Position numbers and translations under genes: made by a program
In this document: piece after piece, positions 1 to 64,000 of the stretch
Numbering within the stretch: position 1 is the first letter of the stretch
How the letters are laid out: every line of letters starts with the position of its first letter
From: a virus
Lineage: Duplodnaviria > Heunggongvirae > Uroviricota > Caudoviricetes
IMG/VR virus record: IMGVR_UViG_3300024348_000012
Strand: one strand, 5' to 3'
Length of the DNA stretch: 64,000 bases
Notes under the pieces: model-generated
Told to the model about the DNA's origin: nothing
The model's database searches: none
Seen by the model: only the letters and a program-made list of their open reading frames with translations

Positions 1-70
1 GCAAGAGAAGCAATCAAAGAAGGTAAGACAGTTTATTATACAAGTTGGTGGTAAAATTAAAATATAAGTT

Positions 71-322
71 ATGGATATAAGAGAACAATATAGAGAACGA
101 GTTATTCAATTCGTTAAAGAGTGGAATGAAAATGTAAGTGAACACATTATAGACATTATGGTTTCTATTATGTGTACTAGAGATAAGGTTTCATATCCAG
201 GTGGTGGTTTTGCACAAGCAGTAGTTGATAACAATTTGTATTTGGCTTTGAGTAGAGCAGACACCGATTGTAGAAAAAATATATTCATTCTTACAATGTG
301 TAGGATGAATTGTCATTTATAA
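71..322 (+). CDS. hypothetical protein
   Basis: 83-aa + strand ORF at the head of the co-directional gene array; no motif recognised. Confidence 0.4.
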   Translation: MDIREQYRERVIQFVKEWNENVSEHIIDIMVSIMCTRDKVSYPGGGFAQAVVDNNLYLALSRADTDCRKNIFILTMCRMNCHL

Positions 323-333
323 AAAAATAAGTT

Positions 334-675
334 ATGAGAATTAAATCAACATTACCACCTATTTGTTTTGAGTCACCATTATCAGGTAAGAAATGGATTG
401 TCTGCACGGGTGGTGAAAAAAGTAGTGGGTGGATAGAAGTAAAGAGATGGTATGGTTGGAATGAATTGGAAAAGATGTGGGATAAAATTGACTACATAAA
501 ACCAAAAGAGTTCAACAAAGTCAAAGTGAAAAAAGAATACAAAGTCAAAGGAAGTAAAGACAATGTATATAAGGTAGTAAATGATGAAGGGTTTTGGAGT
601 TGCAGTTGTCCCGCACATGGGTTTAGTAGAGGACGTGATTGTAAACATATTATTCAAATAAAAAATAAAAAATAA
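334..675 (+). CDS. SWIM zinc-finger domain protein
   Basis: C-terminal WSCSCPAHGFSRGRDCKHIIQIK fits the SWIM CxCx(n)CxH pattern; paralogous C-terminus in ORF 2531-3124. Confidence 0.55.
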   Translation: MRIKSTLPPICFESPLSGKKWIVCTGGEKSSGWIEVKRWYGWNELEKMWDKIDYIKPKEFNKVKVKKEYKVKGSKDNVYKVVNDEGFWSCSCPAHGFSRGRDCKHIIQIKNKK

Positions 676-680
676 AAGTT

Positions 681-1055
681 ATGGGATGTTTTAGTTTTAT
701 ATGTAAAGAGAGTGGATTGCCAGTTGCATCAGACTCTTTTAGTGGTGATGCAGTTAGATTGTATCTATTAAAAAATGGTAAGGTTATAGAGGAGATGAGA
801 GGTCATTACGACTCTTATGGTAGAGTATTCAAAGATAAACAATGTGAGGACTCTTTTGAATGGAAAATGCATTGGAGTGATGTATGTGATATGATGTTTA
901 ATGATAACAAAGGTGATGGTATTGCCGTAGTATTAGAAAAGTATTTTACGGATAAGATACCAACCGAACAAAGTGAAGGAGACCCCGACCAAGGATGGGG
1001 TAAACGAAGTGGTGGCGGAAAAATAATTAAAGACGCTATTCACATAGTATATTAA
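681..1055 (+). CDS. hypothetical protein
   Basis: 124-aa ORF tiled in the + strand array. Confidence 0.45.
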   Translation: MGCFSFICKESGLPVASDSFSGDAVRLYLLKNGKVIEEMRGHYDSYGRVFKDKQCEDSFEWKMHWSDVCDMMFNDNKGDGIAVVLEKYFTDKIPTEQSEGDPDQGWGKRSGGGKIIKDAIHIVY

Positions 1056-1065
1056 AAACAAAGTT

Positions 1066-1425
1066 ATGAGTAAGACATATTTTAGTGAGTTCAAAAGTGA
1101 TGTTGCAGTTGCAATACTAACCAAAGATGACTACCGATATGAAGTGATGAAACCACTATTTGAACAATGTGGTTTTGGTTTCGCTGAGACAAGTTCGGGT
1201 TGTGTATTCATTGATGGTGAAGTGAAGTTAACCAAAGATGAATTAAGGTGGGTTGAAGCACATGAATTAGCACACATAATGTTGAAACACACAAAAGATA
1301 GAAACGATGATGATGAAATGTCCGCTGATATGTTTGCAATCATTTTACTAAAAGATAAAGGATATAGTAAAGCAGCACAATTAGTAGAGGACAAATTTTT
1401 AGAAAGACATAAAAGAAAATTATAA
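1066..1425 (+). CDS. ImmA/IrrE-like HExxH metallopeptidase-domain protein (putative)
   Basis: Motif WVEAHELAHIMLKH resembles the HEXXH...H signature of ImmA/IrrE (COG2856) zincins. Confidence 0.4.
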   Translation: MSKTYFSEFKSDVAVAILTKDDYRYEVMKPLFEQCGFGFAETSSGCVFIDGEVKLTKDELRWVEAHELAHIMLKHTKDRNDDDEMSADMFAIILLKDKGYSKAAQLVEDKFLERHKRKL

Positions 1426-1428
1426 GTT

Positions 1429-1749
1429 ATGAGATTAAAATTAGAAATTTCACCACAATTGATAGGTAGGTTTGAAGTAATGCTAAACAAACAATTGGGT
1501 AAACGATTAATTAAATTTGATATAAATGATTTGGGTTCACAATATCAATTTGAATTTACTGACCCGATAAATAATGGAAGATGGCATTTTGAACTGGATA
1601 AAGAATGTAACGCTGGAGCATGGTATACATTACATTGTTCTACTCAAGAATTACATTTACCAATTCATTACATTAAAGACATAAGAATATTTTGTCAGCA
1701 AATAGGTAGAATAAAAGAAATGCAAATTGATTATGTAAATAGTAAATAA
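1429..1749 (+). CDS. hypothetical protein
   Basis: 106-aa ORF, ATG 4 nt after previous stop. Confidence 0.45.
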   Translation: MRLKLEISPQLIGRFEVMLNKQLGKRLIKFDINDLGSQYQFEFTDPINNGRWHFELDKECNAGAWYTLHCSTQELHLPIHYIKDIRIFCQQIGRIKEMQIDYVNSK

Positions 1750-1755
1750 AATAAT

Positions 1756-2103
1756 ATGAGACGACCAGTAAACTTTGAAACAATAGATGCAGTAGATTTT
1801 GAAATACATGGACATTCTTTTCATACTGACTTAGACCAATTACAAAATAAAGAAAAAAGTAATTGGGTATGGGTATTTCCTCATGGTGGAATATTAGGTG
1901 ATTATGTAGTTTTATTTGAATTAAAATGGGAACATGATTGTTATAGTATGAAAAAATGTATATTAGGTGAAGGTAATACAGGGAATTATATATTCCAAGA
2001 CAATTGGCTTAGACGAGATATTATTAAGACAAAAGATGACTTTATAAATCACATACAATTGGCTATTGAAGAACAAATGGGACGCGGGACATTCCAAAAT
2101 TAA
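1756..2103 (+). CDS. hypothetical protein
   Basis: 115-aa ORF in tiled array. Confidence 0.45.
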   Translation: MRRPVNFETIDAVDFEIHGHSFHTDLDQLQNKEKSNWVWVFPHGGILGDYVVLFELKWEHDCYSMKKCILGEGNTGNYIFQDNWLRRDIIKTKDDFINHIQLAIEEQMGRGTFQN

Positions 2104-2109
2104 AGAGTT

Positions 2110-2526
2110 ATGATTATGAATTACAATATATTACTTTCAATCGTAATGGTATTTTTACCTTACCAAATGGAAATGAAAGAAAAGGAAATAAGTAAAATGA
2201 TAGAAGGTATAGTACCCGATATCGTTACACTAACCACATACACCGCAAGTGAAAACGAAACGGACTCAACACCAAATATCACAGCAAGTGGTTTTAAGAT
2301 TGACACAAAGAATGCAAAGAGACATAGAATTATTGCAGTGAGTAGAGACCTTAAAAAGAAATTAAAGTTTGGTAGTAAGGTTCGTATTGAAGGAGCAGGT
2401 AAGTATAGTGGGACATATGTAGTTAAGGATGTAATGAACAAACGATATAAGAAACGAATTGACATTCTCATTAATCCAGATGACAAACAAACAAAATTAA
2501 AAAAGATTAAATTATACAAAATATAA
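2110..2526 (+). CDS. 3D-domain (MltA-like, cell-wall binding) protein
   Basis: C-terminal IIAVSRDL...GSKVRIEG...YVVKDVMNKRYKKRIDILINPD resembles the 3D domain with its conserved Asp residues; N-terminal hydrophobic segment. Confidence 0.5.
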   Translation: MIMNYNILLSIVMVFLPYQMEMKEKEISKMIEGIVPDIVTLTTYTASENETDSTPNITASGFKIDTKNAKRHRIIAVSRDLKKKLKFGSKVRIEGAGKYSGTYVVKDVMNKRYKKRIDILINPDDKQTKLKKIKLYKI

Positions 2527-2530
2527 AAAC

Positions 2531-3124
2531 ATGGGACAATATTATAAGATAGTAAATATCAAAAAGAAACAATACATAACACCTCACACATTTGGAGATG
2601 GTGCAAAGTTAATGGAATTTAGTATGTCCGCAAGTGGTGTATTAGCCGGTTTGGCAATATTACTTGCTGACGGAAATGGTAGAGGTGGTGGAGACTTACA
2701 TAGTAAAAACGATATCGTAGGTAGTTGGGCAGGTGATAACATTGTTGTCGCAGGTGATTACGCAGATGCTGGTAAGTTTGTAAAAGAACCCGACCAAACC
2801 TTATATGAAGTAGCGAGTAGTGAGGGTGAGGATATATCCGTAAAAGTATTGGAAGCATTATTTGATGACCAATATTTCTTTTCGGAGTTTAGAAAGAATA
2901 GAGCAGGTTGGAGTACCGATGATGCAATAGATGATTTAATTAAACAAAAATTAAAAGACAAAGGTTTATCAGAAACTAAAAAACATAAAATACAATCCTC
3001 AAAAAATCCAAGTGTTCAATACAATGTAACGGAAGATAACGGAAATTGGGAATGTGATTGTCCATCTTATACATACACAGGTGGAAATGAATGTAAACAC
3101 ATTAGACAAATTAAAACAAAATAA
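2531..3124 (+). CDS. SWIM zinc-finger domain protein
   Basis: C-terminal WECDCPSYTYTGGNECKHIRQIK (CxCx(n)CxH), paralogous to the C-terminus of ORF 334-675. Confidence 0.55.
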   Translation: MGQYYKIVNIKKKQYITPHTFGDGAKLMEFSMSASGVLAGLAILLADGNGRGGGDLHSKNDIVGSWAGDNIVVAGDYADAGKFVKEPDQTLYEVASSEGEDISVKVLEALFDDQYFFSEFRKNRAGWSTDDAIDDLIKQKLKDKGLSETKKHKIQSSKNPSVQYNVTEDNGNWECDCPSYTYTGGNECKHIRQIKTK

Positions 3125-3138
3125 TAAAAACAAATAAC

Positions 3139-3342
3139 ATGGCACAAACAGTAACAACACAAATGAATGAATTTAGAACATTAGAAGACGGCCGCATCGT
3201 ATTGGATGGATTAGTCTGGAGTCAACATGCAGAAAAAGCAATTGAAGTAAAAGATGAAGATAATGGTTTTAAAGTTCTTAATATTAAATTGAATGGAGTA
3301 GCATACTATCCAGTAGGATATGACAAACGCAAAAAGAAATAA
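3139..3342 (+). CDS. hypothetical small protein
   Basis: 67-aa ORF. Confidence 0.35.
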   Translation: MAQTVTTQMNEFRTLEDGRIVLDGLVWSQHAEKAIEVKDEDNGFKVLNIKLNGVAYYPVGYDKRKKK

Positions 3343-3343
3343 A

Positions 3344-3910
3344 ATGCAAGGTAAAGGAACGGAAAAACAAGCGAGAATTAGTTTCATATTAGTTTTATGT
3401 ATATTTGCTTTATTATTAGCAACAACACTTATTGGTTGTAGTAAAGAGGGATTTTTACAACCGAATAAAAATATTGAAATGAGTATTGATACCCGTTTAC
3501 CAAAAGATAGTAATGGGTATTCAGTATTCAAGTTGTATTCAACCGAAACACAAAACATACATACCATATCAGGAAGTATTAGAGTGAATGGCAAAGTACC
3601 AAATGAACCCAGAGAGAAAGTTGAATGGGAAAATAATTTATATTGGAACTTAGTTAAAGGTGATACGATTACTACAATAACAAAAACCTATTTGAACTAT
3701 TATACAGGTCAGTTTACGATAGTTAAGTTGCCACCAATGATAAGTAATGTGAACGCATTAGTACCTACAATCAATAAGGTATGTTACAATTCGGCAGATG
3801 GTAGTATCAATACAGTCATAGCACCTAAGTGGGAAATGAGAGGTGATACAATGACAATAGTTGCACGATGTGGTAATGTAGTAAAAGTGGAAAAGATTAT
3901 TTTGAAATAA
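3344..3910 (+). CDS. putative lipoprotein
   Basis: N-terminal hydrophobic signal ending in lipobox-like LIGCSKEG; the ATG at 3344 directly follows the previous stop (the track's 3320 start overlaps the upstream ORF). Confidence 0.5.
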   Translation: MQGKGTEKQARISFILVLCIFALLLATTLIGCSKEGFLQPNKNIEMSIDTRLPKDSNGYSVFKLYSTETQNIHTISGSIRVNGKVPNEPREKVEWENNLYWNLVKGDTITTITKTYLNYYTGQFTIVKLPPMISNVNALVPTINKVCYNSADGSINTVIAPKWEMRGDTMTIVARCGNVVKVEKIILK

Positions 3911-3947
3911 CAAATAATTAGTGTATATTTACTAAAAGAAAATAATT

Positions 3948-4205
3948 ATGAGTAAGATAAACAACGAATTTATGAAACAACAATTGACAGGTTCTATTGG
4001 TGGTGATGAAGATTTTTTATACGAACAATACATTGCCCAAGAACAAATGAACGAAGAATATTGGCAATGGAAAAGCGTTCAAAGTCATTCTATATTTCCA
4101 GATGAAGTACAATATGACGATGAATATTACAAATCTAGTTATCTACCAACACCCGATGAAGAGGCAGAAAACTATAAACAAACAAAACAAAATGGAAATA
4201 CTTAG
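3948..4205 (+). CDS. hypothetical acidic protein
   Basis: 85-aa ORF. Confidence 0.4.
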   Translation: MSKINNEFMKQQLTGSIGGDEDFLYEQYIAQEQMNEEYWQWKSVQSHSIFPDEVQYDDEYYKSSYLPTPDEEAENYKQTKQNGNT

Positions 4206-4527
4206 TGAAATAATTGAAGCATCAAATCATATGATAGATGCTTTAGAAGAAACTGATTTCTTTATAGAGACACCATTCATAGATAGAATACCTTTGAAGA
4301 GAGCATTACAAATTGCAATGCAGAAAAAATGGGAACAAGAAGATGACATGTTTTTGAATGATGCTGAATTTTTAGAAGTTTGTCAAAGTGTATCTAACAA
4401 ATCAATAGGTAAAACGATTGAGGATTTAGTAGACAAAGGTGCATTGAATATGAGTGTAAATGAAGATGGTGAAATACTATATTCAGCAAACAAAGATTTT
4501 CAATTTGATAAAGATGAAGATGAATAA
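4192..4527 (+). CDS. hypothetical acidic protein
   Basis: ORF in the 4102 frame; the internal ATG at 4192 (MEILSEI...) avoids a long overlap with the upstream ORF. Confidence 0.4.
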   Translation: MEILSEIIEASNHMIDALEETDFFIETPFIDRIPLKRALQIAMQKKWEQEDDMFLNDAEFLEVCQSVSNKSIGKTIEDLVDKGALNMSVNEDGEILYSANKDFQFDKDEDE

Positions 4528-5908
4528 ATTATTATTAGGATTTGATGTTATGGCATATAATGGTGAAATGCCCAATTGTTTAGACCCAAAATTTTTATCA
4601 ACAATACACCAAGCTTCTGATTTTGATTATAGATTTTCAGGTGAAGGATTTAAAAAAAGATGGAATGAAGATTGGTCAATATATAATAGTGGATTTTGGG
4701 ACAATCATTCTATTAAAAAATCCATTTACGAAATAATTAAATATCATCCAAATGAAAAATGGTTTTATATGATAGAACCATTTGGAAATATAGAAGCGTT
4801 TTTTGGTAACCATCCATTTTATAATAAATTGTCTTTAGAAAACATTTCATCCGTAGCACTTAATGAAATTAAAAATGGTAATGGTAATTTATTAATTAAT
4901 TATATAGTTGATGGTGGGTTGGGTGTTACAACTAATAACTTTAAAAAAATTATAGATTTTACAAGAAATAATGATATACCAGATGAAAAAGTATACCTAA
5001 TATTTCAAGATTTTAATTTATCTGAAAATATAAAAAGTTTGGGAGTAAATTATAATGTTATTGATTATAATTGGGCACATCATTTAAAATCAACCGAATT
5101 TTGGAATACTATAAACATTCCAAATTGGAGTTTTTGGCCAGAAGATGCATATGAACCCCAATTTGGTAAAATGGAAAAAGTAAAAAGTTCTATTGCATCG
5201 TATGATGAATTTGAAGAATCAATCGGTAAAGATAAAAAAGATTTTCTATTTTTATGTAGACATTGGAAAAAACACAGATTACATATATTGGATATATTAT
5301 ACAAATTAGGATTTGAAAATAATTTAGTTAGTTGGGATAATAGATTTTTTGATACCAATTCAGTAAACCATTACTATATAGATGCAAACAATACTGAAAT
5401 GATTGAGTTGATTAAAAACACATCAAAACATTTGGATATTGAAGATATAACTAAAATTGCAGGATATGGATATGAAGATAAAAATCTATATTTAAATTCT
5501 TATTTGAGTATTGTATCTGAATCCGTTTTCTTTCAAAATGAAATTGATTTCCCAACAGGTTATTTAAGTGAAAAAATTTGGAAACCAATTGGACATTCAC
5601 AAGCATTCGTATTGGCAGGGCCGGCAAATTCATTGAAGTATATTCAAGATATGGGATATAAAACATTTCATCCATATATTGATGAAAGTTATGATAGTGA
5701 AATGGATGATTTGAAACGAATGAATATGATTCTAATAGAAATTGAAAAGTTTTCTAATAAAACAAAAGAAGAAAAGGATGAGTTTTTGAATAATGTAAAA
5801 GATATTGTAAAATATAATCAAGAATATTTTTTAAATTATGCAGAAAAAAATAGCCCAAAAAATATAAACGATATTGTATGGAATTTAACAAAACCGACAA
5901 AGATTTAA
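4514..5908 (+). CDS. fucosyltransferase-like (GT10-like, GT-B fold) glycosyltransferase, paralog A
   Basis: C-terminal YLNSYLSIVSESVFF...GYLSEKIWKPIGHSQAFVLAGP parallels the FucT motif YxFxLxFENS...TEKxW...VPVVLGP; HxxR-type motif CRHWKKHRLHIL upstream; three paralogs elsewhere in the window. Confidence 0.5.
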   Translation: MKMNKLLLGFDVMAYNGEMPNCLDPKFLSTIHQASDFDYRFSGEGFKKRWNEDWSIYNSGFWDNHSIKKSIYEIIKYHPNEKWFYMIEPFGNIEAFFGNHPFYNKLSLENISSVALNEIKNGNGNLLINYIVDGGLGVTTNNFKKIIDFTRNNDIPDEKVYLIFQDFNLSENIKSLGVNYNVIDYNWAHHLKSTEFWNTINIPNWSFWPEDAYEPQFGKMEKVKSSIASYDEFEESIGKDKKDFLFLCRHWKKHRLHILDILYKLGFENNLVSWDNRFFDTNSVNHYYIDANNTEMIELIKNTSKHLDIEDITKIAGYGYEDKNLYLNSYLSIVSESVFFQNEIDFPTGYLSEKIWKPIGHSQAFVLAGPANSLKYIQDMGYKTFHPYIDESYDSEMDDLKRMNMILIEIEKFSNKTKEEKDEFLNNVKDIVKYNQEYFLNYAEKNSPKNINDIVWNLTKPTKI

Positions 5909-6135
5909 AGCAGATGAGTGATGATGAATTGTTTGAGTATTTAGATGCAAAGGCATTATACTTAAAGCAACATACCTCACCATTGAGTAGTTATAAGACA
6001 AAAAAGTTTGCAAGTATTGGAGCAGCAATATCTAATACCGAATTTGACTACGATAGTGTAAAGCAAATAGCAAAAGAAAACGAACAAAAAGGATACGAAA
6101 AATTTATAAAAGATAAAAACAAAAACAATGAATAG
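5878..6135 (+). CDS. hypothetical protein
   Basis: 85-aa ORF overlapping the GT 3' end by 30 nt. Confidence 0.35.
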   Translation: MEFNKTDKDLKQMSDDELFEYLDAKALYLKQHTSPLSSYKTKKFASIGAAISNTEFDYDSVKQIAKENEQKGYEKFIKDKNKNNE

Positions 6136-6817
6136 TAATTTTACAACAGGTATGAATAAACCATCAAAGTTTATAGCAGAAACCTACGGAACAAAAATTA
6201 AAGTAAAGATAGACCATAGTGATTTAAGTTTAGATGAAGTTATGGATGCATTCCAAACTTTAATTATTGGTATGGGGTATCACGAAAATTCATTTAAGAA
6301 TTGGGTGATAGAAAGAGCAAATGAGTATAATGAAACCGATGCAGAGGACTTAAAAGAAAAGTTAGAAGCATGGAAATTTGAAGATGATGATATTGTTTTA
6401 AGACATCGTTATCTTAAAGATAGTGAGGGATATGAAAGTCTAGACGAATTAGAAAATGATTTCTTTGGCACCCACGATAGTGAAGGGTATGAGAGTAATA
6501 TAGATGCTGAAGCGGAAATGAGAAAGTATGCAGAAGAGGAAATGGAAAAAGAAGCGGAAAGAAGAATGGATATCATAGGACAAAACGGAAACGAAGGATT
6601 GCATTATAGAGCAACACAAGAGGATGAAGATGAATTTTCAAACGATGGTGGATTTGATGGTAAACCACATTTTGAATGGGGTGATGTACCAGAAGATAAC
6701 GAAAATTTATTTGAAGGTGATGAATGGAAACCAAACCAAAAATTGGCAGAAGCAAACGAACGATATAAAAGTGAAGTGAAGAAAATGAAATCTAAAAAAA
6801 GAAACAAAAAAGACTAA
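6128..6817 (+). CDS. hypothetical highly acidic protein with internal DSEGYES repeats
   Basis: 229-aa ORF, Asp/Glu-rich; duplicated DSEGYESLDELEND / DSEGYESNIDAEAE segment around 6420-6500. Confidence 0.45.
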   Translation: MNSNFTTGMNKPSKFIAETYGTKIKVKIDHSDLSLDEVMDAFQTLIIGMGYHENSFKNWVIERANEYNETDAEDLKEKLEAWKFEDDDIVLRHRYLKDSEGYESLDELENDFFGTHDSEGYESNIDAEAEMRKYAEEEMEKEAERRMDIIGQNGNEGLHYRATQEDEDEFSNDGGFDGKPHFEWGDVPEDNENLFEGDEWKPNQKLAEANERYKSEVKKMKSKKRNKKD

Positions 6818-7035
6818 TGGGATTTAATCATTGCTACCTAACAAATGTTAAAGACTTACAAAATCATTTAGATAATGTAAGTTTAGAAAAGTTTATTAAA
6901 ACCTATCGTAGTTATGATGCCTTAACCGGCCCAAGTGAATGTTTTGAATTTATTGAACAAAAAATTGAAGAGTATGAAAAAGTTATTAGTGATATTGATA
7001 TTGGGGATGTTGAGTTGCAAGAAGGAAATACCTAA
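6817..7035 (+). CDS. hypothetical small protein
   Basis: 72-aa ORF; its 3' end overlaps the next gene in another frame. Confidence 0.3.
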   Translation: MGFNHCYLTNVKDLQNHLDNVSLEKFIKTYRSYDALTGPSECFEFIEQKIEEYEKVISDIDIGDVELQEGNT

Positions 7036-8218
7036 TATTGTAATACCAACACCACAAACAAAGATAGTAGATACAATAGTACAATCTTTTATTAAAATAA
7101 AAACACAAGTTTCACCTATAAATATTGGAACGTCTTTTTATAACAAATTGGATAAAGATTATAATCCTTTTAGTAAATTTAAATCATTGATTTCACCAAA
7201 AGACCATATTGGAGCTGCATGGTCGTATATTGATTTTGATAAAGATGGTGATGATGATTTTATTGTAGCAACACAACCTGATAATAGTGAAATAGAACAA
7301 ACAAATCACATATACCTTATCAAAAATGATGGTGGTAATTTTTCTTTGTGGAAAACTTTAAATGGTTTTGTTTTTCCAAGACGCGGATTATTGGGGGATT
7401 ACGATGGGAATGGTTATCTGGATTATTTGGTTGCAGACCAGGGATTAGAGACGGATTTCGCAGGTGCATTATTAGGAATAGTATATTTTTATAAAGATAG
7501 TGTTGAATTAAAATATATCCCAAATTCAAAAGAATTTAATCACACTGCAGCAAGTGGTGATATTGATATGGATGGTGATATAGATATTATAACGGCCGAT
7601 TCTAAATATATAAATGATGGCAAAGGAAATTTTGCAAAATCAAATGCTACTACCGAAAATATTAAGGCCGGTTATTTTCATAATCAATTGTATGATTTGG
7701 ATAATGATGGTAAATTAGATGCAATATTTGGTGGTTCGGAAATATTTGGTGATTCAATATATGATTCATCTCCCCGAAAATATAATGGAAATAATAGAAT
7801 ATATTGGAATGATGGTTTGGGTAATTATTCGTATACAAATTCAAATCCATTACCATTAACATATACACAAACAAAAGATACATTTACAATAGTGGATGAT
7901 TTTAATTTTATAGATTTTAATAACGATGGATATCAAGATATTATTGTTTTAAAAGGATGTTGGAAAGGAGTTGGATACTATATTCAGTTTTTACAAAACA
8001 ATAAAAATAAAACATTCACCGAAGTTACAGAACAATACATTGATTTTTATAAATTGAATATTCCAGCTGGGAAGCCAAATGATTTCCAATGGTTAGTTTG
8101 GATAAGGTTGGTTGATTTAAATAAAGATAATAAATTGGATATAATTGCTAGAGAAGGTACGAATATTGAAATGAAATGGATTAATGATGGCAACAATCAC
8201 TTTAAATTACAAAAATAA
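6974..8218 (+). CDS. lipoprotein with FG-GAP/VCBS-like beta-propeller repeats
   Basis: Signal MKKLLVILILGMLSCKKE (lipobox); six or more Ca-binding-like DxDxDG repeats (DFDKDGDDDFIVAT, YDGNGYLDYLVAD, DIDMDGDIDIITAD, DLDNDGKLDAIFGG, DFNNDGYQDIIVL, DLNKDNKLDIIAREG). Confidence 0.5.
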   Translation: MKKLLVILILGMLSCKKEIPNIVIPTPQTKIVDTIVQSFIKIKTQVSPINIGTSFYNKLDKDYNPFSKFKSLISPKDHIGAAWSYIDFDKDGDDDFIVATQPDNSEIEQTNHIYLIKNDGGNFSLWKTLNGFVFPRRGLLGDYDGNGYLDYLVADQGLETDFAGALLGIVYFYKDSVELKYIPNSKEFNHTAASGDIDMDGDIDIITADSKYINDGKGNFAKSNATTENIKAGYFHNQLYDLDNDGKLDAIFGGSEIFGDSIYDSSPRKYNGNNRIYWNDGLGNYSYTNSNPLPLTYTQTKDTFTIVDDFNFIDFNNDGYQDIIVLKGCWKGVGYYIQFLQNNKNKTFTEVTEQYIDFYKLNIPAGKPNDFQWLVWIRLVDLNKDNKLDIIAREGTNIEMKWINDGNNHFKLQK

Positions 8219-8697
8219 TGGGTTACAATAAATTTAGATGGTGGACAAAGGGTAGACCGAACAAACCACTTAAAGCAGACGCACCTTTGTTATTGAAAAT
8301 AAGAAATGGAGACTTTAACTATTCATATATGTTTAGTGAAGCAATTGAAATGAGAGAAACGCAACACAAAGTGTATCAACAGGCATATGACAATTATGGT
8401 GGAACGGATGAAAGGAATAGAATACAGGCTGCATTGGAAGCATCACAAATGAAACGAGTTAAAGCATTGAAGTTAGAATTTGAAGCAAACAAAGATGAGC
8501 AGATGTTATTGTGGAAACTACGAAGTGAACTTACAAAAGAGTTCGGAAAGGATTTGTGGGATAAAGCAATGGAACGAAGTCGAGGTAAGGGTACATTGGA
8601 GGATTTATATATGTGGTATAAAAAACAATGTAAAATTGGTACAACAAAAAGTGAAATAGATATTCAATTAAAAAGAAAGAATACATATTTATCTTAA
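8218..8697 (+). CDS. hypothetical protein
   Basis: 159-aa ORF; ATGG overlap with the previous stop. Confidence 0.45.
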   Translation: MGYNKFRWWTKGRPNKPLKADAPLLLKIRNGDFNYSYMFSEAIEMRETQHKVYQQAYDNYGGTDERNRIQAALEASQMKRVKALKLEFEANKDEQMLLWKLRSELTKEFGKDLWDKAMERSRGKGTLEDLYMWYKKQCKIGTTKSEIDIQLKRKNTYLS

Positions 8698-8994
8698 ATG
8701 AAAGGAGAACCAATTATATTGCATATAGAATTAGGAAACGAATCAGTATCAAACTGGTTGTATCAAAATCAATATGTAATTTTTTCAGAACTAATCCGAT
8801 ATTCAAAAAAACTTATTAAAGAAAATTTAAATGCCATTCAAGCAATAATGGTATCTAATTCATCGGATAATATTGTATTCATTATTAAAAAAGATAATGT
8901 TAAATTGACATTGGATAAAGCTATGGATTATTTTCTAGAAATAGAAGAATATGAAAAATGTTCGGAAATAAGAGATTTATTAAATGAGTTATGA
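8698..8994 (+). CDS. hypothetical protein
   Basis: 98-aa ORF. Confidence 0.4.
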   Translation: MKGEPIILHIELGNESVSNWLYQNQYVIFSELIRYSKKLIKENLNAIQAIMVSNSSDNIVFIIKKDNVKLTLDKAMDYFLEIEEYEKCSEIRDLLNEL

Positions 8995-10079
8995 TAATAT
9001 TTAAAGAATTAAATAAAAAAAATGAAATATCCGATATTGAATTGGGTAGTATATCTTTATTAAATGCTAAATCATTATATGATGTATTTAAAACTGATAA
9101 AAATATTTTACATTTATTTTATAATGGTGGTTATGATTTCACCTCCATTGATGTGATTTTTGAATTAATGGAATATGATAAAGTTATTTTAGATTTTAGT
9201 GGAGCAGATGATTTCTTATTAAGATTTTATGATATGGATAATGTAAAATCTAAAATAAAAGCAAAAGAAATTATTATCATATCTAAAAATATATTTGAAA
9301 AACCTGGGTACATTTATAACGACCCAATTATGCATAGGATTAAAATATTAGATTTTCTTATTAGTAATGATATTAAAAATCATTTATATTTCTTTTTAGG
9401 TGGGCATGCTAGGTGGCATCGTTTATTATTTTTGAATAAACTTTTAAAAATAAACGCATTATCAAAATTAAATTGGTCTTTGCGAAGAGTTGAAGAAGAA
9501 ACACCATCAATGGTAAGAACTTGTATTCCATTGGAATATATAAATCTTTATAAGGATTTAGAAATACACAAATATTTACCAAAGAGTTTGGACTTTGATA
9601 TACATGACCAAGCATCATATCATAACTGGGGTGACGCATCTATATTTGATAATCCTGGTTATATTGCTAATTTAGATTTTTATTATAATAGTTACATTGA
9701 AATAATATCCGAAAGTGTTTTTGAATTAGCAATCAATCCGGCTAAAAAAGATAAAGAATATTTTATAGTATCGGAAAAAACATTCAAACCATTGGCATTG
9801 GGATTTCCTTTTATTGGATTAACATTACCAAAAACGTTTACAAAATTAAAAGAGTGGGGATTTAAATTGTTTGATGAATTAATTGATTATTCATTTGATG
9901 ATGAATATGATGATAATAAAAGAATGGAAATTATTATTGAACAAATTTCCAATAACAATATAAAAGAAAACTTTAATATTCATTTTGAATCTATAAAAGA
10001 AAAACATTTACATAATAGAAAAGTGTTTTTAGAATTAAAAGAACGATTACTTAAAAATTATGAAAAAAATATCATTTAA
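8991..10079 (+). CDS. fucosyltransferase-like glycosyltransferase, paralog B
   Basis: YYNSYIEIISESVFE...IVSEKTFKPLALGFPFIGL...DYSFDDEYDDNKRMEII aligns with paralogs A, C and D; GGHARWHR motif; ATGA overlap. Confidence 0.5.
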   Translation: MIIFKELNKKNEISDIELGSISLLNAKSLYDVFKTDKNILHLFYNGGYDFTSIDVIFELMEYDKVILDFSGADDFLLRFYDMDNVKSKIKAKEIIIISKNIFEKPGYIYNDPIMHRIKILDFLISNDIKNHLYFFLGGHARWHRLLFLNKLLKINALSKLNWSLRRVEEETPSMVRTCIPLEYINLYKDLEIHKYLPKSLDFDIHDQASYHNWGDASIFDNPGYIANLDFYYNSYIEIISESVFELAINPAKKDKEYFIVSEKTFKPLALGFPFIGLTLPKTFTKLKEWGFKLFDELIDYSFDDEYDDNKRMEIIIEQISNNNIKENFNIHFESIKEKHLHNRKVFLELKERLLKNYEKNII

Positions 10080-11247
10080 TAAATTAGAAAGAAATCAAGA
10101 TGAATTGGGTAATTTTACATATTCATTTAGAACAATAAAAGACCACAACGAAGGTTTGACTGAATTGTTGGATTCCTTTGTTGAAAAGGGATATAAATTT
10201 GAACAAGTACATAATTCAAGTATAGATACAAATACATCAATTGTTGTCAGCATTAATGTAATTGATATGGAAGATGTTAATCTTTGTAAAGAAATTAATA
10301 AAATACTAAACATAGATTGTAAAAATATCTTTATAGAATTAAGTTGTTATGACCACCAAGAAATTGATATTAGATTTTATAATTTTTGTAGAGAAAATAC
10401 AAATAAAGAATTGTGGTTTATAGATAAAAATATGTTGCAAGTTGCGGATGATTGTTTATTTTTTGAACACCATTGTTGGCATACAAATATGTATATGCCA
10501 AAATATAAAGATTCATTTATTCAATTGAATACTTGGTCTGAGAAATTTCAAAAACCACACAAAGGATTATTTTTAGCAGGACATATTAGATTTCATAAAA
10601 TAGAATTACTTAATTATTTATATGAAAATAATTTATTAGATGAAAATTTCATATGGAGTTCAACCGATGAGACATTTCAATCGGGTATGTTTAGAGAATT
10701 TATTCCAGAAAGAGATGATGCAGAATATAGAACTTTTAAAATATTAGAAAGAATACCTAATATGCAAGATTTTAATTTATTTGATGAATGGAAATATCAT
10801 AACTACCCAGCTCACATAAATTATATGAATTATTTTAATACATATTTTGAAATAATACCTGAAACTCATTTTTATGATAGAACAAACGTATCAGGTGGAA
10901 CAAGAAATACTAGAAAAAATTGGATAAGTATAAGTGAAAAAACCTGTAAAGCATTAAGAATGAATATACCATTTGTAATGTTATCAAAATCAAACACAGT
11001 TAAATTACTTACTGAACGATTTGGATTTGATGTTTCGTTGGACTTTTGGAATCACTCATATGATGAAATTGAAGATGATAAATTAAGAATGGAATCAATT
11101 AAATTAAAATTAAAATCAATATTAGAAATATCAAAAGAAGAGTTGCATGATTTTTATTACAAGTATTTTTACAATAAAAATAATAATCATATATTTATTG
11201 AAAATTTTTACAACAAACCTTTAGAAACAATTTTTAATAAATTTTAA
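10060..11247 (+). CDS. fucosyltransferase-like glycosyltransferase, paralog C
   Basis: YFNTYFEIIPETHFY...SISEKTCKALRMNIPFVML...NHSYDEIEDDKLRME; AGHIRFHK motif. Confidence 0.5.
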   Translation: MKKISFNKLERNQDELGNFTYSFRTIKDHNEGLTELLDSFVEKGYKFEQVHNSSIDTNTSIVVSINVIDMEDVNLCKEINKILNIDCKNIFIELSCYDHQEIDIRFYNFCRENTNKELWFIDKNMLQVADDCLFFEHHCWHTNMYMPKYKDSFIQLNTWSEKFQKPHKGLFLAGHIRFHKIELLNYLYENNLLDENFIWSSTDETFQSGMFREFIPERDDAEYRTFKILERIPNMQDFNLFDEWKYHNYPAHINYMNYFNTYFEIIPETHFYDRTNVSGGTRNTRKNWISISEKTCKALRMNIPFVMLSKSNTVKLLTERFGFDVSLDFWNHSYDEIEDDKLRMESIKLKLKSILEISKEELHDFYYKYFYNKNNNHIFIENFYNKPLETIFNKF

Positions 11248-11248
11248 A

Positions 11249-11431
11249 ATGAAACAACAAATATTAAAACTAGTAAATCAAATAAAAGAGGACTTAAAAG
11301 CAATAGATAAAGATGGAGTTTCGCATCCATTAATTGATAGTGTTTATGAGAGATTAGAATTGATTGAAGATGAAATTTACGAAGATGATGCACAAGCAGA
11401 TGCATTATCATTTGAGGATGAGGATTATTAA
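11249..11431 (+). CDS. hypothetical small acidic protein
   Basis: 60-aa ORF, ATG 2 nt after the previous stop. Confidence 0.35.
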   Translation: MKQQILKLVNQIKEDLKAIDKDGVSHPLIDSVYERLELIEDEIYEDDAQADALSFEDEDY

Positions 11432-11442
11432 AACAAAACAAA

Positions 11443-11784
11443 ATGAATAGGTTATTACAAGGTATCTTTTATGGTATCTTAGGACAGGTTTTTTCCTTTA
11501 TGCAATTGCAGGGAAGTATAAAGTATGGTTGGTATCAAAAATATCCTATATTAATATTATTAAGTTCAATACCAGCAGCATGGTTTTACATTAAATCAGT
11601 AGAACATTTGGTTGCATGGGGTGATGGTCAATTATGGCCGTCCCGTCTTATTGGATTTGGTATTGGTATGATTGTATTTGTACTTTTGAGTATGGTATTA
11701 TTCAAAGAACCATTGACACTAAAAACATTAACTTGTTTAATGTTAGCAGCAAGTATTTTATTAGTACAAATATTTTGGAAATGA
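11443..11784 (+). CDS. hypothetical membrane protein
   Basis: 113 aa with three or four predicted TM helices. Confidence 0.45.
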   Translation: MNRLLQGIFYGILGQVFSFMQLQGSIKYGWYQKYPILILLSSIPAAWFYIKSVEHLVAWGDGQLWPSRLIGFGIGMIVFVLLSMVLFKEPLTLKTLTCLMLAASILLVQIFWK

Positions 11785-12026
11785 TAAGAAAAATGGAGAC
11801 CGCTAAAGTTGGTGAGGACTTATACGAAATAATAAAGAAGTTACCAATACAAAGATTTGCACAAGAAGTAACGGGTGAATATGCAGAAGCATTAAAAAAG
11901 TATTATGGAGTTGAAAAGATATTAAAATTTCATCAAACACAAGAATACTTATTCGTAAATTTAATAGAAGAATTACAAATACAAACAAATGATAACAAAG
12001 AAACAAGCGAAAGCAACAAATCGTAA
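11781..12026 (+). CDS. hypothetical protein
   Basis: ATGA overlap start (MIRKMETAKVG...); the track's longer 11634 start overlaps the upstream gene. Confidence 0.4.
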   Translation: MIRKMETAKVGEDLYEIIKKLPIQRFAQEVTGEYAEALKKYYGVEKILKFHQTQEYLFVNLIEELQIQTNDNKETSESNKS

Positions 12027-12113
12027 AGCGATGGCTAACAAAACGAGAAGTGAACAATTAAAAAAGAAAAACTATCGTAGACATACATAAAATTCTTGCA
12101 TGCCATGTGAAGT

Positions 12114-12149
12114 GGGATGTCTCTTTATTGAGGTGTCCCATTTTTATTT
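12114..12149 (+). terminator. putative rho-independent terminator
   Basis: GGGATGTCTC-tttatt-GAGGTGTCCC hairpin (with G-U pairs) followed by ATTTTTATTT. Confidence 0.35.
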
Positions 12150-12178
12150 GGTAATGTCAAAAATTTATCGTATATTTA
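12147..12178 (+). promoter_or_regulatory. conserved phage promoter box (TTTG-N20-TATATTTA)
   Basis: tttggtaatgtcaaaaatttatcgtatattta; one of 7 near-identical boxes; fits the Bacteroidetes -33 TTTG / -7 TAnnTTTG architecture. Confidence 0.5.
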
Positions 12179-12195
12179 AGTATTAAAAAGAAATT

Positions 12196-12735
12196 ATGTT
12201 TGATAAGTTAGTAGATTTATTAGTTAGATTTAGTATGGATATATTGCCATTTGTTATTGTAGAACAATGGAATGGTGCAGTACAATTAAGATTTGGAAAG
12301 TTTATAAAAGTATTATATCCTGGTATTCATTTTAAGATACCATTTTTTGACTCTATTATTGAATGTCCTGTTATTACTCAGTCAGTCAATTTACCCTCAC
12401 AAACATTAACTACATTGGACGATGAAAGTATTGTATTAAAATCAATTATCAGATACAAAGTAAGTAATATACAAACGTACTTATTAAGTGTAATGCACGC
12501 AAATGATGTACTAATTGATACGACACAGGGTATAATTAGGGATGTGGTAGAAAGGACAACATGGAATAACTTAGTGGATGTAAACGAAACAATAACAAAC
12601 GAAGTGAAAGAATATGTAGTTAGATGGGGAATTGAAGTTGAAGCAGTAACAATAACAGATTTGGGGATTGTAAAAAGTTTCCGTATATTTGGAGATGAAG
12701 GACAAGGAACAAAAATATTACCAAACGATATATAA
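12196..12735 (+). CDS. SPFH/band-7 (stomatin/prohibitin-like) domain protein
   Basis: N-terminal hydrophobic anchor, then VEQWNGAVQLRFGKFIKVLYPGIHFKIPFFDSI...TLDDESIVLKSIIRYKV, typical of the SPFH core. Confidence 0.65.
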   Translation: MFDKLVDLLVRFSMDILPFVIVEQWNGAVQLRFGKFIKVLYPGIHFKIPFFDSIIECPVITQSVNLPSQTLTTLDDESIVLKSIIRYKVSNIQTYLLSVMHANDVLIDTTQGIIRDVVERTTWNNLVDVNETITNEVKEYVVRWGIEVEAVTITDLGIVKSFRIFGDEGQGTKILPNDI

Positions 12736-12932
12736 TGGATAAGAGATACGCAAAACAAATAATACAATGGGCAGAGGAAGCAAAAGAAACCTTAACCATT
12801 CGTAAAGAAATTATAATAGATGAAAATGTTACCGATGAAAAATTAGGTAATATTATTCGTATGATGTATAAAGCAAAAGTGGAAACACAAAACGAAACAA
12901 TTTTAAAAACAAAAGAAAACACAAGATTATGA
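12735..12932 (+). CDS. hypothetical small protein
   Basis: 65-aa ORF, ATG overlapping the previous stop. Confidence 0.35.
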   Translation: MDKRYAKQIIQWAEEAKETLTIRKEIIIDENVTDEKLGNIIRMMYKAKVETQNETILKTKENTRL

Positions 12933-13123
12933 AAAAATGGGAAATAGCAAACAATAGAACACAAATAAATAAAGATATAGTAAATGTATTACCCTTTATT
13001 AAAGTATGGTATAGTAAAAATTACTTTTTTGAAACAGGAGTATTCACACCAGCATTTGGAATAGCAATTAGCTGGTTAAAATGGAATTACTATTTGACAA
13101 TTCAACAAGGATATAAAAAATAA
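12929..13123 (+). CDS. hypothetical small protein
   Basis: 64-aa ORF, ATGA overlap. Confidence 0.35.
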   Translation: MKKWEIANNRTQINKDIVNVLPFIKVWYSKNYFFETGVFTPAFGIAISWLKWNYYLTIQQGYKK

Positions 13124-13126
13124 ATA

Positions 13127-13327
13127 ATGAAATCGGAAAAACTTATGGCACTTTACAAACGAAAAAAAGAATTGCAAGAGCAAATCATTTATTGGGAGAA
13201 ATTTCAGGGAGTGAATTGGCTAGGTAAATGGGGCAGAAGTGTTAGGTTAGAGGTATTAAAAGAAAAGTTTGCAAAAATAGAAAAACAAATAACAAAATCA
13301 AAAAACAAAAAAGACGAAAATAAATAA
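13127..13327 (+). CDS. hypothetical small basic protein
   Basis: 66-aa ORF. Confidence 0.35.
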   Translation: MKSEKLMALYKRKKELQEQIIYWEKFQGVNWLGKWGRSVRLEVLKEKFAKIEKQITKSKNKKDENK

Positions 13328-13330
13328 GTT

Positions 13331-14149
13331 ATGGAATTAATTATAACATTAATAGTATTGATTATAATATGGTGTATTGCATTTATGGTAGGTAATAAAC
13401 AAGGCACAAACCAATTAATCAATCAAATCAAAAAGGATGGTGGGTATTATGATATGGAATATACATCATCAGTATATCCAATTTTAGACCCAACAAGTTC
13501 ACTAAACGAAGTACCCAAAGAATTATTAATGGGTGGTGATATTGAAAGGACACTACATATTGCCGGAGTTAAACAAGCAACACCCGCGAAATTACAAGAG
13601 TGGCAAGATGAAAGATTTAAGAGAGCAAGTGTAGAAACTGAATTATCTATGGATAGTTTATTGGATAAGTTAAATAAAACGGACTTACAAATTAAAGCAG
13701 GTATAATAGAAAATACCGATAAAACGGGAGCTGATATTAAAATTCAAGTCAAAGTAATTGACCCGATTGAAGAATTGAAATTGAAAACGGATGCTGCAAG
13801 AAAACAACATGAAAGGGAAAGGCAGGAACGAATTAAAATTGACTTTGATGCATTAAATTTTAGTAGAATATCCAATGAAGCAAGAAAACAAATAACCGAA
13901 ATAGTAAAGCAGGATTTGGAAAACAAAATAAAAGAAATTGAAAAAAATACTCCTGAAATAAATGAAGATGCAAAATCGGAAGGGGATTTTATGTATAATT
14001 GGATAAGAGAAAAAAGTGGAAAAAAGAAACCAAATCCAAAACAAATGGATGGTGTTAAAAGTGATGTACCTTTTGTAAAAACTAGAAAGAGAAAACCCAA
14101 AACTACAAAAGAGTGGGAGGATGAATTTGATATTGGAGGAAATTCGTAA
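13331..14149 (+). CDS. hypothetical membrane-anchored, highly charged protein
   Basis: N-terminal TM (LIITLIVLIIIWCIAFMV), then a K/E-rich low-complexity region. Confidence 0.45.
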   Translation: MELIITLIVLIIIWCIAFMVGNKQGTNQLINQIKKDGGYYDMEYTSSVYPILDPTSSLNEVPKELLMGGDIERTLHIAGVKQATPAKLQEWQDERFKRASVETELSMDSLLDKLNKTDLQIKAGIIENTDKTGADIKIQVKVIDPIEELKLKTDAARKQHERERQERIKIDFDALNFSRISNEARKQITEIVKQDLENKIKEIEKNTPEINEDAKSEGDFMYNWIREKSGKKKPNPKQMDGVKSDVPFVKTRKRKPKTTKEWEDEFDIGGNS

Positions 14150-14152
14150 TAT

Positions 14153-14371
14153 ATGAAATGGATATTAATTTTATTACTACCATTTTCAATATCAGCACAA
14201 ACAAATGATACTACCTGTCAAATGGTTTATTATCAAAAGAGTTTAATAAAGAAAGGTAAGATTGAATTATATGGTTACACCTCATATGATTTGTGGTGGG
14301 CAGATGAAAGTGGAATGGGTATAAACATAACAATACCTAACAAAAGAAAAAAGAAAAAACATAAGCATTGA
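14153..14371 (+). CDS. hypothetical secreted small protein
   Basis: Signal-peptide-like MKWILILLLPFSISAQ. Confidence 0.4.
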   Translation: MKWILILLLPFSISAQTNDTTCQMVYYQKSLIKKGKIELYGYTSYDLWWADESGMGINITIPNKRKKKKHKH

Positions 14372-14799
14372 GTTGGATTTGTAGATATTGTAGCAAAGAT
14401 ACATCCGATATTGATTACGATTATTTGGATGGGTATGACCATTTATCATGTGCATTAAGTAATATAAAAATGAAAACAAAACTAAAAATAACTAATCCCG
14501 AAAAGATTAATAGTAAAAATATATGTTTAGATAAGTCAATTGTTGAAATAAATTATGTTGGACTTAACGCAGCAGTCAACACAGACAATGAAACATATAC
14601 TTTATATAAATTTGTAGGAATTATGAATAGTAATTGGTGTAATACGATATTTGAAATACATACCGACATAAAGGATAACAAAGTTCAGTTTAATATTTGG
14701 AAAAATGGCGGAGTGGAATTGAATAAGTTGCCTGTTAATGTAATACGAGATAGGAGTGAGTTAATAAACCGAATGATTGCAGAAATCAAAAAGTCTTAA
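14368..14799 (+). CDS. hypothetical protein
   Basis: 143-aa ORF, ATGA overlap. Confidence 0.45.
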   Translation: MSWICRYCSKDTSDIDYDYLDGYDHLSCALSNIKMKTKLKITNPEKINSKNICLDKSIVEINYVGLNAAVNTDNETYTLYKFVGIMNSNWCNTIFEIHTDIKDNKVQFNIWKNGGVELNKLPVNVIRDRSELINRMIAEIKKS

Positions 14800-14800
14800 T

Positions 14801-15376
14801 ATGAAAATTAAAGGTTGGGAAAAAATAAGTGGATATACATACAAAGGATATACAATTGTCAATCCAATACACAATGCCGGTCAAACAAGTTATAATGCAA
14901 CAATATTAAACTTAAACTTGCCACAAAAACCAAAGTGGGAATTATCAGTATTGACACCACAACATAAATTTATAGTAGGTGAAAATACTGCGGATGGTAT
15001 ATTTTATATAGTAATGTGGGATGACAATAAAAATCATATAAGTAGACATGTATCAAAACAAAGAATGAAGTCTATTTCAATTTTCAGAAATGAATATGAG
15101 GAAATGATTGATGAAATGTTAAGTAGACAAATAACATCGGCACCCCGTAGTCATTCGTTAAATACTGCATATAGTAAACCAATTAATAATAATTTATACG
15201 GAACGGCAACAATTGTAGGTAATACGGGTGGTGGAATAATGAGCACAATAAATAGTAATGGAAATACTACTACATGGAACCCGAATACAAACTTACCAAG
15301 TTCAATGTTGATGTCAATAAAAGATTTACAAGAACAAATTGATAACTTAAAAAATAAATATGTTAACAATAAATAA
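14801..15376 (+). CDS. hypothetical protein (IKG/ISGY small-protein family)
   Basis: Start MKIKGWEKISGYTYKGY shares the IKG...ISGY..GY motif with ORFs 20769 and 20036. Confidence 0.45.
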   Translation: MKIKGWEKISGYTYKGYTIVNPIHNAGQTSYNATILNLNLPQKPKWELSVLTPQHKFIVGENTADGIFYIVMWDDNKNHISRHVSKQRMKSISIFRNEYEEMIDEMLSRQITSAPRSHSLNTAYSKPINNNLYGTATIVGNTGGGIMSTINSNGNTTTWNPNTNLPSSMLMSIKDLQEQIDNLKNKYVNNK

Positions 15377-15626
15377 TTTAGACAAAATAGTTAGGTACCC
15401 GATAGGATATACTTTTCGTGTTAAGTCAATGGTGTGCGGACATACAACTTATCACATCAGTTTAATAGATGGCAAAGGTGGATGCAGAGACTTAAAACTC
15501 AATCGTATCAAAAATAAACGAGGTAAATATACAATATCACATGGTAACTATTCTTTGTATTTGAAATTTTCAGACATACACAATTTAGATTTCTTTTGTA
15601 AACAAATAACAAGATTAATATGCTAA
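15360..15626 (+). CDS. hypothetical protein, MLTIKN-family member
   Basis: N-terminus MLTINNLDKI; same start as 15620, 17132 and 20036. Confidence 0.45.
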   Translation: MLTINNLDKIVRYPIGYTFRVKSMVCGHTTYHISLIDGKGGCRDLKLNRIKNKRGKYTISHGNYSLYLKFSDIHNLDFFCKQITRLIC

Positions 15627-15889
15627 CAATTAAAAATGTCCAACAAATAATCGGACAAGAATATAACGAAGTGTTTAATATTATTGGGGTTAAAGAATAT
15701 AAACAATGTTATGAATTTACATTGGGATATGATGCTACTATAAAACCGGCAGTAGAAACTATATTACTACATAGAAAACAAACCGACAACGGAATGTATA
15801 TAATGGAATACAATAGTAAAACCCTTTGGTTATCAAAAAGTGAATTTGACACAATTGATAAGATTATAATTTGTATGCAAACAATTTAA
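15620..15889 (+). CDS. hypothetical protein, MLTIKN-family member
   Basis: N-terminus MLTIKNVQQI; its 3' 138 bp is duplicated at 16990-17127. Confidence 0.45.
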   Translation: MLTIKNVQQIIGQEYNEVFNIIGVKEYKQCYEFTLGYDATIKPAVETILLHRKQTDNGMYIMEYNSKTLWLSKSEFDTIDKIIICMQTI

Positions 15890-15890
15890 T

Positions 15891-16982
15891 ATGAAATGTA
15901 AGTTTTTAAGACAGAGTGGATATGATATTAAAGTTAATGAAGGCAATTTACAAACATTCCCAAAATGGGCCGGTGCTACTATTGAAAATAATGATGAAAA
16001 TGTTTTGATATTTTTTAACAATTTAATGGAGTTATCTAATTCTAATTTATTAAAAGAATTAAAAATTAAATTTGACAAAGGGGGTTTAAAAAGGTTAATT
16101 TTATTTTCAGAAGATATGGATTTTATTCAAAATCAATCTACAATAGATACAATTGTTAAAAATTTAAATGATATTTTTCAAAATCATATTGATAAAATTA
16201 AAATAACATTATTGAGTAAAAGTTGGAATTTAAATTGGGGTAATATATTCACATCAAATAATCTGGGATGTTTGTCTATGGTTATTGATAGAAATATTCA
16301 ACTGGGTAAAAATTATAATTTATTAAATTTAAATAGGGAAAAACATTTTATTACAACACAAAATGCACCTCGTGCGAGTAGAATGTATCTTTATGATTTT
16401 TTAATTAAAAATAATCTTTTAGATAAATTTGAATATTCATTTTTTGTTACTCAAAATAAAGAGTATTTAATGTGGCAAGATGTTATTGGGGGAACTGATA
16501 ATTTACAACCATTAACAGGTAAGTACCTCAAAAAGAATTTTGATAACGAAAATATTGTAAATCCATTAGAAGATTTACAATTAGTAAATTTTACAAAAGA
16601 ATTAAATACATATTTTTCAGTATTAATGGAAACTTCATATTGTACTAGTGAAAATTATTATGGAATATCCGAAAAATCGTTCAAAGGTTTTTCCATAAAA
16701 AAACCATTTTTATTATTTGCATCCGCAGGAGCATATAAAGGTTTAACTGAACTGGGATTCAAAATGTATGATAATATTTTTGACCTATCTTATATGCATA
16801 AAACATCTCATTATGAACGTTTAGAAGGATTTACAAATGAAATAAAACGAATATGTGAATTACCAATTAATGAAATTCAAAAATTATATATTGATAATTT
16901 GGAAACAATAGAATATAATTACAATAATTTAACAAATCTTATTGAAAAAGAAAAAAGTGATTTCTTAAAATTGTTTTGGTAA
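15891..16982 (+). CDS. fucosyltransferase-like glycosyltransferase, paralog D
   Basis: LNTYFSVLMETSY...GISEKSFKGFSIKKPFLLF...GFKMYDNIFDLSY aligns with paralogs A-C; flanked by 138-bp direct repeats. Confidence 0.5.
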   Translation: MKCKFLRQSGYDIKVNEGNLQTFPKWAGATIENNDENVLIFFNNLMELSNSNLLKELKIKFDKGGLKRLILFSEDMDFIQNQSTIDTIVKNLNDIFQNHIDKIKITLLSKSWNLNWGNIFTSNNLGCLSMVIDRNIQLGKNYNLLNLNREKHFITTQNAPRASRMYLYDFLIKNNLLDKFEYSFFVTQNKEYLMWQDVIGGTDNLQPLTGKYLKKNFDNENIVNPLEDLQLVNFTKELNTYFSVLMETSYCTSENYYGISEKSFKGFSIKKPFLLFASAGAYKGLTELGFKMYDNIFDLSYMHKTSHYERLEGFTNEIKRICELPINEIQKLYIDNLETIEYNYNNLTNLIEKEKSDFLKLFW

Positions 16983-16989
16983 ACCGAAT

Positions 16990-17127
16990 GTAGAAACAAT
17001 ATTACTACATAGAAAACAAACCTCAAACGGAATGTATATAATGGAATATAACAATAAAACACTTTGGTTAAATACGAATGAGTTTGACACAATGGATAAG
17101 ATTATAATATGTATGCAAACAATATAA
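16990..17127 (+). pseudogene. 3' fragment of an MLTIKN-family gene (duplicate of 15752-15889)
   Basis: About 88% nt identity to the 3' end of ORF 15620-15889. It encodes VETILLHRKQTSNGMYIMEYNNKTLWLNTNEFDTMDKIIICMQTI with no N-terminal part. Confidence 0.5.
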
Positions 17128-17131
17128 GGAT

Positions 17132-17443
17132 ATGTTAACAATAAAAAACTTAAATAAACTAAACAATATAGAATTGGGTAAGAAAAACTTTTATGTAGCA
17201 AGAATTGAGGAACAATTTAGTATTGATAATATAAGTTTAACTGCAAGTCAACATCAATACAAATTTGAATTATCTAATATGAAATACGCAATAACAGTTA
17301 CATTGGATAGGGGGCCCAAACAATTTGTAGTTTCACATTATAAATTAACTAGTAGTACGGGAAAAGTATTGTATATAACAGGAAAAGAAATTAGCAACAT
17401 GGACATATTCATTGATAAGTTAAGATTTGTCGCATTAGGATAG
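17132..17443 (+). CDS. hypothetical protein, MLTIKN-family member
   Basis: N-terminus MLTIKNLNKL. Confidence 0.45.
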   Translation: MLTIKNLNKLNNIELGKKNFYVARIEEQFSIDNISLTASQHQYKFELSNMKYAITVTLDRGPKQFVVSHYKLTSSTGKVLYITGKEISNMDIFIDKLRFVALG

Positions 17444-17444
17444 A

Positions 17445-17476
17445 TTTGGCAAAGTGAAAAATTTGTCGTATATTTA
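17445..17476 (+). promoter_or_regulatory. conserved phage promoter box
   Basis: tttggcaaagtgaaaaatttgtcgtatattta; ends 5 nt before the UvdE ATG, so the transcript is likely leaderless or nearly so. Confidence 0.5.
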
Positions 17477-17480
17477 CTAT

Positions 17481-18368
17481 ATGAGTATAGGATATGCATG
17501 TATTAACCTTTCATTAGGTAAAAAGATTACAACGAATAGAACAATGGTTAAACGAACTTTCATAGCAAAGGGTATTGACTATGTATCGGATTTGGTATTG
17601 CAGAATGTTGCAGACCTCGAACGAATTATAGACTGGAACGAACAAAACGGAATTAAAATGTATCGTATGAGTAGTGAGATGTTTCCGTGGGCAACCGAAT
17701 ACGAATTTACTGAATTAAAAGATTGGAACGAAATACAAAAGATACTACAAAGATGTGGTGCAAAGGCAACAATGTATAAACAAAGATTATCATTTCACCC
17801 AGGACCTTTCAATGTATTAGTTTCACCAAAAGAAAATGTGGTATTGAATACGATTAAAGATTTGGAAGTGCATGGTAAAATAATGGACGCAATGGAATTA
17901 TCTAAAACACCTTACAATAAAATAAACATACATTGCAACGGAGTATATGGTGACAAGATTGCAGCAATGGATAGATTTATAACTAACTTTGACAAACTAT
18001 CTAATTCAGTAAAAAGTAGACTAACAATTGAGAACGATGACAAGGCTAGTATGTATTCAGTTAAAGACTTAATGTATATTCATAATAAGATTAACATACC
18101 TATTGTATTTGATTATCACCACCATACTTTTAACACAGGTGATTTGAGTGAACGAGATGCATTGAAGTTGGCAGTATCAACCTGGCCGAAAGGCATAACA
18201 CCGGCAGTTCATTATTCCGAAAGTAAAGCACTACATGAAAACAATACAAAAATTAAAGCCCAAGCACATTCCGATTATATTACAACCCTCCCCGATACAT
18301 ACGACATGGGTGTGGACATTATGGTTGAAGCAAAACAAAAAGATTTAGCAATATTAAAATTTATATAA
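17481..18368 (+). CDS. uvdE: UV-damage endonuclease (UvdE/UVDE family)
   Basis: N-terminal MSIGYACINLSL matches the UvdE start motif, then TIM-barrel-like length with His/Asp/Glu-rich motifs (HCNGVYGDK, DYHHHTFN). The track's 17454 GTG start lies inside the promoter box. Confidence 0.6.
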   Translation: MSIGYACINLSLGKKITTNRTMVKRTFIAKGIDYVSDLVLQNVADLERIIDWNEQNGIKMYRMSSEMFPWATEYEFTELKDWNEIQKILQRCGAKATMYKQRLSFHPGPFNVLVSPKENVVLNTIKDLEVHGKIMDAMELSKTPYNKINIHCNGVYGDKIAAMDRFITNFDKLSNSVKSRLTIENDDKASMYSVKDLMYIHNKINIPIVFDYHHHTFNTGDLSERDALKLAVSTWPKGITPAVHYSESKALHENNTKIKAQAHSDYITTLPDTYDMGVDIMVEAKQKDLAILKFI

Positions 18369-18374
18369 AACGAT

Positions 18375-18629
18375 ATGGGATTATTTACTGAAAGAGAAAC
18401 GGATAATAAAATTGAAAATTGGATAGCACGAAAGGGAAATGTAATTGCAGCGGTATTTGTAATTTTTAGTTACACAATAGTAGTATTCTTTTTAGGAATG
18501 GTATTTGAATGGGAACATTATGGTAGAGTTCAACAATATGAAATACAAACAAAAATAGTTGAATATCGTTTAGGTAATATAACATTGGGTAGAGATACAA
18601 TGAATGTAGTAACGGAAAAATATAAATAA
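18375..18629 (+). CDS. hypothetical membrane protein
   Basis: 84 aa with one TM (VIAAVFVIFSYTIVVFFLGMVF). Confidence 0.4.
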   Translation: MGLFTERETDNKIENWIARKGNVIAAVFVIFSYTIVVFFLGMVFEWEHYGRVQQYEIQTKIVEYRLGNITLGRDTMNVVTEKYK

Positions 18630-18630
18630 T

Positions 18631-18843
18631 ATGAAAACAGCATTAGAAACACTATATGATAACTATGGTAACGGAATGGACGAACTATGGAGAAAATCAG
18701 ATGTAGGTGATTTAGATGATTGGCTTTATGATAATTGGTTAGTGGAAGACTCTACCGGAAAATTTAGAATATTAAAAATAGAAGAGTTTGATTATTTACT
18801 TAAAAATGATAATAACTTCGCAAATAAATGGAATAACATATGA
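18631..18843 (+). CDS. hypothetical small protein
   Basis: 70-aa ORF. Confidence 0.35.
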   Translation: MKTALETLYDNYGNGMDELWRKSDVGDLDDWLYDNWLVEDSTGKFRILKIEEFDYLLKNDNNFANKWNNI

Positions 18844-19082
18844 TAACAATAATAACAATATACATAATAGGATTTTTCTTAACACTAACATTTTTCAAAT
18901 ACTTTGGAGTGAAAATTGGATTTGATTATGACAATCGTAAAATGGAATGGGATGACTGGGAAAGCAATGAACAAGCATTTACTGCATTCTCTATATTTTG
19001 GCCGGTGATAATACCTATGATTTTAATAATTGGTATTTTCAAAATGATATTCAAATTTGGAAAATGGTATCTTAAAAAGTAA
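18840..19082 (+). CDS. hypothetical membrane protein
   Basis: 80 aa, two TM segments, ATGA overlap. Confidence 0.4.
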   Translation: MITIITIYIIGFFLTLTFFKYFGVKIGFDYDNRKMEWDDWESNEQAFTAFSIFWPVIIPMILIIGIFKMIFKFGKWYLKK

Positions 19083-19220
19083 AATTGACTATGAAAATAA
19101 TATACATGCAAAGGACAATTGAAATGATTGTTAAAAATGAAATTGAATTGTCAGCAGATAGTTTACTCAATACAAAACCGACAAGAGTTGAAACACATAA
19201 AGAACAAAACTATTTAGTAT

Positions 19221-19568
19221 ATGAGTTTGACAATACAGAATTATTCTAAATTAGAAAGTTGGTCACACAATTATAAAGAGTTTATGATAGGTGAGGTAAT
19301 TGAAACTGAAACGGAATATCGTTTTAGAGTTGGTTATAATGGATTACCTTATACAATAAAAATATTTAGACAAATAACAATATCAAATGAATGTGAAATA
19401 GTATTAAGGGATGGAGCAGATACAACACAATACGGCAGAGAATGGATTAATGTTAGAAAGTTAAAATCAAAAGAATTAACTGCAATGATATTTGAAACAC
19501 TTATTGTAAAACATAAACCAAAAGCACGAGGAATAAATAATACGTTTTACAATAACGGCCCATTTTAA
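19221..19568 (+). CDS. hypothetical protein (MSLTIQN start; distant MLTIKN-family?)
   Basis: 115-aa ORF. Confidence 0.4.
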   Translation: MSLTIQNYSKLESWSHNYKEFMIGEVIETETEYRFRVGYNGLPYTIKIFRQITISNECEIVLRDGADTTQYGREWINVRKLKSKELTAMIFETLIVKHKPKARGINNTFYNNGPF

Positions 19569-19580
19569 AAATAAACAAAT

Positions 19581-19763
19581 ATGAAAACTGAATTTAGAAA
19601 AACATTAAAAGATAAAAGATTAGAAGATTTATCGGATAAGATAAGACGAGGTACGCCGGTATCAATGAGTGAAGCAATTGAAGTTATTGAGTACCAACAA
19701 ATGTTAAGAAAAAACAAAGTATCTTTAAAAGACAGAATTATAAATTTCTTTAAAATAAAATAA
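19581..19763 (+). CDS. hypothetical small basic protein
   Basis: 60-aa ORF. Confidence 0.35.
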   Translation: MKTEFRKTLKDKRLEDLSDKIRRGTPVSMSEAIEVIEYQQMLRKNKVSLKDRIINFFKIK

Positions 19764-19787
19764 TACGAAACCACAAACCACGAACCG

Positions 19788-19818
19788 AAGGGGCGGGGGT
19801 TGGGGGCGAGTCGTTTTA
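19788..19818 (+). repeat. G-tract element GAAGGGGcGGGGGTTGGGGGcgaGTCGTTTT
   Basis: Striking G-runs in an AT-rich genome; a near-identical copy lies in inverted orientation at 28709-28746. Confidence 0.6.
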
Positions 19819-19857
19819 GGAAATTTTTTTGATAGTATAAATAAAACAAAATAGAAT

Positions 19858-20055
19858 ATGAAAAAATATACATTAGAGGTAATAATGAATGTATCCCAAA
19901 AACTTAAAGAATATGAAGTGATTGCAGATTATTTTGAATGGAGCAATAGTGGATGTTATATATTTTACACAAAGGACAAAGGTAAGAGTACAATAGTCAG
20001 CACATATCCAATTAGTAGAACAATAATAAATAAAATTGAAGATGTTAACGATTAA
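19858..20055 (+). CDS. hypothetical small protein
   Basis: 65-aa ORF. Confidence 0.35.
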   Translation: MKKYTLEVIMNVSQKLKEYEVIADYFEWSNSGCYIFYTKDKGKSTIVSTYPISRTIINKIEDVND

Positions 20056-20359
20056 AGGTATAAGTAATACAGGATTAAAAGAGTTTCAATGGGCAGGTTA
20101 TGAGTGGGTATTATATGGTATTGATACAACGAGTTTAGAATATCGTTTTATCTTTATACCAATGGAAGCAGGTCGGTACGATACACATAAAGCACAAATA
20201 GTCCTTTTAGATAGGAATAAAAAAAGAATAGGTAGTGAAGTATTGGGTTATAGATTATGGACAACGGATGGCAAACATACATACCTTAATACAAAGGACA
20301 TACCTAATTGGAGTGCACTAGTAAAAGTAGTTTATGAAAATAGAATGGTATGCAACTAG
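20036..20359 (+). CDS. hypothetical protein, MLTIKG-start family member
   Basis: MKMLTIKGISNTGLKEFQWAGYEW. Confidence 0.4.
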   Translation: MKMLTIKGISNTGLKEFQWAGYEWVLYGIDTTSLEYRFIFIPMEAGRYDTHKAQIVLLDRNKKRIGSEVLGYRLWTTDGKHTYLNTKDIPNWSALVKVVYENRMVCN

Positions 20360-20489
20360 AATTAGATAACGGAAAATTATGTTATACACCAACGTGTGTA
20401 ATATATAAGGGCAAAGAGTATCCTGCGCCCGTATATTTGAAAACACTATTAGCAATGGACTATATAGTAGACTTATTAAAAACGGGTGA

Positions 20490-20765
20490 GTGGAAAAAAT
20501 AAAACAAGATAATATGAAAATAGAATTAGGATTAAGTGTATTAAGTAAAAGAGAAACCTTATTGGGTGTGCAACTAACAACGCATAACGGAGTGAGTGTA
20601 AAAGATGGTGAGTTATGTAGTGAACGAGTAGTGGAATTTAGCATTGGAATTATCTTTGCGATATTCACAATAGGTTTCGTAAGTATCGGTAATAAGATTG
20701 AAACGCCGGACAATGTTATGAAAGCAATAGAAGCATTTGAAAGTGAAATGGACAAGAATAAGTAA
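20490..20765 (+). CDS. hypothetical protein
   Basis: 91-aa ORF with one hydrophobic segment. Confidence 0.4.
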   Translation: MEKIKQDNMKIELGLSVLSKRETLLGVQLTTHNGVSVKDGELCSERVVEFSIGIIFAIFTIGFVSIGNKIETPDNVMKAIEAFESEMDKNK

Positions 20766-20768
20766 GAT

Positions 20769-21005
20769 ATGAACATAAAGAAAAACAAAATAGGGTTTAA
20801 AGGAATAACAGACCCTACATACATAACAAAGCAATGGAGTAGGATAAGTGGGTATAAGACGAGAGGGTATCGGAATAGAGTTAAGTTGGTAGGTAGAAGC
20901 AGAACATATATTGACAATCCCGAAATAACCCAACATGTGAAACGAAACCGAATACACAAAATGGTTGTAAACGGGAAAACGATTTTGAATAACGAGATAA
21001 AATAA
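20769..21005 (+). CDS. hypothetical small basic protein (IKG/ISGY family)
   Basis: FKGITDP...WSRISGYKTRGY. Confidence 0.4.
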   Translation: MNIKKNKIGFKGITDPTYITKQWSRISGYKTRGYRNRVKLVGRSRTYIDNPEITQHVKRNRIHKMVVNGKTILNNEIK

Positions 21006-21336
21006 ATTCAGCAAGTAATGATAGCAGTAGTAATAACAATAATAGTAATGGTCCTGTATAAGGTATATATAACTAATAAGATAAACGATAAGAAAATAAA
21101 GGAATTAGAACAAAGACTGGACGAATACTATAAGAGACGAGAGAACGAATTACTGAATAAGTTTAGAGACATAGAACAATAAGATATGAATAAGATAACA
21201 AAAAAAGATATAATAGAAGCAGTAGGGTTTATTTTAATGGTAGTGGGTATTATAACCTTGCTATGTGTTGCATATGAAGTGAACAAAGTAAGTAAGGACA
21301 TAAAGGTATTAAAGTCTATGACAATAAGAAAATAGA

Positions 21337-22029
21337 ATGAATACGTTTTTTACATATCCAATAGAAGTGAACGAAATCAAACCTATGAAGCAGTGTACTA
21401 CATGCAATGAAATCAAACCAATAGAGGAATATCATATGCACCCATCCTCAAAGGGGCATATAAGATGTGAATGTAAAGTATGTGTTAATAAAAAAAATAG
21501 AATTAAGTTACAAAAGATATATGATAACCCCGAACGATTAGAACGATATAAACAACAAAAGAGAAATCATTTTTTAAGGAATAAGGATAAAGCAGAGTTT
21601 AGAGTTAATCATGGTATAAGGAAATTAATTATAGCGGGATTTAAGAGGGCAGATAAGGGTAGAAAGGTTATAAGAAAAATGGATAAGACTGAAAGCATAT
21701 TAGGTTGTAGTGTAAATTTCTTTGTTGAATATATTAAGTCTCAATTAACAGACAATATGACAATGGAAAATTATGGTAGTGTATGGATATTAGGACACAT
21801 AGTTCCACAGGGATATTCATTAGATGATCCAGATAAAATAAATTTACTTAATCATTATCTAAATTATGCTCCACAAAATAAATTAGAGAATGGTGAATTG
21901 AATTGTAAAATATGGAAACAAAAGTTTACTGACTACCATGCAATGAAATATAAAACAATTATAGATGAATATAATTTGTATCAATCCAATAGATTAATTA
22001 GTGTATCAAACAATACTATATCAAAATAA
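21337..22029 (+). CDS. HNH-type (homing) endonuclease, putative
   Basis: N-terminal Cys cluster CTTCNEIKPIEEYHMHP...CECKVC plus C-terminal GHIVPQGYSLDDPDKINLLNHYLNYAPQNKLEN (H...N...N/H spacing of the HNH motif). Confidence 0.5.
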   Translation: MNTFFTYPIEVNEIKPMKQCTTCNEIKPIEEYHMHPSSKGHIRCECKVCVNKKNRIKLQKIYDNPERLERYKQQKRNHFLRNKDKAEFRVNHGIRKLIIAGFKRADKGRKVIRKMDKTESILGCSVNFFVEYIKSQLTDNMTMENYGSVWILGHIVPQGYSLDDPDKINLLNHYLNYAPQNKLENGELNCKIWKQKFTDYHAMKYKTIIDEYNLYQSNRLISVSNNTISK

Positions 22030-22035
22030 ATAAAT

Positions 22036-22102
22036 TAGTGTCAATTAGTGGGTAAAAGTGGTAAATTGTGTTAAAGAGTGTCAATAAGTGTTATGTGTCA
22101 AT
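22036..22102. repeat. iteron-like GTGTCAAT repeats (x3) with AGTGG repeats
   Basis: GTGTCAAT at 22038, 22078 and 22095 in the noncoding region 3' of the HNH gene. Confidence 0.5.
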
Positions 22103-22496
22103 ATTAAATCGTTACATACTTACACACTACAAAGAAAACAAAACACTATAAAAGTATATCAGTCAATCAGTTTATATCCCACCTTTGCGTTCTGCGAAAC
22201 AATTTTTTTCTGCAATACAAAACAATTGACAAAAAGAATTTCTGCGATTAGTGATTTGAACAGAAAATAATTCGGTGAGTGGAAAATAAATCGCCTGAAA
22301 CCCTTACTGGCTGTGGATTGCCGGACATGCGCACTCTAACTATTAAGATACGAAAAATAATTGACATTGCCAAATCCTTACTGGCATTGAGTTTCATCTA
22401 ACATATCAATTGATTCATTAGATATTATTTAATTCAACGTGGAGTTAAGTTTGAAAATATCTAAAATAACTAAAATTCATTAGAAATTTATTAAAT

Positions 22497-22555
22497 GCAT
22501 AACTCGTTGATAATCAATGTGCCGGCATAAACTACTGGAAATCAACGAGTTATGC
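22497..22555. repeat. perfect 15-bp inverted repeat GCATAACTCGTTGAT...ATCAACGAGTTATGC (about 29-bp spacer)
   Basis: Seen directly; the left arm plus AATCAAT recurs at 22612-22631; CCTTACTGGC is also repeated at 22302 and 22376. Confidence 0.6.
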
Positions 22556-22651
22556 CACAAAAATTCTTTATTGAGTATCAGTGCTTTACATATATTTTTT
22601 TTTGTTATGCCCGTAACTCGTTGATAATCAATAATAATTCTTTTCAAAACA

Positions 22652-22682
22652 TTTGGCCAGAATAAAATATTGTCGTATCTTT
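22652..22682 (+). promoter_or_regulatory. variant of the conserved promoter box
   Basis: tttggccagaataaaatattgtcgtatcttt with the same TTTG-N20-TA spacing. Confidence 0.4.
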
Positions 22683-23096
22683 ATGTATTGGGTTGAGAGA
22701 ATGACCCCTCACATAGTAAAAAATTATAATATGAATAGTAGAATGACAAACGAATTTACCGAAACCGCTTTTAATACATCTCGTAACGAAAGACCTATTT
22801 ATAGAAACTTTGCCGCAAGTAAGTTATCTAATAGTATTAAACCTCAATCAATTGTTGAGTTTACCGATTTTATGGGTAGAAAACATAAAGTTGCGGTTCG
22901 TAATAATACGGAGTTGAAAAAACAAATGAAGTTTTTTGGTATGTTGAAAAAAGAATCTGCAACGATTAAACAAATTATCTCGCAGTATCCTATTAAATTA
23001 GGTAAGGTTGAAAAAAGGTTTCTTGCTGAATGTAAAAGAGAATTGAAGTCAGTATTGAAATTGAATAACAAACAATTGGAAATAGTGTTAGGTTAA
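22683..23096 (+). CDS. hypothetical protein
   Basis: ORF; the ATG at 22683 abuts the promoter box. The track's TTG start at 22653 lies within the promoter. Confidence 0.4.
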   Translation: MYWVERMTPHIVKNYNMNSRMTNEFTETAFNTSRNERPIYRNFAASKLSNSIKPQSIVEFTDFMGRKHKVAVRNNTELKKQMKFFGMLKKESATIKQIISQYPIKLGKVEKRFLAECKRELKSVLKLNNKQLEIVLG

Positions 23097-23111
23097 TACC
23101 TACACTATTTT

Positions 23112-23393
23112 GTGTTTAAAGTAATTAGTAAAGTAAAAATGAATAATATGAGTAAAAGTAAAGTAAATGTCAAAAGTAACTATGACATCAAAAAAGTAAA
23201 AAGAGTTATGAGAATGAAAAACGAAGGATTTGAACCCACATCGTTTGAGGTATTTAAGGTATCAGGTCCTAATAAGTTTAAAAAGTATTTCGTTAGTCGT
23301 AAAGATGCCAAATCGTTTATTGACAATTACACCGATACTAAAATGACATTGGGTATAGTAAAAAACATTATGAACGAAATTAAAGTAAAGTAA
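23112..23393 (+). CDS. hypothetical basic protein
   Basis: 93-aa ORF. Confidence 0.4.
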   Translation: MFKVISKVKMNNMSKSKVNVKSNYDIKKVKRVMRMKNEGFEPTSFEVFKVSGPNKFKKYFVSRKDAKSFIDNYTDTKMTLGIVKNIMNEIKVK

Positions 23394-23669
23394 TATGAAA
23401 AAAGAGATAACATTAACAATGACTTTAAAACAATTAGAGTCTATTATATTCACAATGGGTATCGCATTAGATACTGATTGTAGACCAATGAATGATTTGA
23501 GTGAAAAGAAATTTGAAAAGATATCAATACTACGTGAAGTGTTAGAAGATATGTTAAACCAAGCAAAATAATATGATAACAATAGGAGAATTTTTAGTAG
23601 TATCAATCGTATCAATTTTAGGATACGCATTAATCAAAACAATAGTACAAACCATTAAAAGTAAATAAT

Positions 23670-24071
23670 ATGAATAAGAATAACACAATAACACCAAACC
23701 ATTTAATAGACCCAATAGATAGTCCAAACGAAATTTGGGAAAGTAAAGTAGGATATGATTCAGCAAACAAACGAATGATTGCAAAAGTATATCATTCTTT
23801 ATACTACATTATGGAACATTCAACATTGAAACCATCGTGGTTGGCAGTAGTAAGACATATGTTAACAATGGATGGTCGATTGAATGAAGTGAAAGTCAAC
23901 GGATACTATTCAACGATACGCAAGAACTTAAAAGACATTGAGGTAATTCAATACAATGGTCGTAAGGGATTGAGTAAAGGTAAAAATTGGGATAGGTTTT
24001 TTAGTGATGAAGATTGGACCTGGTTTATTACTAACACTAATAGTGGTGGGTATGGTAGAATTTTAAGATAA
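23670..24071 (+). CDS. hypothetical protein
   Basis: 133-aa ORF. Confidence 0.45.
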   Translation: MNKNNTITPNHLIDPIDSPNEIWESKVGYDSANKRMIAKVYHSLYYIMEHSTLKPSWLAVVRHMLTMDGRLNEVKVNGYYSTIRKNLKDIEVIQYNGRKGLSKGKNWDRFFSDEDWTWFITNTNSGGYGRILR

Positions 24072-24085
24072 TTAAATTAGATAGT

Positions 24086-24403
24086 ATGAATAGAAAAAAA
24101 CGAAACGATAGAAACCACATAGTATATGAGATAGTCAATACTGAAAATGGTAAGAGTTATATTGGTATTACTGCCGCAATTGGTAGACGCTTCCACTACT
24201 CTGCTAAACTAAGATTACAAAAGCACTTTAGTCGTGCACGTAAAGAGAATAAGAATTGGGCACTATATAACGATATGAGAGAGTATGCACAAGAGGTGTA
24301 CGATTTGTTTATCGTTAAAGTAATAAGAGGTAAAGCTGCCGCACACCAATACGAAACGAAGCAATTGCAAAAGTTTCATTATGAATTAAATAGTACACAC
24401 TAA
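24086..24403 (+). CDS. GIY-YIG domain nuclease
   Basis: HIVYEIVNTENGKSYIGIT (the GIY...YIG motif) followed by conserved Arg (RRFHY) and Glu. Confidence 0.65.
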   Translation: MNRKKRNDRNHIVYEIVNTENGKSYIGITAAIGRRFHYSAKLRLQKHFSRARKENKNWALYNDMREYAQEVYDLFIVKVIRGKAAAHQYETKQLQKFHYELNSTH

Positions 24404-24413
24404 AATTGAATAT

Positions 24414-24785
24414 ATGAGTAAGAAAGTAAAAGAAATTAAGTTAGGTAAGAGAGGTTATAAAGCCGTAGTTAAGAATAAGAAATTCAACTTTGGTGATGGC
24501 AAGCACATCTATGAAGTGATTGAGTTATCAGGTCCCAAGATGGACAAACCTCGTATCTTTGTGGATGAGGAATCAGTACGAAAATACATTGGTGAATTGG
24601 ACATTGAAATTAAAATGGACAAGTTAGAGACTAGCTTAATCAAAAATGTATTAAGTAAGAAGGATAAAAAAGAAGTAATCGCATCCAAAGAATTAGAAGT
24701 GATTACAGCATGGGACGCAACTGCAAACATATCTGCTTATATGAGAGATGAAAATGCAAAGAGACCCGAAGATAACGATAAATAA
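24414..24785 (+). CDS. hypothetical protein
   Basis: 123-aa ORF. Confidence 0.45.
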   Translation: MSKKVKEIKLGKRGYKAVVKNKKFNFGDGKHIYEVIELSGPKMDKPRIFVDEESVRKYIGELDIEIKMDKLETSLIKNVLSKKDKKEVIASKELEVITAWDATANISAYMRDENAKRPEDNDK

Positions 24786-24786
24786 G

Positions 24787-24818
24787 ATTTGGTAATGTCA
24801 AAAATTTGTCGTATATTG
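24787..24818 (+). promoter_or_regulatory. conserved phage promoter box
   Basis: tttggtaatgtcaaaaatttgtcgtatattgt. Confidence 0.5.
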
Positions 24819-24929
24819 TATATAACAAAGAGACATTAACAATAAAGATACAAGCGAAGCAAGGGTAAAAGGAAGCCGCCCTTATGGAGCTTGACTATTA
24901 TAAACATTAAAGGCAACCAAAAAAACAAC

Positions 24930-25238
24930 ATGGCTAAGAAAATTAGTACAAAAGTGAATTATCAGGTAACAGAATTAGTAAACAACTTAAACGAAGCGGC
25001 AACGACTCAAAGTGAACAAAAGAGAGATTTCTTTACGACTAGAGCATTGTATAACGCAAAACGTTTATCAACTATCTTATCTACGGCTAAAGTGGGTGCG
25101 ATGGCATTAGTGTTAACTATTGGTATGGTAGCATGTGGTGCTCCTGCAACTGAAGTTAAGGCTGATTCAACTGCTTCAGTAGCTGTTGATACAACTGCAA
25201 CTGCTCCAGTAGCTGATACTGTAAGTGCAGTAAAATAA
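24930..25238 (+). CDS. hypothetical small protein with internal lipoprotein-like segment
   Basis: ATG at 24930 (the track's 24891 is a TTG); contains MALVLTIGMVACGAP followed by a T/A/V-rich tail. Confidence 0.4.
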   Translation: MAKKISTKVNYQVTELVNNLNEAATTQSEQKRDFFTTRALYNAKRLSTILSTAKVGAMALVLTIGMVACGAPATEVKADSTASVAVDTTATAPVADTVSAVK

Positions 25239-25244
25239 TTTAGT

Positions 25245-25400
25245 ACGAGGTTGTAAAGATTCCATAGCAATATGGTTGTAAAGATTCCTCGTTCTAATGA
25301 AGCGGTGAAGGTGTAATGGTATCCACACGGACGAAAGCCCGCGGGAAGCATGATAGTCCCCCAGATTATAGGAGTTAGTTCAATTCTAGCTCACCGCTCT
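25245..25400 (+). ncRNA. candidate structured RNA / regulatory element (GC-elevated)
   Basis: ACGAGG[GGTTGTAAAGATTCC-atagcaatat-GGTTGTAAAGATTCC]CCTCGT hairpin holding a 15-bp direct repeat. Then a GCGGTGA...TCACCGC stem enclosing about 85 nt with a tRNA-like T-arm (GTTAG-TTCAATT-CTAGC). No full tRNA fold could be built. Confidence 0.25.
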
Positions 25401-25479
25401 ATGTTGTTAGCATATTGGTTACTTTACAAATGGTTATTCTCCGATTTACTTTACAAAGAAAGCAACAACACTTAACGAA

Positions 25480-25507
25480 GTGGCTCCCCAATAGAGCCAC
25501 TTTTTTT
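25480..25507 (+). terminator. rho-independent terminator
   Basis: GTGGCTC-cccaata-GAGCCAC followed by TTTTTTT. Confidence 0.6.
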
Positions 25508-25524
25508 ATAACCAAAACAATGGA

Positions 25525-25956
25525 ATGATTTACTTAAACACAAAGGTTGAAAGTTTAGAGAGAAAGCATGCCGTAGCAATAGCAAATATGGCATTGCGAT
25601 GGTGCCGGAAACATATGGGTATAAACAATAGAAAAAAATATCAGCCCATCTGGTCCATAACAAAAGGATATGATAGCGACTGTGGTGAATATGATGCTAC
25701 TGATAATGAAGTACACATATACTACAACAATTGCTACGATGTAAGAGAACTAATTGGAACGTGTGTGCATGAGTGGACACATCAATTACAACCGATATTA
25801 ACAAAATACGATGCTTACCCCGGCTCATATAGTAGAAACCCATATGAGAGGCAAGCAAGACGAAACGAAGACAAATACGTGCGACCATGTTGGGAGCACA
25901 TTAAAACAAAATCAAAATGGATTACGCAATCAAAAAACTTAAACAAGACGAGATAG
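25525..25956 (+). CDS. putative HExxH zinc-metallopeptidase-like protein
   Basis: IGTCVHEWTHQLQP (HExxH) about 20 aa before conserved Tyr/Arg residues. Confidence 0.4.
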   Translation: MIYLNTKVESLERKHAVAIANMALRWCRKHMGINNRKKYQPIWSITKGYDSDCGEYDATDNEVHIYYNNCYDVRELIGTCVHEWTHQLQPILTKYDAYPGSYSRNPYERQARRNEDKYVRPCWEHIKTKSKWITQSKNLNKTR

Positions 25957-26147
25957 TATTAATGAAAAAGATTAAATCATTGCAGGACGGCAAACCTAAG
26001 TGGGCAGCGTCAAAGCAGTTAGATGAAATCAGGTCCGCTATACAATTGTTAGAACGATACAATGACATATCGGAGCAGGACATAGAGAATGAAGATGAGT
26101 ATTTAAAACAAATCTTTGAAGTACATCCTGCTAAAGCAAAAGCTTAA
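25917..26147 (+). CDS. hypothetical small protein
   Basis: 76-aa ORF overlapping the previous gene by 40 nt. Confidence 0.35.
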   Translation: MDYAIKKLKQDEIVLMKKIKSLQDGKPKWAASKQLDEIRSAIQLLERYNDISEQDIENEDEYLKQIFEVHPAKAKA

Positions 26148-26184
26148 GTCGGACAATCTTAATAAAAATAAATTCAGTTAATAT

Positions 26185-26391
26185 ATGAATAGTAATAGTA
26201 TAGACATAGAGAAGTATAATAGTATAGAGATAGATAGACATAACACTATGGGAGATAAAGATTTCATAGAGTGGTGTAAACAATATAACATAGGTAGTAG
26301 AGTAGAAGCAGTAAGTGAACAAAGACTAAAAGCAAATGAGTTAATGTCGCAGTACACTAAGTACACTCACTACATAAGTAAAAGAAATTAG
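26185..26391 (+). CDS. hypothetical small protein
   Basis: 68-aa ORF. Confidence 0.35.
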   Translation: MNSNSIDIEKYNSIEIDRHNTMGDKDFIEWCKQYNIGSRVEAVSEQRLKANELMSQYTKYTHYISKRN

Positions 26392-26442
26392 ATTTGGTAT
26401 TCTAATGTTTTCATTTTTTTTGATTTAGCAAGAGTGAGGTAT

Positions 26443-26600
26443 TAAGGTTATCCTCACGACCCCGCAATGAGTAACATCGTTGCGGGATTCTTGTGCTTAT
26501 TATTTTTTGCGAACAGTTACGTGTAGCTCAACGCAAACGAGGTTGCTGCAAATTGGGTCGGATACGTGCGAATACCGGGGACCAATTTTTTTGCTATGGA
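26443..26600 (+). other. hairpin-rich GC-elevated intergenic region (terminators and/or ncRNA)
   Basis: GTGAGG-n12-CCTCAC; CCCGCAA-n12-TTGCGGG followed by a T-run; GGTC...GACC-AATTTTTTT. Confidence 0.35.
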
Positions 26601-26725
26601 CGCAATTTTGACATGATGTATGATACACACAAAGTGAAAATAGGTGTTTTTCTTTTACCTAAGTGATACTTATCTATACGATATCGGAATTAGTTGACTT
26701 ATTTTTTAACCAAACTAAATTAAAT

Positions 26726-26836
26726 ATGAAAGTATTAGATTTCGTTTTACACTATCCGTTTTGGGTAGGTGTATTAGTAGGGTGGAAGTTGATACCTTAC
26801 GCAGTGACATTTGTGAAAAGGTTTATTAAATTATAA
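26726..26836 (+). CDS. hypothetical 36-aa membrane peptide
   Basis: MKVLDFVLHYPFWVGVLVGWKLIPYAVTFVKRFIKL, followed directly by a terminator. Confidence 0.3.
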   Translation: MKVLDFVLHYPFWVGVLVGWKLIPYAVTFVKRFIKL

Positions 26837-26844
26837 ACTGAGAA

Positions 26845-26874
26845 CCCTCTACTTAAAATGTAGGGGGTTTTTTT
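26845..26874 (+). terminator. rho-independent terminator
   Basis: CCCTCTAC-ttaaaat-GTAGGGGG followed by TTTTTTT. Confidence 0.55.
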
Positions 26875-26899
26875 ATTTACAAATAAGATATTTATTAGT

Positions 26900-27094
26900 A
26901 TGAAATTAAAAGAACTATTAGTAAAGATGTATGAAGGTAATTGTGAAAGATTGCCAGATGAGAGTGATGAAGATTATCTAACACGTTGTAGTAATTCAGT
27001 ATTCAATCTACCAGGTAATATCTCACAAAGAAGTAACCTACCCAATGTAATGAAAAAGAAAATTGTAATTCCTATCCCTATTAAAGAAAAATAA
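26900..27094 (+). CDS. hypothetical small protein
   Basis: 64-aa ORF. Confidence 0.4.
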   Translation: MKLKELLVKMYEGNCERLPDESDEDYLTRCSNSVFNLPGNISQRSNLPNVMKKKIVIPIPIKEK

Positions 27095-27095
27095 A

Positions 27096-27395
27096 ATGAT
27101 AAAAGAAAGTGTATATGTAGAAGCGGCAGATGCATTTGGTACATCAATTGGAGTTGCACATATTATTGGATTTAAGAATAAGAGTGAACAAATAAAGGAA
27201 GAAGGTATAGAATCGTTTAAGAAGATAGAGCCAGAATTAGAAGTGAACTATATCATTTTAGACGCAATAGATGAAAACAAATACCAAGAACTACAAAGAG
27301 AAGTATATAAGATAAAACAAAAAGGAGATAAAAGATTAAAAGAAAAAACAATTTATAGAAAGGCTTTAGAAATAGTATTATATGGCAAGAAATGA
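27096..27395 (+). CDS. hypothetical protein
   Basis: 99-aa ORF. Confidence 0.4.
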   Translation: MIKESVYVEAADAFGTSIGVAHIIGFKNKSEQIKEEGIESFKKIEPELEVNYIILDAIDENKYQELQREVYKIKQKGDKRLKEKTIYRKALEIVLYGKK

Positions 27396-28218
27396 TTTAA
27401 AGGTTAACCCTCAAAGATATGTAAAGATTAGTGAAAGGTTTTGGCAAGTTACAGCGTCTCCTGCTATTGAACCAGTTTTCATCGCAAGAACATCTATATT
27501 GAAAGATTTAACACCGGTATTAAAAACGGAAGGTTTTGTTATACAATTGGATAATCAGTATTTGCTCTCACAAAAAACATTAGATTTAATATTACAAAGA
27601 GATTCACCACACTACTCAATAGAAGCAAATGGTGATATATTAGGAGTACAAATAGGAAAATCTATACCCGTTCTTAAAATTGACCTAGCTCCAGTATACC
27701 AAACAGCAGAGTATAGACAAAGATTAGATAATAGTGCAGCAATTAAATTTGCAGAGTGGTTATACTTAGGAGATAAACACCCAATATATGATGTTCCTTT
27801 AAGATTAATAAATTGGATTGACTATATGTTAACCGATAAAATGGTATCCCCTACCGAAACCTTTGAGATATATGAGTTCGCATTAGAATTAGAAGTGCTA
27901 CAAAAAGAAATTGATTCATTTGCTACGGAGATAACATGGAATCAATCATCAGGCTCCATTATAATTGCAAACGATAAAACTACTAACTATATAACAAAGG
28001 TAAATGGTTACTTAGATGCACTTAGAAGAGACTTTGATTCTATTGTAAAAGTTTATTCATTAGGTATTATTCCTCCTGATAATGGAGACTCATTTACAAG
28101 AACTACCAATAAGATAGTGACCGATGAAATAGAAGGTGTGAATAGAGTGGTAACACTACAATCTGCCGCAGTAGCTAGTATAACACCAAGAACCACACCA
28201 ACACCAACACAAGTTTAA
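27382..28218 (+). CDS. hypothetical protein
   Basis: 278-aa ORF. Confidence 0.45.
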   Translation: MARNDLKVNPQRYVKISERFWQVTASPAIEPVFIARTSILKDLTPVLKTEGFVIQLDNQYLLSQKTLDLILQRDSPHYSIEANGDILGVQIGKSIPVLKIDLAPVYQTAEYRQRLDNSAAIKFAEWLYLGDKHPIYDVPLRLINWIDYMLTDKMVSPTETFEIYEFALELEVLQKEIDSFATEITWNQSSGSIIIANDKTTNYITKVNGYLDALRRDFDSIVKVYSLGIIPPDNGDSFTRTTNKIVTDEIEGVNRVVTLQSAAVASITPRTTPTPTQV

Positions 28219-28247
28219 TAATCACTATTTATTTCAAACGCAAACAT

Positions 28248-28517
28248 ATGCTAAAGTTACTAAGTGAAAAAATCGTTAAGTTATTAGAGAACATAGGAGT
28301 AGTGATGAGAATCATTGCATTCGGTACTCTTTCTATTATGGGCCCGTCTACTCCTTTCTTACTTATGTGGATATGGAATACCATTGATGCAATCATTCTA
28401 ACTTATTGTGCATGGGAGAGAAGTAATAGAGCATACCTTATTCTAAATATTTTTTGGATGTTAGTCGGACTTATAGGTATATACACATCAATTTTTGGAA
28501 ATGCAATCACCCATTAA
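28248..28517 (+). CDS. hypothetical membrane protein (3 TM)
   Basis: 89 aa with three hydrophobic helices. Confidence 0.45.
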   Translation: MLKLLSEKIVKLLENIGVVMRIIAFGTLSIMGPSTPFLLMWIWNTIDAIILTYCAWERSNRAYLILNIFWMLVGLIGIYTSIFGNAITH

Positions 28518-28656
28518 GTCTATATCGGACATTATAACCTGTATACTACTCATTCCTGTCATTTTGGTTGCCTTCATTGGTCTAACTATGTATTGGGTGT
28601 GTAAGTTTCCATTTTGGTACATAGAGAGGAAAGAATGGTGGAGGAATCACAAATAG
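28501..28656 (+). CDS. hypothetical 51-aa membrane peptide
   Basis: MQSPIKSISDIITCILLIPVILVAFIGLTMYWVCKFPFWY..., overlapping the previous stop in another frame. Confidence 0.3.
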   Translation: MQSPIKSISDIITCILLIPVILVAFIGLTMYWVCKFPFWYIERKEWWRNHK

Positions 28657-28708
28657 AGGTATACTATCAATAGAGGTACGATATTCTTATTCCAAAAATT
28701 TTCTTAAA

Positions 28709-28746
28709 AAACGACCTTTCCCCCAACCCCCACACCCCTTCATATG
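28709..28746 (-). repeat. inverted copy of the G-tract element (C-rich on + strand)
   Basis: The minus strand reads GAAGGGGtgtGGGGGTTGGGGGaaagGTCGTTTTTT, near-identical to 19788-19818. Confidence 0.6.
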
Positions 28747-28767
28747 ACGAAACTCATATAATGTATA

Positions 28768-28799
28768 TTTGAAAATCTAAAATATTTATCGTATATTTA
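28768..28799 (+). promoter_or_regulatory. conserved phage promoter box
   Basis: tttgaaaatctaaaatatttatcgtatattta; about 70-nt leader to the 28870 gene. Confidence 0.45.
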
Positions 28800-28869
28800 T
28801 TCTTTATTAAAAACAAATAATAGTTATATTTATAGGAGAATATAAACAAACAAAAACAAATAGTATAAT

Positions 28870-30327
28870 ATGAAGGCAGTATTAATATCTACGGATTACA
28901 TTAAAACAGCAACGGGTGAATATAAGGTTTTAGAAATAAATACAAGTACAAGAATCGTAGCGGCCGATAATGAAGGAAATCTACCGGGATTAGACTGGTC
29001 AAATCTAACTACCTTTATCCAAACTAATGGATTTACAAATGTACATTGTATAATACCAATGTACGATAAAGGGTTTGCAACTAAATTAAGTGAAATATGT
29101 GATAACATTGGTGGAATTACATTTCTTTCACATGAAACAAGTGGTACTTCAATTACTGTTCCATATATTGAAGATAACGAAACTACTCTTATTTTGAGAG
29201 TTTCATATGATACTACTGCAATTGTTGATGATGAGTATTGTAGAGATAATTATTCTTTCTTAAGAGCAATTAATGAATTAACAACAAAACCAAAAACTTA
29301 CATACCAAACATATCCGACGATTTTGAAAATTTATCAGAATTTAACTATACATTAGATTTACCGAATTTTATTATTAAAAAACGATATCCAAATTATGAT
29401 AAAAATGAATTCCCTAAATTATATAAAGTACAAAATTTAACCGAACTAACACAATTAAAAGGGTTAGTTAATGTTAATACGGAATTTTTACAAGAATTTA
29501 CAAATTCAGAAATTCTATCAAACAAAAGAAGTATTATCAGAGGAATTGATATAATATATGGTTCTAATTTAGATGTAATTAGTATGGGTGGATATAAAGT
29601 ACTTCATGCAATCACAGAAAATATATGGAGTAACACATTTGGAGATTTAGGACTATTAGCTAAAAAAGATAGACCAAAATATATTACATATTACTCACCA
29701 ACATCCGATAGAGCTACATATATTTACGATGAAGACCAAGAAGTTTTAATGGCGGATGGTAGTAGAAAATCATTTGCGGAATTAGAAGTGGGTGATTCTG
29801 TAAAATCAATAAATATCCCATCATTACCAGTAAATGAGACCGAATATAAAGTGGAGGAGTGGACAGGTAGTCATACTGATTTCACTACAAATTTTGCAGT
29901 TAGTGAAACAGCTATTGTTGTAAAAACTACACAAACAACATCTGATTTATTTATTAGAATTACATTAGAAGATGATATTGTATGGGATGATTTACCCGTA
30001 ACCCACCTTCTTGTTAAGAATGATGATGTTATAAGATTTAAAAATGTTAACAATTTGCAAATTGGTGATGTATTAGAATTATTTAGTACGGAAACCGAAA
30101 CTATTGTAAATAAAACAATTACTAATTTAGAAATATTATTTAAAGAAAATGAAGTAGTTGGAACTATGGATGTTGAACCTTTAGATTTGTTCTTACCATT
30201 AGTAACAAACTCATTCGCTATCGTTCAACACAATGCATGTAATGCAAACTTTTGTTCAAGTTTCGGAGGACAATGTTACAATTATGGTAAATGTGGTGAT
30301 TGTGGATATTATCAATGTGCTAAATAA
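28870..30327 (+). CDS. Hint (intein/pretoxin-HINT-like) domain protein with C-terminal 30-aa six-Cys tail
   Basis: Residues about 292-455 show Hint blocks: N-terminal VLMADGSRKSFAELEVGDSV (the Cxx[DG]T...G...I.eL..GD.V pattern with Val at position 1), TGSHTDF, and C-terminal MDVEPLDLFLPLVTNSFAIVQHN (blocks F/G ending in HN). Followed by ACNANFCSSFGGQCYNYGKCGDCGYYQCAK. Confidence 0.5.
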   Translation: MKAVLISTDYIKTATGEYKVLEINTSTRIVAADNEGNLPGLDWSNLTTFIQTNGFTNVHCIIPMYDKGFATKLSEICDNIGGITFLSHETSGTSITVPYIEDNETTLILRVSYDTTAIVDDEYCRDNYSFLRAINELTTKPKTYIPNISDDFENLSEFNYTLDLPNFIIKKRYPNYDKNEFPKLYKVQNLTELTQLKGLVNVNTEFLQEFTNSEILSNKRSIIRGIDIIYGSNLDVISMGGYKVLHAITENIWSNTFGDLGLLAKKDRPKYITYYSPTSDRATYIYDEDQEVLMADGSRKSFAELEVGDSVKSINIPSLPVNETEYKVEEWTGSHTDFTTNFAVSETAIVVKTTQTTSDLFIRITLEDDIVWDDLPVTHLLVKNDDVIRFKNVNNLQIGDVLELFSTETETIVNKTITNLEILFKENEVVGTMDVEPLDLFLPLVTNSFAIVQHNACNANFCSSFGGQCYNYGKCGDCGYYQCAK

Positions 30328-30494
30328 AAAATATTAATTATGGAAATTATACAAAACGAAATCGTTGAATTAACAATTACAGAGAAATCAGAAATTGCAA
30401 CAATATTTCAAAATATTATAACAAATATAAAAACTGATATTACAAATCAGTAAAAATATTTGGTAATTCAATTTTTTTTTATTATATTAGTGTT

Positions 30495-30770
30495 ATGGGA
30501 TTTAATTTAAAAACTATATCACAATCTTGGTTTGATTCGTACTTTGGTACCGATTCTCAAAGGGAATTGGCTAAAGAAAGATTAGGCATATGTGAAACTT
30601 GTCCGTCAAAAAAAGAACTTTTTAAGAATCAAAATTGGTCAGTTGTATGTGGTGAATGTGGTTGCCCAATTAATAAAAAAATATTTTCTAAAAAAATAAA
30701 AGAATGTCCATTGGACAAATGGAAAGAAGTTGATTCTAATTCTATTATTTTCTCAAAAAAAGTTATATGA
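30495..30770 (+). CDS. Cys-rich zinc-ribbon-like small protein
   Basis: CETCPS...CGECGCP...KECP. Confidence 0.45.
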   Translation: MGFNLKTISQSWFDSYFGTDSQRELAKERLGICETCPSKKELFKNQNWSVVCGECGCPINKKIFSKKIKECPLDKWKEVDSNSIIFSKKVI

Positions 30771-31264
30771 TAGAATCCATATATGGTTTTTTAAATGATG
30801 TGGAATTGAGTTTAGTAGATACATTTTGTTTAAATTTTAAACAAGAAGATAATCCACGTCCCACTAATTATTACAATAGAATGTTTCTAAATAAAGAAAC
30901 AGATTTAATTGATTATCAAAATAAAATAAAGAACCACTTATTCCAAAAATATGGTATTACATATGAAGTAGAAGGTATTTGGATAAATAAAGTAACACCA
31001 GATACAAATAAAGATGACGAATTTCATTTAGATAATAATGCGTTAACAATCGTTACTTATATAAATGATAATTTTATAGGAGGGGAATTTGAATATTTTA
31101 TATTAGGAATTAAACCAAATCAAAAAATAAATCCAAAAAGAAATTTAAGTTTAATTACAAACGATAAATTACCACATAGAGTATTGCCTGTAATTACAGG
31201 AGAAAGATATTCAATTGTGGTTTTTTGTGTTATACCAAATAAAGATAAAAAAACAATGTTATGA
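30767..31264 (+). CDS. 2OG-Fe(II) oxygenase, prolyl-4-hydroxylase-like
   Basis: HLD (HxD), GGEFEYF, second His PHRVLPV, and GERYSIVVF (the 2OG-binding Arg-x-Ser). Confidence 0.6.
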   Translation: MIESIYGFLNDVELSLVDTFCLNFKQEDNPRPTNYYNRMFLNKETDLIDYQNKIKNHLFQKYGITYEVEGIWINKVTPDTNKDDEFHLDNNALTIVTYINDNFIGGEFEYFILGIKPNQKINPKRNLSLITNDKLPHRVLPVITGERYSIVVFCVIPNKDKKTML

Positions 31265-31875
31265 TAAAGATTAATATCAACAATGAAATTGATATATATA
31301 AAACTACATTAGATTTTAATTCAAATTTTGATAAAAATTTATTTATTGATAAATTAAAAATTGTTGATACATTAGTAGATGCGTCCCTTCCAGCTAAAAA
31401 AACACCAGGTAGACAAGCCGCTTTATCTGAAATGTATATGCCTGAATTAAATTTTATAAAAGATAATATATCTAATTTATTATCAACGGAATTTAATGTT
31501 AGTAATAATTTTATTATGAAAACATGGGTTTATTATAGTGATAGTGATAATGGTTATAGTGGATACCACACACACGAAACATTGCACCCAAGGCCAACAA
31601 CGGCCGTTGGTAAGGTAAAAACGAATTATACATTTACATATTACCTACAAATGCCAAATAATCTTAAAAATGATGAAGGAAAGTTATTTTTAAAAACGAA
31701 ATCTGGATTTGAATTTGGTATATTACCAGAAGAAGATGATGTTTTTATATTCCCGGCCGACCTAGAACATAGACCTGAAACCAATCCCAATTCAACTAAA
31801 TCCAGAATTGTTATTGCCGGTAACACTGCTTTTTTTGATGAACATTTGAGAAAAACAGAAAAAAGCGTTTTATAA
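31261..31875 (+). CDS. hypothetical protein (possible cupin/oxygenase-like)
   Basis: His-rich motifs YHTHETLHP ... DLEHRPE ... RIVIAGN; weak. Confidence 0.35.
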   Translation: MIKININNEIDIYKTTLDFNSNFDKNLFIDKLKIVDTLVDASLPAKKTPGRQAALSEMYMPELNFIKDNISNLLSTEFNVSNNFIMKTWVYYSDSDNGYSGYHTHETLHPRPTTAVGKVKTNYTFTYYLQMPNNLKNDEGKLFLKTKSGFEFGILPEEDDVFIFPADLEHRPETNPNSTKSRIVIAGNTAFFDEHLRKTEKSVL

Positions 31876-33075
31876 ATGAATATCGTTATTGTAGGAGGAG
31901 GAACTGCCGGATGGATTACTTCTTTATTTTTACTTTCAGAATATAAAAATAGTAATATCACAGTTATTGAAAGTGATGTTATTGGTATATTGGGTGCAGG
32001 AGAAGGCTCAACACCACTAATGAAAAAATTCTTAAAGAAATGCAATATTGATGAAAACGATTTCATTAACAAAACGAAATCTACTTTTAAATTGGGTATT
32101 GATTTTGAAAATTGGAATGTTTGCAACAAATCGTATAAACATCCATTTATAAATGATTCCAAAGCATATCATTTTGATGCAAGACTAATTGCAGAATATT
32201 TTAAACAAATATCAATTAATAGAGGTGTAACTCACATAAATGGAATTGTAAAATCTTTTGTTCAAAATGATAAAAAAGATATTACCAATTTGGTATTATC
32301 GGATGATACAACAATACCAACTGATTTTGTATTTGATTGTTCAGGATTTCATAGATTACTAATCGGGAAATTATATAATTCAAATTGGGTTTCGTATTCA
32401 AATCATTTAAAAGTAAATACGGCCGTTCCATTTTTCTTAGATAGAACGGATACTAATATGGAATTGGATACCAAAGCAATTGCGATGGATTATGGTTGGA
32501 TGTGGCAAATTCCATTACAACATAGATGGGGATGTGGGTATGTATTTGATGGTAATAGAATAAACGAAATACAGGCCAAAGAAGAAATTGAATTAAAATT
32601 AAATAGAAAAATACAATCACCAAAGACATTAAAATTTTCAGCAGGTTATTATGATAATGTGTGGGTTAATAATTGTATTGCTATGGGATTAGCTAGTGGG
32701 TTTTTAGAACCATTGGAAGCAGTATCAATCCACATTACACTTATGGAATTGAATTTAATTAAAAACCATTTATTTAAAGATAACGATACTAATATAGTTA
32801 ATGAAAAATTTTCACAAATAATGGATGAACATTTTTTATTTATATATTATCATTATTTGTGTAATAAAAAAGATACAGAATTTTGGTCAGATTATAATTT
32901 GATTAGTGCACCATTGGAGTTACACAAATTTGTTAAAAAAGATTTAAACATATCGTTTAGTTCCGATGAGGATTATATTTCTAAATTCAAATATAATGAT
33001 GTTGTACAATATACACACTACGATTGGAAACTTATAAATGATGGAATTTTTGGTTTAAATAAATCTTTATTATGA
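31876..33075 (+). CDS. flavin-dependent halogenase (tryptophan-halogenase family)
   Basis: MNIVIVGGGTAGWITS (FAD GxGxxG), ITVIES...ILGAGEGST, the signature YGWMWQIPL (WxWxIP), and AMGLASGFLEPLEAVSIHI (the halogenase GxxSGFxEPLES block). Confidence 0.8.
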   Translation: MNIVIVGGGTAGWITSLFLLSEYKNSNITVIESDVIGILGAGEGSTPLMKKFLKKCNIDENDFINKTKSTFKLGIDFENWNVCNKSYKHPFINDSKAYHFDARLIAEYFKQISINRGVTHINGIVKSFVQNDKKDITNLVLSDDTTIPTDFVFDCSGFHRLLIGKLYNSNWVSYSNHLKVNTAVPFFLDRTDTNMELDTKAIAMDYGWMWQIPLQHRWGCGYVFDGNRINEIQAKEEIELKLNRKIQSPKTLKFSAGYYDNVWVNNCIAMGLASGFLEPLEAVSIHITLMELNLIKNHLFKDNDTNIVNEKFSQIMDEHFLFIYYHYLCNKKDTEFWSDYNLISAPLELHKFVKKDLNISFSSDEDYISKFKYNDVVQYTHYDWKLINDGIFGLNKSLL

Positions 33076-33440
33076 TTGAAACAATAAACATAAATACCAA
33101 ATTATATGTCAAATATATTGATAATATAAAAGGATTTGGTGTATTTGCAAATCATATAATTAAAAAAGACGAAATTATTGAAGATTGTTATTCTTTATTA
33201 ATTCATAATACAAATTCGGATTACGAACCTTATTATTTTTATTTTAAAGGTGACACTAAATTATTACCATTAGGATTTGGTTCTATTTATAACCATAACA
33301 ATAATCCAAATATAGCTTGGAAAATCGTAGATGATAATCGTAAAATAATTAGATTTTATGCAATAACCGACATCAATATCAATGAGGAATTGTGTCATAA
33401 TTACGGCCCTAATTATTGGAAAAATAAAAATATATTATAA
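33072..33440 (+). CDS. SET-domain protein methyltransferase
   Basis: GFGVFANHIIKKDEIIEDC...IYNHNNNPNIAW...NEELCHNYGPNYW (SET N-region, NHxCxPN-like and ELxxxYG post-SET-like motifs); about 120 aa as in viral vSET. Confidence 0.55.
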   Translation: MIETININTKLYVKYIDNIKGFGVFANHIIKKDEIIEDCYSLLIHNTNSDYEPYYFYFKGDTKLLPLGFGSIYNHNNNPNIAWKIVDDNRKIIRFYAITDININEELCHNYGPNYWKNKNIL

Positions 33441-34123
33441 TGAATACACTTTGGACATTTGGTGATAGTTTTACATTTGGTCATGGTTGTAGAGAAGATT
33501 GTAATTCATATACCGTAGATGATTATTATGGTTACAAAAAAGAAGGAGATGACATCTGGCCCAACCATTTAGGTAATTTGTTAAATTGTAAGGTTAGTAA
33601 TTTAGGAAAAAACGGAGTATCAAATGATTATATTTTAGATGCAATAATAGATAATTTTGATTTTATAAAAGAAAATGATTATATTATAATAGGAAAAACA
33701 TTCCATGGTAGAATTGAAGTACCTTTTAATAATAAAATTTATAAATCCTTTGCACATTATGAGGGTGGTAAGATAGATGAAAATACTAATAGTAAAGATA
33801 TATGGATAAAAAATGAATTTAAAGATTTAAACAAAGAAGTGATAGAAACAATTATTAATTTTCAATATTATTTTTCAAATGAATTATTTTATAAAGAACG
33901 AAATAATAAAAGATTTGAATTTATTAAGAATAGATTGCATAATGAAAAAAATGTAAAGTTTTCTTATATATGGGGAATAGAAGAAGATAAAAATTTTTAT
34001 CACACATTTCAACAAATAATACAGGCAACTAATGGCAAAGTAATTGATACACATTTTTCTTTTAAAGGTCACTTAGATTTTGCACATTTTATTTATAATA
34101 AAATTAATACCAAAATAATATGA
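33440..34123 (+). CDS. SGNH/GDSL-family hydrolase
   Basis: N-terminal TFGDSFTFGHG (GDSx block I), conserved Gly/Asn blocks and a distal DxxH-like motif. Confidence 0.55.
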   Translation: MNTLWTFGDSFTFGHGCREDCNSYTVDDYYGYKKEGDDIWPNHLGNLLNCKVSNLGKNGVSNDYILDAIIDNFDFIKENDYIIIGKTFHGRIEVPFNNKIYKSFAHYEGGKIDENTNSKDIWIKNEFKDLNKEVIETIINFQYYFSNELFYKERNNKRFEFIKNRLHNEKNVKFSYIWGIEEDKNFYHTFQQIIQATNGKVIDTHFSFKGHLDFAHFIYNKINTKII

Positions 34124-34665
34124 TTAAAAAAAAATTGGGGTTTACAACATATTGTTATGATGAATTTATAACAATAGAAGAACAATCTGAAATTAAAAAA
34201 TGGGCATTAGATAATGAAAATAAAATGCCACCGAATATGTCTGGCCCGTATAGAAGATTTAGTAGATTGGATAGTTTTAATAATATACCGAATATAATAC
34301 ATACTATAAAACAAAGAGTTATAGATGTTGAAAATATAAAAAATGTAATGGAAGCACCACAAAATGCCGATTGGGTAGGTATTCAATGGGAAAATGCCTT
34401 TGTTGAACCACATTTAGATGACAATGGCAACAATAAAAATTATTATACCAGACGATATAATATACTAGTATCATATCCTGAAGAAGGAGGCCAACCTATA
34501 TATGGTAATGAAATTTTAGAAGTTAAAGAAAGAATGATGTGGAGATGTGATGCGGGTTTAATTGAACATTCTAGTATACCAAATAAAGGAAAAATACCTA
34601 GAATTAATTTGTCTTTTGGATTTTTAATGCCAATAAAAACTACAACTAAAAAATCTTTATTATGA
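34120..34665 (+). CDS. 2OG-Fe(II) oxygenase, P4H-like
   Basis: EPHLDD (HxD), GGQPIY, IEHSS (distal His), RINLSF. Confidence 0.55.
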   Translation: MIKKKLGFTTYCYDEFITIEEQSEIKKWALDNENKMPPNMSGPYRRFSRLDSFNNIPNIIHTIKQRVIDVENIKNVMEAPQNADWVGIQWENAFVEPHLDDNGNNKNYYTRRYNILVSYPEEGGQPIYGNEILEVKERMMWRCDAGLIEHSSIPNKGKIPRINLSFGFLMPIKTTTKKSLL

Positions 34666-35222
34666 TATATCAACAAAAAATATTTACAAAAGAGGAATGT
34701 CAAACCATAATAGAGTACCATAAAAAATATACCGACTTGGAAGGTTGGTTTCCCTCAAAATACATTGACGGCCAACGAATAAAAGATAACCACAATCTAA
34801 TGGCATATGAAGTATATAATATACTTAACAATGCAGAAACAAATTGGTTTTTTGTAAAATTATTTAATTGGTTTAGTGAAGTTAGCGGAATTAAAATTGA
34901 TGAAACTAATAAGTTACCAAAATGTACCTTACACAGATATACCATTGGTGACCATTTTGCAAAACATATAGATTTAATGAAGGGATACGAAGAAAGAAGA
35001 TATAATTCAGGCATACAACTGAATGATGAATACGATGGTGGTGAATATGTGACTTGGGATGCGCTGGGTAAGGAAATATTAATATCAAAAGAACCTGGCA
35101 CAGCTGTAGCGTACAGTTCTACAGTTGAACATGAAATAAAAGAAATAACAAAAGGAGAGAGATGGTCTATTGTGATGCCCATAACAAAATACAATATAAT
35201 TGAAAAGAAAAGTTTTATATAA
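34662..35222 (+). CDS. 2OG-Fe(II) oxygenase, P4H-like
   Basis: KHIDLMK (HxD), YDGGEYVTW, VEHEIK, GERWSIVMP. Confidence 0.6.
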   Translation: MIYQQKIFTKEECQTIIEYHKKYTDLEGWFPSKYIDGQRIKDNHNLMAYEVYNILNNAETNWFFVKLFNWFSEVSGIKIDETNKLPKCTLHRYTIGDHFAKHIDLMKGYEERRYNSGIQLNDEYDGGEYVTWDALGKEILISKEPGTAVAYSSTVEHEIKEITKGERWSIVMPITKYNIIEKKSFI

Positions 35223-35893
35223 TGTCAATATTAATTAAAAATGATATAATATGGGTTTCAATTCCAAAATGTGCATCAATGTCAATAGAGGATGCGTTGT
35301 TGAATTCTAAGTTGGACATAGAGAGACATTCCTATGCAATTAAAAGTGAACCACTACATACACACATTGGTATCCGTAAATTAAAAGAAGAATTTGGTGA
35401 TAAAAAAACTATATGTATAAAAAGAGATTGGTTTGAAAAGTGGGTAAGTGCCATTCAGTTTTGTTTTGAAACCATAATACCAACCGATGGAAATCTACCA
35501 ATCAAAAAATGGGAAGATATTGATAATGATTTTATTTATTCAATATTTACGGATGAATTTATAAATTTATTATATTCCGAAAAAACGGATTCATTAAATG
35601 AGTGTTATAGTAGATTGATTGTAAATGGAAAAGTAACAGAAACAAATAGATTGTCCGTACTATTTTCCCAAAATTATTGGAAAGAGGATAACAAATGTGA
35701 TTATGAATTTGACATAAAAGATATGGATAAATTTGTTTCTTTCATAGAACAAAAATATGGGGAAAAATTAATAATTCGTAAAATAAATGAAAATCCAAAA
35801 ACAAAAAGTAAATTAGTTTTAAATGATGAACTAAAAGAGTTTATTTGGCAAAAGTTTGAAAAAAGATTTTCTAAAAAAAGTTATTTATTATAA
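35222..35893 (+). CDS. sulfotransferase-like protein (putative)
   Basis: N-terminal IIWVSIPKCASMSIEDAL resembles the PAPS 5'-phosphosulfate-binding loop (PKxGxT) of Sulfotransfer_2-type enzymes; weak. Confidence 0.35.
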   Translation: MSILIKNDIIWVSIPKCASMSIEDALLNSKLDIERHSYAIKSEPLHTHIGIRKLKEEFGDKKTICIKRDWFEKWVSAIQFCFETIIPTDGNLPIKKWEDIDNDFIYSIFTDEFINLLYSEKTDSLNECYSRLIVNGKVTETNRLSVLFSQNYWKEDNKCDYEFDIKDMDKFVSFIEQKYGEKLIIRKINENPKTKSKLVLNDELKEFIWQKFEKRFSKKSYLL

Positions 35894-36384
35894 TGTTTAC
35901 TAAAGAAGAATGTGAAAGAATAATTTATTTAGCTCAGTCATCTTTAGTGGATTCTAAATTATATTTTAAATATGATGATAATATAAAATATAAAGTATCT
36001 AATATCAAAAAAGATGAAACTACGGATTGGATATTTGATAAAATGCTTGTATTTTTTACAAACAGAACTGGTATTAAAATAAAAAAATCATTGAATATTT
36101 TACATGTTCACAATTATAAAACAGGAGATTATTTTAAAAAACATAGAGATGATTTACACCCAACACAAATACACAATATAGGTGTTTGTTTAAATGATGA
36201 TTATGTAGGTGGTGAATTTATTTTATATGAACCATATGAAATATTACCAAAAAAACAAGGTGAGATATATACATTTGAAAGTTTAAGATTACATGAAGTT
36301 AAAAAAATAGAAAGTGGTGAAAGATGGAGTATAATTGCATTTTTACATAATGAAAATTTAGAACTAAAAAAAACACTATTATGA
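35893..36384 (+). CDS. 2OG-Fe(II) oxygenase, P4H-like
   Basis: KKHRDDLHP (HxD), YVGGEFILYEP, LRLHEVKKIESGERWSIIAF. Confidence 0.6.
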   Translation: MFTKEECERIIYLAQSSLVDSKLYFKYDDNIKYKVSNIKKDETTDWIFDKMLVFFTNRTGIKIKKSLNILHVHNYKTGDYFKKHRDDLHPTQIHNIGVCLNDDYVGGEFILYEPYEILPKKQGEIYTFESLRLHEVKKIESGERWSIIAFLHNENLELKKTLL

Positions 36385-36914
36385 AAATCGGTATAACTGG
36401 ACACTCTAAAGGATTGGGAGAAGCAATTTATAATAAATTAAATAAAATGAATGAAGTTATTGGATTTAGTAGAACAAATGGATACGATATTCAATCACCA
36501 AATAATATAATAGAAAAATTAGAAAATTGTGATATTTTTATAAATAATGTGTATTATGAAACCCATCAATCTAATTTATTTTTTAAATTATTTCAAAAAT
36601 GGAACGATTTAGAAAAAACGATAATTAATATAAATAGTAGTTCTATACATCAATCGGGCGCATGGAATCCTTTATATGTTGCAAACAAAAAACATTTAAA
36701 AGATATTACACAATCTCTAATTGATAAATACCCACAGAAAAAATGTAGAATTATTAATTTAAATTTGGGTACATTAGATACACATAAAAACTTTGAAACT
36801 TTTAATAAAATCGAAGTATCTAAAGTTGCGGAAGTAGTGGAATGGTGTATAAATCAACCACATGGTATTGAAATACAAGAATTAACAATATTACCAACAA
36901 CACAACTAAAATAG
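36381..36914 (+). CDS. short-chain dehydrogenase/reductase-like NAD(P)-binding protein
   Basis: MKIGITGHSKGLGEAIYNKL (TGxxxGxG Rossmann motif); short (177 aa). Confidence 0.45.
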   Translation: MKIGITGHSKGLGEAIYNKLNKMNEVIGFSRTNGYDIQSPNNIIEKLENCDIFINNVYYETHQSNLFFKLFQKWNDLEKTIININSSSIHQSGAWNPLYVANKKHLKDITQSLIDKYPQKKCRIINLNLGTLDTHKNFETFNKIEVSKVAEVVEWCINQPHGIEIQELTILPTTQLK

Positions 36915-36943
36915 ATGTTATTGACACTTGAAAAAATAATAAT

Positions 36944-37762
36944 ATGAAAATTTTAAAATATTGGAAGCCTGACGGGTTTGAAATTTCCTCTTACAAATAC
37001 TCATTAAAAGAAAAAGCAAATCAAATACATACAACGTGTGGTGAAGATAATACTAATCTATGTACCTACACCTACAATGAATTAGGATTTAGGGGTGACA
37101 GTATAAAAAAAGAAGGGTTTAAGGTAATGTCATTAGGTTGTTCAATTACCGAAGGGGTTGGTGTAAATGATAATGAAACGTGGACATCTCAATTCACAAA
37201 TTTAGTACCAAATTCAGTAAATTTAAATTTTGGTGTTTGTGGTAGAAGTAATGATTTTATAGTAAGGTGTTTGTTAAGTTACTATGATTTAATTAAACCA
37301 GATTTGGTATTAATTATGTATACATACTCAACTAGAAAAGAAATATATACAAATGATGGGGGAGTTGAACCATATATGGCAACATCTGCATGGGGATATA
37401 TGCAAGAAACTGAAGATGGTAGACTTATTCAAAAAAATTTACTTGAAATACAAAACGATAATGAAGATTTTATAAATTGGTATAAAAATCATCAATTGAT
37501 AAAATTATTTTTAGAATCTAAAAAGTGTAATTTTATTTGGAATGGTAGTTTGATTCGTTCTAATTATAAAGATGAATTTAGATATGATGGTGATTTTTTC
37601 TTAAATGTATTAGATAAAGGAGTGGATAATAAACATGCAGGCCCAAAACACCTTAAAAATTATGCAACAAAGTTATACGACCATATCAATAATAATTTTC
37701 CTCATTTTTTATTAAATGATAAAACTAAATTAAATATTAAAAATAGTAATAAATTAATATAA
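36944..37762 (+). CDS. SGNH-hydrolase-like protein (putative)
   Basis: FKVMSLGCSITEGVGVN resembles SGNH block I (GDS replaced by GCS); distal His near C-terminus. Confidence 0.4.
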   Translation: MKILKYWKPDGFEISSYKYSLKEKANQIHTTCGEDNTNLCTYTYNELGFRGDSIKKEGFKVMSLGCSITEGVGVNDNETWTSQFTNLVPNSVNLNFGVCGRSNDFIVRCLLSYYDLIKPDLVLIMYTYSTRKEIYTNDGGVEPYMATSAWGYMQETEDGRLIQKNLLEIQNDNEDFINWYKNHQLIKLFLESKKCNFIWNGSLIRSNYKDEFRYDGDFFLNVLDKGVDNKHAGPKHLKNYATKLYDHINNNFPHFLLNDKTKLNIKNSNKLI

Positions 37763-38323
37763 ATGGTAATTACAATCCTTGCAGAACCAAGAAGTGGTTC
37801 AACTAATTTAGCTAATTGGTTTTATTTTAATAAAGACTTTACAATATTATATGAACCAATTACCAGTCCAAAATGGAAATGGTATAAGCATGGTGTATCA
37901 CCAAAATTATGGGAATATAACACTTCTCATTTATTAGTTAAAGAAATTTTTAGACCAGAAACAGATTTTTCTGAATTAATAGAAATATCTGATAAGGTAA
38001 TTATTTTATATAGAGAAAATATAATTGAACAAACCGAATCTTGGTTAAATGCTAATAAAACAAATAATTGGGATAAAGCATGGGTATTTAAAGAAAATTT
38101 AATAAAAAATGAGGATGCATCATATTTTAATCAAATAAAATCCGGATTAAAAGAAAATTATTTGAATAAAGATTATTTTAATATATCATACGAAGAATTA
38201 TATTATAATAATGGTTTTGAAAAAATATTAAATTATTTAAATATAGACGAATTAGAAAATAAAAACTTTCCTTACGGAGAGAAATATAGAATAAATGTTA
38301 ATAAACCAAATACCTTAATATAA
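37763..38323 (+). CDS. sulfotransferase (Stf0/Sulfotransfer_3-like)
   Basis: MVITILAEPRSGSTNLANWF matches the PAPS-binding PRSGST(T/L)L 5'-PSB loop; size about 190 aa, typical of Stf0-type. Confidence 0.5.
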   Translation: MVITILAEPRSGSTNLANWFYFNKDFTILYEPITSPKWKWYKHGVSPKLWEYNTSHLLVKEIFRPETDFSELIEISDKVIILYRENIIEQTESWLNANKTNNWDKAWVFKENLIKNEDASYFNQIKSGLKENYLNKDYFNISYEELYYNNGFEKILNYLNIDELENKNFPYGEKYRINVNKPNTLI

Positions 38324-38324
38324 A

Positions 38325-38356
38325 TTTGGTAATGTCAATTATTTGTCGTATATTAG
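38325..38356 (+). promoter_or_regulatory. conserved phage promoter box
   Basis: tttggtaatgtcaattatttgtcgtatattag. Confidence 0.5.
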
Positions 38357-38384
38357 AGTATTATAAACAATTAAACTCTAAATT

Positions 38385-39032
38385 ATGAAACAAAAGACAG
38401 AACAAGAATTGAAAGCAAATTATGACCGATTTATAGGTATAATTAAGAAGTATTTTAAAGGAGAAAGATTGGAGAAATTACTCCATATGTATTCCGAAGA
38501 AGAATTGGGTGTAAATTTAACCCTATCACCGGCGTCCGGCTCAAAACACTATCATAATGGGTATATAGGTGGGTATATTGACCACATCTTTAATGTATGT
38601 AAGAACGCTCTTAAAATGAGAGACCTGTTCGTAATGCAAGGTGGAGAGATTGATTTCACCGAAGAAGAATTGATATTTAGTTGTCTACATCACGACTTAG
38701 GAAAGTTGGGTATTAAAGGTGAATTACATTACCTACCAAACCAAGAAGAATGGTCTCAAAAGAAATACGGAACTTTATTTGTTCGTAATGAGAAGATACC
38801 TTATATGACTTTAACCGATAGAACTTTCTTTACACTAAACGACTATGGTATTACTTATAATGAGAAAGAGTATTTTGCAATCAAACTTACTGATGGTATG
38901 TATGACGAAGATAATCAAAAGTATTTAGCAGGTCACGACTTAAAGAAACAATTAGTTTATAAGTTACAATTTATTATGCATTGGGCAGACCATATGTCTA
39001 CAATCATTGAAAGACAAGATAACGTAATTTAA
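38385..39032 (+). CDS. HD-domain phosphohydrolase
   Basis: HYHNGYIGGYIDHIF ... LHHDLGKLG (H...HD...D metal-binding motifs). Confidence 0.65.
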   Translation: MKQKTEQELKANYDRFIGIIKKYFKGERLEKLLHMYSEEELGVNLTLSPASGSKHYHNGYIGGYIDHIFNVCKNALKMRDLFVMQGGEIDFTEEELIFSCLHHDLGKLGIKGELHYLPNQEEWSQKKYGTLFVRNEKIPYMTLTDRTFFTLNDYGITYNEKEYFAIKLTDGMYDEDNQKYLAGHDLKKQLVYKLQFIMHWADHMSTIIERQDNVI

Positions 39033-39152
39033 TGACACATTTTCCGATTTGTAACAAAGTAAGTGTAAAATTGTCATAACTTTGTAACGGAGTAAGAGAT
39101 GGTATAGTATTTGGACTATATAGAATATTATTAACTAAAAAACATTTATATT

Positions 39153-39530
39153 ATGTACATGATTGATTACAGTAAGTTATTTGAAGAGTTCTTTAATGAA
39201 CCAAAAACAACAACTTATGTTCCAAACAAATTCGCAGTAGACATTAAAGACGAAGTCGCGAGTATTGCACTATCAGTATTAGGACACAACCCAGAGGATA
39301 TTGAAATTAATTGCTTTGAGGACAAGATTGAAATTAAAGCTAAAAAAACACAAGAGGATAAAGAAAGTCCTTTTAATCAATTGGTTTCGGATATTGAAGA
39401 AAGAATCCAAGTAGGCAAAAACTTTGATGGTAAAAAAGCAAAAGCTGAGATTAAAAATGGAATTCTCTTAATTACACTTGAAAGAAAAGAAGAGTCCAAA
39501 CCAAAAAAATTAACCCCAAAATTAGGTTAA
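39153..39530 (+). CDS. small heat-shock protein (Hsp20/alpha-crystallin domain)
   Basis: AVDIKDEVASIALSVLGHNPEDIEINCFEDKIEIKAK ... AKAEIKNGILLITLERK (the ACD AxxxNGVLxIxxPK-like end). Confidence 0.55.
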   Translation: MYMIDYSKLFEEFFNEPKTTTYVPNKFAVDIKDEVASIALSVLGHNPEDIEINCFEDKIEIKAKKTQEDKESPFNQLVSDIEERIQVGKNFDGKKAKAEIKNGILLITLERKEESKPKKLTPKLG

Positions 39531-39555
39531 TTCAGTTATTTTTTGTATATTACAA

Positions 39556-39586
39556 AGGTAGAAGAGTCATTACTTCTACCTTTTTT
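39556..39586 (+). terminator. rho-independent terminator
   Basis: GGTAGAAG-agtcatta-CTTCTACC followed by TTTTTTT. Confidence 0.6.
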
Positions 39587-39608
39587 TATTTATTAAATAT
39601 TTATAAAC

Positions 39609-39785
39609 ATGATATACAACGAAAAAATACAAATGTTATTGGAATCTTTAGACGGTAAGTTGAGGATTTTGCAAAATGGAATTACAGGTGCACAACATAT
39701 GTCACCTTCTGAAGCTCACACTACATTGGAAGATGCAAGAAAGATAGCTGAACGAATTTCCGAATTAACACGAATCAATAGATAA
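39609..39785 (+). CDS. hypothetical 58-aa protein
   Basis: Small ORF filling the gap; its stop abuts the next ATG. Confidence 0.3.
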   Translation: MIYNEKIQMLLESLDGKLRILQNGITGAQHMSPSEAHTTLEDARKIAERISELTRINR

Positions 39786-40964
39786 ATGAATTGGCTTAAA
39801 TATTTAGTCGGATTTTCTGCACTAATTATCGCCGGTTGTGCAGCATTTTTCTCCGTAACAGGATTGGGTGTTCTATTTAGTGGAGCATCAACCGCAGTAA
39901 TGGTAATGGCCGGGTCATTGGAATTTGCTAAATTAGTAGCAGCAACCTATCTTAAACAAAAATGGGATGAAATTAAGGGTTTTAATAAGTGGTATTTAGT
40001 ATCTGCTGTTGCATTACTAATGTTAATCACATCTGCAGGTATCTTTGGTTACCTTTCTAATGCTTTTCAGGCACAATCACTTAAATTACAACAGGTAGAT
40101 AGGGAAATTATGGTTCATTCTACTAAAATTGACCAAAATACTACTCAAATCACTCAATTATCAACACAAATTAGTGAGTTTAATAAAAATCAAGGTAAAA
40201 TATTAGATGGTGGTAAGGTAAATTCTCGTCTTATTCGTTCAATAGACAATAGAGATAAAGAAATTGCTAAAATTAACAAAAAAATTAGTGATTTACAAGA
40301 CCAAAACGCAAAAGAAAACGAAAAAATCAACGAAATTAAAACTACTAATATAGATTTAGAAAAAGAAGTAGGTGGTTTTAGGTTTGTAGCAGAAGCATTC
40401 GGTGTAGAACTGAAAAATGTTGTAAAGTTCTTCATATTTTTGATTGTAATCGTATTTGACCCATTGGCAGTTGCTTTAATTATCGCATTTAATGGTATGG
40501 TTGGTGAAACAAAACGAAAACAACGAAAACTTTTAGGTGAAATTATGGAAAATGATGAAAAATTGAGCTTATACGATAATTTGGATGATTTGATGGAAGA
40601 AAACTACAAAAATTACCAAATATACGGAGATAATGGAAAATATTCTACAAAAGAGGATAAAAATGAAGTTATAGTGGAAAATATTCTTAACGAAACGGAA
40701 AAAAATGAGATTAACGAAAAAAAAGAAGATACAAATGTTGAATCTACTGATGTTGTGGTTGATGTTACACCTGCTTCTGAAATTATAGAAGAAACCCCAT
40801 CATTAAAATGGGAAGAATACATGCATCCAGAATTCCAATGGCAAAAAAGAAATTTGTGGATAAATAACCCAAAGGCAGTTAATTATTGGTTAAAATCAAA
40901 AGGTGGAACCGTTAGAGAATTGGCAAAATTCAGAAACGAAGAAGAAAATATCAAAACTTATTAA
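39786..40964 (+). CDS. membrane protein with central coiled coil
   Basis: Three N-terminal TM helices, long coiled-coil (heptad-like QITQLSTQISEFNKNQ...), another TM (VVKFFIFLIVIVF), acidic C-terminus. Confidence 0.45.
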   Translation: MNWLKYLVGFSALIIAGCAAFFSVTGLGVLFSGASTAVMVMAGSLEFAKLVAATYLKQKWDEIKGFNKWYLVSAVALLMLITSAGIFGYLSNAFQAQSLKLQQVDREIMVHSTKIDQNTTQITQLSTQISEFNKNQGKILDGGKVNSRLIRSIDNRDKEIAKINKKISDLQDQNAKENEKINEIKTTNIDLEKEVGGFRFVAEAFGVELKNVVKFFIFLIVIVFDPLAVALIIAFNGMVGETKRKQRKLLGEIMENDEKLSLYDNLDDLMEENYKNYQIYGDNGKYSTKEDKNEVIVENILNETEKNEINEKKEDTNVESTDVVVDVTPASEIIEETPSLKWEEYMHPEFQWQKRNLWINNPKAVNYWLKSKGGTVRELAKFRNEEENIKTY

Positions 40965-40967
40965 TTA

Positions 40968-40998
40968 TTTGGTAATTTAGAATAATTTTCGTATATTA
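40968..40998 (+). promoter_or_regulatory. conserved phage promoter box
   Basis: tttggtaatttagaataattttcgtatatta; ends 5 nt before the ATG at 41004 (leaderless-type). Confidence 0.5.
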
Positions 40999-41003
40999 CA
41001 AAT

Positions 41004-41399
41004 ATGAAAAAGTACGCATTATTTATTGGAAGGTGGCAAACATGGCATAAAGGTCATGAGTGGTTAATCAATCAACAATTGGATAAAGGAAAGAATTGTT
41101 GGGTAGCAATTAGAGATGTTCAACAAGATGAGAACAATCCAAAGTCAGCTCAAGAAGTATTAAGAGAATTACAACAGGAACCATTTTTTACAAACAATTG
41201 GGATAAGATTATGTTATCAATTATTCCAGATATTGAAAGTGTAAACTATGGTAGAGGTGTAGGTTATGACGTTATATATCACGAACCACCAAAAGAAATT
41301 GAACAAATTAGTGGTACGGCAATTAGAAAAAAATACATTGACTCAAATGGTGATGTAATCATTTACAATATAGATACGGAAGATGGTAGTAGAGCGTAA
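41004..41399 (+). CDS. nucleotidyltransferase, NMN adenylyltransferase (NadM)-like
   Basis: FIGRWQTWHKGHEWLI (GRFQPFHxGH, the HxGH motif) and C-terminal ISGTAIRKK (SGTxIR). Confidence 0.6.
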   Translation: MKKYALFIGRWQTWHKGHEWLINQQLDKGKNCWVAIRDVQQDENNPKSAQEVLRELQQEPFFTNNWDKIMLSIIPDIESVNYGRGVGYDVIYHEPPKEIEQISGTAIRKKYIDSNGDVIIYNIDTEDGSRA

Positions 41400-41592
41400 A
41401 CGACATATTGCTAAAACTATCTCATATCGTATTTTAAGTACCATAATTGGTTTCTTATTAACGTGGTTGATAAGTGGTTCAATTAAAGTTGGAGCAGCAT
41501 TTGGAGTAGCAGAATTGATTTATAAACCCATTCAATACTATATTCACGAAAGAGTATGGTATAAATGGATTAAATACGGATTAAAAAAATAA
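41383..41592 (+). CDS. small membrane protein (DUF2061-like)
   Basis: 69 aa with two TM helices; pattern resembles DUF2061. Confidence 0.4.
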   Translation: MVVERKRHIAKTISYRILSTIIGFLLTWLISGSIKVGAAFGVAELIYKPIQYYIHERVWYKWIKYGLKK

Positions 41593-41595
41593 AAT

Positions 41596-42243
41596 ATGAA
41601 ATTAATAGTTGATAAGGGTTCTAACGGACTAACAACAAAAGAGTTTGTGGAGTATCTAAAAACTCCTGTATTAAAGTCAGAAATTACACAGCAAGAAGCT
41701 GATGAGTTAAGAAAACAATTAGAACAAGGATTAAGTGAATATCCAGGTTTAGGCATTTCAGCAACTCAATTAGGAATTAAAAAGAGAGCTTGTTATATTA
41801 AATTTGGAGAAGAAGAAGATATTACAGAATTATTTTTGTTAAATCCAATTATTAAAGAAAAATCTAAAGAAGGGTTTCTTTTTATGGAAGGGTGTTTATC
41901 AATTCCATCTTCACTTACAAAACCAACTAGAACTATTAGAGCTTGTAAAGTCGTAGTTGATACTGATAACTTGGGTGAACTAACATTTGAAATTAATCCA
42001 GAAGGTGACAAAGCAAATGAATCAATATCAAAAGAAACAATGATGACCGTTATAGTTCAACATGAAATTGACCATTTAGACGGATTTACAATTAAAGATA
42101 GAGTTTACAATACTCAGGTGGTGAAAAAAGTAGATTTTGGTAGAAATGAAAAAATTGTAATGAAATCAAAAGAAGGTGAGATGGTTGAAGTTAAATTCAA
42201 AAATGCAAACAAATTATTTTTACAAGGATACGAAATCGTTTAA
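41596..42243 (+). CDS. def: peptide deformylase
   Basis: All three PDF motifs are present: GLGISATQLG (GxGxAAxQ), MEGCLSIP (EGCLS) and VQHEIDHLDG (QHExDHLxG). Confidence 0.8.
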   Translation: MKLIVDKGSNGLTTKEFVEYLKTPVLKSEITQQEADELRKQLEQGLSEYPGLGISATQLGIKKRACYIKFGEEEDITELFLLNPIIKEKSKEGFLFMEGCLSIPSSLTKPTRTIRACKVVVDTDNLGELTFEINPEGDKANESISKETMMTVIVQHEIDHLDGFTIKDRVYNTQVVKKVDFGRNEKIVMKSKEGEMVEVKFKNANKLFLQGYEIV

Positions 42244-42244
42244 T

Positions 42245-42511
42245 ATGATATATACAATACTTACATTACTCATACTTACATTATCATATGTAGTTTATAA
42301 TCTTCTAAAAAAATTAGAAAAATATGAAGATACATACGAAGATACACAAAAATTTATACAAACGGAAATTGAAAGGAACGAAGCATTACTGGAGGCATTA
42401 AGACTAATTGATAGTCGTGAAATGTTTGAGAAGGATGATGAAGTTGGTTCTATATTTTATCAAATTAAAGAAACAATAGAAAAATTCAAACAACAAAAAA
42501 ATGCCAGTTAG
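42245..42511 (+). CDS. hypothetical membrane-anchored coiled-coil protein
   Basis: ATG at 42245 just after the def stop (MIYTILTLLILTLSYVVY...). Confidence 0.4.
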   Translation: MIYTILTLLILTLSYVVYNLLKKLEKYEDTYEDTQKFIQTEIERNEALLEALRLIDSREMFEKDDEVGSIFYQIKETIEKFKQQKNAS

Positions 42512-43199
42512 AAAGAAAAGAGGCCCGAACAGACAATATTTTCCAAAAGATACCGAAGATGCAATCATTGAGTATAATTTAACCAATGACCAATATATTA
42601 AAGATAAATTATATAGAGAAAGAATTGCATCTGCATTTGACAAACTTGCAGAGATAGTTTATAATAAATGGAAGTTTACTTATTTTGATGATGACCCAAA
42701 AGATGTAATGGCGGAGGTTGTTGCATTTATGATTGAAAAAATTCATATGTACAAAGCGGGTAAAGGTAAAGCATTTAGTTATTTTACAATTGTTGCACGA
42801 AACTATCTTATTTTAAATAATAATGCAAATTATAAAAGGTATAAAGATACCGATGTGATGTCAGGTTTGCCGGAATCGTTTGATACTGAAAATAATTTTA
42901 GAGAGGAGGAACGCAATGATGAACATAGAACATTTAATATTAGAATGTTAGAATATTGGGATAAACATTTAGAAAACCATTTTCCAAAGAAAAGAGACAT
43001 GCAAATTGCAGATTCGGTATTAGAATTATTCCGTAGAGCAAATTACATAGAAAATTTTAATAAAAAATCACTATATCTACTTATTAGAGAAATGACAGGA
43101 CACCCTACTCATTATATTACCAAAGTTGTTAATAAGATGAAAGAAAAACAAATGGCACTTTATAATGAATTTGATAGGGAAGGTGATATAAAAATTTAA
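42501..43199 (+). CDS. sigma-70-family-like transcription factor (putative)
   Basis: DVMAEVVAFMIEKIHMYKAGKGKAFSYFTIVARNYLI resembles sigma region 2.1-2.2 (DLiQEg...kFdp.kG.kFsTYAtwwIR). Confidence 0.4.
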   Translation: MPVRKKRGPNRQYFPKDTEDAIIEYNLTNDQYIKDKLYRERIASAFDKLAEIVYNKWKFTYFDDDPKDVMAEVVAFMIEKIHMYKAGKGKAFSYFTIVARNYLILNNNANYKRYKDTDVMSGLPESFDTENNFREEERNDEHRTFNIRMLEYWDKHLENHFPKKRDMQIADSVLELFRRANYIENFNKKSLYLLIREMTGHPTHYITKVVNKMKEKQMALYNEFDREGDIKI

Positions 43200-43201
43200 A
43201 A

Positions 43202-44899
43202 ATGATACAATTAGGTTTATCCGCATTTTACCACGATTCAGCAGCAGCTCTGGTTATAGATGGTAAAGTTATATGTGCAATTGAAGAAGAAAAACTATCC
43301 GGTGAAAAGCATGATAGTTCTTTTCCGTTTAAGGCAATTCAATGGTGTTTGGAATACACAAAGATAACAATTGATGAAGTTGATATGGTTTGTTGGTATG
43401 AAAATCCAAATGATAAATTTGAAAGAGTTAGAGAAACGATTGGTAAGTGGGGTGGATTAAGATTTCCAATGAAATGGAGACAATTCTTAAAAAGATGGAA
43501 TCAATCGGAAGGTAATTTAAAAGGAATATTAAAATCAATTGGATATGATGGAGAAATTTTATATTCATTACACCACCATTCACATTTAGCACTATCTTAC
43601 TACACATCACCATTTGATAAAGCAATAGGTTTATCAATTGATGGAGTTGGTGAATCGCATACGATATATGCAGCAATGTGTGATGAGTTGGGTTTTCATA
43701 AAATACAAACATTACACTTTCCTCATTCGTTGGGATTGATTTATTCAGCATTTACTGCTTATTTAGGATTTAAACCAAACGAAGGTGAGTATAAAGTAAT
43801 GGGACTTGCTCCATATGGTGATAATCAAAAATATAATAACATATTTGATAAAGTTGTTACTACCGGTGGTGAAATAGACATTGTAAAGATGGATATGTCT
43901 TACTTTACATGGCATACATCGGATAACGATATGTTTAATGATAAGTTAATTAATTTAATTGGATTCCCTCCACGTTTTAAAGATGAACCAATTGAACAAC
44001 ATCATAAAGACTTAGCTGCTTCATTACAAAGGTGGTATGAAAGTGCATTATACTTTATTATCAATAGAATTACAAATACTTGGGAATGTGAGAATTTAGT
44101 ATTAGGTGGTGGTTGTGCATATAATGGAACTGCTAATGGTAAAATTAAACAATTCACTGCAATTAAAAATGTATTCATTCCATTTGCTCCATCAGATAGT
44201 GGTTCTGCAATTGGTGCATGTTTATATCATTATCATCAAACATTTGGTAATCCCAAAGTAAAAGGTGGGGATAACCAATCACCATATTTGGGTGAGGAGT
44301 GGAGTAGTCCTGAATTACTTAAAATTATATTACAAAATCATAGAAGTAAGGTTGTAATGTATGATACCGATGATGTATTATGTAAAGAAGTTGCAAAGTT
44401 AATCAATGAAGGTAATATTGTAGGATGGTTTCAAGGTAGAACTGAATTTGGTGCAAGAGCATTGGGTAATCGTTCTATATTAGGTAATCCACATTTGTCC
44501 GACATTAGAGATAGAATTAATAAGGTTGTCAAAAAGAGAGAAATGTTTAGACCATTTGCTCCATCGGTTACACATGAAGATTATCAAAAGTATTTCCTGT
44601 CAGAAGAAGATGTTCCTTATATGAATCAGGTTGTCAAAGTTAAAAAGGATGTAAACATTCCGTCAGTAACGCATGTTGACAATTCTGCAAGGATACAGAC
44701 ACTTAAAAGAGAGGATAACCCACTTTACTATGACTTATTAAAGGAGTTTGAGAAACTAACAGGAACACCCATTCTATTGAATACATCGTTTAACTTAAAA
44801 GACCACACAATGACAAATGACCCACAAAAAGCAATTTGGACATTTCATAATTGTGACATGGATTATTTAGTATTAGGTAAATTTTTAATCAGCAAATAA
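43202..44899 (+). CDS. carbamoyltransferase (NodU/CmcH/TobZ family)
   Basis: N-terminal MIQLGLSAFYHDSAAALVIDGKVICAIEEEKLSGEKHDSSFP matches the Carbam_trans_N signature; 565 aa as expected; His-rich metal site HHHSH. Confidence 0.8.
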   Translation: MIQLGLSAFYHDSAAALVIDGKVICAIEEEKLSGEKHDSSFPFKAIQWCLEYTKITIDEVDMVCWYENPNDKFERVRETIGKWGGLRFPMKWRQFLKRWNQSEGNLKGILKSIGYDGEILYSLHHHSHLALSYYTSPFDKAIGLSIDGVGESHTIYAAMCDELGFHKIQTLHFPHSLGLIYSAFTAYLGFKPNEGEYKVMGLAPYGDNQKYNNIFDKVVTTGGEIDIVKMDMSYFTWHTSDNDMFNDKLINLIGFPPRFKDEPIEQHHKDLAASLQRWYESALYFIINRITNTWECENLVLGGGCAYNGTANGKIKQFTAIKNVFIPFAPSDSGSAIGACLYHYHQTFGNPKVKGGDNQSPYLGEEWSSPELLKIILQNHRSKVVMYDTDDVLCKEVAKLINEGNIVGWFQGRTEFGARALGNRSILGNPHLSDIRDRINKVVKKREMFRPFAPSVTHEDYQKYFLSEEDVPYMNQVVKVKKDVNIPSVTHVDNSARIQTLKREDNPLYYDLLKEFEKLTGTPILLNTSFNLKDHTMTNDPQKAIWTFHNCDMDYLVLGKFLISK

Positions 44900-45675
44900 T
44901 GAAACTACACGCATTTGGAGATAGTTGGACAGAAGGAGAAGGAACCAACTGGCCGATAGAACAATCATTTAAAGACAGAAAACAATTACAACTATTTAGA
45001 AATGAAAGTAGTTGGGTAAACACTCTTGCCAATAAATTAGGATTAGAACCTGTAAATAATGGATGGAGTGGTAAAGCAAATAATGTTATTTTTAATGAGG
45101 TTATAAATGATTTAAGAAATGGTAAAATTCATAAAGATGATTTTGTTGTTATCATGTGGAGTTCATCGTTAAGAGATTATGTTCCATTTTTACCAAAAGG
45201 TGAATGGATAAGTTGGGGACAAATGGAATTAGCAGCCTTGCCACATAAGTTTACAGAATCATACACATATGGAGATGAAAAGTTTAATAATTTTTTGGCT
45301 GAGTATAAAAAATTCTTTTTAGGAAATTTATTTACACAAAATTATTATAACATAATAAATCAAAACTATATAATTTATTTACAACATATGTTAAATGAAT
45401 ATGGTGTAAAATATATTATGTGTGATGCATTTGATTTAATGATTCAAAATTTGGATAAAAAGGATGATAACACTTATTTAATTAATAAATCAACATATTG
45501 GGGGTTTGCAAACGAATCTTTGGAATTATGGTTAATGAAAAACTTTAAAGGTGAAGATGTTTGGGAAAAGAAAATTCCAAACCCAATGAAAGTTGCACAA
45601 CACCCCAACGAAGCTGGATACCAACTGATAAGTCAGGAACTTTATAATTATATAGTAAAGAACAACATAATATAA
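44899..45675 (+). CDS. SGNH/GDSL-family hydrolase
   Basis: MKLHAFGDSWTEGEG (block I GDSx), internal Gly/Asn blocks, C-terminal QHPNEAG (DxxH-like region). Confidence 0.55.
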   Translation: MKLHAFGDSWTEGEGTNWPIEQSFKDRKQLQLFRNESSWVNTLANKLGLEPVNNGWSGKANNVIFNEVINDLRNGKIHKDDFVVIMWSSSLRDYVPFLPKGEWISWGQMELAALPHKFTESYTYGDEKFNNFLAEYKKFFLGNLFTQNYYNIINQNYIIYLQHMLNEYGVKYIMCDAFDLMIQNLDKKDDNTYLINKSTYWGFANESLELWLMKNFKGEDVWEKKIPNPMKVAQHPNEAGYQLISQELYNYIVKNNII

Positions 45676-46079
45676 TGTCAAACGAATTTCAATTATTTGA
45701 TGGTAAGAATTTATCATCATTATTTAAAGATATATACGAAAATCAACAAAACAAAAAGAAAAACATTTCTGAGTTAATTGAATCGTTAAGAAAACTTATT
45801 CGTAATGTGGGTGAAGCAACGGTTATTGCACCTATTATAAAAGATTTAATTGAGGTATCGGTTAAAAACGATGACCACTTAATTAAACTTGCAACTATTG
45901 CACAAAGACTTGCAGCTGCAGAAGCGAAAGGTATTGGTGAAGATGGTTGGTTAAGTGAACATGAAAAAACGCAATTACTACAAGATATGGAAGATACCAT
46001 CAATGCGGTAGAAGAAAAGACAAAAGAAAAAATGGGTGATTTAGAAATAGAAATTGAAGAAATAAAAACTAAATTGTAA
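45675..46079 (+). CDS. hypothetical protein
   Basis: 134-aa ORF, ATGT overlap; first gene of the apparent structural block. Confidence 0.45.
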   Translation: MSNEFQLFDGKNLSSLFKDIYENQQNKKKNISELIESLRKLIRNVGEATVIAPIIKDLIEVSVKNDDHLIKLATIAQRLAAAEAKGIGEDGWLSEHEKTQLLQDMEDTINAVEEKTKEKMGDLEIEIEEIKTKL

Positions 46080-47314
46080 TGACGAATATAGAATCATTTT
46101 TAGCTACAGTTGATAAAGTATATCCAACCGGTACTCCATTTGAACCAATAGATAGAGATGATACTGCAAGTCAAGATAATGTATCTATATACAATGGAAA
46201 TGATAAATTTGCAGACTACGACTCTAGAAAATATGGTGCAATAACTTATGATTTTGAAGATACAATTGGAATAAGCGATATTGCACATCCATTTGATAAA
46301 AATAATTTTACATTTCCAATTAAAGGAGAAACTGTAGTTATATTAAAACTACATGGTCTTACATTTTGGTTGCCATATTCAAAAACACCATATTCAAATT
46401 ATAGGAGAGATTATATAACATATGCTGCAACATTGCCTGAAGATAATATTATAGAGGCAGGTGATGATATGACTGGGTTAGCTTATAGAAAAAACACAGC
46501 AGCACCAAAAACCACAGCGACAAAACCAAAAAAAAATACCGGAGAGTATGGTATAAATGAAAAAATTAAATTTTTAAATCCAAAACAAGGTGATACGATA
46601 TTAAGTGGAAGAGTTGGTAACACAATTCGTTTTAGTGAATTCTTTTTAACCGAAGATGGAAAAACTTCATCACCTGGAATTTTCATAAGAAACAAACAAA
46701 ATTCAGAATTGGATTCAAAACCAATTGGAACTTTAATAGATGAGGATATAAATAAAGATGGTACATCGGTTTATATAACTTCTAATAAAATAAAAGTACC
46801 ATTTAAAGAAACGATAAATAAATCTAAAATTGCATTTAAAAATTATCCAGTTTCAGAAAAATTAACAGGCAATCAATTGTTTGTAAATTCGGATAGAATT
46901 GTTTTATCAGCTAAAGCAAGTGAATTCATTATGTTTGGTAAAGGAAATACAGGAATAATAACCGATGGTAATTTCTCAATTGATGCGGAAAAAGAAATAT
47001 ACATACACAATAATAAAAATATAACAATTCATTCGGATGGTAGTAATCAAATATTTTTAAATTCAGATAATGGTAAAGTTTTTATTGGAAAAAATGTAGG
47101 TATTGGAGACGCGGGCGCCGATGTACAAAAAATGGTATTAGGAGGTGAATTGGTTCAAATATTATCTAAATTAATTGATGAGATAATTGCACAACAATAT
47201 TTAACACCTGCAGGTAAAACAAAATTACCACCACTAAATCAAGGAGCATTTAGAGATATACAAAAATCACTTAAAACAATGTTATCTATGAATAATTATT
47301 TAAGTAAATCTTAA
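46079..47314 (+). CDS. baseplate central spike/needle-like structural protein (putative)
   Basis: C-terminal repetitive beta-helix-like segments (NQLFVNSDRIVLSAK / NFSIDAEKEIYIHNNKNITIHSDGSNQIFLNSDNGKVFIGKNVGIG), three genes upstream of gp25. Confidence 0.4.
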   Translation: MTNIESFLATVDKVYPTGTPFEPIDRDDTASQDNVSIYNGNDKFADYDSRKYGAITYDFEDTIGISDIAHPFDKNNFTFPIKGETVVILKLHGLTFWLPYSKTPYSNYRRDYITYAATLPEDNIIEAGDDMTGLAYRKNTAAPKTTATKPKKNTGEYGINEKIKFLNPKQGDTILSGRVGNTIRFSEFFLTEDGKTSSPGIFIRNKQNSELDSKPIGTLIDEDINKDGTSVYITSNKIKVPFKETINKSKIAFKNYPVSEKLTGNQLFVNSDRIVLSAKASEFIMFGKGNTGIITDGNFSIDAEKEIYIHNNKNITIHSDGSNQIFLNSDNGKVFIGKNVGIGDAGADVQKMVLGGELVQILSKLIDEIIAQQYLTPAGKTKLPPLNQGAFRDIQKSLKTMLSMNNYLSKS

Positions 47315-47318
47315 TATA

Positions 47319-48284
47319 ATGAATTTTGATTCATTTAAACATAGTGAAAGTGCATCCTGGACTGATTTTTATATCAATATGTTAATTGGTATGTCAAAAG
47401 TTAGAAGTATCCAAAAACTAACGATTGTAGAAAAATCCGGTGAAAGTATTACAAATACTATATTTGATAATCCATTAGCAGAAACTTTGAAAGACGAATT
47501 AAATATGTTTATGTTTGCACATGAACTTGCAGATGAATATGATTCTGTAATTAGAGGTGGTGGAGGTACTATGCTAAGTAATTTGGCGGTTGAGTTTGGA
47601 AACAAACAATTAATGCAGGATACTTTATTTGGAATATTACAAGTGACCAACATTTCAGATACTAAAACATTATTGGATAATATCGGACTTGCAGTCAAAG
47701 CTTATTGGATGGCTGCACAATTATCAACGATTAAAACACCAATTATACCATGCATTGGGTCAGTAAAAAATTTAAGAACAATCACCGGTCAATGTATTTT
47801 TCCTGGTATATGGACACCAATATTAGTAGAACCTGTTACACCATTTTCACCATTTTTAATGAGTTTTATTGCATCGGCAGCATTACATCTATTAACATTA
47901 ACAGGTTATATTGAATGTTTTTGTCAATATCCTCCACCTGCACCTCCTGCACCTGGAATTCAACCATGGGTGGGATATGTAGTAAAACCAATATCAAATC
48001 CATCCGCAGTATTAAAGAATGCGGCGAGAACTCCAAATTTAGTTTTGAATTCTTTGGCAATAGGATTTGATGCATTGGGAGACGTTACCGAAGGAGATGA
48101 TACGGAGTTTTTAGAATCAATAAAAAATTTACCACAAGCTATACAAACCGCATTAACTTCTACATATCAGGATGATAAGGCTAGAGAAAAAATCAAAGAA
48201 GTAGAATTGGCCTTGAAAAAAGAGAAAGAAGAAAAGGAAGCACTTGCAAACGCATCACAAACCCAAAATATTACTATTGGGTAA
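47319..48284 (+). CDS. hypothetical structural protein
   Basis: 321-aa ORF with a PPPAPPAPG Pro-rich linker. Confidence 0.45.
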   Translation: MNFDSFKHSESASWTDFYINMLIGMSKVRSIQKLTIVEKSGESITNTIFDNPLAETLKDELNMFMFAHELADEYDSVIRGGGGTMLSNLAVEFGNKQLMQDTLFGILQVTNISDTKTLLDNIGLAVKAYWMAAQLSTIKTPIIPCIGSVKNLRTITGQCIFPGIWTPILVEPVTPFSPFLMSFIASAALHLLTLTGYIECFCQYPPPAPPAPGIQPWVGYVVKPISNPSAVLKNAARTPNLVLNSLAIGFDALGDVTEGDDTEFLESIKNLPQAIQTALTSTYQDDKAREKIKEVELALKKEKEEKEALANASQTQNITIG

Positions 48285-48331
48285 ATTTTAACTTTCAATA
48301 TTTATTACTAAACATATACAAAACAATTATT

Positions 48332-48829
48332 ATGAAATCAGAAATTTTATTAACTTTAATTAAAGAAGTTGTTAAAAACGAAGTTAAGTTACAAGTAAAA
48401 GAAGAACTTGTTAAACTTATCAAATCTGGTGCAGTTACATTAAACTCACAAAAAAAACCATCTACTCCATCATTGCGAGAGATGACAGAAACTACACCGG
48501 TTAAAAGACAACAACCAGTTCAACAAACCCAAAAATCACAAAGAGAATTTTCAAAAGACCCAATGATAAATGAGATTTTGAATATGACACAACCTTTCAC
48601 CGCAGCTCATAGAGCAGAAGGTGGTATGGGTGGTGCAGGTGGAAGTGTGTTAGATATGATACAACCACAACAAACTATGGATGGAGATTGGGAAACTATG
48701 GATTATAGAGATATGGAAATGCCTACAAACATTCCACAACAATTTGAACCAACAGGAGATGCATTGCAAGATGCAACTATGAAAGCATTGACAAGAGATT
48801 ATTCGGAATTAGTAAAAAGATTTAAATAA
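48332..48829 (+). CDS. hypothetical protein
   Basis: 165-aa ORF. Confidence 0.45.
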   Translation: MKSEILLTLIKEVVKNEVKLQVKEELVKLIKSGAVTLNSQKKPSTPSLREMTETTPVKRQQPVQQTQKSQREFSKDPMINEILNMTQPFTAAHRAEGGMGGAGGSVLDMIQPQQTMDGDWETMDYRDMEMPTNIPQQFEPTGDALQDATMKALTRDYSELVKRFK

Positions 48830-49266
48830 TGGCAATAGAGTTAGGAAAAGTTAATGTAACCGATTTAACACAGAATAATTATAAAATATTAGGAATTGGA
48901 ATAAATAGAGCTTCCAATTCTAATGGTATTTTTGCAACAAATTACACAACTTTAACCCAAGCTAAAGATAATTTAAAAAATTTAATTTTAACAAAAAAGG
49001 GAGAACGATTACAACAACCCGAATTTGGTTGTGACATTTGGTTATTAGTTTTTGAACAAATTGACGGAGAAAATTTAGAGAATAGAATAGAATCGTCTAT
49101 ATTAGATGCCGTTCAAAGTTGGATACCAAACATTAATATAAATCAAATTATATTTGATTATGATAATAATGATATAGATAATAATAGGATTGGATTGGAT
49201 ATAAAATTTTCATTGATATCAAATCCTAATTTGACCGAAACAATACAAGTAAATGTAAATAATTAA
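48829..49266 (+). CDS. baseplate wedge protein gp25-like (GPW family)
   Basis: LTKKGERLQQPEFGCDIWLLVFEQ...ENRIESSILDAVQSWIPNI aligns with T4 gp25 TTRKGSRPFDPEFGCDLSDQLFE...ERNIESAVRNYEPRI. Confidence 0.8.
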   Translation: MAIELGKVNVTDLTQNNYKILGIGINRASNSNGIFATNYTTLTQAKDNLKNLILTKKGERLQQPEFGCDIWLLVFEQIDGENLENRIESSILDAVQSWIPNININQIIFDYDNNDIDNNRIGLDIKFSLISNPNLTETIQVNVNN

Positions 49267-49268
49267 TA

Positions 49269-51293
49269 ATGGCACTTAAACCTTTAGATAAAAGTTGGGG
49301 AAATCAAAATAAAAATTTTAATTATGTTGGCAAAGATTTTGCAACATTGAAACAAAATTTAATTGATTTTACTAAAACTTATTTTCCGGATTCATACTCC
49401 GATTTTAGTGAAGCTTCACCTGGTTCTATTTTTATAGAACAGGCAGCTGCAATTGGAGATATGTTATCTTTTTATCAAGATACCCAATTAAAAGAATCAA
49501 TACTATCATATGCAAGTGAAAAGAAAAATGTGTTAGCATTGGCACAATCCATGGGATATAAACCCAAATTAACATCACCTGCAGTAACTACATTAACTAT
49601 ATATCAAATAGTTCCAAGTATTGGATTGGGTACGTTAAATAAACCAGACGATAGATTTTATCTTAAAATAAAAGATGGACTACAAATTGATTCTAATAAC
49701 GGAGTAACTTTTAGAAGTACAGATATAGTTGATTTTTCATTAGCAGACGGTAGAGAAATTGATGTATATGAGAGAGATACAAATACACAAGAACCATCTA
49801 GATATTTAATTACTAAAAAAGTAAAAGCAATATCTGCAACTGAAAAAACTACAACGATTTCATTTACTACAAATGATGTAGATTATCCAACGGCCACGAT
49901 TGTTGATTCAAATATAATTGCAATAAATTCGGTTGTTGATGAAGATAATATAAAATATTATGAAGTACCTTATTTGGCTCAAGAAACTATTTTTGTAGAA
50001 CAACCAAACACATCATACAATTCAAAACTATCAGAATATTCAAATACAGTACCATATATTTTAGAAGTACAAAAAGTACCTAGAAGGTTTTCTGTAAAAG
50101 TAAATTCTGATGATAGTATTGATTTACAATTTGGTAGTGGTGATGTTACTATGTCGGATGAAAGAATATTACCAAACCCAAAAAATGTAGGATTAGGATT
50201 GGCTAATTCGGTTAATAGATTAAATCAAGGTATTGACCCTTCTAATTTTTTAAAAACAAATACATTTGGAATAGCACCCACAAATACAACATTGACTATA
50301 AAATATTTAGTAGGTGGTGGTGTTGAATCAAATGTAAATACTGGTGATTTAAATAGAATTAGTAGAATTGAATTTGAAGAAGATTTACTATCCTTAAGTG
50401 ATACCGATTTGAGAATATATAATGATATAAAAAATACAGTAGCAGCTGAAAATTTAGAACCTGCAGTTGGTGGTAGGGGTGCAGAATCAATAGATGAAAT
50501 TAGAAATAATGCAATTGCAATGTTTGGTTCTCAAAATAGAGCAGTAACTAGACAAGATTATATTGTAAGAGCTTTATCAATGCCTGAAAGATATGGTAGT
50601 GTTGCAAAAGTATATGTTAGTCCTGATGGTGAAGTTGACAATAATAGTCCTGCTTCAATACTTGCAAATCCAAAAAATATTGCTGAATTTACAAATTTAG
50701 TAGATGGATTGAAAACAAAATCTAAAACAGATATTCAAAAAGAATTGATTAAATATTTAACTCAAAAACAATCCAATGTTGCAGAAAATAATAATCCATT
50801 TGCAATTAATATGTATGTTTTAGGATATGATTTAAATAAAAATTTAACAAATTTAAACTTAGCCGTAAAACAAAATCTAAAAACATATTTAGGTGAATAT
50901 CGTATGATAACAGACGCAGTAAATATGATTAATGGATTTATTATAAACATTGGTTGTGATTTTGAAATTATATGTTATTCAAATTTTAATAAAAGAGAAG
51001 TTATTACAAATTGTTTAAATCAATTGAAAGATTATTTTAATATAGATAATTGGACATTTAATAAACCAATAAACATTTCAGAAATAGAATTAATTCTTGC
51101 GAATGTAGAAGGAGTTATGAGTGTACCATCCGTTAAGATTTCAAATTTATGCAGTGAAGCTGGAACAAATTATTCACCAAATAAATATAATATAGATGAA
51201 GCAACTAAAGGTAAGATTGTCTATCCTTCTTTAGACCCATCAATATTTGAAGTTAAATTTCCTAACAAAGACATAAAAGGGAGGGCTTTATAA
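49269..51293 (+). CDS. baseplate wedge protein gp6-like (baseplate J family)
   Basis: N-terminal FATLKQNLIDFTKTYFPDSYSDFSEASPGSIFIEQAAAIGDMLSFYQD...ALAQSMGYKPKLTSPAVTTLTI parallels T4 gp6 (FAEIKQNLIEW...DYDFEGS...AQDNGYLPTSKSAAQTEI). 674 aa versus 660 aa; directly follows gp25. Confidence 0.75.
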   Translation: MALKPLDKSWGNQNKNFNYVGKDFATLKQNLIDFTKTYFPDSYSDFSEASPGSIFIEQAAAIGDMLSFYQDTQLKESILSYASEKKNVLALAQSMGYKPKLTSPAVTTLTIYQIVPSIGLGTLNKPDDRFYLKIKDGLQIDSNNGVTFRSTDIVDFSLADGREIDVYERDTNTQEPSRYLITKKVKAISATEKTTTISFTTNDVDYPTATIVDSNIIAINSVVDEDNIKYYEVPYLAQETIFVEQPNTSYNSKLSEYSNTVPYILEVQKVPRRFSVKVNSDDSIDLQFGSGDVTMSDERILPNPKNVGLGLANSVNRLNQGIDPSNFLKTNTFGIAPTNTTLTIKYLVGGGVESNVNTGDLNRISRIEFEEDLLSLSDTDLRIYNDIKNTVAAENLEPAVGGRGAESIDEIRNNAIAMFGSQNRAVTRQDYIVRALSMPERYGSVAKVYVSPDGEVDNNSPASILANPKNIAEFTNLVDGLKTKSKTDIQKELIKYLTQKQSNVAENNNPFAINMYVLGYDLNKNLTNLNLAVKQNLKTYLGEYRMITDAVNMINGFIINIGCDFEIICYSNFNKREVITNCLNQLKDYFNIDNWTFNKPINISEIELILANVEGVMSVPSVKISNLCSEAGTNYSPNKYNIDEATKGKIVYPSLDPSIFEVKFPNKDIKGRAL

Positions 51294-52633
51294 TGCATAA
51301 ATTTTTTACATCGTCATTTGACGCAAGTATATATCTTCAACAACCTGAACAAAACGCAGGTAGAGATGAAATATTAGAAGTAGGTAAACTTTACTATGGT
51401 TCTGTTATGGATGTAGCTAGAACTTTAATTAAATTTGATACAACACAGATTTCTGAAGTTGTTTTGGAAGAATCTGCATCGTTGAATAGTTTATTAAATT
51501 CAAATAGTGCATCCGTTTCCACAATATCATCTTCATGGTATACGGCAGTATCATCATCATTATATTGGTCATCATCATATAGTACTAGTTTATCAGTTAC
51601 CAATAGTTTATCATCATCATATTCTGCATCTTGGAATAATTATGTAACACAATCTTTGGTAGTTTCCGCTTCATATAATTTAGAGTCGGCATCTTTAGCG
51701 TTGGGTATTTCAAACGGAGATTATGTGTTTAATTATAAAACATACTTAAATTTAAAATCAGCAAATTCGGAAGAGTTACCATTAGAATATTCAATTTATG
51801 CAAACGCAGTTTCTCAAAGTTGGACAATGGGAACTGGTACAAAATTTGATAATATAACATCCGATGGTGTGAGTTGGTATTACAGAGATGGTAGTTCTAA
51901 ATGGTTGGATTTAACAAGTTCATATAGTCCCGGTTCGGATACAGGTTCAATAAAAAGTAGTGGCGGTGGTACTTGGTATACCGCATCTATGGCATGTCAG
52001 TCATTTAGTAATGAGCCAGATGATATTAGAATGGATATTACCAATATTGTAAATTTATGGGTTAGTGGTTCTTTACCAAACAATGGAATTATATTACATC
52101 ATCACACATCGGCGTCAATCAGTACAGACAATGATGGTTTAGATTATGGTTTATTAAAGTTTTTTTCAAAGGAAACGAATACAATATATGAACCTAAATT
52201 AGAATTAGTTTGGGATGATAGTTTATTCATAACAGGAAGTTTAACACCTGTAACAGGTTCGGCAAGCGATGACTATAAAGTTGTAGTTACCAATTTGAAA
52301 AATGAATATCCTTCAAACTCTAAAGTAAAAATAAGAGTTAAAGGTAGAGATATGTTTCCATATAAAACATTTGGAACAACATTTGGATATGACCAAGCAA
52401 AATATCTACCATCAGGTTCAACATATTATCAAATTGAAGATTATATAACAAACGAAATAATAGTCCCATTTGGTGATTATTCTAAATTAAGTTGTGATAG
52501 TACATCAAATTATTTCAATTTAGATACGTCAACATATGCAGCAGATAGGGTTTATAGATTAAAGATTAAAATTTTACAAAACGGAATAACCGACATAATA
52601 GATGATAAATTGACATTTAAAATAGTAGAATAA
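51293..52633 (+). CDS. structural protein with Ser-rich low-complexity region (baseplate/fibre-associated)
   Basis: 446 aa; SSSWYTAVSSSLYWSSSYSTSLSVTNSLSSSYSAS stretch; ATGC overlap with gp6-like. Confidence 0.45.
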   Translation: MHKFFTSSFDASIYLQQPEQNAGRDEILEVGKLYYGSVMDVARTLIKFDTTQISEVVLEESASLNSLLNSNSASVSTISSSWYTAVSSSLYWSSSYSTSLSVTNSLSSSYSASWNNYVTQSLVVSASYNLESASLALGISNGDYVFNYKTYLNLKSANSEELPLEYSIYANAVSQSWTMGTGTKFDNITSDGVSWYYRDGSSKWLDLTSSYSPGSDTGSIKSSGGGTWYTASMACQSFSNEPDDIRMDITNIVNLWVSGSLPNNGIILHHHTSASISTDNDGLDYGLLKFFSKETNTIYEPKLELVWDDSLFITGSLTPVTGSASDDYKVVVTNLKNEYPSNSKVKIRVKGRDMFPYKTFGTTFGYDQAKYLPSGSTYYQIEDYITNEIIVPFGDYSKLSCDSTSNYFNLDTSTYAADRVYRLKIKILQNGITDIIDDKLTFKIVE

Positions 52634-53394
52634 TGGCATTAACATCTTTAGAAAATGCAACTGCAGTCCAATTACAAAAAAGGAAAGATGACCTAAATAA
52701 AATATTAACGGAATTGGGGTCACAGGCAATGGTGACAAACGATTATAATATAAACTATGTTTCCGATACAAACGTAGCCAGTACATTGATATTTAATCCA
52801 TTAGTTAACTCAAAATTTGATAATATAGAATTAGCTAAAGCAATAGATGTTGAAATAACGGAGTTAATACCAAACGTAAATAAATCAAAAAAAAATCTAA
52901 TACCAAAAGATATATATGATACTGAGGTTCAAATTCAAAAAGATTTGCAAATTGAATTAGACAATTTAAATTCTAATATACCTCTATTAAATAAAGAAAT
53001 TGATGGTTTACAAATTGAATTAGAAAAACAAATTAACGAACGTTTAAAAATAGAACAAACACAAGATGTATTACAAAATCAATTAAACACACTTACGGAT
53101 TTAATTGAATTGTATTCAACAAAAATTGCACAAGTGGTACAAAAATCAACGGATGAATCAATATTAAGAACATCACTAGAATCACAAAACGCTGGGTTAA
53201 AAGCACAAATTGAAGGATTGATTAAACAAATAGAAACATTATATGCAATAATAACTGGATTATTAAATCAAATTGGTGCAGAAATTAGAATAACAAAAAC
53301 ACAAATATTCCCAAGTACACCTGGTGGAGCCGGTGGTGGTAGAGAAGATGGAAATAACTCTGACCCAAGCAATGAATTAAAAAAATATAAGTAA
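52633..53394 (+). CDS. coiled-coil tail-fibre-like protein, paralog 1
   Basis: N-terminus SLENATAVQLQKRKDDLNKILTELGS homologous to ORF 53396; heptad-rich; Gly-rich C-terminus GGAGGGREDG. Confidence 0.45.
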   Translation: MALTSLENATAVQLQKRKDDLNKILTELGSQAMVTNDYNINYVSDTNVASTLIFNPLVNSKFDNIELAKAIDVEITELIPNVNKSKKNLIPKDIYDTEVQIQKDLQIELDNLNSNIPLLNKEIDGLQIELEKQINERLKIEQTQDVLQNQLNTLTDLIELYSTKIAQVVQKSTDESILRTSLESQNAGLKAQIEGLIKQIETLYAIITGLLNQIGAEIRITKTQIFPSTPGGAGGGREDGNNSDPSNELKKYK

Positions 53395-53395
53395 A

Positions 53396-54682
53396 TTGAG
53401 TACACCATTAGAAAATATATCAGTAGTTCTTTCAGCTAAAAGAAAAAATGAATTAAATACAATACTAACTCAATCGGGCTCAAGTGCATCCACTAAAACC
53501 AATGCAGGCGTTACTATTGTAAATGATTCAAATATTGCATCTTCATTAGTATTTCAAAAATTACAATCGCCGGCATATGATATTACGGAATTATTAAAAT
53601 CAATTAATACAAGTGCGGTTGAAATAAATCCAAATATTCCTGAATCAAATACAAATTTTGTTCAAAAACCAGTATACGATAATCAATTATTAATAAATTC
53701 TAATATTAAAACTAAAATTAATGAAATTACTAAAATAGTAGACCAATTAATTTCAATTAAAGATGATTATAATTCCCAAATACAATTTGAAAAAACACAA
53801 CAAACTTTAATAAAATCTTCAAATACTTTATTAGCAACTTCTATAAAAAGTTTAAAAAAAACAATTGAACAATTTAATACCCAAATAGAAGAAGCTATTC
53901 AAAAATCATTATTGGAATCTATTAAAAGAACATCAATTGTTGCACAAAATAGAGGATTTTCTAAAGAAATTAGTGCATTATTAAAACATGTTAATACATT
54001 AAATTTATTAATACAAACAATAAATGTACAAATTGCAACAATTGAAACAAAAACAAAAATAGAAGGAGACGCAAGAGCTTTTGCAGCTGAAAAAAATGGT
54101 ATAGTATTAAATTCTATATTAGTTGTGTATTGGGATGGGTTTACTAGTGATGTAACTCAACCAAAATTTTATGGTTGGGGATATAATGATGATAGAAGAA
54201 TGGATTGGGGAAATAGTCATGGCCGATTGTATTTTAAAAACTTTGATAAAGAAAGTGTTAAAGTAAATCTATCAGCTACTTTTAATAAAACCAAAAACAC
54301 ACCAAATGTGAATGGCTTTATCAACCAGGGACCTAAATGGTTTGAATTTGGTGAAACACCAGGAAATGTAAATACTAAATATCCAGTAGCAGGATTTCCA
54401 AATCCTGGCCTTGCAACTACTATTCCGGCCGAAGCGGAAAAAACTATATACATGAAATTTAATCCTGAAGCAAGTGGGCCATGGGATTCACAAGGCCCTA
54501 ATGGGTTTTGGGGTGCAATTTCTAATACTACAACTTACTATGGTTGGATGCAAATTAGTTCAATAAGGGCTGACGGGTTTGTTGACACTATACCATATTT
54601 AGATACTCAATTTGCACTAACAAAGTGGCATAAAAAAAGCAAAACTTACACAAATTCCGGTGGGCACAAAACAAGTCTTTAA
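53396..54682 (+). CDS. coiled-coil tail-fibre-like protein, paralog 2
   Basis: PLENISVVLSAKRKNELNTILTQSGS N-terminus paralogous to 52633; the C-terminal globular domain is a candidate receptor-binding domain. Confidence 0.45.
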   Translation: MSTPLENISVVLSAKRKNELNTILTQSGSSASTKTNAGVTIVNDSNIASSLVFQKLQSPAYDITELLKSINTSAVEINPNIPESNTNFVQKPVYDNQLLINSNIKTKINEITKIVDQLISIKDDYNSQIQFEKTQQTLIKSSNTLLATSIKSLKKTIEQFNTQIEEAIQKSLLESIKRTSIVAQNRGFSKEISALLKHVNTLNLLIQTINVQIATIETKTKIEGDARAFAAEKNGIVLNSILVVYWDGFTSDVTQPKFYGWGYNDDRRMDWGNSHGRLYFKNFDKESVKVNLSATFNKTKNTPNVNGFINQGPKWFEFGETPGNVNTKYPVAGFPNPGLATTIPAEAEKTIYMKFNPEASGPWDSQGPNGFWGAISNTTTYYGWMQISSIRADGFVDTIPYLDTQFALTKWHKKSKTYTNSGGHKTSL

Positions 54683-54704
54683 TTAATGAAATTAAATAAA
54701 TAAA

Positions 54705-56015
54705 ATGAGCATTAAAAAATATACAAACATTGAACAAATAAATCTTAATAAACAAAATGTAGGACAATTTATAGAAGATAAGGATTTATTTATTATTGCA
54801 AAAAATGAAACAGTTACATCTACCTTTGGTGATAATTCATATGATACAATGGAAGTATCCGTTTATGATATAAACAATAATTTATTACCACAAAAATCAG
54901 GAAATAATGTTTCTTATATAAAAACGGGAGATATTAAAAATTATATGTATAATGTTACAAATAAAAATGGTACAAAAGAAATTGCGATTGATGCTGAAAA
55001 ATTATTAAATGATTTGGGGTTTACCAATGGAATTCTCAAACTTAATATAAATTTTGTTAGAAATAAAGTTGGAAATAACAATGAATTATCGCGAGTATGG
55101 ATACAAGAAATATCTCCGTCAAGAGAAGAAATTCGTATTTTACCATTAAAAACAAAAAATGAAACAATAAATAAAATAACTAATTTAGAATTTGCAAATT
55201 TAAAAAAACAATATAAAACATTTGCAAATGTAAAACAAAATATTAACTTACAAATTTCTACATTTGAAAATAGTTATTTAACTAAAATAGATGATTATTT
55301 AAATACACAATTTGGAACAGATTATTTATTATATCTAAAAAAAGATTTTGGATTACAAAATTTTGATGATTATGTTAAAAAAATATATACGGATTTTAAA
55401 TCAGCAGTAAATAATTATTTAACAAACAAAAAATATAATATAACTTCAAGTGATTTTGGTAAAGTTGATGTTGTTAGATTTATTGATTCAGAAATATATA
55501 AAACAGAAGATATTGAAAAAGAAATTAATTTAATATTAATGGCATGTATTACAAAAAATCTACCGGATTTGAAACAAAGAACAATAGAAACTAAAACAAT
55601 TGAAAAACAATTTACAAATTCTCCAATAGATAGACTTACATTAGACACCACCAATGTACCTCCTATTATATCAAATAGAAAAATTATTACAATAACACCG
55701 AATCAAATTAGTTTTACAAAAATAGCAGGAGGTACTGGTACCAATTTACCTACACCTAAACCAAAAGGAACATTGATTACAACAATATGTAAAGGATTTG
55801 ACCAATATGAAACATACGCAGATGGAAATGGTGGTACATATGATACATTGATTAAGGTTAATTCTTTAACATGCGGATATGTTGCACCTACCCTCGGAGG
55901 TGGAACTGGAGGTGGAGGTGGAACTGGCGGTGGTGGGCGAGGTGAAGGTAGTGGAACTGGAGGTGGTGGACGAGGTGAAGGTTCAAATCCCGATGGTAGT
56001 AATGACGCAAAATAA
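54705..56015 (+). CDS. structural/fibre protein with Gly-rich C-terminal repeat
   Basis: 436 aa ending GGGTGGGGGTGGGGRGEGSGTGGGGRGEGS. Confidence 0.45.
   Translation: MSIKKYTNIEQINLNKQNVGQFIEDKDLFIIAKNETVTSTFGDNSYDTMEVSVYDINNNLLPQKSGNNVSYIKTGDIKNYMYNVTNKNGTKEIAIDAEKLLNDLGFTNGILKLNINFVRNKVGNNNELSRVWIQEISPSREEIRILPLKTKNETINKITNLEFANLKKQYKTFANVKQNINLQISTFENSYLTKIDDYLNTQFGTDYLLYLKKDFGLQNFDDYVKKIYTDFKSAVNNYLTNKKYNITSSDFGKVDVVRFIDSEIYKTEDIEKEINLILMACITKNLPDLKQRTIETKTIEKQFTNSPIDRLTLDTTNVPPIISNRKIITITPNQISFTKIAGGTGTNLPTPKPKGTLITTICKGFDQYETYADGNGGTYDTLIKVNSLTCGYVAPTLGGGTGGGGGTGGGGRGEGSGTGGGGRGEGSNPDGSNDAK
55899..55983 (+). repeat. about 30-bp tandem repeat (x2.5) encoding a GTGGGGRGEGS collagen-like motif
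   Basis: ggaactggaggtggtggacgaggtgaaggt units seen directly. Confidence 0.6.
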
Positions 56016-56055
56016 AAACAATTTTTAATAAAGATATTTATAATAAATTAACACA

Positions 56056-59000
56056 ATGGCTTTAACAAACTATGTAATAAACTTTGGTAGTAATTTTACT
56101 AGTGAATTGGGAACTCTTTTAACTTTAAATGTTGAAATCAGTAATTCATTGACCAAAACACCTTTAAAACCATTACTATTAAAAGATGGTAGCACTTTAC
56201 CACAAAATATAGATTATAGTTTAATAAACAATGCCAAAATAATTTTATATTTAAGTGGTAATCTTCCCGAAGAATATGTTGTTAAAAAAATATGTTATAC
56301 CAATAAAGCTACATATGCAACTGCACCAACGGATTTAACAAAATGGTCAACTGCAAAAGTGGCCGCTATTAACTCTCCATTTGAAATAGATAAAAATATA
56401 ATTATAACTGGAGAATTATATGTTGTTGTTATTTTAGAAAAAACAACGGTAAAAGCTCCTACAATAGTTTTAACCAATCCAAATAAAAAAATAGATATAA
56501 AAGTAAAGGATTCTGATTTAGAAAAAGAATTAATTATTAAATTTACAAAACCAAATACAGATTATGTAACGGTTTATCTTTCACCAAATAGAATTGTAAA
56601 AACAGAAGATACATTTGTAACTTTATATTATAAAAAAGATTTTGATGGAATATTGGGTAATAAAAAAATATTTTTAGTTCCAAGTTCAAATGCATATGGT
56701 GATGGGGCTCCTGTTGAATTAATAATAAATTGGATAGCTGAGGCCGATACACCATCTATGGTTGAAATAGACATCGTTGATACAATAGATGTTCCAAGTT
56801 TTTCTAATTTGGATATTAATTTTGAAATAGAATATAAAACCATAAATGCAACAACGGTTGATATATTTTTATTAGCAAAAGATTTAACCAAACTACCATT
56901 AGTACAAAACCAATCTCCAAATGGTAAATTAAAATTAAATTTAAGAACTTTAGCTACTTCATATCCTAAGTGGAATGGTAATACCGACTTAACATTGGTT
57001 TTTAAACCATACAATAAGGGAGGACAAAAAATATTAGAGGGAACGGAGATATCGGCAACTACAAAAATAATATATCCAAATCTTAAATTAGATACCGAAA
57101 AAATTAAAAAATCAATTTATGATGGATTTTTAAACAAATTAGATTTTGTATTTGATAAAGAGGACAAATATTTAACACATATTGCTAATTTTGGAAATGA
57201 TGAACAAATTATAATATCCTCTTGGGAAGAAGATGATTTTACACTTTCTAAAAAATCGGAAGATGAATTTGGTAATACAATTGTAAAACCAGAAGATATA
57301 GTAGAATCTACTATATTAAAATTATACAACCCACTTCCAGCATCTATTAATGAAAATACAACTTTATGGATTTCTAAACTATTAACAAATCCGTTAATAG
57401 AAACAATTATTTTAAGTGAACAAGATGATATAAAATGTCCTCCTATAAAGGGGCCTAATTTTAGTGTAGAAGTTGATTTTGTAATTGGCCAATCTACAAA
57501 TTATGAATCGTTAGATAATTTAATATTAAGTGCATCGGTTTCCAGTTCATCACAATTAGTTGCAACGTATTTAAGTTCATCTTTAATAGAAACCGATGAT
57601 TTAAATATTCAATACGCAAACGTTAATTTTACAAGTTCACATAGTGGGTCGGTAATGTCAGGTGCAGGTGAATACCTTTGGAATAATTTTGTCCATTTTA
57701 GTTCTGCAAAAGAAAGAGTAGATAATTTTATATACAAAGTACAATTGATTGAAAAATATGAACAATTAATTAGTAGTTCATCTAATGGTGCAAATTCTAT
57801 ATCTGAAAATAATGAAACGGAAAGACAAACTATTAAAAAACAAAAATTAATTCAGGGTTTTGATGGTTTTGAGAAATTTTTATATAATAAATCGGAATAT
57901 ACAACAAACCATTCTAGTTCTTTAACTTGGCCATATAATGGTGATAGATTATCATCAAATGATACAATAGTTTCAAATTGGTATGATAATATTATTGAAT
58001 TAGCGACTGAGTTTGATAAAACAAATGTGAATTGGGTTCAAAATAATATACCACAATATGTTGTTACCAATGGTGATAATGAAAGCATGTTATTGTTTTT
58101 GTCAATGATAGGCCATCACTTTGATACATTATATTTTTATACAAAATCAATAGAAAATAGTAGAGGACTTGGATATAAATCAAAAAATACAATAAATGAT
58201 AAATTGTTATTTGATATATTGAAATCAATGGGTTGGGATGCGAAAAACCTAGCTGCAGATACTAAACTTTGGGATTATGTATTTGGACAAAATGCCGATG
58301 GTAGTCAAAAGTATATATCAATTGATGAAAATGGTGATGAAATAAAATCTAAATCTGCAAAGCAAAGAACATATGAAGTTTGGAGAAGAATTGTAAATAA
58401 CTTACCTTATTTATTAAAAAATAAAGGTACAAGGAGAGGTATATACGCATTAATGTCTTGTTATGGAATACCGGCATCAAATCTTTCAATTTTAGAATTT
58501 GGAGGCCCGGAAATAACAACTAATACAAAAAGTAAATTAGTAATGGACAATGTTACTAGTGCACTTAAAATGGTGTCTGGTTCTTTAATTCAAATGGAGT
58601 GGAAAGATACGGATAAAGGTAGAAAACCAAATACTATTGAATTATTTGTTAAACCGGCATATAGTAAAAATTGGACAATATTATCTGGAAGTAATTGGGA
58701 TGTTAAGATTAGTGGTTCGGTTAATAGTAATTATGGTAAAGTAATATTCAATTATTCGGGTTCAAATCATCATATAGAATCATCCTTATTACCAATATTT
58801 AACGATAGATTTTTTGGTATAGCTGTAAGTGTAAGTGGTTCCAATGGATTAAAATTAGATGTTAGACAAGCCGAAAAAGAAAGAACTATATTTGAAGAAT
58901 CAATTACATCATCCGCATATACCAATTGGAACACTGATTCTACTTTATATTTGGGAAATGATTTTGTTGGTAGTGTAGATGAATTTCGTTTGTGGTCAGA

Positions 59001-60684
59001 AGTATTAGATACTGAAAGATTTTATGAACACGTTTCTTTTCCTGAAATGATTAATGGTAATAGTATTACATCATCCACAACGGATTTATATTTCCGTTTA
59101 GATTTTGAATATCCAAAAAATTTAGCAACAAATACAAAATTAATAAATGTTGATACAAATGTTTATTACCCTGCAATACAAATAAATCCGTCTAGTTCTT
59201 TACAAATAACAAGAAACATACTAGAAGAAACTGGATCAATTGGAAGTAATGTAATATCATCAATTAATACTTCTCCACTATTATTTGCAACAGCAAGTGG
59301 ATTTCCACCAATAACATCATATCCATATCAATTTGAAGCAATAGATAGAAGTGTTACATTAGAAATTCCTGATTTAGGTGCAAGTAGATATTCAACAAAT
59401 AAAGTTAGATTTGAAAGTCAATATAATTTAGATGGAACGGAGATAACTCCAACTAAAGGTGTGAACCTATCGGTAAATAGTAGAGGAACTAAAAAATCAT
59501 TTGACCAATCACCAATTGATTCAAATAGAGTAGGTTTATTTTTCTCACCAACAAAAGAATTAAACATTGATATTGCAAAATCATTTGGTGGAATTAATTT
59601 AGATAATTACATTGGTAACCCACAAGATTATTATAAATCAAATTATTCTCAATTAGATTCTTTAAGAAATTATTATTTCCAAAGATTTGATGGTAGAGAT
59701 ATTTACGCATACATTAATTTAATCAAACTATATGAGAAATCTATGTTTGAAGATATTAAGAAAATGTTACCTGCAAGGGTTAAAGCAACTACCGGTTTAT
59801 TAATTGAACCACATATTTTAGAAAGAAGTAAAGTTGCACATAAAAAACCAACAGGAGTAAATAATCAATTAGAAACTATAATAGACTCAAATAATACGAC
59901 TAATATATTTGCAGAAACAAACCAATATCAAACCATAATTGACGCAAATCTGTCAGATAATCTATTTGCAGAAAATTATCAATATAATACCAGAATTGAT
60001 ATTAATAATGAAAATCAAATATCAGCTGATAATTACCAATATAATACAACTATAAGAACAACCGATAACACAAATATAAGTTCCGATTATTACCAACAAA
60101 CGGCATCAATTGATTGTGGTTTACAAAATCCTACAATTTTAACTGAGTATGATTTGTATGATTTAAATATTGTAGCCGGCCAAACTACATTTGAAACAGT
60201 TGGATTTGGAATATATGCTCAAAATGGACATGCTATTAGAACATATTTTGATGAAAGAGGCCGAAGAGTTAAAGAAAGAATTAAAGTAGATTTAATAACA
60301 GAACAAAAATCAAGAGAAGCTTTAAAATATAAAATTGTAATAAATGGTAAAGGTGACCCAAGAGGTGGGATGGAATTAACATCATCCATTTACTATGAAA
60401 CAAAATTAAATATTCAACCATATTCAACTGCAAAGGTTATTAATGCGGGTACGGGTAGTATAGTTCAAGTAAAAAAAGTAGATGGATATTTACCAACACA
60501 TTATAGAAATACATCGGATTTGACAATAGGATTGCAAAATAGTTTCTTTAGAGGTTCAAAAAATACAGCAGCAACAACTATTGATGGTGCATCACCTATT
60601 GAAACATTTATATCTAATCCAAACATATTAACTGTAAATAAAGCAGGTAGAAATACATCCGAACCAATTTTGGAAGTAGAATAA
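56056..60684 (+). CDS. very large (1542 aa) virion structural protein (tail fibre / baseplate-associated, putative)
   Basis: Single uninterrupted ORF; internal short repeats (NxFAENYQYNT x3 near 59.9-60.1 kb); location in the fibre block. Confidence 0.5.
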   Translation: MALTNYVINFGSNFTSELGTLLTLNVEISNSLTKTPLKPLLLKDGSTLPQNIDYSLINNAKIILYLSGNLPEEYVVKKICYTNKATYATAPTDLTKWSTAKVAAINSPFEIDKNIIITGELYVVVILEKTTVKAPTIVLTNPNKKIDIKVKDSDLEKELIIKFTKPNTDYVTVYLSPNRIVKTEDTFVTLYYKKDFDGILGNKKIFLVPSSNAYGDGAPVELIINWIAEADTPSMVEIDIVDTIDVPSFSNLDINFEIEYKTINATTVDIFLLAKDLTKLPLVQNQSPNGKLKLNLRTLATSYPKWNGNTDLTLVFKPYNKGGQKILEGTEISATTKIIYPNLKLDTEKIKKSIYDGFLNKLDFVFDKEDKYLTHIANFGNDEQIIISSWEEDDFTLSKKSEDEFGNTIVKPEDIVESTILKLYNPLPASINENTTLWISKLLTNPLIETIILSEQDDIKCPPIKGPNFSVEVDFVIGQSTNYESLDNLILSASVSSSSQLVATYLSSSLIETDDLNIQYANVNFTSSHSGSVMSGAGEYLWNNFVHFSSAKERVDNFIYKVQLIEKYEQLISSSSNGANSISENNETERQTIKKQKLIQGFDGFEKFLYNKSEYTTNHSSSLTWPYNGDRLSSNDTIVSNWYDNIIELATEFDKTNVNWVQNNIPQYVVTNGDNESMLLFLSMIGHHFDTLYFYTKSIENSRGLGYKSKNTINDKLLFDILKSMGWDAKNLAADTKLWDYVFGQNADGSQKYISIDENGDEIKSKSAKQRTYEVWRRIVNNLPYLLKNKGTRRGIYALMSCYGIPASNLSILEFGGPEITTNTKSKLVMDNVTSALKMVSGSLIQMEWKDTDKGRKPNTIELFVKPAYSKNWTILSGSNWDVKISGSVNSNYGKVIFNYSGSNHHIESSLLPIFNDRFFGIAVSVSGSNGLKLDVRQAEKERTIFEESITSSAYTNWNTDSTLYLGNDFVGSVDEFRLWSEVLDTERFYEHVSFPEMINGNSITSSTTDLYFRLDFEYPKNLATNTKLINVDTNVYYPAIQINPSSSLQITRNILEETGSIGSNVISSINTSPLLFATASGFPPITSYPYQFEAIDRSVTLEIPDLGASRYSTNKVRFESQYNLDGTEITPTKGVNLSVNSRGTKKSFDQSPIDSNRVGLFFSPTKELNIDIAKSFGGINLDNYIGNPQDYYKSNYSQLDSLRNYYFQRFDGRDIYAYINLIKLYEKSMFEDIKKMLPARVKATTGLLIEPHILERSKVAHKKPTGVNNQLETIIDSNNTTNIFAETNQYQTIIDANLSDNLFAENYQYNTRIDINNENQISADNYQYNTTIRTTDNTNISSDYYQQTASIDCGLQNPTILTEYDLYDLNIVAGQTTFETVGFGIYAQNGHAIRTYFDERGRRVKERIKVDLITEQKSREALKYKIVINGKGDPRGGMELTSSIYYETKLNIQPYSTAKVINAGTGSIVQVKKVDGYLPTHYRNTSDLTIGLQNSFFRGSKNTAATTIDGASPIETFISNPNILTVNKAGRNTSEPILEVE

Positions 60685-60731
60685 CGAAATTTAAAAATAA
60701 TTATATTTATATCAAACGATAATACAACACT

Positions 60732-61358
60732 ATGGGATATTTAAGTAACACAGAATTAACAGTAGATGCTATCCTTACTAAAAAAGGTAGAGAAAAATTA
60801 GCAGCAGGTGGTGGTTTAAACATCACTCAATTTGCATTAGCAGATGATGAGATTGATTATAATTTATATGAACCGGCACATCCATTGGGTTCTGCATATT
60901 ATGATAAGGCAATTATAAGTATGCCTGTGTTAGAAGCATCTCCAGATGAGACACAAGTAATGAAATACAAATTGGTAACATTACCAAAAGATTCAAAAAG
61001 TATTCCTGTTGTGTCTATTAGTCAACCATCTATAAATGCAACAACAAAAGTAACCGGCCCTATTACAATTTCACCTAATACTTCTGGTGGAAGTAATGCA
61101 CAGGGTGGATACACTGCTATTTTATCAAATAAAAATGCAGGTACTTTACAAGGTGAAGGAGTAACTTCTGATGTAGGTAGTGTTCCTGTATTTATTGGTG
61201 ATGATGTATCAGCAACAGCAGCAACGGCTAAAGGAACGACTTTCAAATTCTTCCCGGCTAACAACTTAACATCTAATTTAACAACAACACTTACTATTTA
61301 TGGTAATCAAACGGGAGGTTCAATTACTATTCCTGTGACGATAACTTATGTAGTTTAA
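60732..61358 (+). CDS. hypothetical structural protein
   Basis: 208 aa, Thr/Ser/Gly-rich. Confidence 0.45.
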   Translation: MGYLSNTELTVDAILTKKGREKLAAGGGLNITQFALADDEIDYNLYEPAHPLGSAYYDKAIISMPVLEASPDETQVMKYKLVTLPKDSKSIPVVSISQPSINATTKVTGPITISPNTSGGSNAQGGYTAILSNKNAGTLQGEGVTSDVGSVPVFIGDDVSATAATAKGTTFKFFPANNLTSNLTTTLTIYGNQTGGSITIPVTITYVV

Positions 61359-61372
61359 AATAATAAAACAAA

Positions 61373-62632
61373 ATGGCAATAATTAGAAACACAACAGTCC
61401 TTACAAATTTACAAACGGAGTTATCAAATGCTATTGCAAATGGCCTGAATACTGCGACAATAGTAAATATATTAAATGGTGCACTGGGAGCTGGAGAACA
61501 AATTGGACAAACTGCATTTAATACAATAACCGAAGGAGTTTATAAAAAATTCGGTGTAGGTGACCAAGTTTTAAATAGAACAGAAATTGTAACTACCGGT
61601 ATATGGAGTGGTGATACTGGTTCTTTAACGGTAAACGCAACTTATACATCATCTGCACAAATTGCAAACATTAGTGGTAAATACTATATTGATGTTTATA
61701 ACGCATTAACATCATCGGATTCAGCTGAGGTTCAATTCTCAATTGCATATGGTGATTATAATGGATATGGTGCACCAACCATAGGACAAGACGATTCGTC
61801 AACACGACCAACAAAAGCAACATATTCACAATATAAAAATTTATTGTTATCACCAACAGATGAATATTTTAGTGTTTATAGTGGTCCGGCTACATCATCC
61901 GCTGCAACGACAACTCATAATTTAACATCATTCTACGCAATTAATGTAAATAGAGCTAGATATAAAGAAAGATTAGACCCAGGAAATATATCTATAACAT
62001 TAGCAGGTACTTCTGGTTCAATAACATTAATAGATGATAGTGGTGGAACTGATGAAAATGTAACAACTTCAGGTAGAATTTATAACTTAGTAAGTGGTTC
62101 ATTAAATATTGGTTCGGCTTTAACTGCATCAATTAAAAATGTAACCTCTAGAAATGGTGAAGGATATGGATTATTTTATCCTGATATGGGCATTATTTTG
62201 TTAAATCCAAATGCACTAGCTTCAATTGTAGATATCAAATTGGCACCCGCTAATAGTTCAATGACAGGTGTTTATCATAACATCTCTTTAAGTGGTAGTA
62301 CATATAGTGCAAATTCTGGTTCAGTAATGTTATTAAACACATTAGCAGGTGGTGCAGATTTCCAAGTAAGAAGAACTGAAAACGTTTCAACTGCACATTA
62401 CTTTATAAGAGCAAATAATAGAGAATTTAACTTCTCAAATAATCCAACATTTGTAACGGGTTCAGCTGGGCAGTTTACATGGCCGGTTTTTGAATCAAAT
62501 CCAAAAGTTTTTATTACAACAGTTGGTTTATATAATGATGCGAATGAATTATTAGCCGTTGCAAAAACTTCAAAACCAATTGAAAAATCATTTGATAAAG
62601 AAGTGGCAATTAAAGTTAAATTAGACTTCTAA
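61373..62632 (+). CDS. structural protein, paralog 1 (shared C-terminal domain)
   Basis: C-terminus ITTVGLYNDANELLAVAKTSKPIEKSFDKEVAIKVKLDF is paralogous to the C-terminus of ORF 62706. Confidence 0.45.
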   Translation: MAIIRNTTVLTNLQTELSNAIANGLNTATIVNILNGALGAGEQIGQTAFNTITEGVYKKFGVGDQVLNRTEIVTTGIWSGDTGSLTVNATYTSSAQIANISGKYYIDVYNALTSSDSAEVQFSIAYGDYNGYGAPTIGQDDSSTRPTKATYSQYKNLLLSPTDEYFSVYSGPATSSAATTTHNLTSFYAINVNRARYKERLDPGNISITLAGTSGSITLIDDSGGTDENVTTSGRIYNLVSGSLNIGSALTASIKNVTSRNGEGYGLFYPDMGIILLNPNALASIVDIKLAPANSSMTGVYHNISLSGSTYSANSGSVMLLNTLAGGADFQVRRTENVSTAHYFIRANNREFNFSNNPTFVTGSAGQFTWPVFESNPKVFITTVGLYNDANELLAVAKTSKPIEKSFDKEVAIKVKLDF

Positions 62633-62705
62633 TCGGAGAATAAAATAAAAACTATGGCCCACCTTAATTTGGTGGGTTTTTAGTTTTAAGATATTTATAT
62701 ACAAT

Positions 62706-63914
62706 ATGTTAAAACGAATACCAAAGTCAGATATTAGTATTAGGCCATTTAAAGCCTATAAAGAGTGGGATGAATTATCAGCTAGTGCATCGGTGTTATT
62801 TGCCGAACTTGGTGATTATACGGAAACCGAAATGGTCAATATAACACAAGGTCATTTAAGTGGTTCAACTTATAATAAACATTCATTGTACGGACAAGTT
62901 AAATCTACATTTTATAATGGTAGAGAAGATAATCCAATTGAAAGATTTGGTATAAAAACAAATGGATTTACAATATTTACCAGAGCTAAAGAAAGATATT
63001 TAAGTGGAAGTGCAACTGTTATATCTGTTCCTCAAAGTTGTGTAGGAGAAGGAATTAAAAGAGGTTCGGTTATTTTAAATGATGGTACAAGTCAATATGT
63101 GGATGATGGATATGGTAATTTATCAGGAGAAGCTGCCGATGTATTTTTAGAAACCATAAATTTTAATAATGAACAAATTATATTCCAAGATTTATCTGAA
63201 GCTTTGATTTCTTTTGAGATAGTTCAATTAAATTTAGAAACCAATATATTAGAAGTTGTATATAATACTATACCATATGCATTAGAATTAATAAAAATAG
63301 ATTTTGAAAATGATGTTTTATTGGTTGAGTCTATCCCATTTTTGGATAATATTATTAATAAATTGGGTAATGTTTTTTATAATCAAGGTTTAATTGTTTT
63401 AACCGAAACAACAAATTTTAATACATCCAGTTTTGATTTAGATTTTAAATCAACACAAACAATATATGAAAATGAATTTTTATTAATAGTGAATCCGGAT
63501 GAATTTAATTTTTCAACGAATCCAACATCGGTTGAAACTATTGGTATGGTCGTTACTTCTTCAATAGAACTATACGATAAATCAAATCCAAATTCAAAAA
63601 CATATATTAAAAAAATTATTACTAATGCAGGTACACAATATGTTAAGAAAAAATCAATTACTAGTACAGGTACAATAGTTGATTATAGATTTACAGGTTC
63701 TTATAGTGGTTCTAATTCTGCATCATATGCTGGGTTTGAACATTATGAATTAAGTAGTTCAGTTGATACCACCGGTTCATTTTTAACACCTATGATTACA
63801 ACAATTGGTTTATATAATGATGCGTGTGAATTACTAGCGGTAGCTAAATTACCTCAACCTATTAAATCGGAACCGGATATTCCTGTAAACTTTATTGTCC
63901 GTTTTGATACATAA
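62706..63914 (+). CDS. structural protein, paralog 2 (shared C-terminal domain)
   Basis: C-terminus ITTIGLYNDACELLAVAKLPQPIKSEPDIPVNFIVRFDT; preceded by a hairpin-like sequence (GGCCCACCttaatttGGTGGGtttt) at 62655-62682. Confidence 0.45.
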   Translation: MLKRIPKSDISIRPFKAYKEWDELSASASVLFAELGDYTETEMVNITQGHLSGSTYNKHSLYGQVKSTFYNGREDNPIERFGIKTNGFTIFTRAKERYLSGSATVISVPQSCVGEGIKRGSVILNDGTSQYVDDGYGNLSGEAADVFLETINFNNEQIIFQDLSEALISFEIVQLNLETNILEVVYNTIPYALELIKIDFENDVLLVESIPFLDNIINKLGNVFYNQGLIVLTETTNFNTSSFDLDFKSTQTIYENEFLLIVNPDEFNFSTNPTSVETIGMVVTSSIELYDKSNPNSKTYIKKIITNAGTQYVKKKSITSTGTIVDYRFTGSYSGSNSASYAGFEHYELSSSVDTTGSFLTPMITTIGLYNDACELLAVAKLPQPIKSEPDIPVNFIVRFDT

Positions 63915-63944
63915 TTTATATTTATAAGTAAAATAAAAACAATA

Positions 63945-64000
63945 TGTCTAAAATTTTAGAATTATACAAATCAGGTCAATCATCTTTGGGTGTTGACAAA
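63945..64000 (+). CDS. 5' end of a gene running off the window
   Basis: ATG at 63945 (MSKILELYKSGQSSLGVDK...), truncated by the window edge. Confidence 0.3.

Follow-up and report, generated by a model that had tools for sequence, protein, structure and literature searches.

The DNA stretch analysed here, referred to as the window, comprises 64,000 nucleotides from an uncultivated T4-like phage. The open reading frame (ORF) occupying positions 28870..30327 of its + strand corresponds to a real gene of 485 codons, as already proposed in the preliminary description and in agreement with the ORF list, and the encoded protein consists of an ATP-grasp-like domain, a Hint domain and a short cysteine-rich tail (Table 1). 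The end of the polypeptide chain reads AIVQHN, directly followed by ACNANFCSSFGGQCYNYGKCGDCGYYQCAK. A total of 463 metagenomic homologues of this protein were found and the family comprises 548 clusters at 50% identity, and at least 249 IMG/VR contigs; none of these homologues or clusters has been named or assigned to a family of Pfam, PHROG or PADLOC. Similarly, the main protein has no family in PHROGs, PADLOC or NCBIfam; the only NCBIfam match is weak (E 1e-3), covers block A and concerns a radical-SAM model that contains an intein. A tblastn search of the protein against 50,697 INPHARED phage records gave zero matches, so that no usable cultivated relative is at hand, and a single 5-kb MAG contig represents the only match to the family in a scan of GTDB genomes. 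According to these searches, the family is large, effectively virus-only, and devoid of any name or annotation. Another ORF of the window (4460-5908, 482 aa), considered as a possible paralogue of the main protein, turned out to be unrelated.

Table 1. Features of the main gene and of the genes located downstream, with their positions in the window.
Feature	Position	Strand	Basis or remark
Whole ORF, 485 aa: ATP-grasp-like domain, Hint domain, Cys-rich tail	28870..30327	+	ORF list, homologues
Circularly permuted ATP-grasp-like (amidoligase-like) domain, residues 1-283	28870..29718	+	
Hint fold, residues 285-455, predicted cleavage-only	29722..30234	+	I285; without block-B TxxH; block F MDVEPLDLF with D439
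Codons for His454-Asn455, predicted scissile dyad	30229..30234	+	invariant in 90/90 aligned homologues
Tail, 30 aa, residues 456-485, ACNANFCSSFGGQCYNYGKCGDCGYYQCAK, predicted released peptide	30235..30324	+	Cys kept, loops hypervariable
Small ORF, 37 aa, MEIIQNEIVELTITEKSEIATIFQNIITNIKTDITNQ	30340..30453	+	starts 13 nt past the main-gene stop
Zinc-ribbon-like partner, 91 aa	30495..30770	+	phrog_13558 E 6e-9; weak DUF6171 and Zn-ribbon matches
Two 2OG-Fe(II) oxygenase-type genes, 165 aa and 204 aa	30767..31875	+	Pfam, PHROG
Flavin-dependent (Trp) halogenase-like gene, 399 aa	31876..33075	+	Pfam Trp_halogenase E 1e-91
SET-domain gene, 122 aa, loosely linked	33072..33440	+	Pfam SET E 2.9e-13

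The N-terminal domain displays an ATP-grasp fold, and its nearest structures are the glutathionylspermidine and glutathione synthetases, enzymes whose reaction links an amine to a thiol peptide at its C-terminal carboxylate. No match to the ATP-grasp families was obtained for this domain among Pfam models or PDB sequences, a single member out of 90 matches ATPgrasp_ST (E 0.045), and a Foldseek comparison with the BFVD viral structures retrieved nothing at E <= 1e-3. The invariant E22-x-N24, which sits in the motif KVLEINT, and several invariant Arg and Asp residues are compatible with an active site. In all 548 clusters, this domain is the constant partner of the Hint domain that precedes the tail (Hint1). 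Both the ATP-grasp-like domain and two tightly linked small genes had been overlooked in the preliminary description.

With respect to the Hint domain, the sequence alone offers weak support for the assignment. The best Pfam matches, Hom_end_hint (E 0.014, 15.8 bits for a cut-off of 32.1) and Hint (E 0.037, 14.0 bits for a cut-off of 29.7), are sub-threshold, and the window protein reaches the gathering threshold of none of the Hint, Hom_end_hint, Intein_splicing, PT-HINT, Hint_2 and Vint models. Sub-threshold matches to PF01079 occur in 19 of 90 homologues, and a phmmer search of the PDB with the Hint region as a single sequence retrieved no intein. As to the fold, AF2 was applied to residues 274-485 with 90 homologues as input, and the resulting model (pLDDT 84.7, pTM 0.82) shows a Hint β-fold of the type that superposes on intein, Hog or BIL structures. 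Aligning the family profile with the PhoCDC21-1 intein, at an E of 0.58 that served for the register only and not for homology, pairs the C1A residue of the intein with the I of YIYDEDQEVLMADG, i.e., I285. Depending on the homologue, position 1 is occupied by I, V, T or H, and the Cys, Ser or Thr of inteins is absent from this position in the window protein. The true block-B region extends from residue 366 to 383 and contains no TxxH conserved across the family, His379 being not conserved either. In the same profile alignment block F corresponds to MDVEPLDLF (433-441), in which the invariant D439 takes the place of the block-F His of inteins. A global hhalign comparison of the Hint1 family with the second Hint domains (Hint2) found in some relatives was discarded, as it placed the second half of Hint1 on the first half of Hint2 with a probability of 4%, a misregister probably due to the internal pseudo-two-fold symmetry of the Hint fold.

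Part of the earlier reading of this domain survives the analysis. A real Hint domain, incapable of the N-terminal acyl shift and retaining the C-terminal His-Asn directly before a six-cysteine tail, is indeed what was found; the predicted structure has the Hint fold that had been anticipated, and matches to Hint-type models do occur, all of them sub-threshold and none reaching the threshold of PT-HINT. The absence of an N-terminal nucleophile also holds, although position 1 has to be moved from V292 to I285. Conversely, the TGSHTDF motif (331-338) taken for a Hint block is not block B: its His335 lies at the start of a helix in the AF2 model, and homologues have F, Y, L, V or I instead.

The terminal block ends in the His-Asn dyad, as initially noted, and H454, N455, D439 and five cysteines of the tail are invariant among the 90 aligned sequences, down to ~28% identity over the Hint-tail region. 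In the wider family the dyad is preceded by various residues, Q, M, E, V and L among others. How the block-G His and Asn take part in Asn cyclisation has been described (PMC4031507), and the predicted cut site corresponds to the N455-A456 bond. Because position 1 is an Ile and block B is lost, N-terminal cleavage and splicing are impossible; a Hint domain deprived of both the position-1 nucleophile and the TxxH would be left with the C-terminal reaction only, and the tail is most likely shed by self-cleavage at Asn455. The +1 residue, Ala in the window protein and A, L, P, V, T, G, Y and others elsewhere, is free to vary, which fits a cleavage proceeding without transesterification, as in BIL domains (PMC4031507). 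Moreover, the invariance of HN and D439 in a domain where position 1 and block B vary is not what would be expected from a decayed, non-catalytic Hint. The following points weigh against cleavage: Asn cyclisation is slow in many inteins until the branched intermediate is formed (PMC4031507), and this intermediate cannot form in the phage domain; the block-F His, the usual helper of Asn cyclisation, is an Asp; and a Pro occurs at +1 in fifteen homologues.

Compared to class 1 inteins, the phage domain shares the C-terminal His-Asn of block G but is devoid of the position-1 Cys/Ser/Thr, of the TxxH and of the +1 nucleophile, making extein ligation impossible; in addition, it occurs as a fixed domain in every full-length member inspected, and not as an insertion in a conserved host protein. 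The HN dyad and the absence of a +1 nucleophile are also shared with the BIL type A domains (Amitai et al. 2003; Dassa et al. 2004; reviewed in PMC4031507). These domains, however, begin with a Cys and make an N-terminal thioester, whereas position 1 of the phage domain is an Ile, or varies between homologues, and the TxxH is missing. The context differs as well, the phage gene joining the Hint to an ATP-grasp-like domain and to a Cys-rich payload of 30 aa.

The six-cysteine tail of 30 residues (456-485) previously described after the HN dyad was found as such, and is the only + strand stretch of the window with at least six Cys in 32 aa. Its cysteines, located at positions 457, 462, 469, 475, 478 and 483, follow the pattern C-x4-C-x6-C-x5-C-x2-C-x4-C-AK, a spacing that falls inside the generic ICK ranges. 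An even number of cysteines occurs in 169 out of 171 tails (6 in 128, 8 in 34 and 10 in 5), as expected for disulfide pairing, and three disulfides are predicted in the window tail. The 485-aa protein has no signal peptide, so that the formation of these disulfides would require either lysis or some assistance. A Lys is located within the last 4 residues of 142 of the 171 tails. Apart from the cysteines, the tail residues change much faster than the remaining protein: their identity is 0.60 in close pairs, as compared to 0.84-0.85 for the two domains, and falls to 0.19 in pairs at 45-60% overall identity, for which the domains still show ~0.5. The tail is modelled by AF2 with a low pLDDT of 51-66, and its comparison with PDB sequences yielded insignificant zinc-ribbon-like matches only, the best one being the bL32 zinc ribbon (E 2.4). 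Owing to this match and to the invariant CxxC of the tail, metal binding by the tail is possible.

Metal binding would suit a protein that is not cleaved at all, in which a dead Hint serves as a structural or adaptor domain and the attached tail as a zinc-binding or redox module of the ATP-grasp enzyme, e.g., for oligomerisation or target binding. The N-terminal catalytic residues have indeed been lost and the Hint HMM matches are sub-threshold, but the HN dyad stays invariant right at the end of the domain where the other catalytic positions drift. The invariant CxxC, the occurrence of two CxxC pairs in the tails of distant clades, the zinc ribbon as best, though insignificant, PDB match, and the reducing cytoplasm all agree with a metal site; yet the hypervariable loops are unlike those of a conserved metal-site module, and cysteines present as 6, 8 or 10, in even number in nearly all of the tails, fit disulfides better than Zn(Cys)4. 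Considering also that in some relatives a second autocleaving domain lies past the tail, an arrangement hardly expected of a finger permanently located at the C-terminus, this explanation is regarded as improbable, and release of the tail remains the preferred reading.

The relatives in question are of two types. In about ten cluster representatives (P0108, P0111, P0113, P0116, P0132, P0134, P0135, P0141, P0145 and P0147), the same Cys-rich segment is followed by a canonical Hint with Cys1, TxxH and HN. In about ten others, it is followed by an intramolecular-chaperone domain of the autocleaving Peptidase_S74 type, recognized in P0186 by PF13884 (25.3 bits for a cut-off of 22) and by BLAST in P0187, P0157, P0151, P0155, P0166, P0099 and others; the PF13884 domain is absent from the window protein. 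The Cys-rich segment contains 6 or 8 Cys in these relatives, and represents a cargo of 26-35 aa in those with two Hints. The occurrence of independent self-cleaving modules on both sides of the peptide argues for its excision.

A comparable arrangement, BIL1-ubiquitin-like-BIL2 (PDB 6tmm), occurs in the BUBL loci of ciliates. In the two-Hint relatives, such as P0111 and P0113, the upstream HN Hint would similarly free the N-terminus of the cargo, and the Cys1 Hint behind the cargo can convert the C-terminus of the latter into an activated thioester. The phage cargo differs in being a Cys-rich peptide devoid of a ubiquitin fold, an ATP-grasp-like domain is added, and the window protein has no second Hint. 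By analogy with the BUBL of Tetrahymena, release could be followed by ligation, the ATP-grasp-like ligase (or the Hint2 thioester in the two-Hint relatives) cyclising the peptide head-to-tail or conjugating it to a protein, a peptide or an amine. In favour of such an activity are the association of the ATP-grasp-like domain, with its invariant acidic and basic residues including E22-x-N24, with Hint1 throughout the family, its structural proximity to enzymes acting on the C-terminal carboxylate of thiol peptides, and the frequent Lys near the C-terminus of the tails. Against it, no ATP-grasp family matches the domain at the sequence level; the +1 residue is not a Cys, which does not favour a cyclisation of the native-chemical-ligation type; and some tandem-Hint relatives, with a spacer of 0-6 aa only, misfit the peptide-cargo model. 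Ligation after release is accordingly held to be doubtful.

Several genes accompany the main gene, and the gene module is kept despite rearranged gene orders. In 65 out of 67 loci, covering all clades, the main gene is followed after 2-38 nt by a homologue of the small ORF (36-52 aa), the remaining 2 loci having no DNA downstream of the main gene; the small ORF contains no Cys and no evident features of a binding partner. The zinc-ribbon-like gene, whose product possesses the invariant residues R29, C33, C36, C52, C55, C57, P58, K62, C71 and W76, is a same-strand neighbour adjoining the main gene in 75 of 84 loci, downstream in the clade of the window and immediately upstream in distant clades. 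The two oxygenase-type genes match 2OG-FeII_Oxy_3 (Pfam E 1.9e-6 and 5e-3) and the PHROG 2OG-Fe(II) oxygenase, and the 204-aa one occurs at a distance of at most 7 kb from the main gene in 65/84 loci. The halogenase-like protein also matches, weakly, LodB and QhpG, two flavoenzymes that modify peptide Trp. Its linkage, suggested earlier in the form of a plausible halogenation of the peptide by adjacent enzymes, is real and at the same time partial (45 of the 84 loci). The SET-domain gene was found in the close clade and in L001. The companion idea of a Tyr sulfation by adjacent enzymes had to be rejected, no sulfotransferase being present among the neighbours scanned.

The small ORF recalls the polymorphic toxins, to which the preliminary description had compared the protein. 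In pretoxin-HINT proteins (PF07591), the Hint similarly occurs just before a variable C-terminal module, thought to be released autoproteolytically (Zhang et al. 2012, PMC3482391), and a small gene is located immediately downstream. In a toxin-like cassette, the Hint would free a small, variable, toxic or antimicrobial peptide, and ORF 30340-30453 would encode its immunity or neutralising partner. The succession of a constant N-terminal part, a Hint and a hypervariable C-terminus (PMC3482391) and the close proximity of the small ORF agree with such a cassette. Co-variation of the small ORF and the tail proved uninformative as a signature of immunity, since both change fast, with identities in close pairs of 0.78 for the small ORF and 0.72 for the tail, as against 0.88 for the body of the protein. 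The parallel fails, however, in other respects. Hint1 has no PF07591 match and does not reach the PT-HINT threshold, the matches recorded in P0108, P0111, P0113 and P0116 mapping exclusively to the extra second Hint; no secretion, RHS or filamentous delivery module is associated with the family; the N-terminal part is an enzyme-like domain; and the payload is a tiny Cys scaffold of 30 aa rather than an enzymatic toxin domain, with no match to PADLOC or toxin families. The small ORF has neither Cys nor the features of a binding partner, and the genes belong to a phage-encoded, virus-only family of lytic T4-like phages and not to bacterial competition loci. A toxin cassette is therefore considered highly improbable.

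As a putative RiPP-type system, the locus offers a variable candidate core, next to linked zinc-ribbon, oxygenase-like and halogenase genes whose products may modify it. Among the enzyme-fused RiPP precursors, borosins (OphMA) carry a modifying-enzyme domain and a short C-terminal core in one polypeptide. The phage protein likewise associates a variable core and an enzyme-like domain in the same chain, with putative tailoring enzymes encoded nearby; it differs in that its enzyme domain is ATP-grasp-like and in that release would be autocatalytic, via the Hint, instead of depending on a separate protease. The downstream genes, i.e., several 2OG-Fe(II) oxygenases, a Trp-halogenase-like flavoenzyme and a SET domain, also resemble the tandem dioxygenase/tryptophan-halogenase arrays of cyanophages, for which the modification of peptides or secondary metabolites has been proposed (Iyer et al. 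2010, PMC2938197). In the passages of that work that were searched, no peptide substrate is named. Phages of this kind often carry dioxygenase arrays whether or not they have the main gene (PMC2938197), and this, like the partial linkage of the halogenase, weighs against a maturation of the peptide by these enzymes. The phage family provides a candidate substrate, linked to such genes in 45-75 of 84 loci.

The observations, which cover folds, sequence conservation, family architectures and linked genes, lead us to infer that the protein is probably a self-processing precursor, whose Hint domain keeps the C-terminal half of intein chemistry and sheds a Cys-rich peptide. The side chain of Asn455 would attack its own backbone carbonyl to form a succinimide, assisted by His454 and probably also by the invariant Asp439 and Glu436. 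Rupture of the N455-A456 bond would yield the ATP-grasp-Hint body and the peptide ACNANFCSSFGGQCYNYGKCGDCGYYQCAK with a free N-terminus, a hypervariable six-Cys scaffold predicted to contain three disulfides. Its maturation would probably involve the linked products, namely the 37-aa ORF, the zinc-ribbon protein, the 2OG oxygenases and, in many phages, the flavin halogenase, and the fused ATP-grasp-like ligase may act on it as well. Once set free by lysis, the peptide would exert its effect in the extracellular space. In its most elaborate form, offered as a speculation that is on the whole unlikely to hold in full, the family would constitute a virus-only, self-contained peptide-maturation system without described precedent, uniting in a single polypeptide a permuted ATP-grasp ligase, a one-sided Hint functioning as an "asparagine lyase" and a hypervariable cysteine-knot-like core. 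The Hint would free the N-terminus, the ATP-grasp domain (or the thioester of the second Hint in relatives) would cyclise or conjugate the peptide, and the tailoring would fall to the linked genes. Lysis would then release a disulfide-rich product, perhaps cyclic or halogenated, that would act on other cells.

Release by Hint domains is known for toxins, Hedgehog ligands and ubiquitin-like cargo. The databases and literature searched yielded no natural Hint that is reduced to its Asn-cyclisation half, sheds a hypervariable disulfide scaffold of ~30 residues and has an ATP-grasp-like domain as its constant fusion partner. The family may supply the peptide substrate missing from the dioxygenase/halogenase arrays of cyanophage-like myoviruses (PMC2938197). 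If cleavage is true, the Hint domain would represent a compact, nucleophile-independent self-cleaving tag, and the tails would represent a natural library of phage-made small Cys-rich peptides, with possible roles in phage-host or phage-community interactions.

The Hint domain (Hint1, residues 285-455) recognized by the preliminary description in the 485-aa main protein of the window, between an ATP-grasp-like N-terminal domain and a cysteine-rich tail (residues 456-485), is borne out by structure prediction. Comparison with the Hint, Intein_splicing and PT-HINT models of Pfam gave only sub-threshold matches (Hom_end_hint, E 0.014; Hint, E 0.037) and phmmer retrieved no intein from the PDB for the Hint region; taken by themselves, the sequence models are not convincing as to Hint identity. 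Because the AlphaFold2 model of residues 274-485, built on an alignment of 90 homologues, is confident (pLDDT 84.7, pTM 0.82), the assignment of a Hint fold can be considered secure.

The family profile and the PhoCDC21-1 intein can be aligned from end to end, albeit at low significance (E 0.58), which places intein residue 1 at I285, in 'Y-I-Y-D-E-D-Q-E-V-L-M-A-D-G', and the block-F His ('HNF') at the invariant D439 of 'MDVEPLDLF'. Position 1, variable across homologues, had first been read as V292, seven residues out of register, but the absence of an N-terminal nucleophile stands. The true block-B region corresponds to residues 366-383, with a conserved W372-x-D374 and no TxxH in the family alignments; the 'TGSHTDF' stretch (331-338), initially taken for a Hint block, is not block B: in the model a helix starts at His335, and homologues have F, Y, L, V or I at this position. 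With neither an N-terminal nucleophile nor a TxxH, Hint1 is, as judged from its sequence, devoid of everything required for the N-S acyl shift and thus predicted to be unable to perform it. At the opposite end, when 20 or 90 members of the family are aligned, the proposed His-Asn dyad (H454, N455) shows no variation, nor do D439 and five of the tail cysteines; E436 is invariant among the 20 and at least 90% conserved among the 90. C-terminal cleavage of inteins by Asn cyclisation depends on the block-G His and Asn, aided by block-F residues (PMC4031507), and these residues have been retained in Hint1 by strict purifying selection. No such constraint acts on the +1 residue, which is most often Ala and, less often, L, P, V, T, G or Y, as expected when no transesterification follows.

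From this conservation and from the domain architecture, it is fairly probable that the precursor folds, that Asn455 cyclises with the help of His454 and probably of Asp439 and Glu436, breaking the N455-A456 bond, and that the 30-aa peptide is freed, leaving an ATP-grasp-Hint body with a C-terminal succinimide. Against such a release stand the Asp occurring in place of the block-F His, the Pro found at +1 in fifteen homologues, and the frequent coupling of intein cyclisation to a branched intermediate (PMC4031507), which is absent here. The proposed Hint-mediated release of a C-terminal module likens this protein to type-A BILs and pretoxin-HINT; Hint1 is distinguished from inteins, BIL-A and PT-HINT by its position-1 residue, its missing TxxH and its insufficient PF07591 score.

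In all full-length members of the window's type, the [Q/M/E..]HN ending of Hint1 is followed by one or two residues and then by a Cys, and the tail comprises 21-68 residues (median 31). The cysteine framework of the tail is conserved and the loops between the cysteines are not: non-Cys tail identity amounts to 0.60 versus 0.84-0.85 in both domains for pairs at least 80% identical overall, and to 0.19 versus about 0.5 for pairs at 45-60% overall identity. Among 171 tails, 128 contain six cysteines, 34 eight and five ten, only two having an odd number, and a Lys occurs among the last four residues in 142. This even parity suggests disulfide-paired peptides and fits poorly with Zn(Cys)4 sites. 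The tail might alternatively be an uncleaved zinc finger, its best PDB sequence match being an insignificant one to a zinc ribbon; this reading is rather improbable. Returning to a released peptide, the window tail exhibits the spacing C-x4-C-x6-C-x5-C-x2-C-x4-C, which is compatible with the knottin-like character previously attributed to it but not diagnostic; the tail is modelled without confidence (pLDDT 51-66).

A word-indexed search identified 463 metagenomic homologues, and an exhaustive HMM search 548 clusters at 50% identity, throughout which the N-terminal domain and Hint1 form the constant part. Depending on the relative, four layouts occur after Hint1. The commonest, that of the window, consists of the cysteine-rich tail alone. 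In the second (for example cluster representatives P0108, P0111, P0113, P0116, P0132, P0134, P0135, P0141, P0145, P0147), the same segment, of 26-35 residues with 6-8 Cys, precedes a fully canonical Hint (Cys1, 'TIGH', 'HNY..NILVHN') matching Intein_splicing and PT-HINT. In the third, the cysteine-rich segment is followed by an autocleaving intramolecular-chaperone domain of the Peptidase_S74 type, above cut-off for PF13884 in P0186 and related by BLAST in P0187, P0157, P0151, P0155, P0166, P0099, P0154, P0238, P0158 and P0159. In the fourth, from two to four canonical Hints stand in series, separated by 0-7 residues, mostly 0-5 (for example P0230, of 906 aa, P0223, P0235, P0241, P0274), with junctions such as 'HN/YY/CFPAGT' and 'HN//CFVAGT', a cysteine-rich spacer in P0264 and a cysteine-rich end in P0252. 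Unless excision of the peptide is intended, there is little reason for two unrelated self-cleaving modules to have been recruited beyond it, and the second and third layouts can be taken as the strongest support for release. Since Peptidase_S74 domains of the endosialidase-chaperone type normally assist the folding of trimeric fibres, their presence raises the question of a possible trimerisation of these relatives. The second layout is also that of ciliate BUBL (BIL1-ubiquitin-like-BIL2), the BIL2 of which is among the top structural matches. In this respect, a BUBL-like release followed by ligation, compatible with simple release, is conceivable if somewhat unlikely.

The neighbours of the main gene were mapped onto 84 related loci from IMG/VR and assemblies.

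Features of the window (slash, predicted cut)
Feature	Coordinates	Strand	Remarks
Main ORF	28870-30327	+	485 aa; C-terminal end ...AIVQHN/ACNANFCSSFGGQCYNYGKCGDCGYYQCAK
Region of the preliminary description	29743-30327		residues 292-485 of the main ORF
Small ORF	30340-30453	+	37 aa, MEIIQNEIVELTITEKSEIATIFQNIITNIKTDITNQ; unannotated; starts 13 nt past the main-gene stop
91-aa Cys-rich protein	30495-30770	+	adjoins the main gene in 75/84 loci
Halogenase-like gene	31876-33075	+	Trp_halogenase, E 1e-91
Dioxygenase island	33072-40964	+	long series of small co-directional genes: SET-domain protein; at least 4 further 2OG-Fe(II) oxygenase-type genes; truncated short-chain-dehydrogenase-like ORF; several ORFs without family
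Baseplate wedge gene	49269-51293		41% identity to Microcystis phage Mel-JY01
Long ORF	56056-60684	+	1542 aa; 3' of the baseplate genes; presumably structural or fibre protein

The gene of the 91-aa protein is located 3' of the main gene in the clade of the window but directly 5' of it in distant clades; the linkage has thus outlasted rearrangement. Its product shows the pattern C-x2-C ... C-x2-C-G-C-P ... C ... W (invariant C33, C36, C52, C55, C57, P58 and C71) and matches phrog_13558, with weak DUF6171, FtrD-like and zinc-ribbon matches. In 65 of 67 loci, the main gene is followed after 2-38 nt by an ORF of 36-52 aa homologous to the small ORF, which is devoid of Cys (distant-clade consensus ...ERPAQTIK..APISSELKTKVATAFQAVVTAIKVKHLS). 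That this companion should be the immunity partner in a toxin-immunity pair is hardly probable. The cluster representatives P0029 (371 aa) and P0106 (274 aa) look like in-frame deletion fusions, in which the small ORF (end ...IATIFQSLITNIKTDITNQ) follows directly on the N-terminal portion of the main protein, most of the Hint and the tail being missing; either natural deletion or chimeric assembly may account for them.

A 204-aa oxygenase-like gene occurs near the main gene in 65/84 loci and a flavin halogenase-like gene in 45/84, the usual distant-clade order being halogenase, oxygenase(s), Zn-ribbon, main gene and small ORF. The halogenase-like protein weakly resembles LodB and QhpG, flavoenzymes which modify Trp inside peptides or proteins. 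Many distant-clade tails are Trp-rich, whereas the window tail has four Tyr and no Trp. The sulfation previously suggested is left without an enzyme, the scanned neighbours including no sulfotransferase. The island of the window is of the cyanophage type described in 2010 (PMC2938197), where dioxygenase and halogenase genes in tandem were suggested to serve the modification of peptides or metabolites, the passages searched naming no substrate.

The window itself is AT-rich (GC 25-36%), is coded almost wholly on the + strand, and carries T4-like myovirus genes along with typical auxiliary genes (UvdE, peptide deformylase, carbamoyltransferase, many 2OG-Fe(II) oxygenases). Relatives of the main protein, to which no source searched gives a name, are absent from 50,697 deposited phage genomes and present on at least 249 IMG/VR contigs, some reaching 339 kb. 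The only match among 185,579 prokaryotic species (one genome each) is L085 (JABJFP010000318.1), a contig of 5 kb in a MAG labelled 'Methanobacteriota archaeon', probably viral and binned there with archaeal sequences. On locus L001, a phage contig with a two-Hint relative, a 375-aa product matching RuBisCO_large (886-2013) adjoins cupin, nucleotidyltransferase and carbamoyltransferase genes.

The N-terminal domain and the conserved gene module had both been overlooked. Residues 1-283 are confidently modelled (pLDDT 86.3), with no sequence-level match in Pfam or PDB profile comparisons, no significant structural relative in BFVD, and an ATPgrasp_ST match (E 0.045) in one of 90 members. Many charged residues are invariant, including E22-x-N24 within 'KVLEINT', which resembles the E-x-N motif with which ATP-grasp enzymes bind Mg. 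More speculatively, three disulfides would form in the released peptide, which linked enzymes may tailor and the ATP-grasp-like domain perhaps ligate or cyclise, before it gets outside at lysis; the reducing cytoplasm speaks against this scheme. What sets this protein apart is a one-sided Hint possessing the Asn-cyclisation half alone, placed in one polypeptide with a permuted ATP-grasp-like domain and a hypervariable mini-peptide, and encoded within a conserved phage gene module.

Follow-up and report, generated by a model that had tools for sequence, protein, structure and literature searches.

Organisation of the gene array

The window, meaning the whole 64,000-nucleotide stretch of viral DNA analysed, carries on its + strand an array opened by a head gene (28870..30327, 485 aa), the product of which combines an N-domain, a Hint-like domain and a six-cysteine peptide, and is a candidate self-releasing substrate. 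Directly after this gene, as is always the case for its counterparts in related genomes (hereafter Hint-cargo genes), lies a conserved 37-aa ORF (30340..30453, +; MEIIQNEIVELTITEKSEIATIFQNIITNIKTDITNQ), present at the same position in L001, L002, L005, L006, L008, L009, L010 and L011. The third gene (30495..30770, +) encodes a Cys-rich, zinc-ribbon-like protein of 91 aa (phrog_13558 at 6e-9; C-terminal tail ...SKKVI), homologues of which, all of them tailed, occupy the same position in L001, L005, L009 and L010. The order Hint gene, 37-aa ORF and 91-aa ORF, with the oxygenase gene at 30767 then following as the first enzyme, is shared by the window, L005 and L009.

The initial annotation had placed five oxygenase ORFs in one operon, and inspection of the window bore this out: all five are present on the + strand at the coordinates given, neighbouring genes overlap or adjoin at their stop and start codons throughout the block 30495-36914, and a search of the + strand from 28870 to 39554 for terminator-like sites found none. 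The five genes share one phage operon.

Interleaved with and following the oxygenases are genes of several other kinds, all on the + strand. A flavin-dependent tryptophan-halogenase-family enzyme (31876..33075; PF04820 1e-91, phrog_2928 6e-94; tail ...NKSLL) is succeeded by a SET-domain methyltransferase-like protein (33072..33440; PF00856 2.9e-13; tail ...NKNIL) and by a 227-aa protein with an N-terminal FGDSFTFG motif (33440..34123; tail ...NTKII), which is GDSL-hydrolase-like by eye only, matched no family in Pfam, PHROG or NCBIfam, and has a 227-aa counterpart at the same position in L005, near-identical by eye. A 223-aa protein with an IPKCASMS motif (35222..35893; tail ...KKSYLL), sulfotransferase-like by eye only, gave no significant match in family or PDB searches; look-alikes recognised by eye from an N-terminal IPRCA[ST] motif in translations, all tailed, occur in L001, L002, L005 and L010. 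Beyond the last oxygenase lie a short-chain dehydrogenase (SDR)-like protein (36381..36914; PF00106 4e-8), which ends in ...TTQLK, is the sole gene of the block without a tail and is untailed in L005 too, and a weakly GDSL/SGNH-like protein (36944..37762; PF13472 E 0.011, below cut-off; tail ...SNKLI) with look-alikes in L001, L002, L005 and L009 that were recognised by eye from a common N-terminal sequence. The last of these genes (37763..38323; tail ...PNTLI) encodes a 186-aa protein with an EPRSGST motif and no match in families or PDB, look-alikes of which ([EHL]PR[ST]GST N-terminal motif, by eye; all tailed) are found in L001, L002 and L005. In relatives the array further includes radical-SAM/SPASM enzymes, a methyltransferase and an Asp/Asn hydroxylase.

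The five 2OG oxygenases

All five ORFs encode double-stranded beta-helix (DSBH) proteins of the Fe(II)/2OG-oxygenase fold, of the broad P4H/PHD-like kind that had been proposed, and comprise three of PF13640 type, one PF13759-like protein with an HxH...H metal site, and one member of an unmodelled family. The HxD ... GG[E/Q] ... H ... R-x-S arrangement was read correctly for 30767, 34120, 34662 and 35893, and both profile and structural searches were positive, three ORFs passing PF13640 and Foldseek returning P4H/PHD-type matches.

The first enzyme (30767..31264, +, 165 aa; H87-x-D89, H137, R147; tail ...DKKTML) scored above the Pfam cut-offs for both PF13640 (29.2 bits, cut-off 27) and PF03171 (26.5 bits), matched phrog_61 at 3.7e-12, and was linked by jackhmmer to 34662 and 35893 with E 2e-27. 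Stronger PF13640 scores were recorded for 34662..35222 (+, 186 aa; H102-x-D104, H157, R167; tail ...EKKSFI; 45.1 bits), the H, D, H and R of which align in register with PDB 6n1f and are invariant among 16 sequences of 4 genomes, and for 35893..36384 (+, 163 aa; H84-x-D86, H134, R144; tail ...LKKTLL; 38.6 bits).

The remaining two are more divergent. The 204-aa product of 31261..31875 (+; H103-x-H105, H170, R182; tail ...TEKSVL), previously listed as a weaker His-rich candidate, does have the oxygenase fold, but its metal motif is HxH where the others have HxD. Its Pfam scores (PF13640 18.1 bits, PF13759 16.5 bits) are sub-threshold, as are those on NCBIfam; nevertheless it matched phrog_81, '2OG-Fe(II) oxygenase', at 1e-12, its H103, H105, H170 and R182 are invariant in an alignment of 14-15 sequences, and an AF2 model (pLDDT 83.5) gave 3bvc, 2rg4, PHD2 and Pseudomonas P4H (PHD-type prolyl hydroxylases) as best Foldseek matches (E 5e-7 to 1e-5). 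The 181-aa product of 34120..34665 (+; H98-x-D100, H150, R161-x3-S165; tail ...TKKSLL) had no match in Pfam or NCBIfam, and none of its 37 homologous clusters carries a Pfam annotation. Its H98, D100, H150, R161 and S165 are invariant in a family alignment of 21 sequences, and its AF2 model (pLDDT 91, but below 50 for tail residues 175-181) matched AlkB, AspH, P4H, vCPH and WelO5 at E ~2e-5, with TM 0.65/0.66 against vCPH 5c5t.

On BLASTP comparison of the five ORFs the enzymes are not recent paralogs, because clear similarity was found only between 34662 and 35893 (34% identity, E 4e-24). The term paralogs therefore suits that pair and, weakly, 35893 and 30767 (E 1e-5), but is too strong for the rest. 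The 2OG-binding position is Arg in all five, whereas collagen-type P4Hs have Lys there. Among solved structures, the closest in sequence were P3H1, PiuC/YbiX and an uncharacterised Burkholderia oxygenase, and these were matched only at E 4e-4 to 0.04.

A C-terminal tail common to the array

Nearly all tailoring enzymes of the array, although of unrelated folds, end in a tail of the pattern [K/N]-[K/S/T/N]-hydrophobic-hydrophobic-COOH. In its strict form the pattern is found in 11 of 13 array genes as against 2 of the 90 other window ORFs (Fisher p = 3e-11), and in L001, L002, L005, L009, L010 and L011 the tail is carried by at least 10 unrelated enzyme families. It is absent from the thymidylate synthase, carbamoyltransferase, APS kinase and SDR of the same genomes, and from two tandem oxygenase arrays that have no Hint-cargo gene nearby (L007 and cyanophage S-SCSM1). 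Its Lys is nearly invariant in 16 oxygenases of only ~20-35% mutual identity, and in the AF2 models of 34120 and 31261 it falls in a low-confidence, unstructured extension. The codons used vary: Ser is encoded by TCT, AGC and AGT, and the two hydrophobic codons differ in their first and third positions. This suggests that selection acts on the peptide and not on a DNA motif. The tail resembles C-terminal recognition motifs of ClpX, such as the ...RRKKAI of MuA.

The head gene and its cysteine-rich peptide

Residues 1 to ~280 of the head protein form a conserved N-domain. This is followed by a weakly Hint-like domain (aa ~284-455, nt 29719-30234), which closes with an invariant Q-H-N, and by a six-Cys peptide of 30 aa (nt 30235-30324; ACNANFCSSFGGQCYNYGKCGDCGYYQCAK). 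Across 22 diverse members H454, N455 and four Cys never vary, and exactly 6 Cys follow [QM]HN in 105 of 108 full-length members; the inter-Cys residues are hypervariable, in contrast to the invariant H-N and Cys framework. Matches to the Hint-like domain were all sub-threshold (Pfam E 0.014-0.037 for the window protein, PDB E 0.03-1.2, hhalign 52%), and the domain of this family has no N-terminal nucleophile.

In relatives the Cys-rich segment is bracketed by self-cleaving modules, being followed either by a canonical intein (L002, P0171-P0179, P0188, P0195, P0199 and P0320) or by a Peptidase_S74 autoprotease (P0240, P0205, P0208 and P0209), two unrelated modules with the common property of cutting at their own N-terminus. 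The head gene thus probably encodes a self-releasing cysteine-rich peptide. Alternatively, the Cys-rich segment could have a structural role as a zinc or disulfide knot, and the association with S74 could be a sign of a fibre protein.

Linkage was assessed in nine genomes spanning the family (the window, L001, L002, L005/L006, L008, L009, L010 and L011). At least one 2OG oxygenase gene lies within three genes of the Hint-cargo gene in all nine, and the order Hint-cargo gene, 37-50-aa ORF, oxygenase(s) is conserved in eight; in the exception, L002, the adjacent oxygenase is immediately upstream of the Hint-cargo gene and none was recognised downstream.

A proposed role for the array

The array is best explained as a modular, co-transcribed set of tailoring enzymes belonging to a large, uncultured marine myovirus. 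That this set, marked by the tail, acts on a released Cys-rich peptide is a tentative reading, to which we assign a probability of about 0.45. Most likely, each oxygenase would hydroxylate or otherwise oxidise a different position of one common peptide-derived substrate, and the presence of several distinct enzymes supports the earlier suggestion of several sites or substrates. The best candidate for that substrate, and a concrete one, is the hypervariable six-Cys peptide of ~30 aa at the C-terminus of the product of 28870-30327, which the initial annotation had raised as a possibility and which is now the best-supported lead. Its release is predicted to occur by Asn cyclisation at the invariant His-Asn closing the Hint-like domain. 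The tail marks the enzymes as one functional set and would dock them to a partner that all have in common, for which the conserved N-domain of the precursor is the simplest candidate. Substrates of the PF13640, SET and Asp/Asn hydroxylase families are mostly proteins or peptides, and those of AspH are six-Cys EGF domains. The window peptide nevertheless contains neither Pro nor Trp, despite the P4H-like enzymes and Trp-halogenase homologue of the array.

A possible though doubtful alternative is that the substrate is a small secondary metabolite derived from an amino acid, which the enzymes of the array would hydroxylate and halogenate in successive steps and also methylate, acylate, sulfate or carbamoylate, as has been predicted for the cyanophage Syn9 array. 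The Hint-cargo protein would then be unrelated or a mere neighbour. The carbamoyltransferase, APS kinase and SDR of the window or its relatives would fit small-molecule chemistry, and the five genomes compared show no correspondence between Trp in the peptide and presence of the halogenase. However, neither the window nor the loci contain a recognisable scaffold-forming enzyme (NRPS, PKS, ATP-grasp ligase or similar), the linkage to Hint-cargo gene and small ORF in nine of nine genomes has been kept across deep divergence, and to our knowledge a common peptide tail on enzymes is no feature of known metabolite pathways. Iyer et al. 2010 (PMC2938197) argued for metabolite synthesis by phage arrays that combine as many as 10 unlike dioxygenases with Trp halogenases. 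Since tandem arrays of oxygenases plus halogenase occur in cyanophages without a Hint-cargo gene, enzymes of this type need no such substrate in general. Arrays without that gene are present in L007 and S-SCSM1.

It is unlikely that other proteins are modified, be they virion proteins, such as that with PPPAPPAPG in ORF 47319-48284, or host translation factors and ribosomal proteins, in the service of host takeover or virion stabilisation. The PF13640/PHD-like folds, a Pseudomonas P4H/EF-Tu complex among the structural neighbours of 31261, the position of the Pro-rich segment in a gene just upstream of baseplate genes, and a SET domain suggestive of protein lysine methylation all accord with such a role, and a bacterial PHD-type P4H acts on EF-Tu. 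Against it, no conserved linkage to such a substrate gene was seen, the Pro-rich stretch is short and the only one among 103 ORFs, and the conserved head gene and tail would be left unexplained.

Quite improbable is an auxiliary metabolic or repair function, in which the enzymes would lower or sense host 2-oxoglutarate in nitrogen-stress signalling, or carry out AlkB-style repair of alkylated nucleic acid, as proposed for cyanophage 2OG oxygenases (Sullivan et al. 2010, PMC3037559; the S-SCSM1 paper). AlkB-family structures do occur among the Foldseek neighbours of 34120, but with similarity no better than that of P4H or AspH, and no AlkB-specific family was matched in Pfam or NCBIfam; moreover, neither a metabolite sink nor repair needs five unlike enzymes with a docking-type tail amid halogenase, SET and hydrolase-like genes. 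The analogy with collagen-type prolyl/lysyl hydroxylases acting on a collagen-like virion protein, raised initially and consistent with the DSBH fold and with the high rank of PBCV-1 vCPH among structural matches to 34120 (TM 0.65), is contradicted for the window, given Arg rather than Lys at the 2OG-binding position, no collagen-like ORF in the window, and a proposed substrate repeat at 55899-55983 that reads GGGTGGGGGTGGGGRGEGSGTGGGGRGEGS, with no proline and no G-X-Y register.

Comparison with known phage arrays

The possession of many 2OG oxygenase genes by one phage is not unusual among marine phages, and unlike dioxygenases in tandem with a tryptophan halogenase have already been described for marine cyanophages, their function there being unassigned. 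What appear to be new are the Hint-like/six-Cys head gene, its linkage to the small ORF and oxygenases, and the common enzyme tail: the cyanophage-type arrays of L007 and S-SCSM1 have neither tail nor Hint gene, whereas the window array has both.

Family assignment and active-site residues of the oxygenases

Each of the five open reading frames (ORFs) singled out in the initial annotation as encoding P4H-like enzymes (+ strand; 30767-31264, 31261-31875, 34120-34665, 34662-35222 and 35893-36384, hereafter named by their start positions) was found to be present as described, and all five are assigned as 2OG-Fe(II) oxygenases by profile, motif and fold, in the case of 34120 and 31261 partly by way of predicted models. 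The anticipated membership of PF13640 or PF03171 was borne out in Pfam for three of the products: relative to the PF13640 (2OG-FeII_Oxy_3) gathering threshold of 27 bits, 30767 scored 29.2, 34662 scored 45.1 and 35893 scored 38.6 bits, with 30767 also passing the PF03171 threshold. The PF13640 threshold was not reached by either 31261 (18.1 bits) or 34120, the latter having no Pfam or NCBIfam match of any kind. The DSBH fold was assigned by Pfam for 30767, 34662 and 35893, and by AF2 plus Foldseek for 34120 and 31261.

The nearest structures to 34662 by sequence were 6n1f, P3H1 and PiuC (E 4e-4 to 0.04), and alignment with these solved oxygenases placed its HxD, distal His and Arg-x-Ser in register, the Arg at the 2OG-binding position matching that of all three. 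A broader alignment of 16 PF13640-type sequences from four related genomes indicated that H102, D104, G126, G127, H157 and R167 (34662 numbering) were the sole invariant residues after Met1. Equivalent analysis of the 34120 family (37 clusters) established H98, D100, H150, R161 and S165 as invariant, and a confident model of this protein (pLDDT 91) retrieved only DSBH oxygenases in Foldseek (AlkB-family, AspH, WelO5 and P4Hs), PBCV-1 vCPH giving the top two-way TM scores (0.65/0.66), with AlkB, WelO5 and AspH equal by E-value. The proposed arrangement of HxD...H plus Arg was thereby upheld: the 2-His-1-carboxylate triad HxD...H is present and invariant in 30767, 34120, 34662 and 35893, and an Arg occupies the position of the 2OG C5-carboxylate ligand, scored as the basic residue approximately 10 residues past the distal His, in all five proteins (R147 in 30767, R182 in 31261, R161 in 34120, R167 in 34662 and R144 in 35893).

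The fifth protein, 31261, originally offered as a weaker candidate, retained the oxygenase fold without the HxD motif. It matched phrog_81 (E 1e-12), and among known structures 3bvc, 2rg4 and PHD-type hydroxylases came closest to its model (pLDDT 83.5) in Foldseek. Alignment showed H103-x-H105, H170 and R182 to be invariant and no acidic residue to be conserved, so that its metal site is unlike the classic triad. Scores fell below the curated thresholds for both PF13759 (16.5 vs 27) and TIGR02466 (13.9 vs 62.5), and precomputed PF13759 matches were recorded on two of its homologs.

Description of the five genes as paralogs proved apt for 34662 and 35893 (34% identity, E 4e-24 by BLASTP), and distantly so for 30767, the remaining pairs being undetectable by BLASTP. 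The five dioxygenases represent at least three families, and recent duplication was ruled out by BLASTP as their source other than for 34662/35893. No additional oxygenases were found in the window using HMMs from A1 and A3, plus jackhmmer.

Organisation of the array and its surroundings

Throughout the interval 30495-36914, which includes all five ORFs, gene stops and starts overlap or abut, and on the + strand no terminator-like site was found in the array before 39554-39583, results in keeping with the single operon initially proposed. That site is a strong terminator-like hairpin; a promoter scan revealed no enrichment. Interleaved with the oxygenases of the 13-gene array (30495-38323) are a Trp-halogenase-family gene (PF04820, 1e-91), a SET-domain gene (3e-13), an SDR gene, GDSL-like genes, and three genes without a family match in Pfam or NCBIfam. 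The gene at 30495-30770 codes for a zinc-ribbon-like protein of 91 aa (CxxC...CxxCxC...C; phrog_13558) bearing the C-terminal tail common to the array enzymes, and in relatives a zinc-ribbon-like protein of 91-96 aa usually accompanies the head gene and the oxygenases. A sulfotransferase identity for 35222 and 37763 found no support, neither having a Pfam, NCBIfam or PDB match, and the idea thus resting solely on a PKxxS / PRSGST motif recognised by eye.

In several genomes the variable array is bounded on its downstream side by the gene for a highly conserved 215-aa protein (38385-39032 in the window), equivalent genes being located at 13169-13816 and 19206-19913 in the comparison loci L001 and L009; the protein's only matches were weak and MobH/TraI-like (HD-domain; E 4e-4). 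Genes for HSP20 (39153-39530), peptide deformylase (41596-42243) and a Nol/NodU-type carbamoyltransferase (43202-44899) also lie downstream of the array, the last of these at a distance of 7 kb.

The window as a whole is AT-rich (about 29% GC), with nearly all genes on the + strand. It comes from a tailed phage. ORF 49269-51293 codes for a baseplate wedge protein, and this protein, with its nearest relatives (38-41% identity) in Microcystis phage Mel-JY01, Flavobacterium phage immuto and the 484-kb uncultured phage LR756508, assigns the phage to a poorly sampled lineage. For most of the large window ORFs there is no PHROG match, and no near-identical DNA was found in cultured phages for the region.

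Candidate collagen-like and proline-rich substrates

The Gly-rich repeat at 55899-55983, initially suggested to be a collagen-like virion substrate, does not have the required character. This sequence, GGGTGGGGGTGGGGRGEGSGTGGGGRGEGS, is the Gly-rich C-terminus of a 436-aa protein (54705-56015) coded for near structural genes; it contains zero Pro, lacks a G-X-Y register, and no other G-X-Y runs were detected when all 103 window ORFs were scanned. Collagen-type P4Hs (C-P4H, algal P4H) deploy Lys as the ligand of the 2OG C5-carboxylate, and PHD2 deploys Arg. The Pro-less repeat, the lack of any G-X-Y run, and the presence of Arg where collagen P4Hs have Lys together led to rejection of a collagen-type P4H role. 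The observation made in the initial annotation was confirmed, and its first interpretation partly supported.

The single short Pro-rich stretch encountered among the 103 ORFs, PPPAPPAPG in ORF 47319-48284 (aa 205-224, PPPAPPAPGIQPWVGYVVKP), is a conceivable alternative substrate for a prolyl hydroxylase; this ORF is situated directly upstream of baseplate genes. At L007, a comparison locus with no head-gene homolog nearby, a far longer Gly-rich protein (6845-7891) is coded for beside an oxygenase array.

The head gene and its six-Cys peptide

The head gene of the array (28870-30327) codes for a 485-aa protein composed of a conserved N-terminal part, a weakly Hint-like region (aa 284-455) and a C-terminal peptide of ~30 aa containing six Cys (30235-30324). 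The corresponding family comprises 463 clusters at 90% identity and 536 representatives at 50%, all of them environmental, and tblastn found no match to the gene among 50,697 isolate phage records. The sole recurring matches of aa 284-455, all weak, were to Hint/intein families. For the window protein these comprised Hom_end_hint (E 0.014), Hint (E 0.037) and an NCBIfam intein (E 1e-3 over 37 residues); the best E-value among 22 family members was 6e-5, PDB entries for BIL domains and inteins returned E 0.03-1.2, and hhalign to canonical inteins from within the family gave 52% over 37 columns. No Hint or intein profile reached its threshold over this domain, and the weak but consistent hints are suggestive of a Hint fold. 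PDB profile searches with the N-domain gave nothing usable, and an ATP-grasp idea prompted by one match (E 0.045) was dropped.

The Cys-rich segment is preceded by H454 and N455, neither of which varies across 22 diverse members, and 108 of the 120 members listed have [QM]HN. Exactly six Cys are present in 105 of 108 full-length members, in a Cys-rich segment of 27-39 residues, and the residues between these Cys are hypervariable. The Hint-like domain, which starts ...DQEVLMADG, has no N-terminal Cys, and the residue after the Asn is seldom a nucleophile (mostly Ala, Leu, Gly or Pro), with the consequence that such a domain, if indeed Hint, would promote at most C-terminal cleavage by Asn cyclisation and no splicing.

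Some relatives of the head gene, among family members P0064-P0331, carry extra domains that pass Pfam thresholds (PT-HINT, Hint and Intein; Peptidase_S74). A canonical mini-intein (CF[IV]AGT...VHN) follows the Cys-rich segment at locus L002 and in family members P0171-P0179, P0188, P0195 and P0199, the Cys-rich peptide of P0320 is flanked by the second and the third Hint domain, and in P0240, P0205, P0208 and P0209 the segment is followed by a Peptidase_S74 autoprotease (start SDIRLKENI). Two or three tandem inteins were noted in some relatives. Because the intein and S74 modules are unrelated, and have as their sole common property that each cuts the chain at its own N-terminus, the succession of the same Cys-rich segment by one or other of them constitutes the strongest argument for peptide release. 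Judged by these architectures, the Cys-rich peptide is probably self-releasing; literature searches found no report of a Hint-released phage peptide.

Linkage of head gene, small ORF and oxygenases in related genomes

Nine genomes were sampled across the head-gene family, with L010 representing the S74 type and L011 the tandem-Hint type, and in all nine at least one 2OG oxygenase gene was located within three genes of the head gene. In eight, an ORF of 37-50 aa comes next after the head gene, and one or more 2OG oxygenase genes begin no more than one to three genes beyond it; at L002, the adjacent oxygenase lies directly upstream of the head gene. This conserved small ORF, always 3' of the Hint-cargo gene, is located at 30340-30453 in the window (37 aa; MEIIQNEIVELTITEKSEIATIFQNIITNIKTDITNQ; devoid of Cys, Pro and Trp), and in relatives at 5089-5202 (L001), 12569-12682 (L002), 9080-9193 (L005), 11525-11677 (L008), 11498-11611 (L009) and 3394-3531 (L011). 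Its product could be a partner of, or an immunity factor for, the peptide.

Comparison of related contigs (L001, 15.8 kb; source contigs of 125 kb for L005, 320 kb for L002 and 252 kb for L009) indicated a modular organisation in which conserved flanks enclose arrays of differing content on the same theme, a homolog of the head gene standing at the front of each one. Together these relatives add further oxygenases, an Asp/Asn hydroxylase, radical-SAM/SPASM enzymes and APS kinase. Related arrays have one to three radical-SAM/SPASM enzymes, most of them tailed, and the window itself has none; the relevant genes are located at 1804-3591 and 10207-11256 in L001, at 188-2685 and upstream in L002, at 17572-18618 in L005, at 15763-16812 in L009 and at 6718-8418 in L010. 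A 411-aa radical-SAM/SPASM enzyme of L002 ends ...NYFM.

A common C-terminal tail

Twelve of the 13 genes in 30495-38323, the SDR being the exception, code for proteins with two hydrophobic residues at the C-terminus, the respective endings being SKKVI, KKTML, EKSVL, NKSLL, NKNIL, NTKII, KKSLL, KKSFI, KKSYLL, KKTLL, SNKLI and PNTLI. The resultant pattern can be summarised as [K/N]-[K/S/T/N]-hydrophobic-hydrophobic-COOH. When defined strictly, with both residues before the hydrophobic pair being Lys, Asn, Ser or Thr, the tail was recorded in 11 of the 13 array genes vs 2 of the 90 other window ORFs (Fisher p = 3e-11), and one of these two codes for a GDSL-like enzyme adjoining the carbamoyltransferase. 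Outside the array, the tail was seen at 44899-45675 and 8991-10079.

Six relatives (L001, L002, L005, L009, L010 and L011) carry the tail on oxygenases, halogenases, SET, GDSL-like and radical-SAM proteins, as well as on DUF6734, a methyltransferase-oxygenase fusion and zinc-ribbon proteins; in the same six, thymidylate synthase, carbamoyltransferase, APS kinase, SDR and head-gene products do not carry it. Nor was it present in two tandem arrays without a nearby head gene, those of L007, which also includes a halogenase, and of cyanophage S-SCSM1. Among the 16 PF13640-type sequences, the tail Lys is conserved to nearly the same extent as catalytic residues. AlphaFold models place the tail on an unstructured extension of 10-12 residues; tail-less homologs end right after the last strand.

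A resemblance to C-terminal recognition motifs of ClpX, such as RRKKAI of MuA, means that the tail could be a degron instead of a docking signal. A DNA or RNA junction signal (an A-run plus TTATTATGA, serving translational coupling) is unlikely, given that Ser in the tail is coded for by TCT, AGC and AGT, that codons for the hydrophobic pair vary at positions 1 and 3, that the spacing from tail codons to the next start varies, with the tail kept at 37763 in spite of a 60-nt gap to the following gene, and that other tightly coupled junctions in the window are without the pattern while genomes with other junction layouts keep the tail. The varied codons and spacing, and the pattern-free coupled junctions, favour a signal read as peptide rather than as nucleic acid. 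Literature searches found no published counterpart of the tail, and we know of none that has been described.

Proposed pathway and its significance

Drawing on the observed folds, motifs, gene order, tail distribution and domain architectures, we infer a cleavage, a substrate, a chemistry and a tail receptor that can be accommodated in one scheme. The five oxygenases would be members of a tail-marked tailoring set acting on one shared peptide-derived substrate, the best candidate for which is the six-Cys peptide freed from the head protein. One end of the peptide would be freed by Hint-type Asn cyclisation and the other end, in some lineages, by an intein or S74 module, and the peptide would be decorated by an interchangeable set of oxygenases, halogenase, methyltransferases, radical-SAM and other enzymes. 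Recruitment would depend on the four-to-five-residue C-terminal tail, not on a leader-binding domain, the tail docking each enzyme to a common partner for which the simplest guess is the conserved N-domain of the carrier. The product may be an effector or toxin made by the phage and resembling conotoxins, the following small ORF then supplying its partner or immunity factor. Precedents for such chemistry are AspH, which acts on EGF domains with six Cys, and conotoxins, which bear hydroxy-Pro, bromo-Trp and sulfo-Tyr.

Taken jointly, the suggestion of an autocatalytically excised six-Cys peptide, decorated by tail-recruited enzymes to give an effector or toxin with a small-ORF partner, and widespread in uncultured large marine phages, is a tentative one with a probability of roughly 0.3. 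Several results count against the six-Cys peptide as substrate of a tail-marked enzyme set: the window peptide contains neither Pro nor Trp; across five genomes the occurrence of Trp in the peptide was not correlated with the presence of a halogenase, which argues against the simplest substrate model; the Hint homology of the first domain of the head protein is weak; and the head gene is absent from cyanophage arrays.

In marine phages, 2OG-Fe(II) oxygenase genes number from a few up to two dozen; to our knowledge, more than 15 years of study have not revealed their substrates, and the proposals made so far have invoked manipulation of nitrogen stress, DNA repair and secondary-metabolite synthesis. 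The window offers a testable candidate substrate in the Cys-rich peptide, which is genetically linked and probably releases itself, together with a tail that serves as a sequence handle for picking pathway genes whatever their fold; through the coupling of the array to this peptide, and through the tail, the role of phage 2OG oxygenases becomes open to direct test. Should the tail be a recruitment signal, it would represent a new way to organise a multi-enzyme modification pathway. Should release and modification of the peptide both take place, phages would count among the makers of heavily modified disulfide-rich peptides, and Hint and S74 autoproteolysis would constitute a new release route for such molecules.

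Comparison with known systems

Runs of unlike 2OG oxygenases are recognised in marine cyanomyoviruses, typically as 1-5 copies (PMC3037559; PMC9602691), while S-SCSM1 has 24 copies of types PF13640, PF13759, PF13661 and PF05721 (PMC9602691). Iyer et al. (2010) described an array in the gp49 region of Syn9 comprising ten dioxygenases, drawn from five or more families, and two tryptophan halogenases, for which stepwise hydroxylation/halogenation of an amino-acid-derived metabolite was predicted (PMC2938197); Sullivan et al. (2010) proposed roles in 2OG/nitrogen stress or DNA repair (PMC3037559). The present genes constitute an array in the sense of Iyer et al. (2010), having at least three adjacent dioxygenases of different families together with a Trp-halogenase homolog (PMC2938197). 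As in the cyanomyovirus arrays, distant PF13640/PF13759-type oxygenases are interleaved with homologs of Trp-halogenase, and the closest homologs of 34662 and 34120 in cultured phages are cyanophage '2OG-Fe(II) oxygenase' genes (24-38% identity). Unlike those arrays, that of the window is headed by a Hint-cargo gene and belongs to a phage that is not a T4-like cyanophage, and its enzymes share a C-terminal tail absent from the two cyanophage-type arrays checked.

At the level of individual enzymes, the PF13640-type ORFs of the window have the same HxD...H, GG and Arg-x-Ser features as P4H/PHD/PiuC-YbiX-type hydroxylases of PF13640, but relative to characterised members they are remote (best PDB E 4e-4), small single-domain (163-186 aa) and tailed. 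The best structural neighbours of 31261 are found in PF13759/TIGR02466 (3bvc, 2rg4), with which it has H-x-H...H...R in common at scores below the thresholds.

In polymorphic toxins, a pretoxin Hint domain (PT-HINT, PF07591) frees a variable C-terminal module, with a small immunity gene next to it (Aravind-lab analyses, e.g. PMC3417536). The head gene is alike in its conserved N-terminal part, Hint-like domain, hypervariable C-terminal cargo and adjoining small ORF; it differs in that the cargo is a six-Cys peptide of ~30 aa and not an enzyme-sized toxin, in that the first Hint-like domain is without an N-terminal nucleophile, and in being carried by a lytic-type phage, where the modifying-enzyme array is linked to it.

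The locus is also RiPP-like, with a gene-encoded, hypervariable Cys-framework peptide beside hydroxylase, halogenase and methyltransferase genes, radical-SAM/SPASM genes in relatives, and a conserved 'leader' contrasted with a variable 'core'. Unlike in RiPP systems, however, the 'leader' would be a 455-aa protein, release would be autocatalytic rather than by a leader protease, and recognition would use enzyme tails in place of an RRE that binds the leader. An oxygenase array as such is ordinary for marine phages; what appears to be new here, as read from the sequences, is that the array is coupled to a Cys-rich peptide which probably excises itself, and that its enzymes have a tail in common.

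Follow-up and report, generated by a model that had tools for sequence, protein, structure and literature searches.

Flavin-dependent halogenases (FDHs) turn reduced flavin, O2 and a halide into hypohalous acid, and a WxWxIP block separates the substrate from the flavin. They are sought-after biocatalysts, but only a few of them take peptides or proteins as substrates. Other systems with which the locus described here may be compared are bacterial intein-like (BIL) domains, the Tetrahymena BUBL loci and, as fused enzyme-precursor RiPPs, the borosins (OphMA). Among viruses, genes annotated as 'tryptophan halogenase' (PHROG 2928) occur in the T4-like marine phages HTVC008M, P-SSM2, S-PM2 and S-RIM44, and the halogenase is a common auxiliary gene of cyanophages, found in 20 of 153 genomes (PMC10452541). 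Within what PMC10452541 relays of Gkotsi et al. (2019), the iodinase VirX1 of cyanophage Syn10 is the sole characterised viral FDH. Halogenases that act on RiPP peptides include MibH (NAI-107), SrpI (proteusin SrpE) and ChlH (chlorolassin) (review PMC12615548).

Here we analyse a stretch of viral DNA of 64,000 nucleotides (IMG/VR record IMGVR_UViG_3300024348_000012), called the window below, in which a candidate peptide is encoded 1.5 kb 5' of a halogenase gene. Two features of this locus are new: the halogenase belongs to a truncated clade, and within a conserved island its gene behaves as a cassette. The loci of relatives that were compared with the window are labelled with L-numbers (L001, L003 and so on).

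The halogenase gene and its product

The gene at 31876..33075 (plus strand) runs from ATG to stop at exactly these coordinates, and its 399-amino-acid (aa) product is almost certainly an intact halogenase-family enzyme on a phage, namely the short viral form of the Trp_halogenase family, as judged by the ORF itself, PF04820, the AF2 model, Foldseek and dN/dS. Its start codon abuts the stop of the upstream gene, and its own stop codon shares an ATGA with the start codon of the gene that follows. The preliminary description had called the product a flavin halogenase and proposed a Pfam search; this search bore it out, with a match to PF04820 (Trp_halogenase) at E=1e-91 and 308.6 bits (cut-off 21). 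PHROG 2928 matched at E=6e-94, and a PDB search retrieved 30 solved chains of the Trp-halogenase family (E 1e-34 to 1e-57). NCBIfam showed weak similarity to two flavoproteins whose targets for oxidation are Trp residues bound in subunits rich in Cys and Trp, namely LodB (E=3e-6) and QhpG (E=1e-3); set against the Pfam value, these matches place the protein with the halogenases and not with non-halogenating flavoproteins, the other grouping that had been considered.

All three motifs picked out in the preliminary description were located. The FAD-binding GxGxxG motif, GGGTAGW (aa 7–13; 31894..31914), contains G7, G8, G9, G12 and W13, which are invariant in an alignment of 59 homologues. In the WxWxIP motif, GWMWQIPL (aa 207–214; 32494..32517), W208 and P213 are present in all 75 viral halogenase copies, of which 65 have W and 10 have F at position 210. 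The SGFLEPLEA block (aa 274–282; 32695..32721) holds the catalytic glutamate E278, which HMMER aligns with PrnA E346 and which is invariant in the 59 homologues; E278 and P279 are kept in 75 of 75 viral copies. The catalytic lysine expected in the same description is also present. It is K72 (codon 32089..32091), which lies in 'TFKLG' and corresponds to PrnA K79, HMMER pairing FK with the FK that contains K79 in PrnA chains 4z43 and 4z44, and it is invariant in the 59 homologues as well as in the 71 viral copies (of 71) that cover the position. The enzyme is predicted to be catalytically competent, two-component (FADH2-dependent) and active with a halide.

H89, F91 and W384 are largely conserved in the 59 homologues and the viral copies. 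We read them as the counterparts of the indole-stacking residues H101, F103 and W455 of PrnA; the HMMER alignments, which are to other halogenases, cover only the H89/F91 block and stop short of W384. The halogenase gene is under purifying selection, with a dN/dS of 0.115 when compared with the copy in L001 (92% identical) and of 0.17 when compared with that in L003 (72%). Decay of the gene is excluded by these values.

A truncated clade, apparently confined to viruses

The AF2 model of the halogenase has a pLDDT of 93.6 and gives Foldseek TMq values of 0.86–0.90 to PyrH, PrnA, SttH, Xcc4156 and BrvH; normalised to target length, the TM values to solved halogenases are 0.61–0.73. In all PDB alignments about 48–72 residues are missing after residue 94, and the C-terminus is shorter. 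Compared with 506-aa homologues (44–46% identity), the halogenase has deletions of 61+7 columns and of 38 columns, and the absent part comprises the segment equivalent to PrnA ~105–156 together with the C-terminal helices that enclose Trp. As far as alignments can define it, the enzyme represents a truncated clade of ~400 aa, in which a segment of ~60 residues after residue 92 is missing, as are the helices with which canonical enzymes end. Because this segment and at least 38 C-terminal residues have been lost, the active site may be open to a bulky substrate. The term 'tryptophan-type', used in the preliminary description, therefore holds for family membership but not for the substrate, since the segments found in all solved free-Trp halogenases are missing; the natural substrate of the phage enzyme is probably not free L-Trp. 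A literature search found no paper on truncated viral halogenases.

To place the enzyme among characterised halogenases we ranked its PDB bit scores, which are 196 for Xcc4156, 179 for PrnA, 133 for VirX1 and 121 for MibH; the enzyme is thus no closer to MibH than to Xcc4156 or PrnA, and this ranking speaks against a peptide substrate. Its nearest solved relatives, Xcc4156, AbeH, PrnA and BrvH, act on small molecules. It has in common with PrnA, RebH, PyrH, Thal, Xcc4156 and BrvH the Pfam family, GxGxxG, the Lys and Glu, WxWxIP and the fold of the flavin module, and its identity to solved Trp-family FDHs (PrnA, PyrH, Xcc4156 etc.) is 25–29%; however, it is ~100–150 residues shorter than they are, and is specifically related to none of them. 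VirX1 (6qgm) is of the same family and is likewise virus-encoded, but it has 531 aa as against 399, ranks 29th of 31 PDB matches, belongs to another phage lineage and lacks a neighbour of the ORF 28870 type described below. The arrangement in the window resembles that of MibH, SrpI and ChlH, in that the halogenase gene stands beside a gene for a candidate Cys/aromatic-rich ribosomal peptide and genes for other tailoring enzymes. It differs in that MibH (5uao) is the weakest Trp-family match in the PDB, with no specific sequence relationship; in that here the candidate peptide forms the end of an enzyme fusion of 485 aa and no separate short leader-bearing precursor is present; and in that the system is phage-borne and absent from the cellular genomes scanned.

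Homologues of the phage halogenase were found in deposited phage records, 83 in all and those of Pelagibacter and Campylobacter phages among them, and on at least 576 IMG/VR contigs. Together with PHROG 2928, these numbers show as overstated the earlier statement that viral halogenases are very rare and that the few known ones come from marine cyanophages; the small number applies only to characterised viral halogenases, namely VirX1. Identity reaches 40–50% with uncultured viral contigs, and the best of 572 cellular matches, from Proteobacteria, have 30–36%. The short ~400-aa clade appears to be virus-specific on this sampling of sequences. The best match in a deposited phage is that of Pelagibacter phage HTVC008M (36% identity over 92% of the query, TMq 0.87). 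There, too, a 2OG-Fe(II)/PhyH-type oxygenase gene precedes the halogenase gene, but the halogenase has 464 aa and its gene is located between terminase genes. An oxygenase–halogenase pair common to both phages was considered and rejected, since the PhyH of HTVC008M is not detectably homologous to the product of the 204-aa gene in the window. The halogenase homologues of cultured phages (HTVC008M and cyanophages) have no ORF 28870 partner.

The proposed precursor, an ATP-grasp/Hint fusion with a Cys-rich tail

ORF 28870 (28870..30327, plus strand) encodes the proposed precursor, a 485-aa protein with an ATP-grasp domain (aa ~1–275), a Hint domain (aa ~284–455) and a 30-aa Cys/aromatic tail. In fold tests the first domain was recognised as an ATP-grasp of the GspS/GshB/YgiC class and the second as a Hint (intein) fold, and the sequence gave only sub-threshold Hint matches in Pfam and no match in PHROGs. 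E22 and N24 ('LEINT') are invariant and resemble an E-x-N Mg site, and a homologue aligns at LEINT, weakly (E=0.045), to the ATPgrasp_ST profile. H454 and N455 (codons 30229..30234), the His-Asn pair with which the Hint domain ends and at which cleavage by Asn cyclisation is predicted, are invariant in 37 family members (33–97% identity), and we take their position to correspond to the HN of intein block G. Y284 is invariant in place of the Hint N-terminal nucleophile, and the +1 residue after N455 is variable (A, S, P, G or T) and is followed by an invariant Cys at +2. Since there is no Cys/Ser nucleophile and the +1 residue varies, this Hint domain would not be an intein and would perform C-terminal cleavage at most.

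The tail, ACNANFCSSFGGQCYNYGKCGDCGYYQCAK (aa 456–485; 30235..30324), which is the candidate released peptide and the candidate halogenase substrate, contains 6 Cys, 4 Tyr, 2 Phe and no Trp; C457, C469, C475 and C478 are invariant in the 37 family members, and the tail is disordered in the model (pLDDT <50). The absence of Trp counts against the tail as the substrate; tyrosine halogenation would be unusual for an enzyme of the Trp-halogenase family. Trp-rich tails, such as SCWCPWNYCGHWCNSWYCPSC, occur in sister clades, and in the clade with tails of the form MHN-SCWCPWNYCGHWC (e.g. L005 and L008) Trp is the expected target of halogenation. In L063, L074, L114, L131 and L149 a second, Cys-first Hint domain follows the Cys/Trp peptide (Intein_splicing, 42.6 bits), and in L103 an S74-like autoprotease domain lies 3' of it, so that in those relatives the peptide would be bracketed by self-cleaving modules. 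Peptidase_S74, a tail-fibre chaperone domain, ends some homologues of ORF 28870 and of the Cys/Asn-rich protein described in the next section.

ORF 28870 gave no tblastn match in 50,697 phage records, and a scan by pattern and tblastn found no relative of it in 185,579 species genomes; a literature search found no paper on the ATP-grasp/Hint/Cys-tail family. In contrast to BIL domains, BUBL loci and borosins, the Hint domain of ORF 28870 has Tyr284 in place of an N-terminal nucleophile, so that splicing is not expected, and it is fused to a ligase of the GspS/GshB ATP-grasp type and carries a 6-Cys aromatic peptide as its cargo.

Linkage of halogenase and peptide genes

A homologue of ORF 28870 lies within 2–4.4 kb of the halogenase gene in 41 of 89 loci, and in 22 of the 32 loci whose flanks each extend for 6 kb or more; counted in reverse, a halogenase is found in 21 of 37 precursor-family loci. 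Gene order differs among clades, and the linkage of halogenase and precursor is retained. When short halogenases are defined as those of 430 aa or less, 53 of 71 short viral forms stand beside a Cys-rich peptide gene, as against 2 of 18 long forms. The partners of the short forms are of two kinds: 39 belong to the ORF 28870 family, and 14 consist of a radical SAM enzyme with a ~130-aa Cys/Asn-rich protein ending in Trp. We thus have a large, apparently virus-confined clade of compact halogenases that lack the segments enclosing a small substrate, three quarters of which are encoded beside Cys/aromatic-rich peptide genes.

In the window's own clade, 'YYQC' tails occur only in loci with a halogenase present; a metagenome scan for close relatives of ORF 28870 gave 11 loci, too few for statistics on tail versus halogenase within the clade. 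Precursor loci with Trp-rich tails, e.g. L098–L118, often have no halogenase within 10 kb. In an NJ tree the halogenases of the Hint context and those of the radical-SAM context each form essentially one clade, and the co-occurrence counts are therefore phylogenetically non-independent, corresponding to ~2–4 independent associations.

The island around the halogenase gene

The genes between the precursor gene and the halogenase gene, and those treated here beyond it, lie on the same strand. A conserved 37-aa ORF, MEIIQNEIVELTITEKSEIATIFQNIITNIKTDITNQ (30340..30453), is kept in position and sequence in L001, L003, L090, L097 and L246, and has a 46-aa counterpart 3' of the precursor gene in other clades; it was rejected as a halogenase substrate, since it contains neither Trp nor Tyr. 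The 91-aa Cys-rich (zinc-ribbon-like) protein encoded at 30495..30770 (phrog_13558, E=6e-9) contains three Trp. Its gene adjoins the ORF 28870 homologue in all 41 halogenase loci that carry that homologue, and is also found in most of 75 precursor-family loci. The hydroxylases reported earlier beside the halogenase gene are confirmed by Pfam as 2OG-Fe(II) oxygenases at 30767..31264 (165 aa; PF13640, PF03171), 34662..35222 (186 aa; PF13640, E=2e-11) and 35893..36384 (163 aa; PF13640, E=2e-9), and by PHROG 81 (phrog_81, E=1e-12; weak PF13640) as a 204-aa 2OG-Fe(II)-oxygenase-like protein at 31261..31875. The gene for the latter lies directly 5' of the halogenase gene and co-occurs with it in 47 of 88 loci. 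As for the 'sulfotransferases' of the preliminary description, the 223-aa product of 35222..35893 retains this label on a weak match to phrog_3347 (Gal-3-O-sulfotransferase, E=9e-6), and its gene is present in 42 of 88 halogenase loci; ORF 37763 has only a PRSGST-like motif and no family match in Pfam or PHROGs, and Pfam matches neither protein.

The halogenase gene is an optional cassette in a conserved virus-only island. The downstream border of its slot is the gene for a 122-aa SET-domain protein (33072..33440; PF00856, E=3e-13). In L090, L091 and L097 the island is collinear with that of the window, but the SET gene directly follows the 204-aa gene and the slot is empty; in L246 the slot is occupied by a 347-aa radical SAM gene; and in the window, L001–L004 and L249–L251 it is occupied by the halogenase. 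Since the island is complete in the nearest relatives that have no halogenase, the halogenase is dispensable, and its linkage to the precursor gene could reflect a hypervariable accessory region. Genes for APS kinase, radical SAM, Asp/Arg hydroxylase and glycosyltransferase are absent from the window and are carried by close relatives. Much of the relatives' wider island, with its carbamoyltransferase, glycosyltransferases and sugar epimerases, looks glycan-directed, an observation that does not favour the tail of ORF 28870 as the substrate.

Possible substrates of the halogenase

The preliminary description had suggested the C-terminal peptide of ORF 28870 as a substrate, and this remains the best-supported lead, given the linkage, the Hint domain, the tail itself and the bracketing of the peptide in relatives. 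Our tentative reading, which we put a little short of an even chance, is that the halogenase is a tailoring enzyme for a peptide self-released from ORF 28870. That its substrate is a peptide or protein, rather than a free metabolite, we regard as evenly poised, and that it is specifically the tail of ORF 28870 as slightly less likely than not. Asn455 would cyclise and so release the 30-residue 6-Cys tail, which would be decorated, before or after release, by the halogenase, the 2OG-Fe(II) oxygenases and the SET-domain and sulfotransferase-like proteins. No flavin reductase was found among the ~50 window ORFs scanned; the role of partner reductase is commonly filled by host flavin reductases, and here, too, the reduced flavin is presumably supplied by the host. 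With the help of K72 and E278 the halogen, as an electrophile, would reach an aromatic ring, and the targets would be tyrosines in the window (YNY, YY) and tryptophans in sister clades.

If this link is true, it would give phage halogenases a concrete natural substrate, a question dating from the first cyanophage annotations; it would also add a new ribosomal-peptide route, with self-release from an ATP-grasp/Hint fusion, and would imply that phages encode modular peptide-tailoring pathways. If it fails, a well-defined new subfamily of minimal halogenases remains for enzymology. A broader proposal, which we consider possible but rather unlikely, is that of a new, virus-only class of ribosomal peptides, in which a protein with an ATP-grasp and a nucleophile-less Hint domain frees, through Asn cyclisation, its own 6-Cys, Trp/Tyr-rich tail for swappable tailoring enzymes, among them the halogenase. 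In such a class some variants would excise the peptide on both sides, by means of a second Hint domain or an S74 autoprotease, and the peptide would be halogenated, hydroxylated, sulfated, methylated or radical-SAM-modified by neighbouring enzymes. Phages would then make halogenated peptide products during infection, and in the short viral halogenases a large family of peptide halogenases without a lid would be waiting to be exploited.

Alternatively, the halogenase may be the product of an auxiliary metabolic gene and may act, like VirX1 or BrvH/Xcc4156, on a diffusible aromatic of the infected cell (indole, Trp, a phenol or a signal), its adjacency to ORF 28870 being incidental to a hypervariable accessory region. 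We think this doubtful, though much agrees with it: the small-molecule substrates of the nearest solved relatives, the wide occurrence of halogenases in cyanophages and pelagiphages whose genomes lack a homologue of ORF 28870, presence or absence between otherwise collinear phages, which is typical of morons, the many precursor loci with Trp-rich tails and no halogenase, and the broad conservation of the positions that we read as indole-stacking equivalents. However, the short clade lacks ~100 residues found in every solved small-molecule halogenase of the Trp family, and Cys-rich peptide genes of two unrelated kinds accompany the short copies far more often than the long ones. The slot is, moreover, shared with a radical SAM enzyme, and this alternation is more in keeping with tailoring enzymes that can replace one another than with metabolic genes that have nothing in common.

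An improbable alternative is that some other macromolecule is halogenated: another phage or host protein, such as the 91-aa Cys-rich protein or one of the virion or tail fibre, or an aromatic on a glycan or lipid that the island produces. The gene for a short halogenase comes directly after that of a large tail-fibre-like S74 protein in L012 and L014, with no ORF 28870 homologue nearby, and the S74 ends noted above in both peptide-gene families point the same way, as do the three Trp of the 91-aa protein beside a tail without any and the many glycan-modifying enzymes in the relatives' island. Yet none of the other possible substrate genes follows the occurrence of the halogenase more closely than those for Cys-rich peptides, loci without a halogenase retain the 91-aa and 204-aa genes unaltered, and glycans have no activated aromatic carbon unless further modified. 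That the protein is no halogenase in vivo, but either a flavin mono-oxygenase that modifies a peptidyl aromatic in the manner of LodB and QhpG, as its weak similarity to both and its truncated architecture might suggest, or a decaying inactive copy, is highly improbable, because all members of the clade keep, intact and without variation, the Lys, Glu and WxWxIP specific to halogenases, the Pfam halogenase E-value is better than those of LodB and QhpG by more than 80 orders of magnitude, and dN/dS of 0.12–0.17 excludes decay. Tailoring of a peptide released from ORF 28870 remains the reading that we prefer.

The phage that carries the halogenase

The attribution of the locus to a phage, made in the preliminary description, is supported by a gp6-type baseplate wedge gene at 49269..51293, on the strand of the halogenase gene, by the absence of tRNA genes from the window and of cellular housekeeping families among the ~50 window ORFs scanned, and by the location of halogenase relatives on IMG/VR viral contigs. 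Its assignment to a phage of Bacteroidetes is no more than a possibility: among cultured phages, relatives of the tail genes are confined to Microcystis phage Mel-JY01 (35–41%) and Flavobacterium phage immuto (36–38%). Megablast of 26000..46000 against deposited phages gave no match, and thus no annotated close relative exists. The carrier of the halogenase is an uncultured marine phage, identical or near-identical fragments of which are present in marine metagenome records.

The halogenase gene

The halogenase ORF (31876..33075, plus strand) runs uninterrupted from ATG to stop over 399 aa, and the opposite strand across this interval is filled with stop codons. The preliminary description had read it as a flavin-dependent, tryptophan-type halogenase, and the three motifs quoted there are all found: GGGTAGW (aa 7–13), GWMWQIPL (aa 207–214) and SGFLEPLEA (aa 274–282). 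Its product scores 308.6 bits with Pfam PF04820 (Trp_halogenase; cut-off 21, E=1e-91) and also matches PHROG 2928 'tryptophan halogenase' (6e-94) and 30 solved chains of the Trp-halogenase family (E 1e-34 to 1e-57). HMMER alignment places K72 ('TFKLG') at K79 of PrnA and E278 ('FLEPLE') at E346; neither residue varies among 59 homologues or among all viral copies spanning these sites, and the same is true of the GxGxxG glycines, W208 and P213. At W210, 10 of 75 viral copies have Phe. The AlphaFold2 model (pLDDT 93.6) resembles PyrH, PrnA, SttH, Xcc4156 and BrvH with query-normalised TM scores of 0.86–0.90, and dN/dS is 0.115 against a 92% identical copy and 0.17 against a 72% identical copy. 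LodB and QhpG, relatives that do not halogenate, give marginal matches (E=3e-6 and 1e-3, respectively). Thus, with the catalytic Lys, the Glu and the motifs in place and the likeness to LodB and QhpG marginal, the original observation is confirmed; the overall interpretation attached to it is supported in part.

A truncated viral form

The enzyme is 100–150 residues shorter than every solved relative. Alignments to PDB chains break after residue 94 (a gap of around 48–72 residues) and stop early at the C-terminus, and relative to 506–509-aa homologues (44–46% identical) 61+7 alignment columns are missing after residue 92 and 38 at the C-terminus. We infer a more open active site, since the absent regions contribute, in PrnA and RebH, to the module that encloses free tryptophan. 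Residues H89, F91 and W384 are largely conserved, and by our reading they would correspond to the indole-stacking H101, F103 and W455 of PrnA, positions that the HMMER alignments to PrnA do not cover.

Short enzymes of this type are numerous enough to form a large clade: of the best 120 database clusters, the majority are 399–420 aa long. It appears to be virus-specific, because viral contigs share 40–50% identity with the halogenase at most, against 30–36% for the best of the at least 572 cellular matches listed in a scan with two sequence patterns, the top 80 of which are all from Proteobacteria. A phage-borne flavin halogenase as such is already known; what is new is the truncated form, apparently confined to viruses.

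Viral halogenases had been described as very rare, which does not hold for the genes: 83 of 50,697 deposited phage records contain a homologue (tblastn), mainly from cyanomyophages, with others from Campylobacter phages, Pelagibacter phage HTVC008M (the best deposited-phage match, 36% identity) and further phages, and at least 576 IMG/VR contigs carry one. Halogenase-like genes are also among the auxiliary genes of virioplankton surveys, and one review (PMC10452541) describes tryptophan-halogenase-like genes as abundant, with 20 of 153 cyanophage genomes containing them. The rarity is that of characterised enzymes, a literature search for characterised viral halogenases having found none besides VirX1, the iodinase of cyanophage Syn10. 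Among solved relatives of the present enzyme, VirX1 ranks with the more remote (133 bits, compared with 196 for Xcc4156).

The island and the halogenase slot

The halogenase lies in an island extending from 28870 to around 38300. Its start codon abuts the stop of a 204-aa 2OG-Fe(II)-oxygenase-like gene (31261..31875; phrog_81, E=1e-12), and its stop overlaps the start of a gene, conserved in the island, for a minimal SET-domain protein of 122 aa (33072..33440, plus strand; Pfam E=3e-13). To our knowledge, SET-domain methyltransferases are uncommon in phages. Hydroxylases and sulfotransferases had been proposed as neighbours. The former are present as the 204-aa gene plus three further 2OG-Fe(II) oxygenases; of the latter there is one sulfotransferase-like gene (phrog_3347, 9e-6), a second P-loop gene having no family match. 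The island also contains SGNH-like and SDR-like genes. No fewer than four paralogous genes for 2OG-Fe(II) oxygenases (30767, 31261, 34662 and 35893) are packed into 6 kb (30767..36384), and tandems in relatives reach five or six (e.g. 9917..12061 of the related locus L247).

The close relatives L001 and L003 have the same gene order as the window's island. Four kinds of gene that close relatives have in addition (APS kinase, Asp/Arg hydroxylase, radical SAM enzyme and glycosyltransferase) were sought in the window and are absent from it. Three loci (L090, L091 and L097) share the phage backbone of the window, with an HD protein up to 96% and HSP20 83% identical, and carry a collinear island in which the SET gene directly follows the 204-aa gene with no halogenase between them; the empty slot of L090 is at 7112..7131. 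The corresponding slot of L246 (3534..4577) is occupied by a 347-aa radical SAM gene, and those of the window, L001–L004 and L249–L251 by a halogenase. Since the content of the slot differs (halogenase, radical SAM gene or none) between phages that are collinear elsewhere, it appears to be a site where tailoring-type genes are exchanged. The halogenase thus behaves as a cassette that can be swapped, in a virus-only island built around a candidate peptide-releasing protein, and this setting is its second new feature.

The core protein and its tail peptide

The 485-aa product of ORF 28870..30327 matches no Pfam or PHROG family, and searches of deposited phages and of 185,579 species genomes turned up no homologue; its relatives number 463 in metagenomes and 270 on IMG/VR contigs, so far as sequence tells apparently an unannotated, virus-only family. 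Family members consist of an ATP-grasp ligase, a Hint domain with invariant HN as its last residues, and a 6-Cys aromatic tail. In an alignment of 37 members (33–97% identity), the Hint domain ends in invariant His454-Asn455, followed by a variable residue, an invariant Cys and three further invariant Cys, and Tyr284 is invariant at the site of the intein N-terminal nucleophile. Inteins undergo C-terminal cleavage by Asn cyclisation. Because Tyr284 replaces the N-terminal nucleophile, the domain is predicted not to splice, yet it retains the C-terminal-cleavage residues of inteins. We infer self-cleavage and ligase activity for this protein, and halogenation for the halogenase.

The window's tail, ACNANFCSSFGGQCYNYGKCGDCGYYQCAK, contains no Trp; the tails of other clades are Trp-rich, e.g. 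SCWCPWNYCGHWCNSWYCPSC and PCYGWCWMSSCAYYWCNSC. In L063, L074, L114, L131 and L149, the Cys/Trp peptide precedes a second Hint domain, which is canonical, with Cys as its first residue and HN at its end (Pfam Intein_splicing, 42.6 bits). A Peptidase_S74 autoprotease domain comes after the peptide in L103 as a weak match (14.5 bits), and in L010 'KW' alone stands between HN and a clear S74 domain (25.6 bits). These variants lend weight to the idea that the tail peptide is excised.

Directly after the precursor gene lies a conserved 37-aa ORF (30340..30453, plus strand), in whose place other clades have a 46-aa counterpart (MAQKERIERPAQ...KHLG). A 91-aa protein with a CxxC...CxxCxC pattern (30495..30770, plus strand; phrog_13558) may be a recognition or chaperone partner; its gene almost always adjoins the precursor gene, with or without a halogenase.

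Linkage and possible substrate

Our best, though tentative, explanation is that the halogenase tailors the Cys/aromatic peptide of ORF 28870: the core protein of the island appears designed to release such a peptide, which the halogenase would modify. A homologue of ORF 28870 lies within 2–4.4 kb in 41 of the 89 loci fetched via the halogenase, and in 22 of the 32 whose flanks are each 6 kb or longer. Of the precursor-family loci with flanks of 5 kb or more, 21 of 37 contain a halogenase. Gene order is clade-dependent, the precursor being upstream of the halogenase in the clade to which the window belongs and downstream of it in the 'MHN' clade.

Co-directional ORFs up to 5 kb from the halogenase were clustered for short (430 aa or less, n=71) and long (n=18) enzymes. 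Short halogenases stand beside the ORF 28870 family in 39 of 71 cases and beside another set in 14. These counts are not independent, since the two contexts map onto essentially two halogenase clades when the enzymes are placed in a neighbour-joining tree. Neither set adjoins the remaining 18, around ten of which are on cut contigs that still have the 204-aa or 91-aa partner genes, and only two of the 18 long halogenases have either neighbour. The other set comprises a 480-aa radical SAM enzyme (Pfam 31.1 bits), a 2OG_Oxy_5 protein and a Cys/Asn-rich protein of around 130 aa ending ...CACACW, which in L027 and L044 is instead fused to an S74 domain directly after ...CFW. This second context, with one or two 2OG_Oxy_5 proteins and a Cys/Asn-rich repeat region, was seen in L026, L027, L035, L037, L044, L045, L050, L070 and L088, up to 5 kb upstream of the halogenase.

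The main rival, a small-molecule auxiliary halogenase of the VirX1/BrvH kind, seems to us somewhat less likely. Against peptide tailoring stand the lack of Trp in the window's tail, the many precursor loci that have Trp-rich tails and no halogenase, and the enzyme having no specific relationship to MibH, a RiPP peptide halogenase. Halogenase homologues of cultured phages have no ORF 28870-type partner, glycan-modifying genes are also carried by relatives of the island, and no flavin reductase was found among the around 50 window ORFs scanned. As to tailoring of the tail peptide, endings of the type G/S-YYQCAK occur, within the window's own clade, in halogenase-bearing loci only, halogenase-free relatives having SAIQCGK, SPSQCPVK, SGVQCPAK or TKLQCPTK instead; this match is suggestive only, because it comes from a single lineage.

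Phage identity and other genes

All window genes are on the plus strand, the G+C content is around 29%, and no tRNA genes were found in the window. The assignment to a Bacteroidetes phage cannot be confirmed, because among cultured phages only Microcystis phage Mel-JY01 (35–41%) and Flavobacterium phage immuto (36–38%) have relatives of the tail genes, and megablast of 26000..46000 against deposited phages gave no match. Records titled 'marine metagenome' contain fragments 100% identical to a gene neighbouring the halogenase, and IMG/VR viral contigs of up to 316 kb carry relatives of the halogenase and its neighbours.

The window encodes a gp6-type baseplate wedge protein (49269..51293, plus strand; phrog_219, E=1e-23), HSP20, peptide deformylase, several 2OG-Fe(II) oxygenases and the UV-damage endonuclease UvdE (17454..18368, plus strand; Pfam E=4e-66). 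Its early part contains an FG-GAP repeat protein (6935..8218, plus strand; E=6e-24) and an SPFH/Band 7 protein (12196..12735, plus strand; E=4e-22). An ORF with a Gly-rich low-complexity repeat at its C-terminus (GGGTGGGGGTGGGGRGEGSGTGGGGRGEGS; 54705..56015, plus strand) is directly followed by a 1542-aa ORF (56056..60684, plus strand) that has no family match. The window also encodes a NodU/NolO-like carbamoyltransferase of a phage auxiliary family (43202..44899, plus strand; phrog_1601, E=6e-118). Its counterpart in relatives such as L001 is accompanied by an APS kinase, by sugar epimerases and by large glycosyltransferases, company that suggests a glycan-modification module beside the peptide island. 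One 10-kb contig with the halogenase and precursor pair (L020, IMGVR_UViG_GVMAG-M-3300009164-63_000001) is labelled in IMG/VR as belonging to a giant-virus MAG, probably a binning artefact, because its gene content agrees with that of the phage loci.
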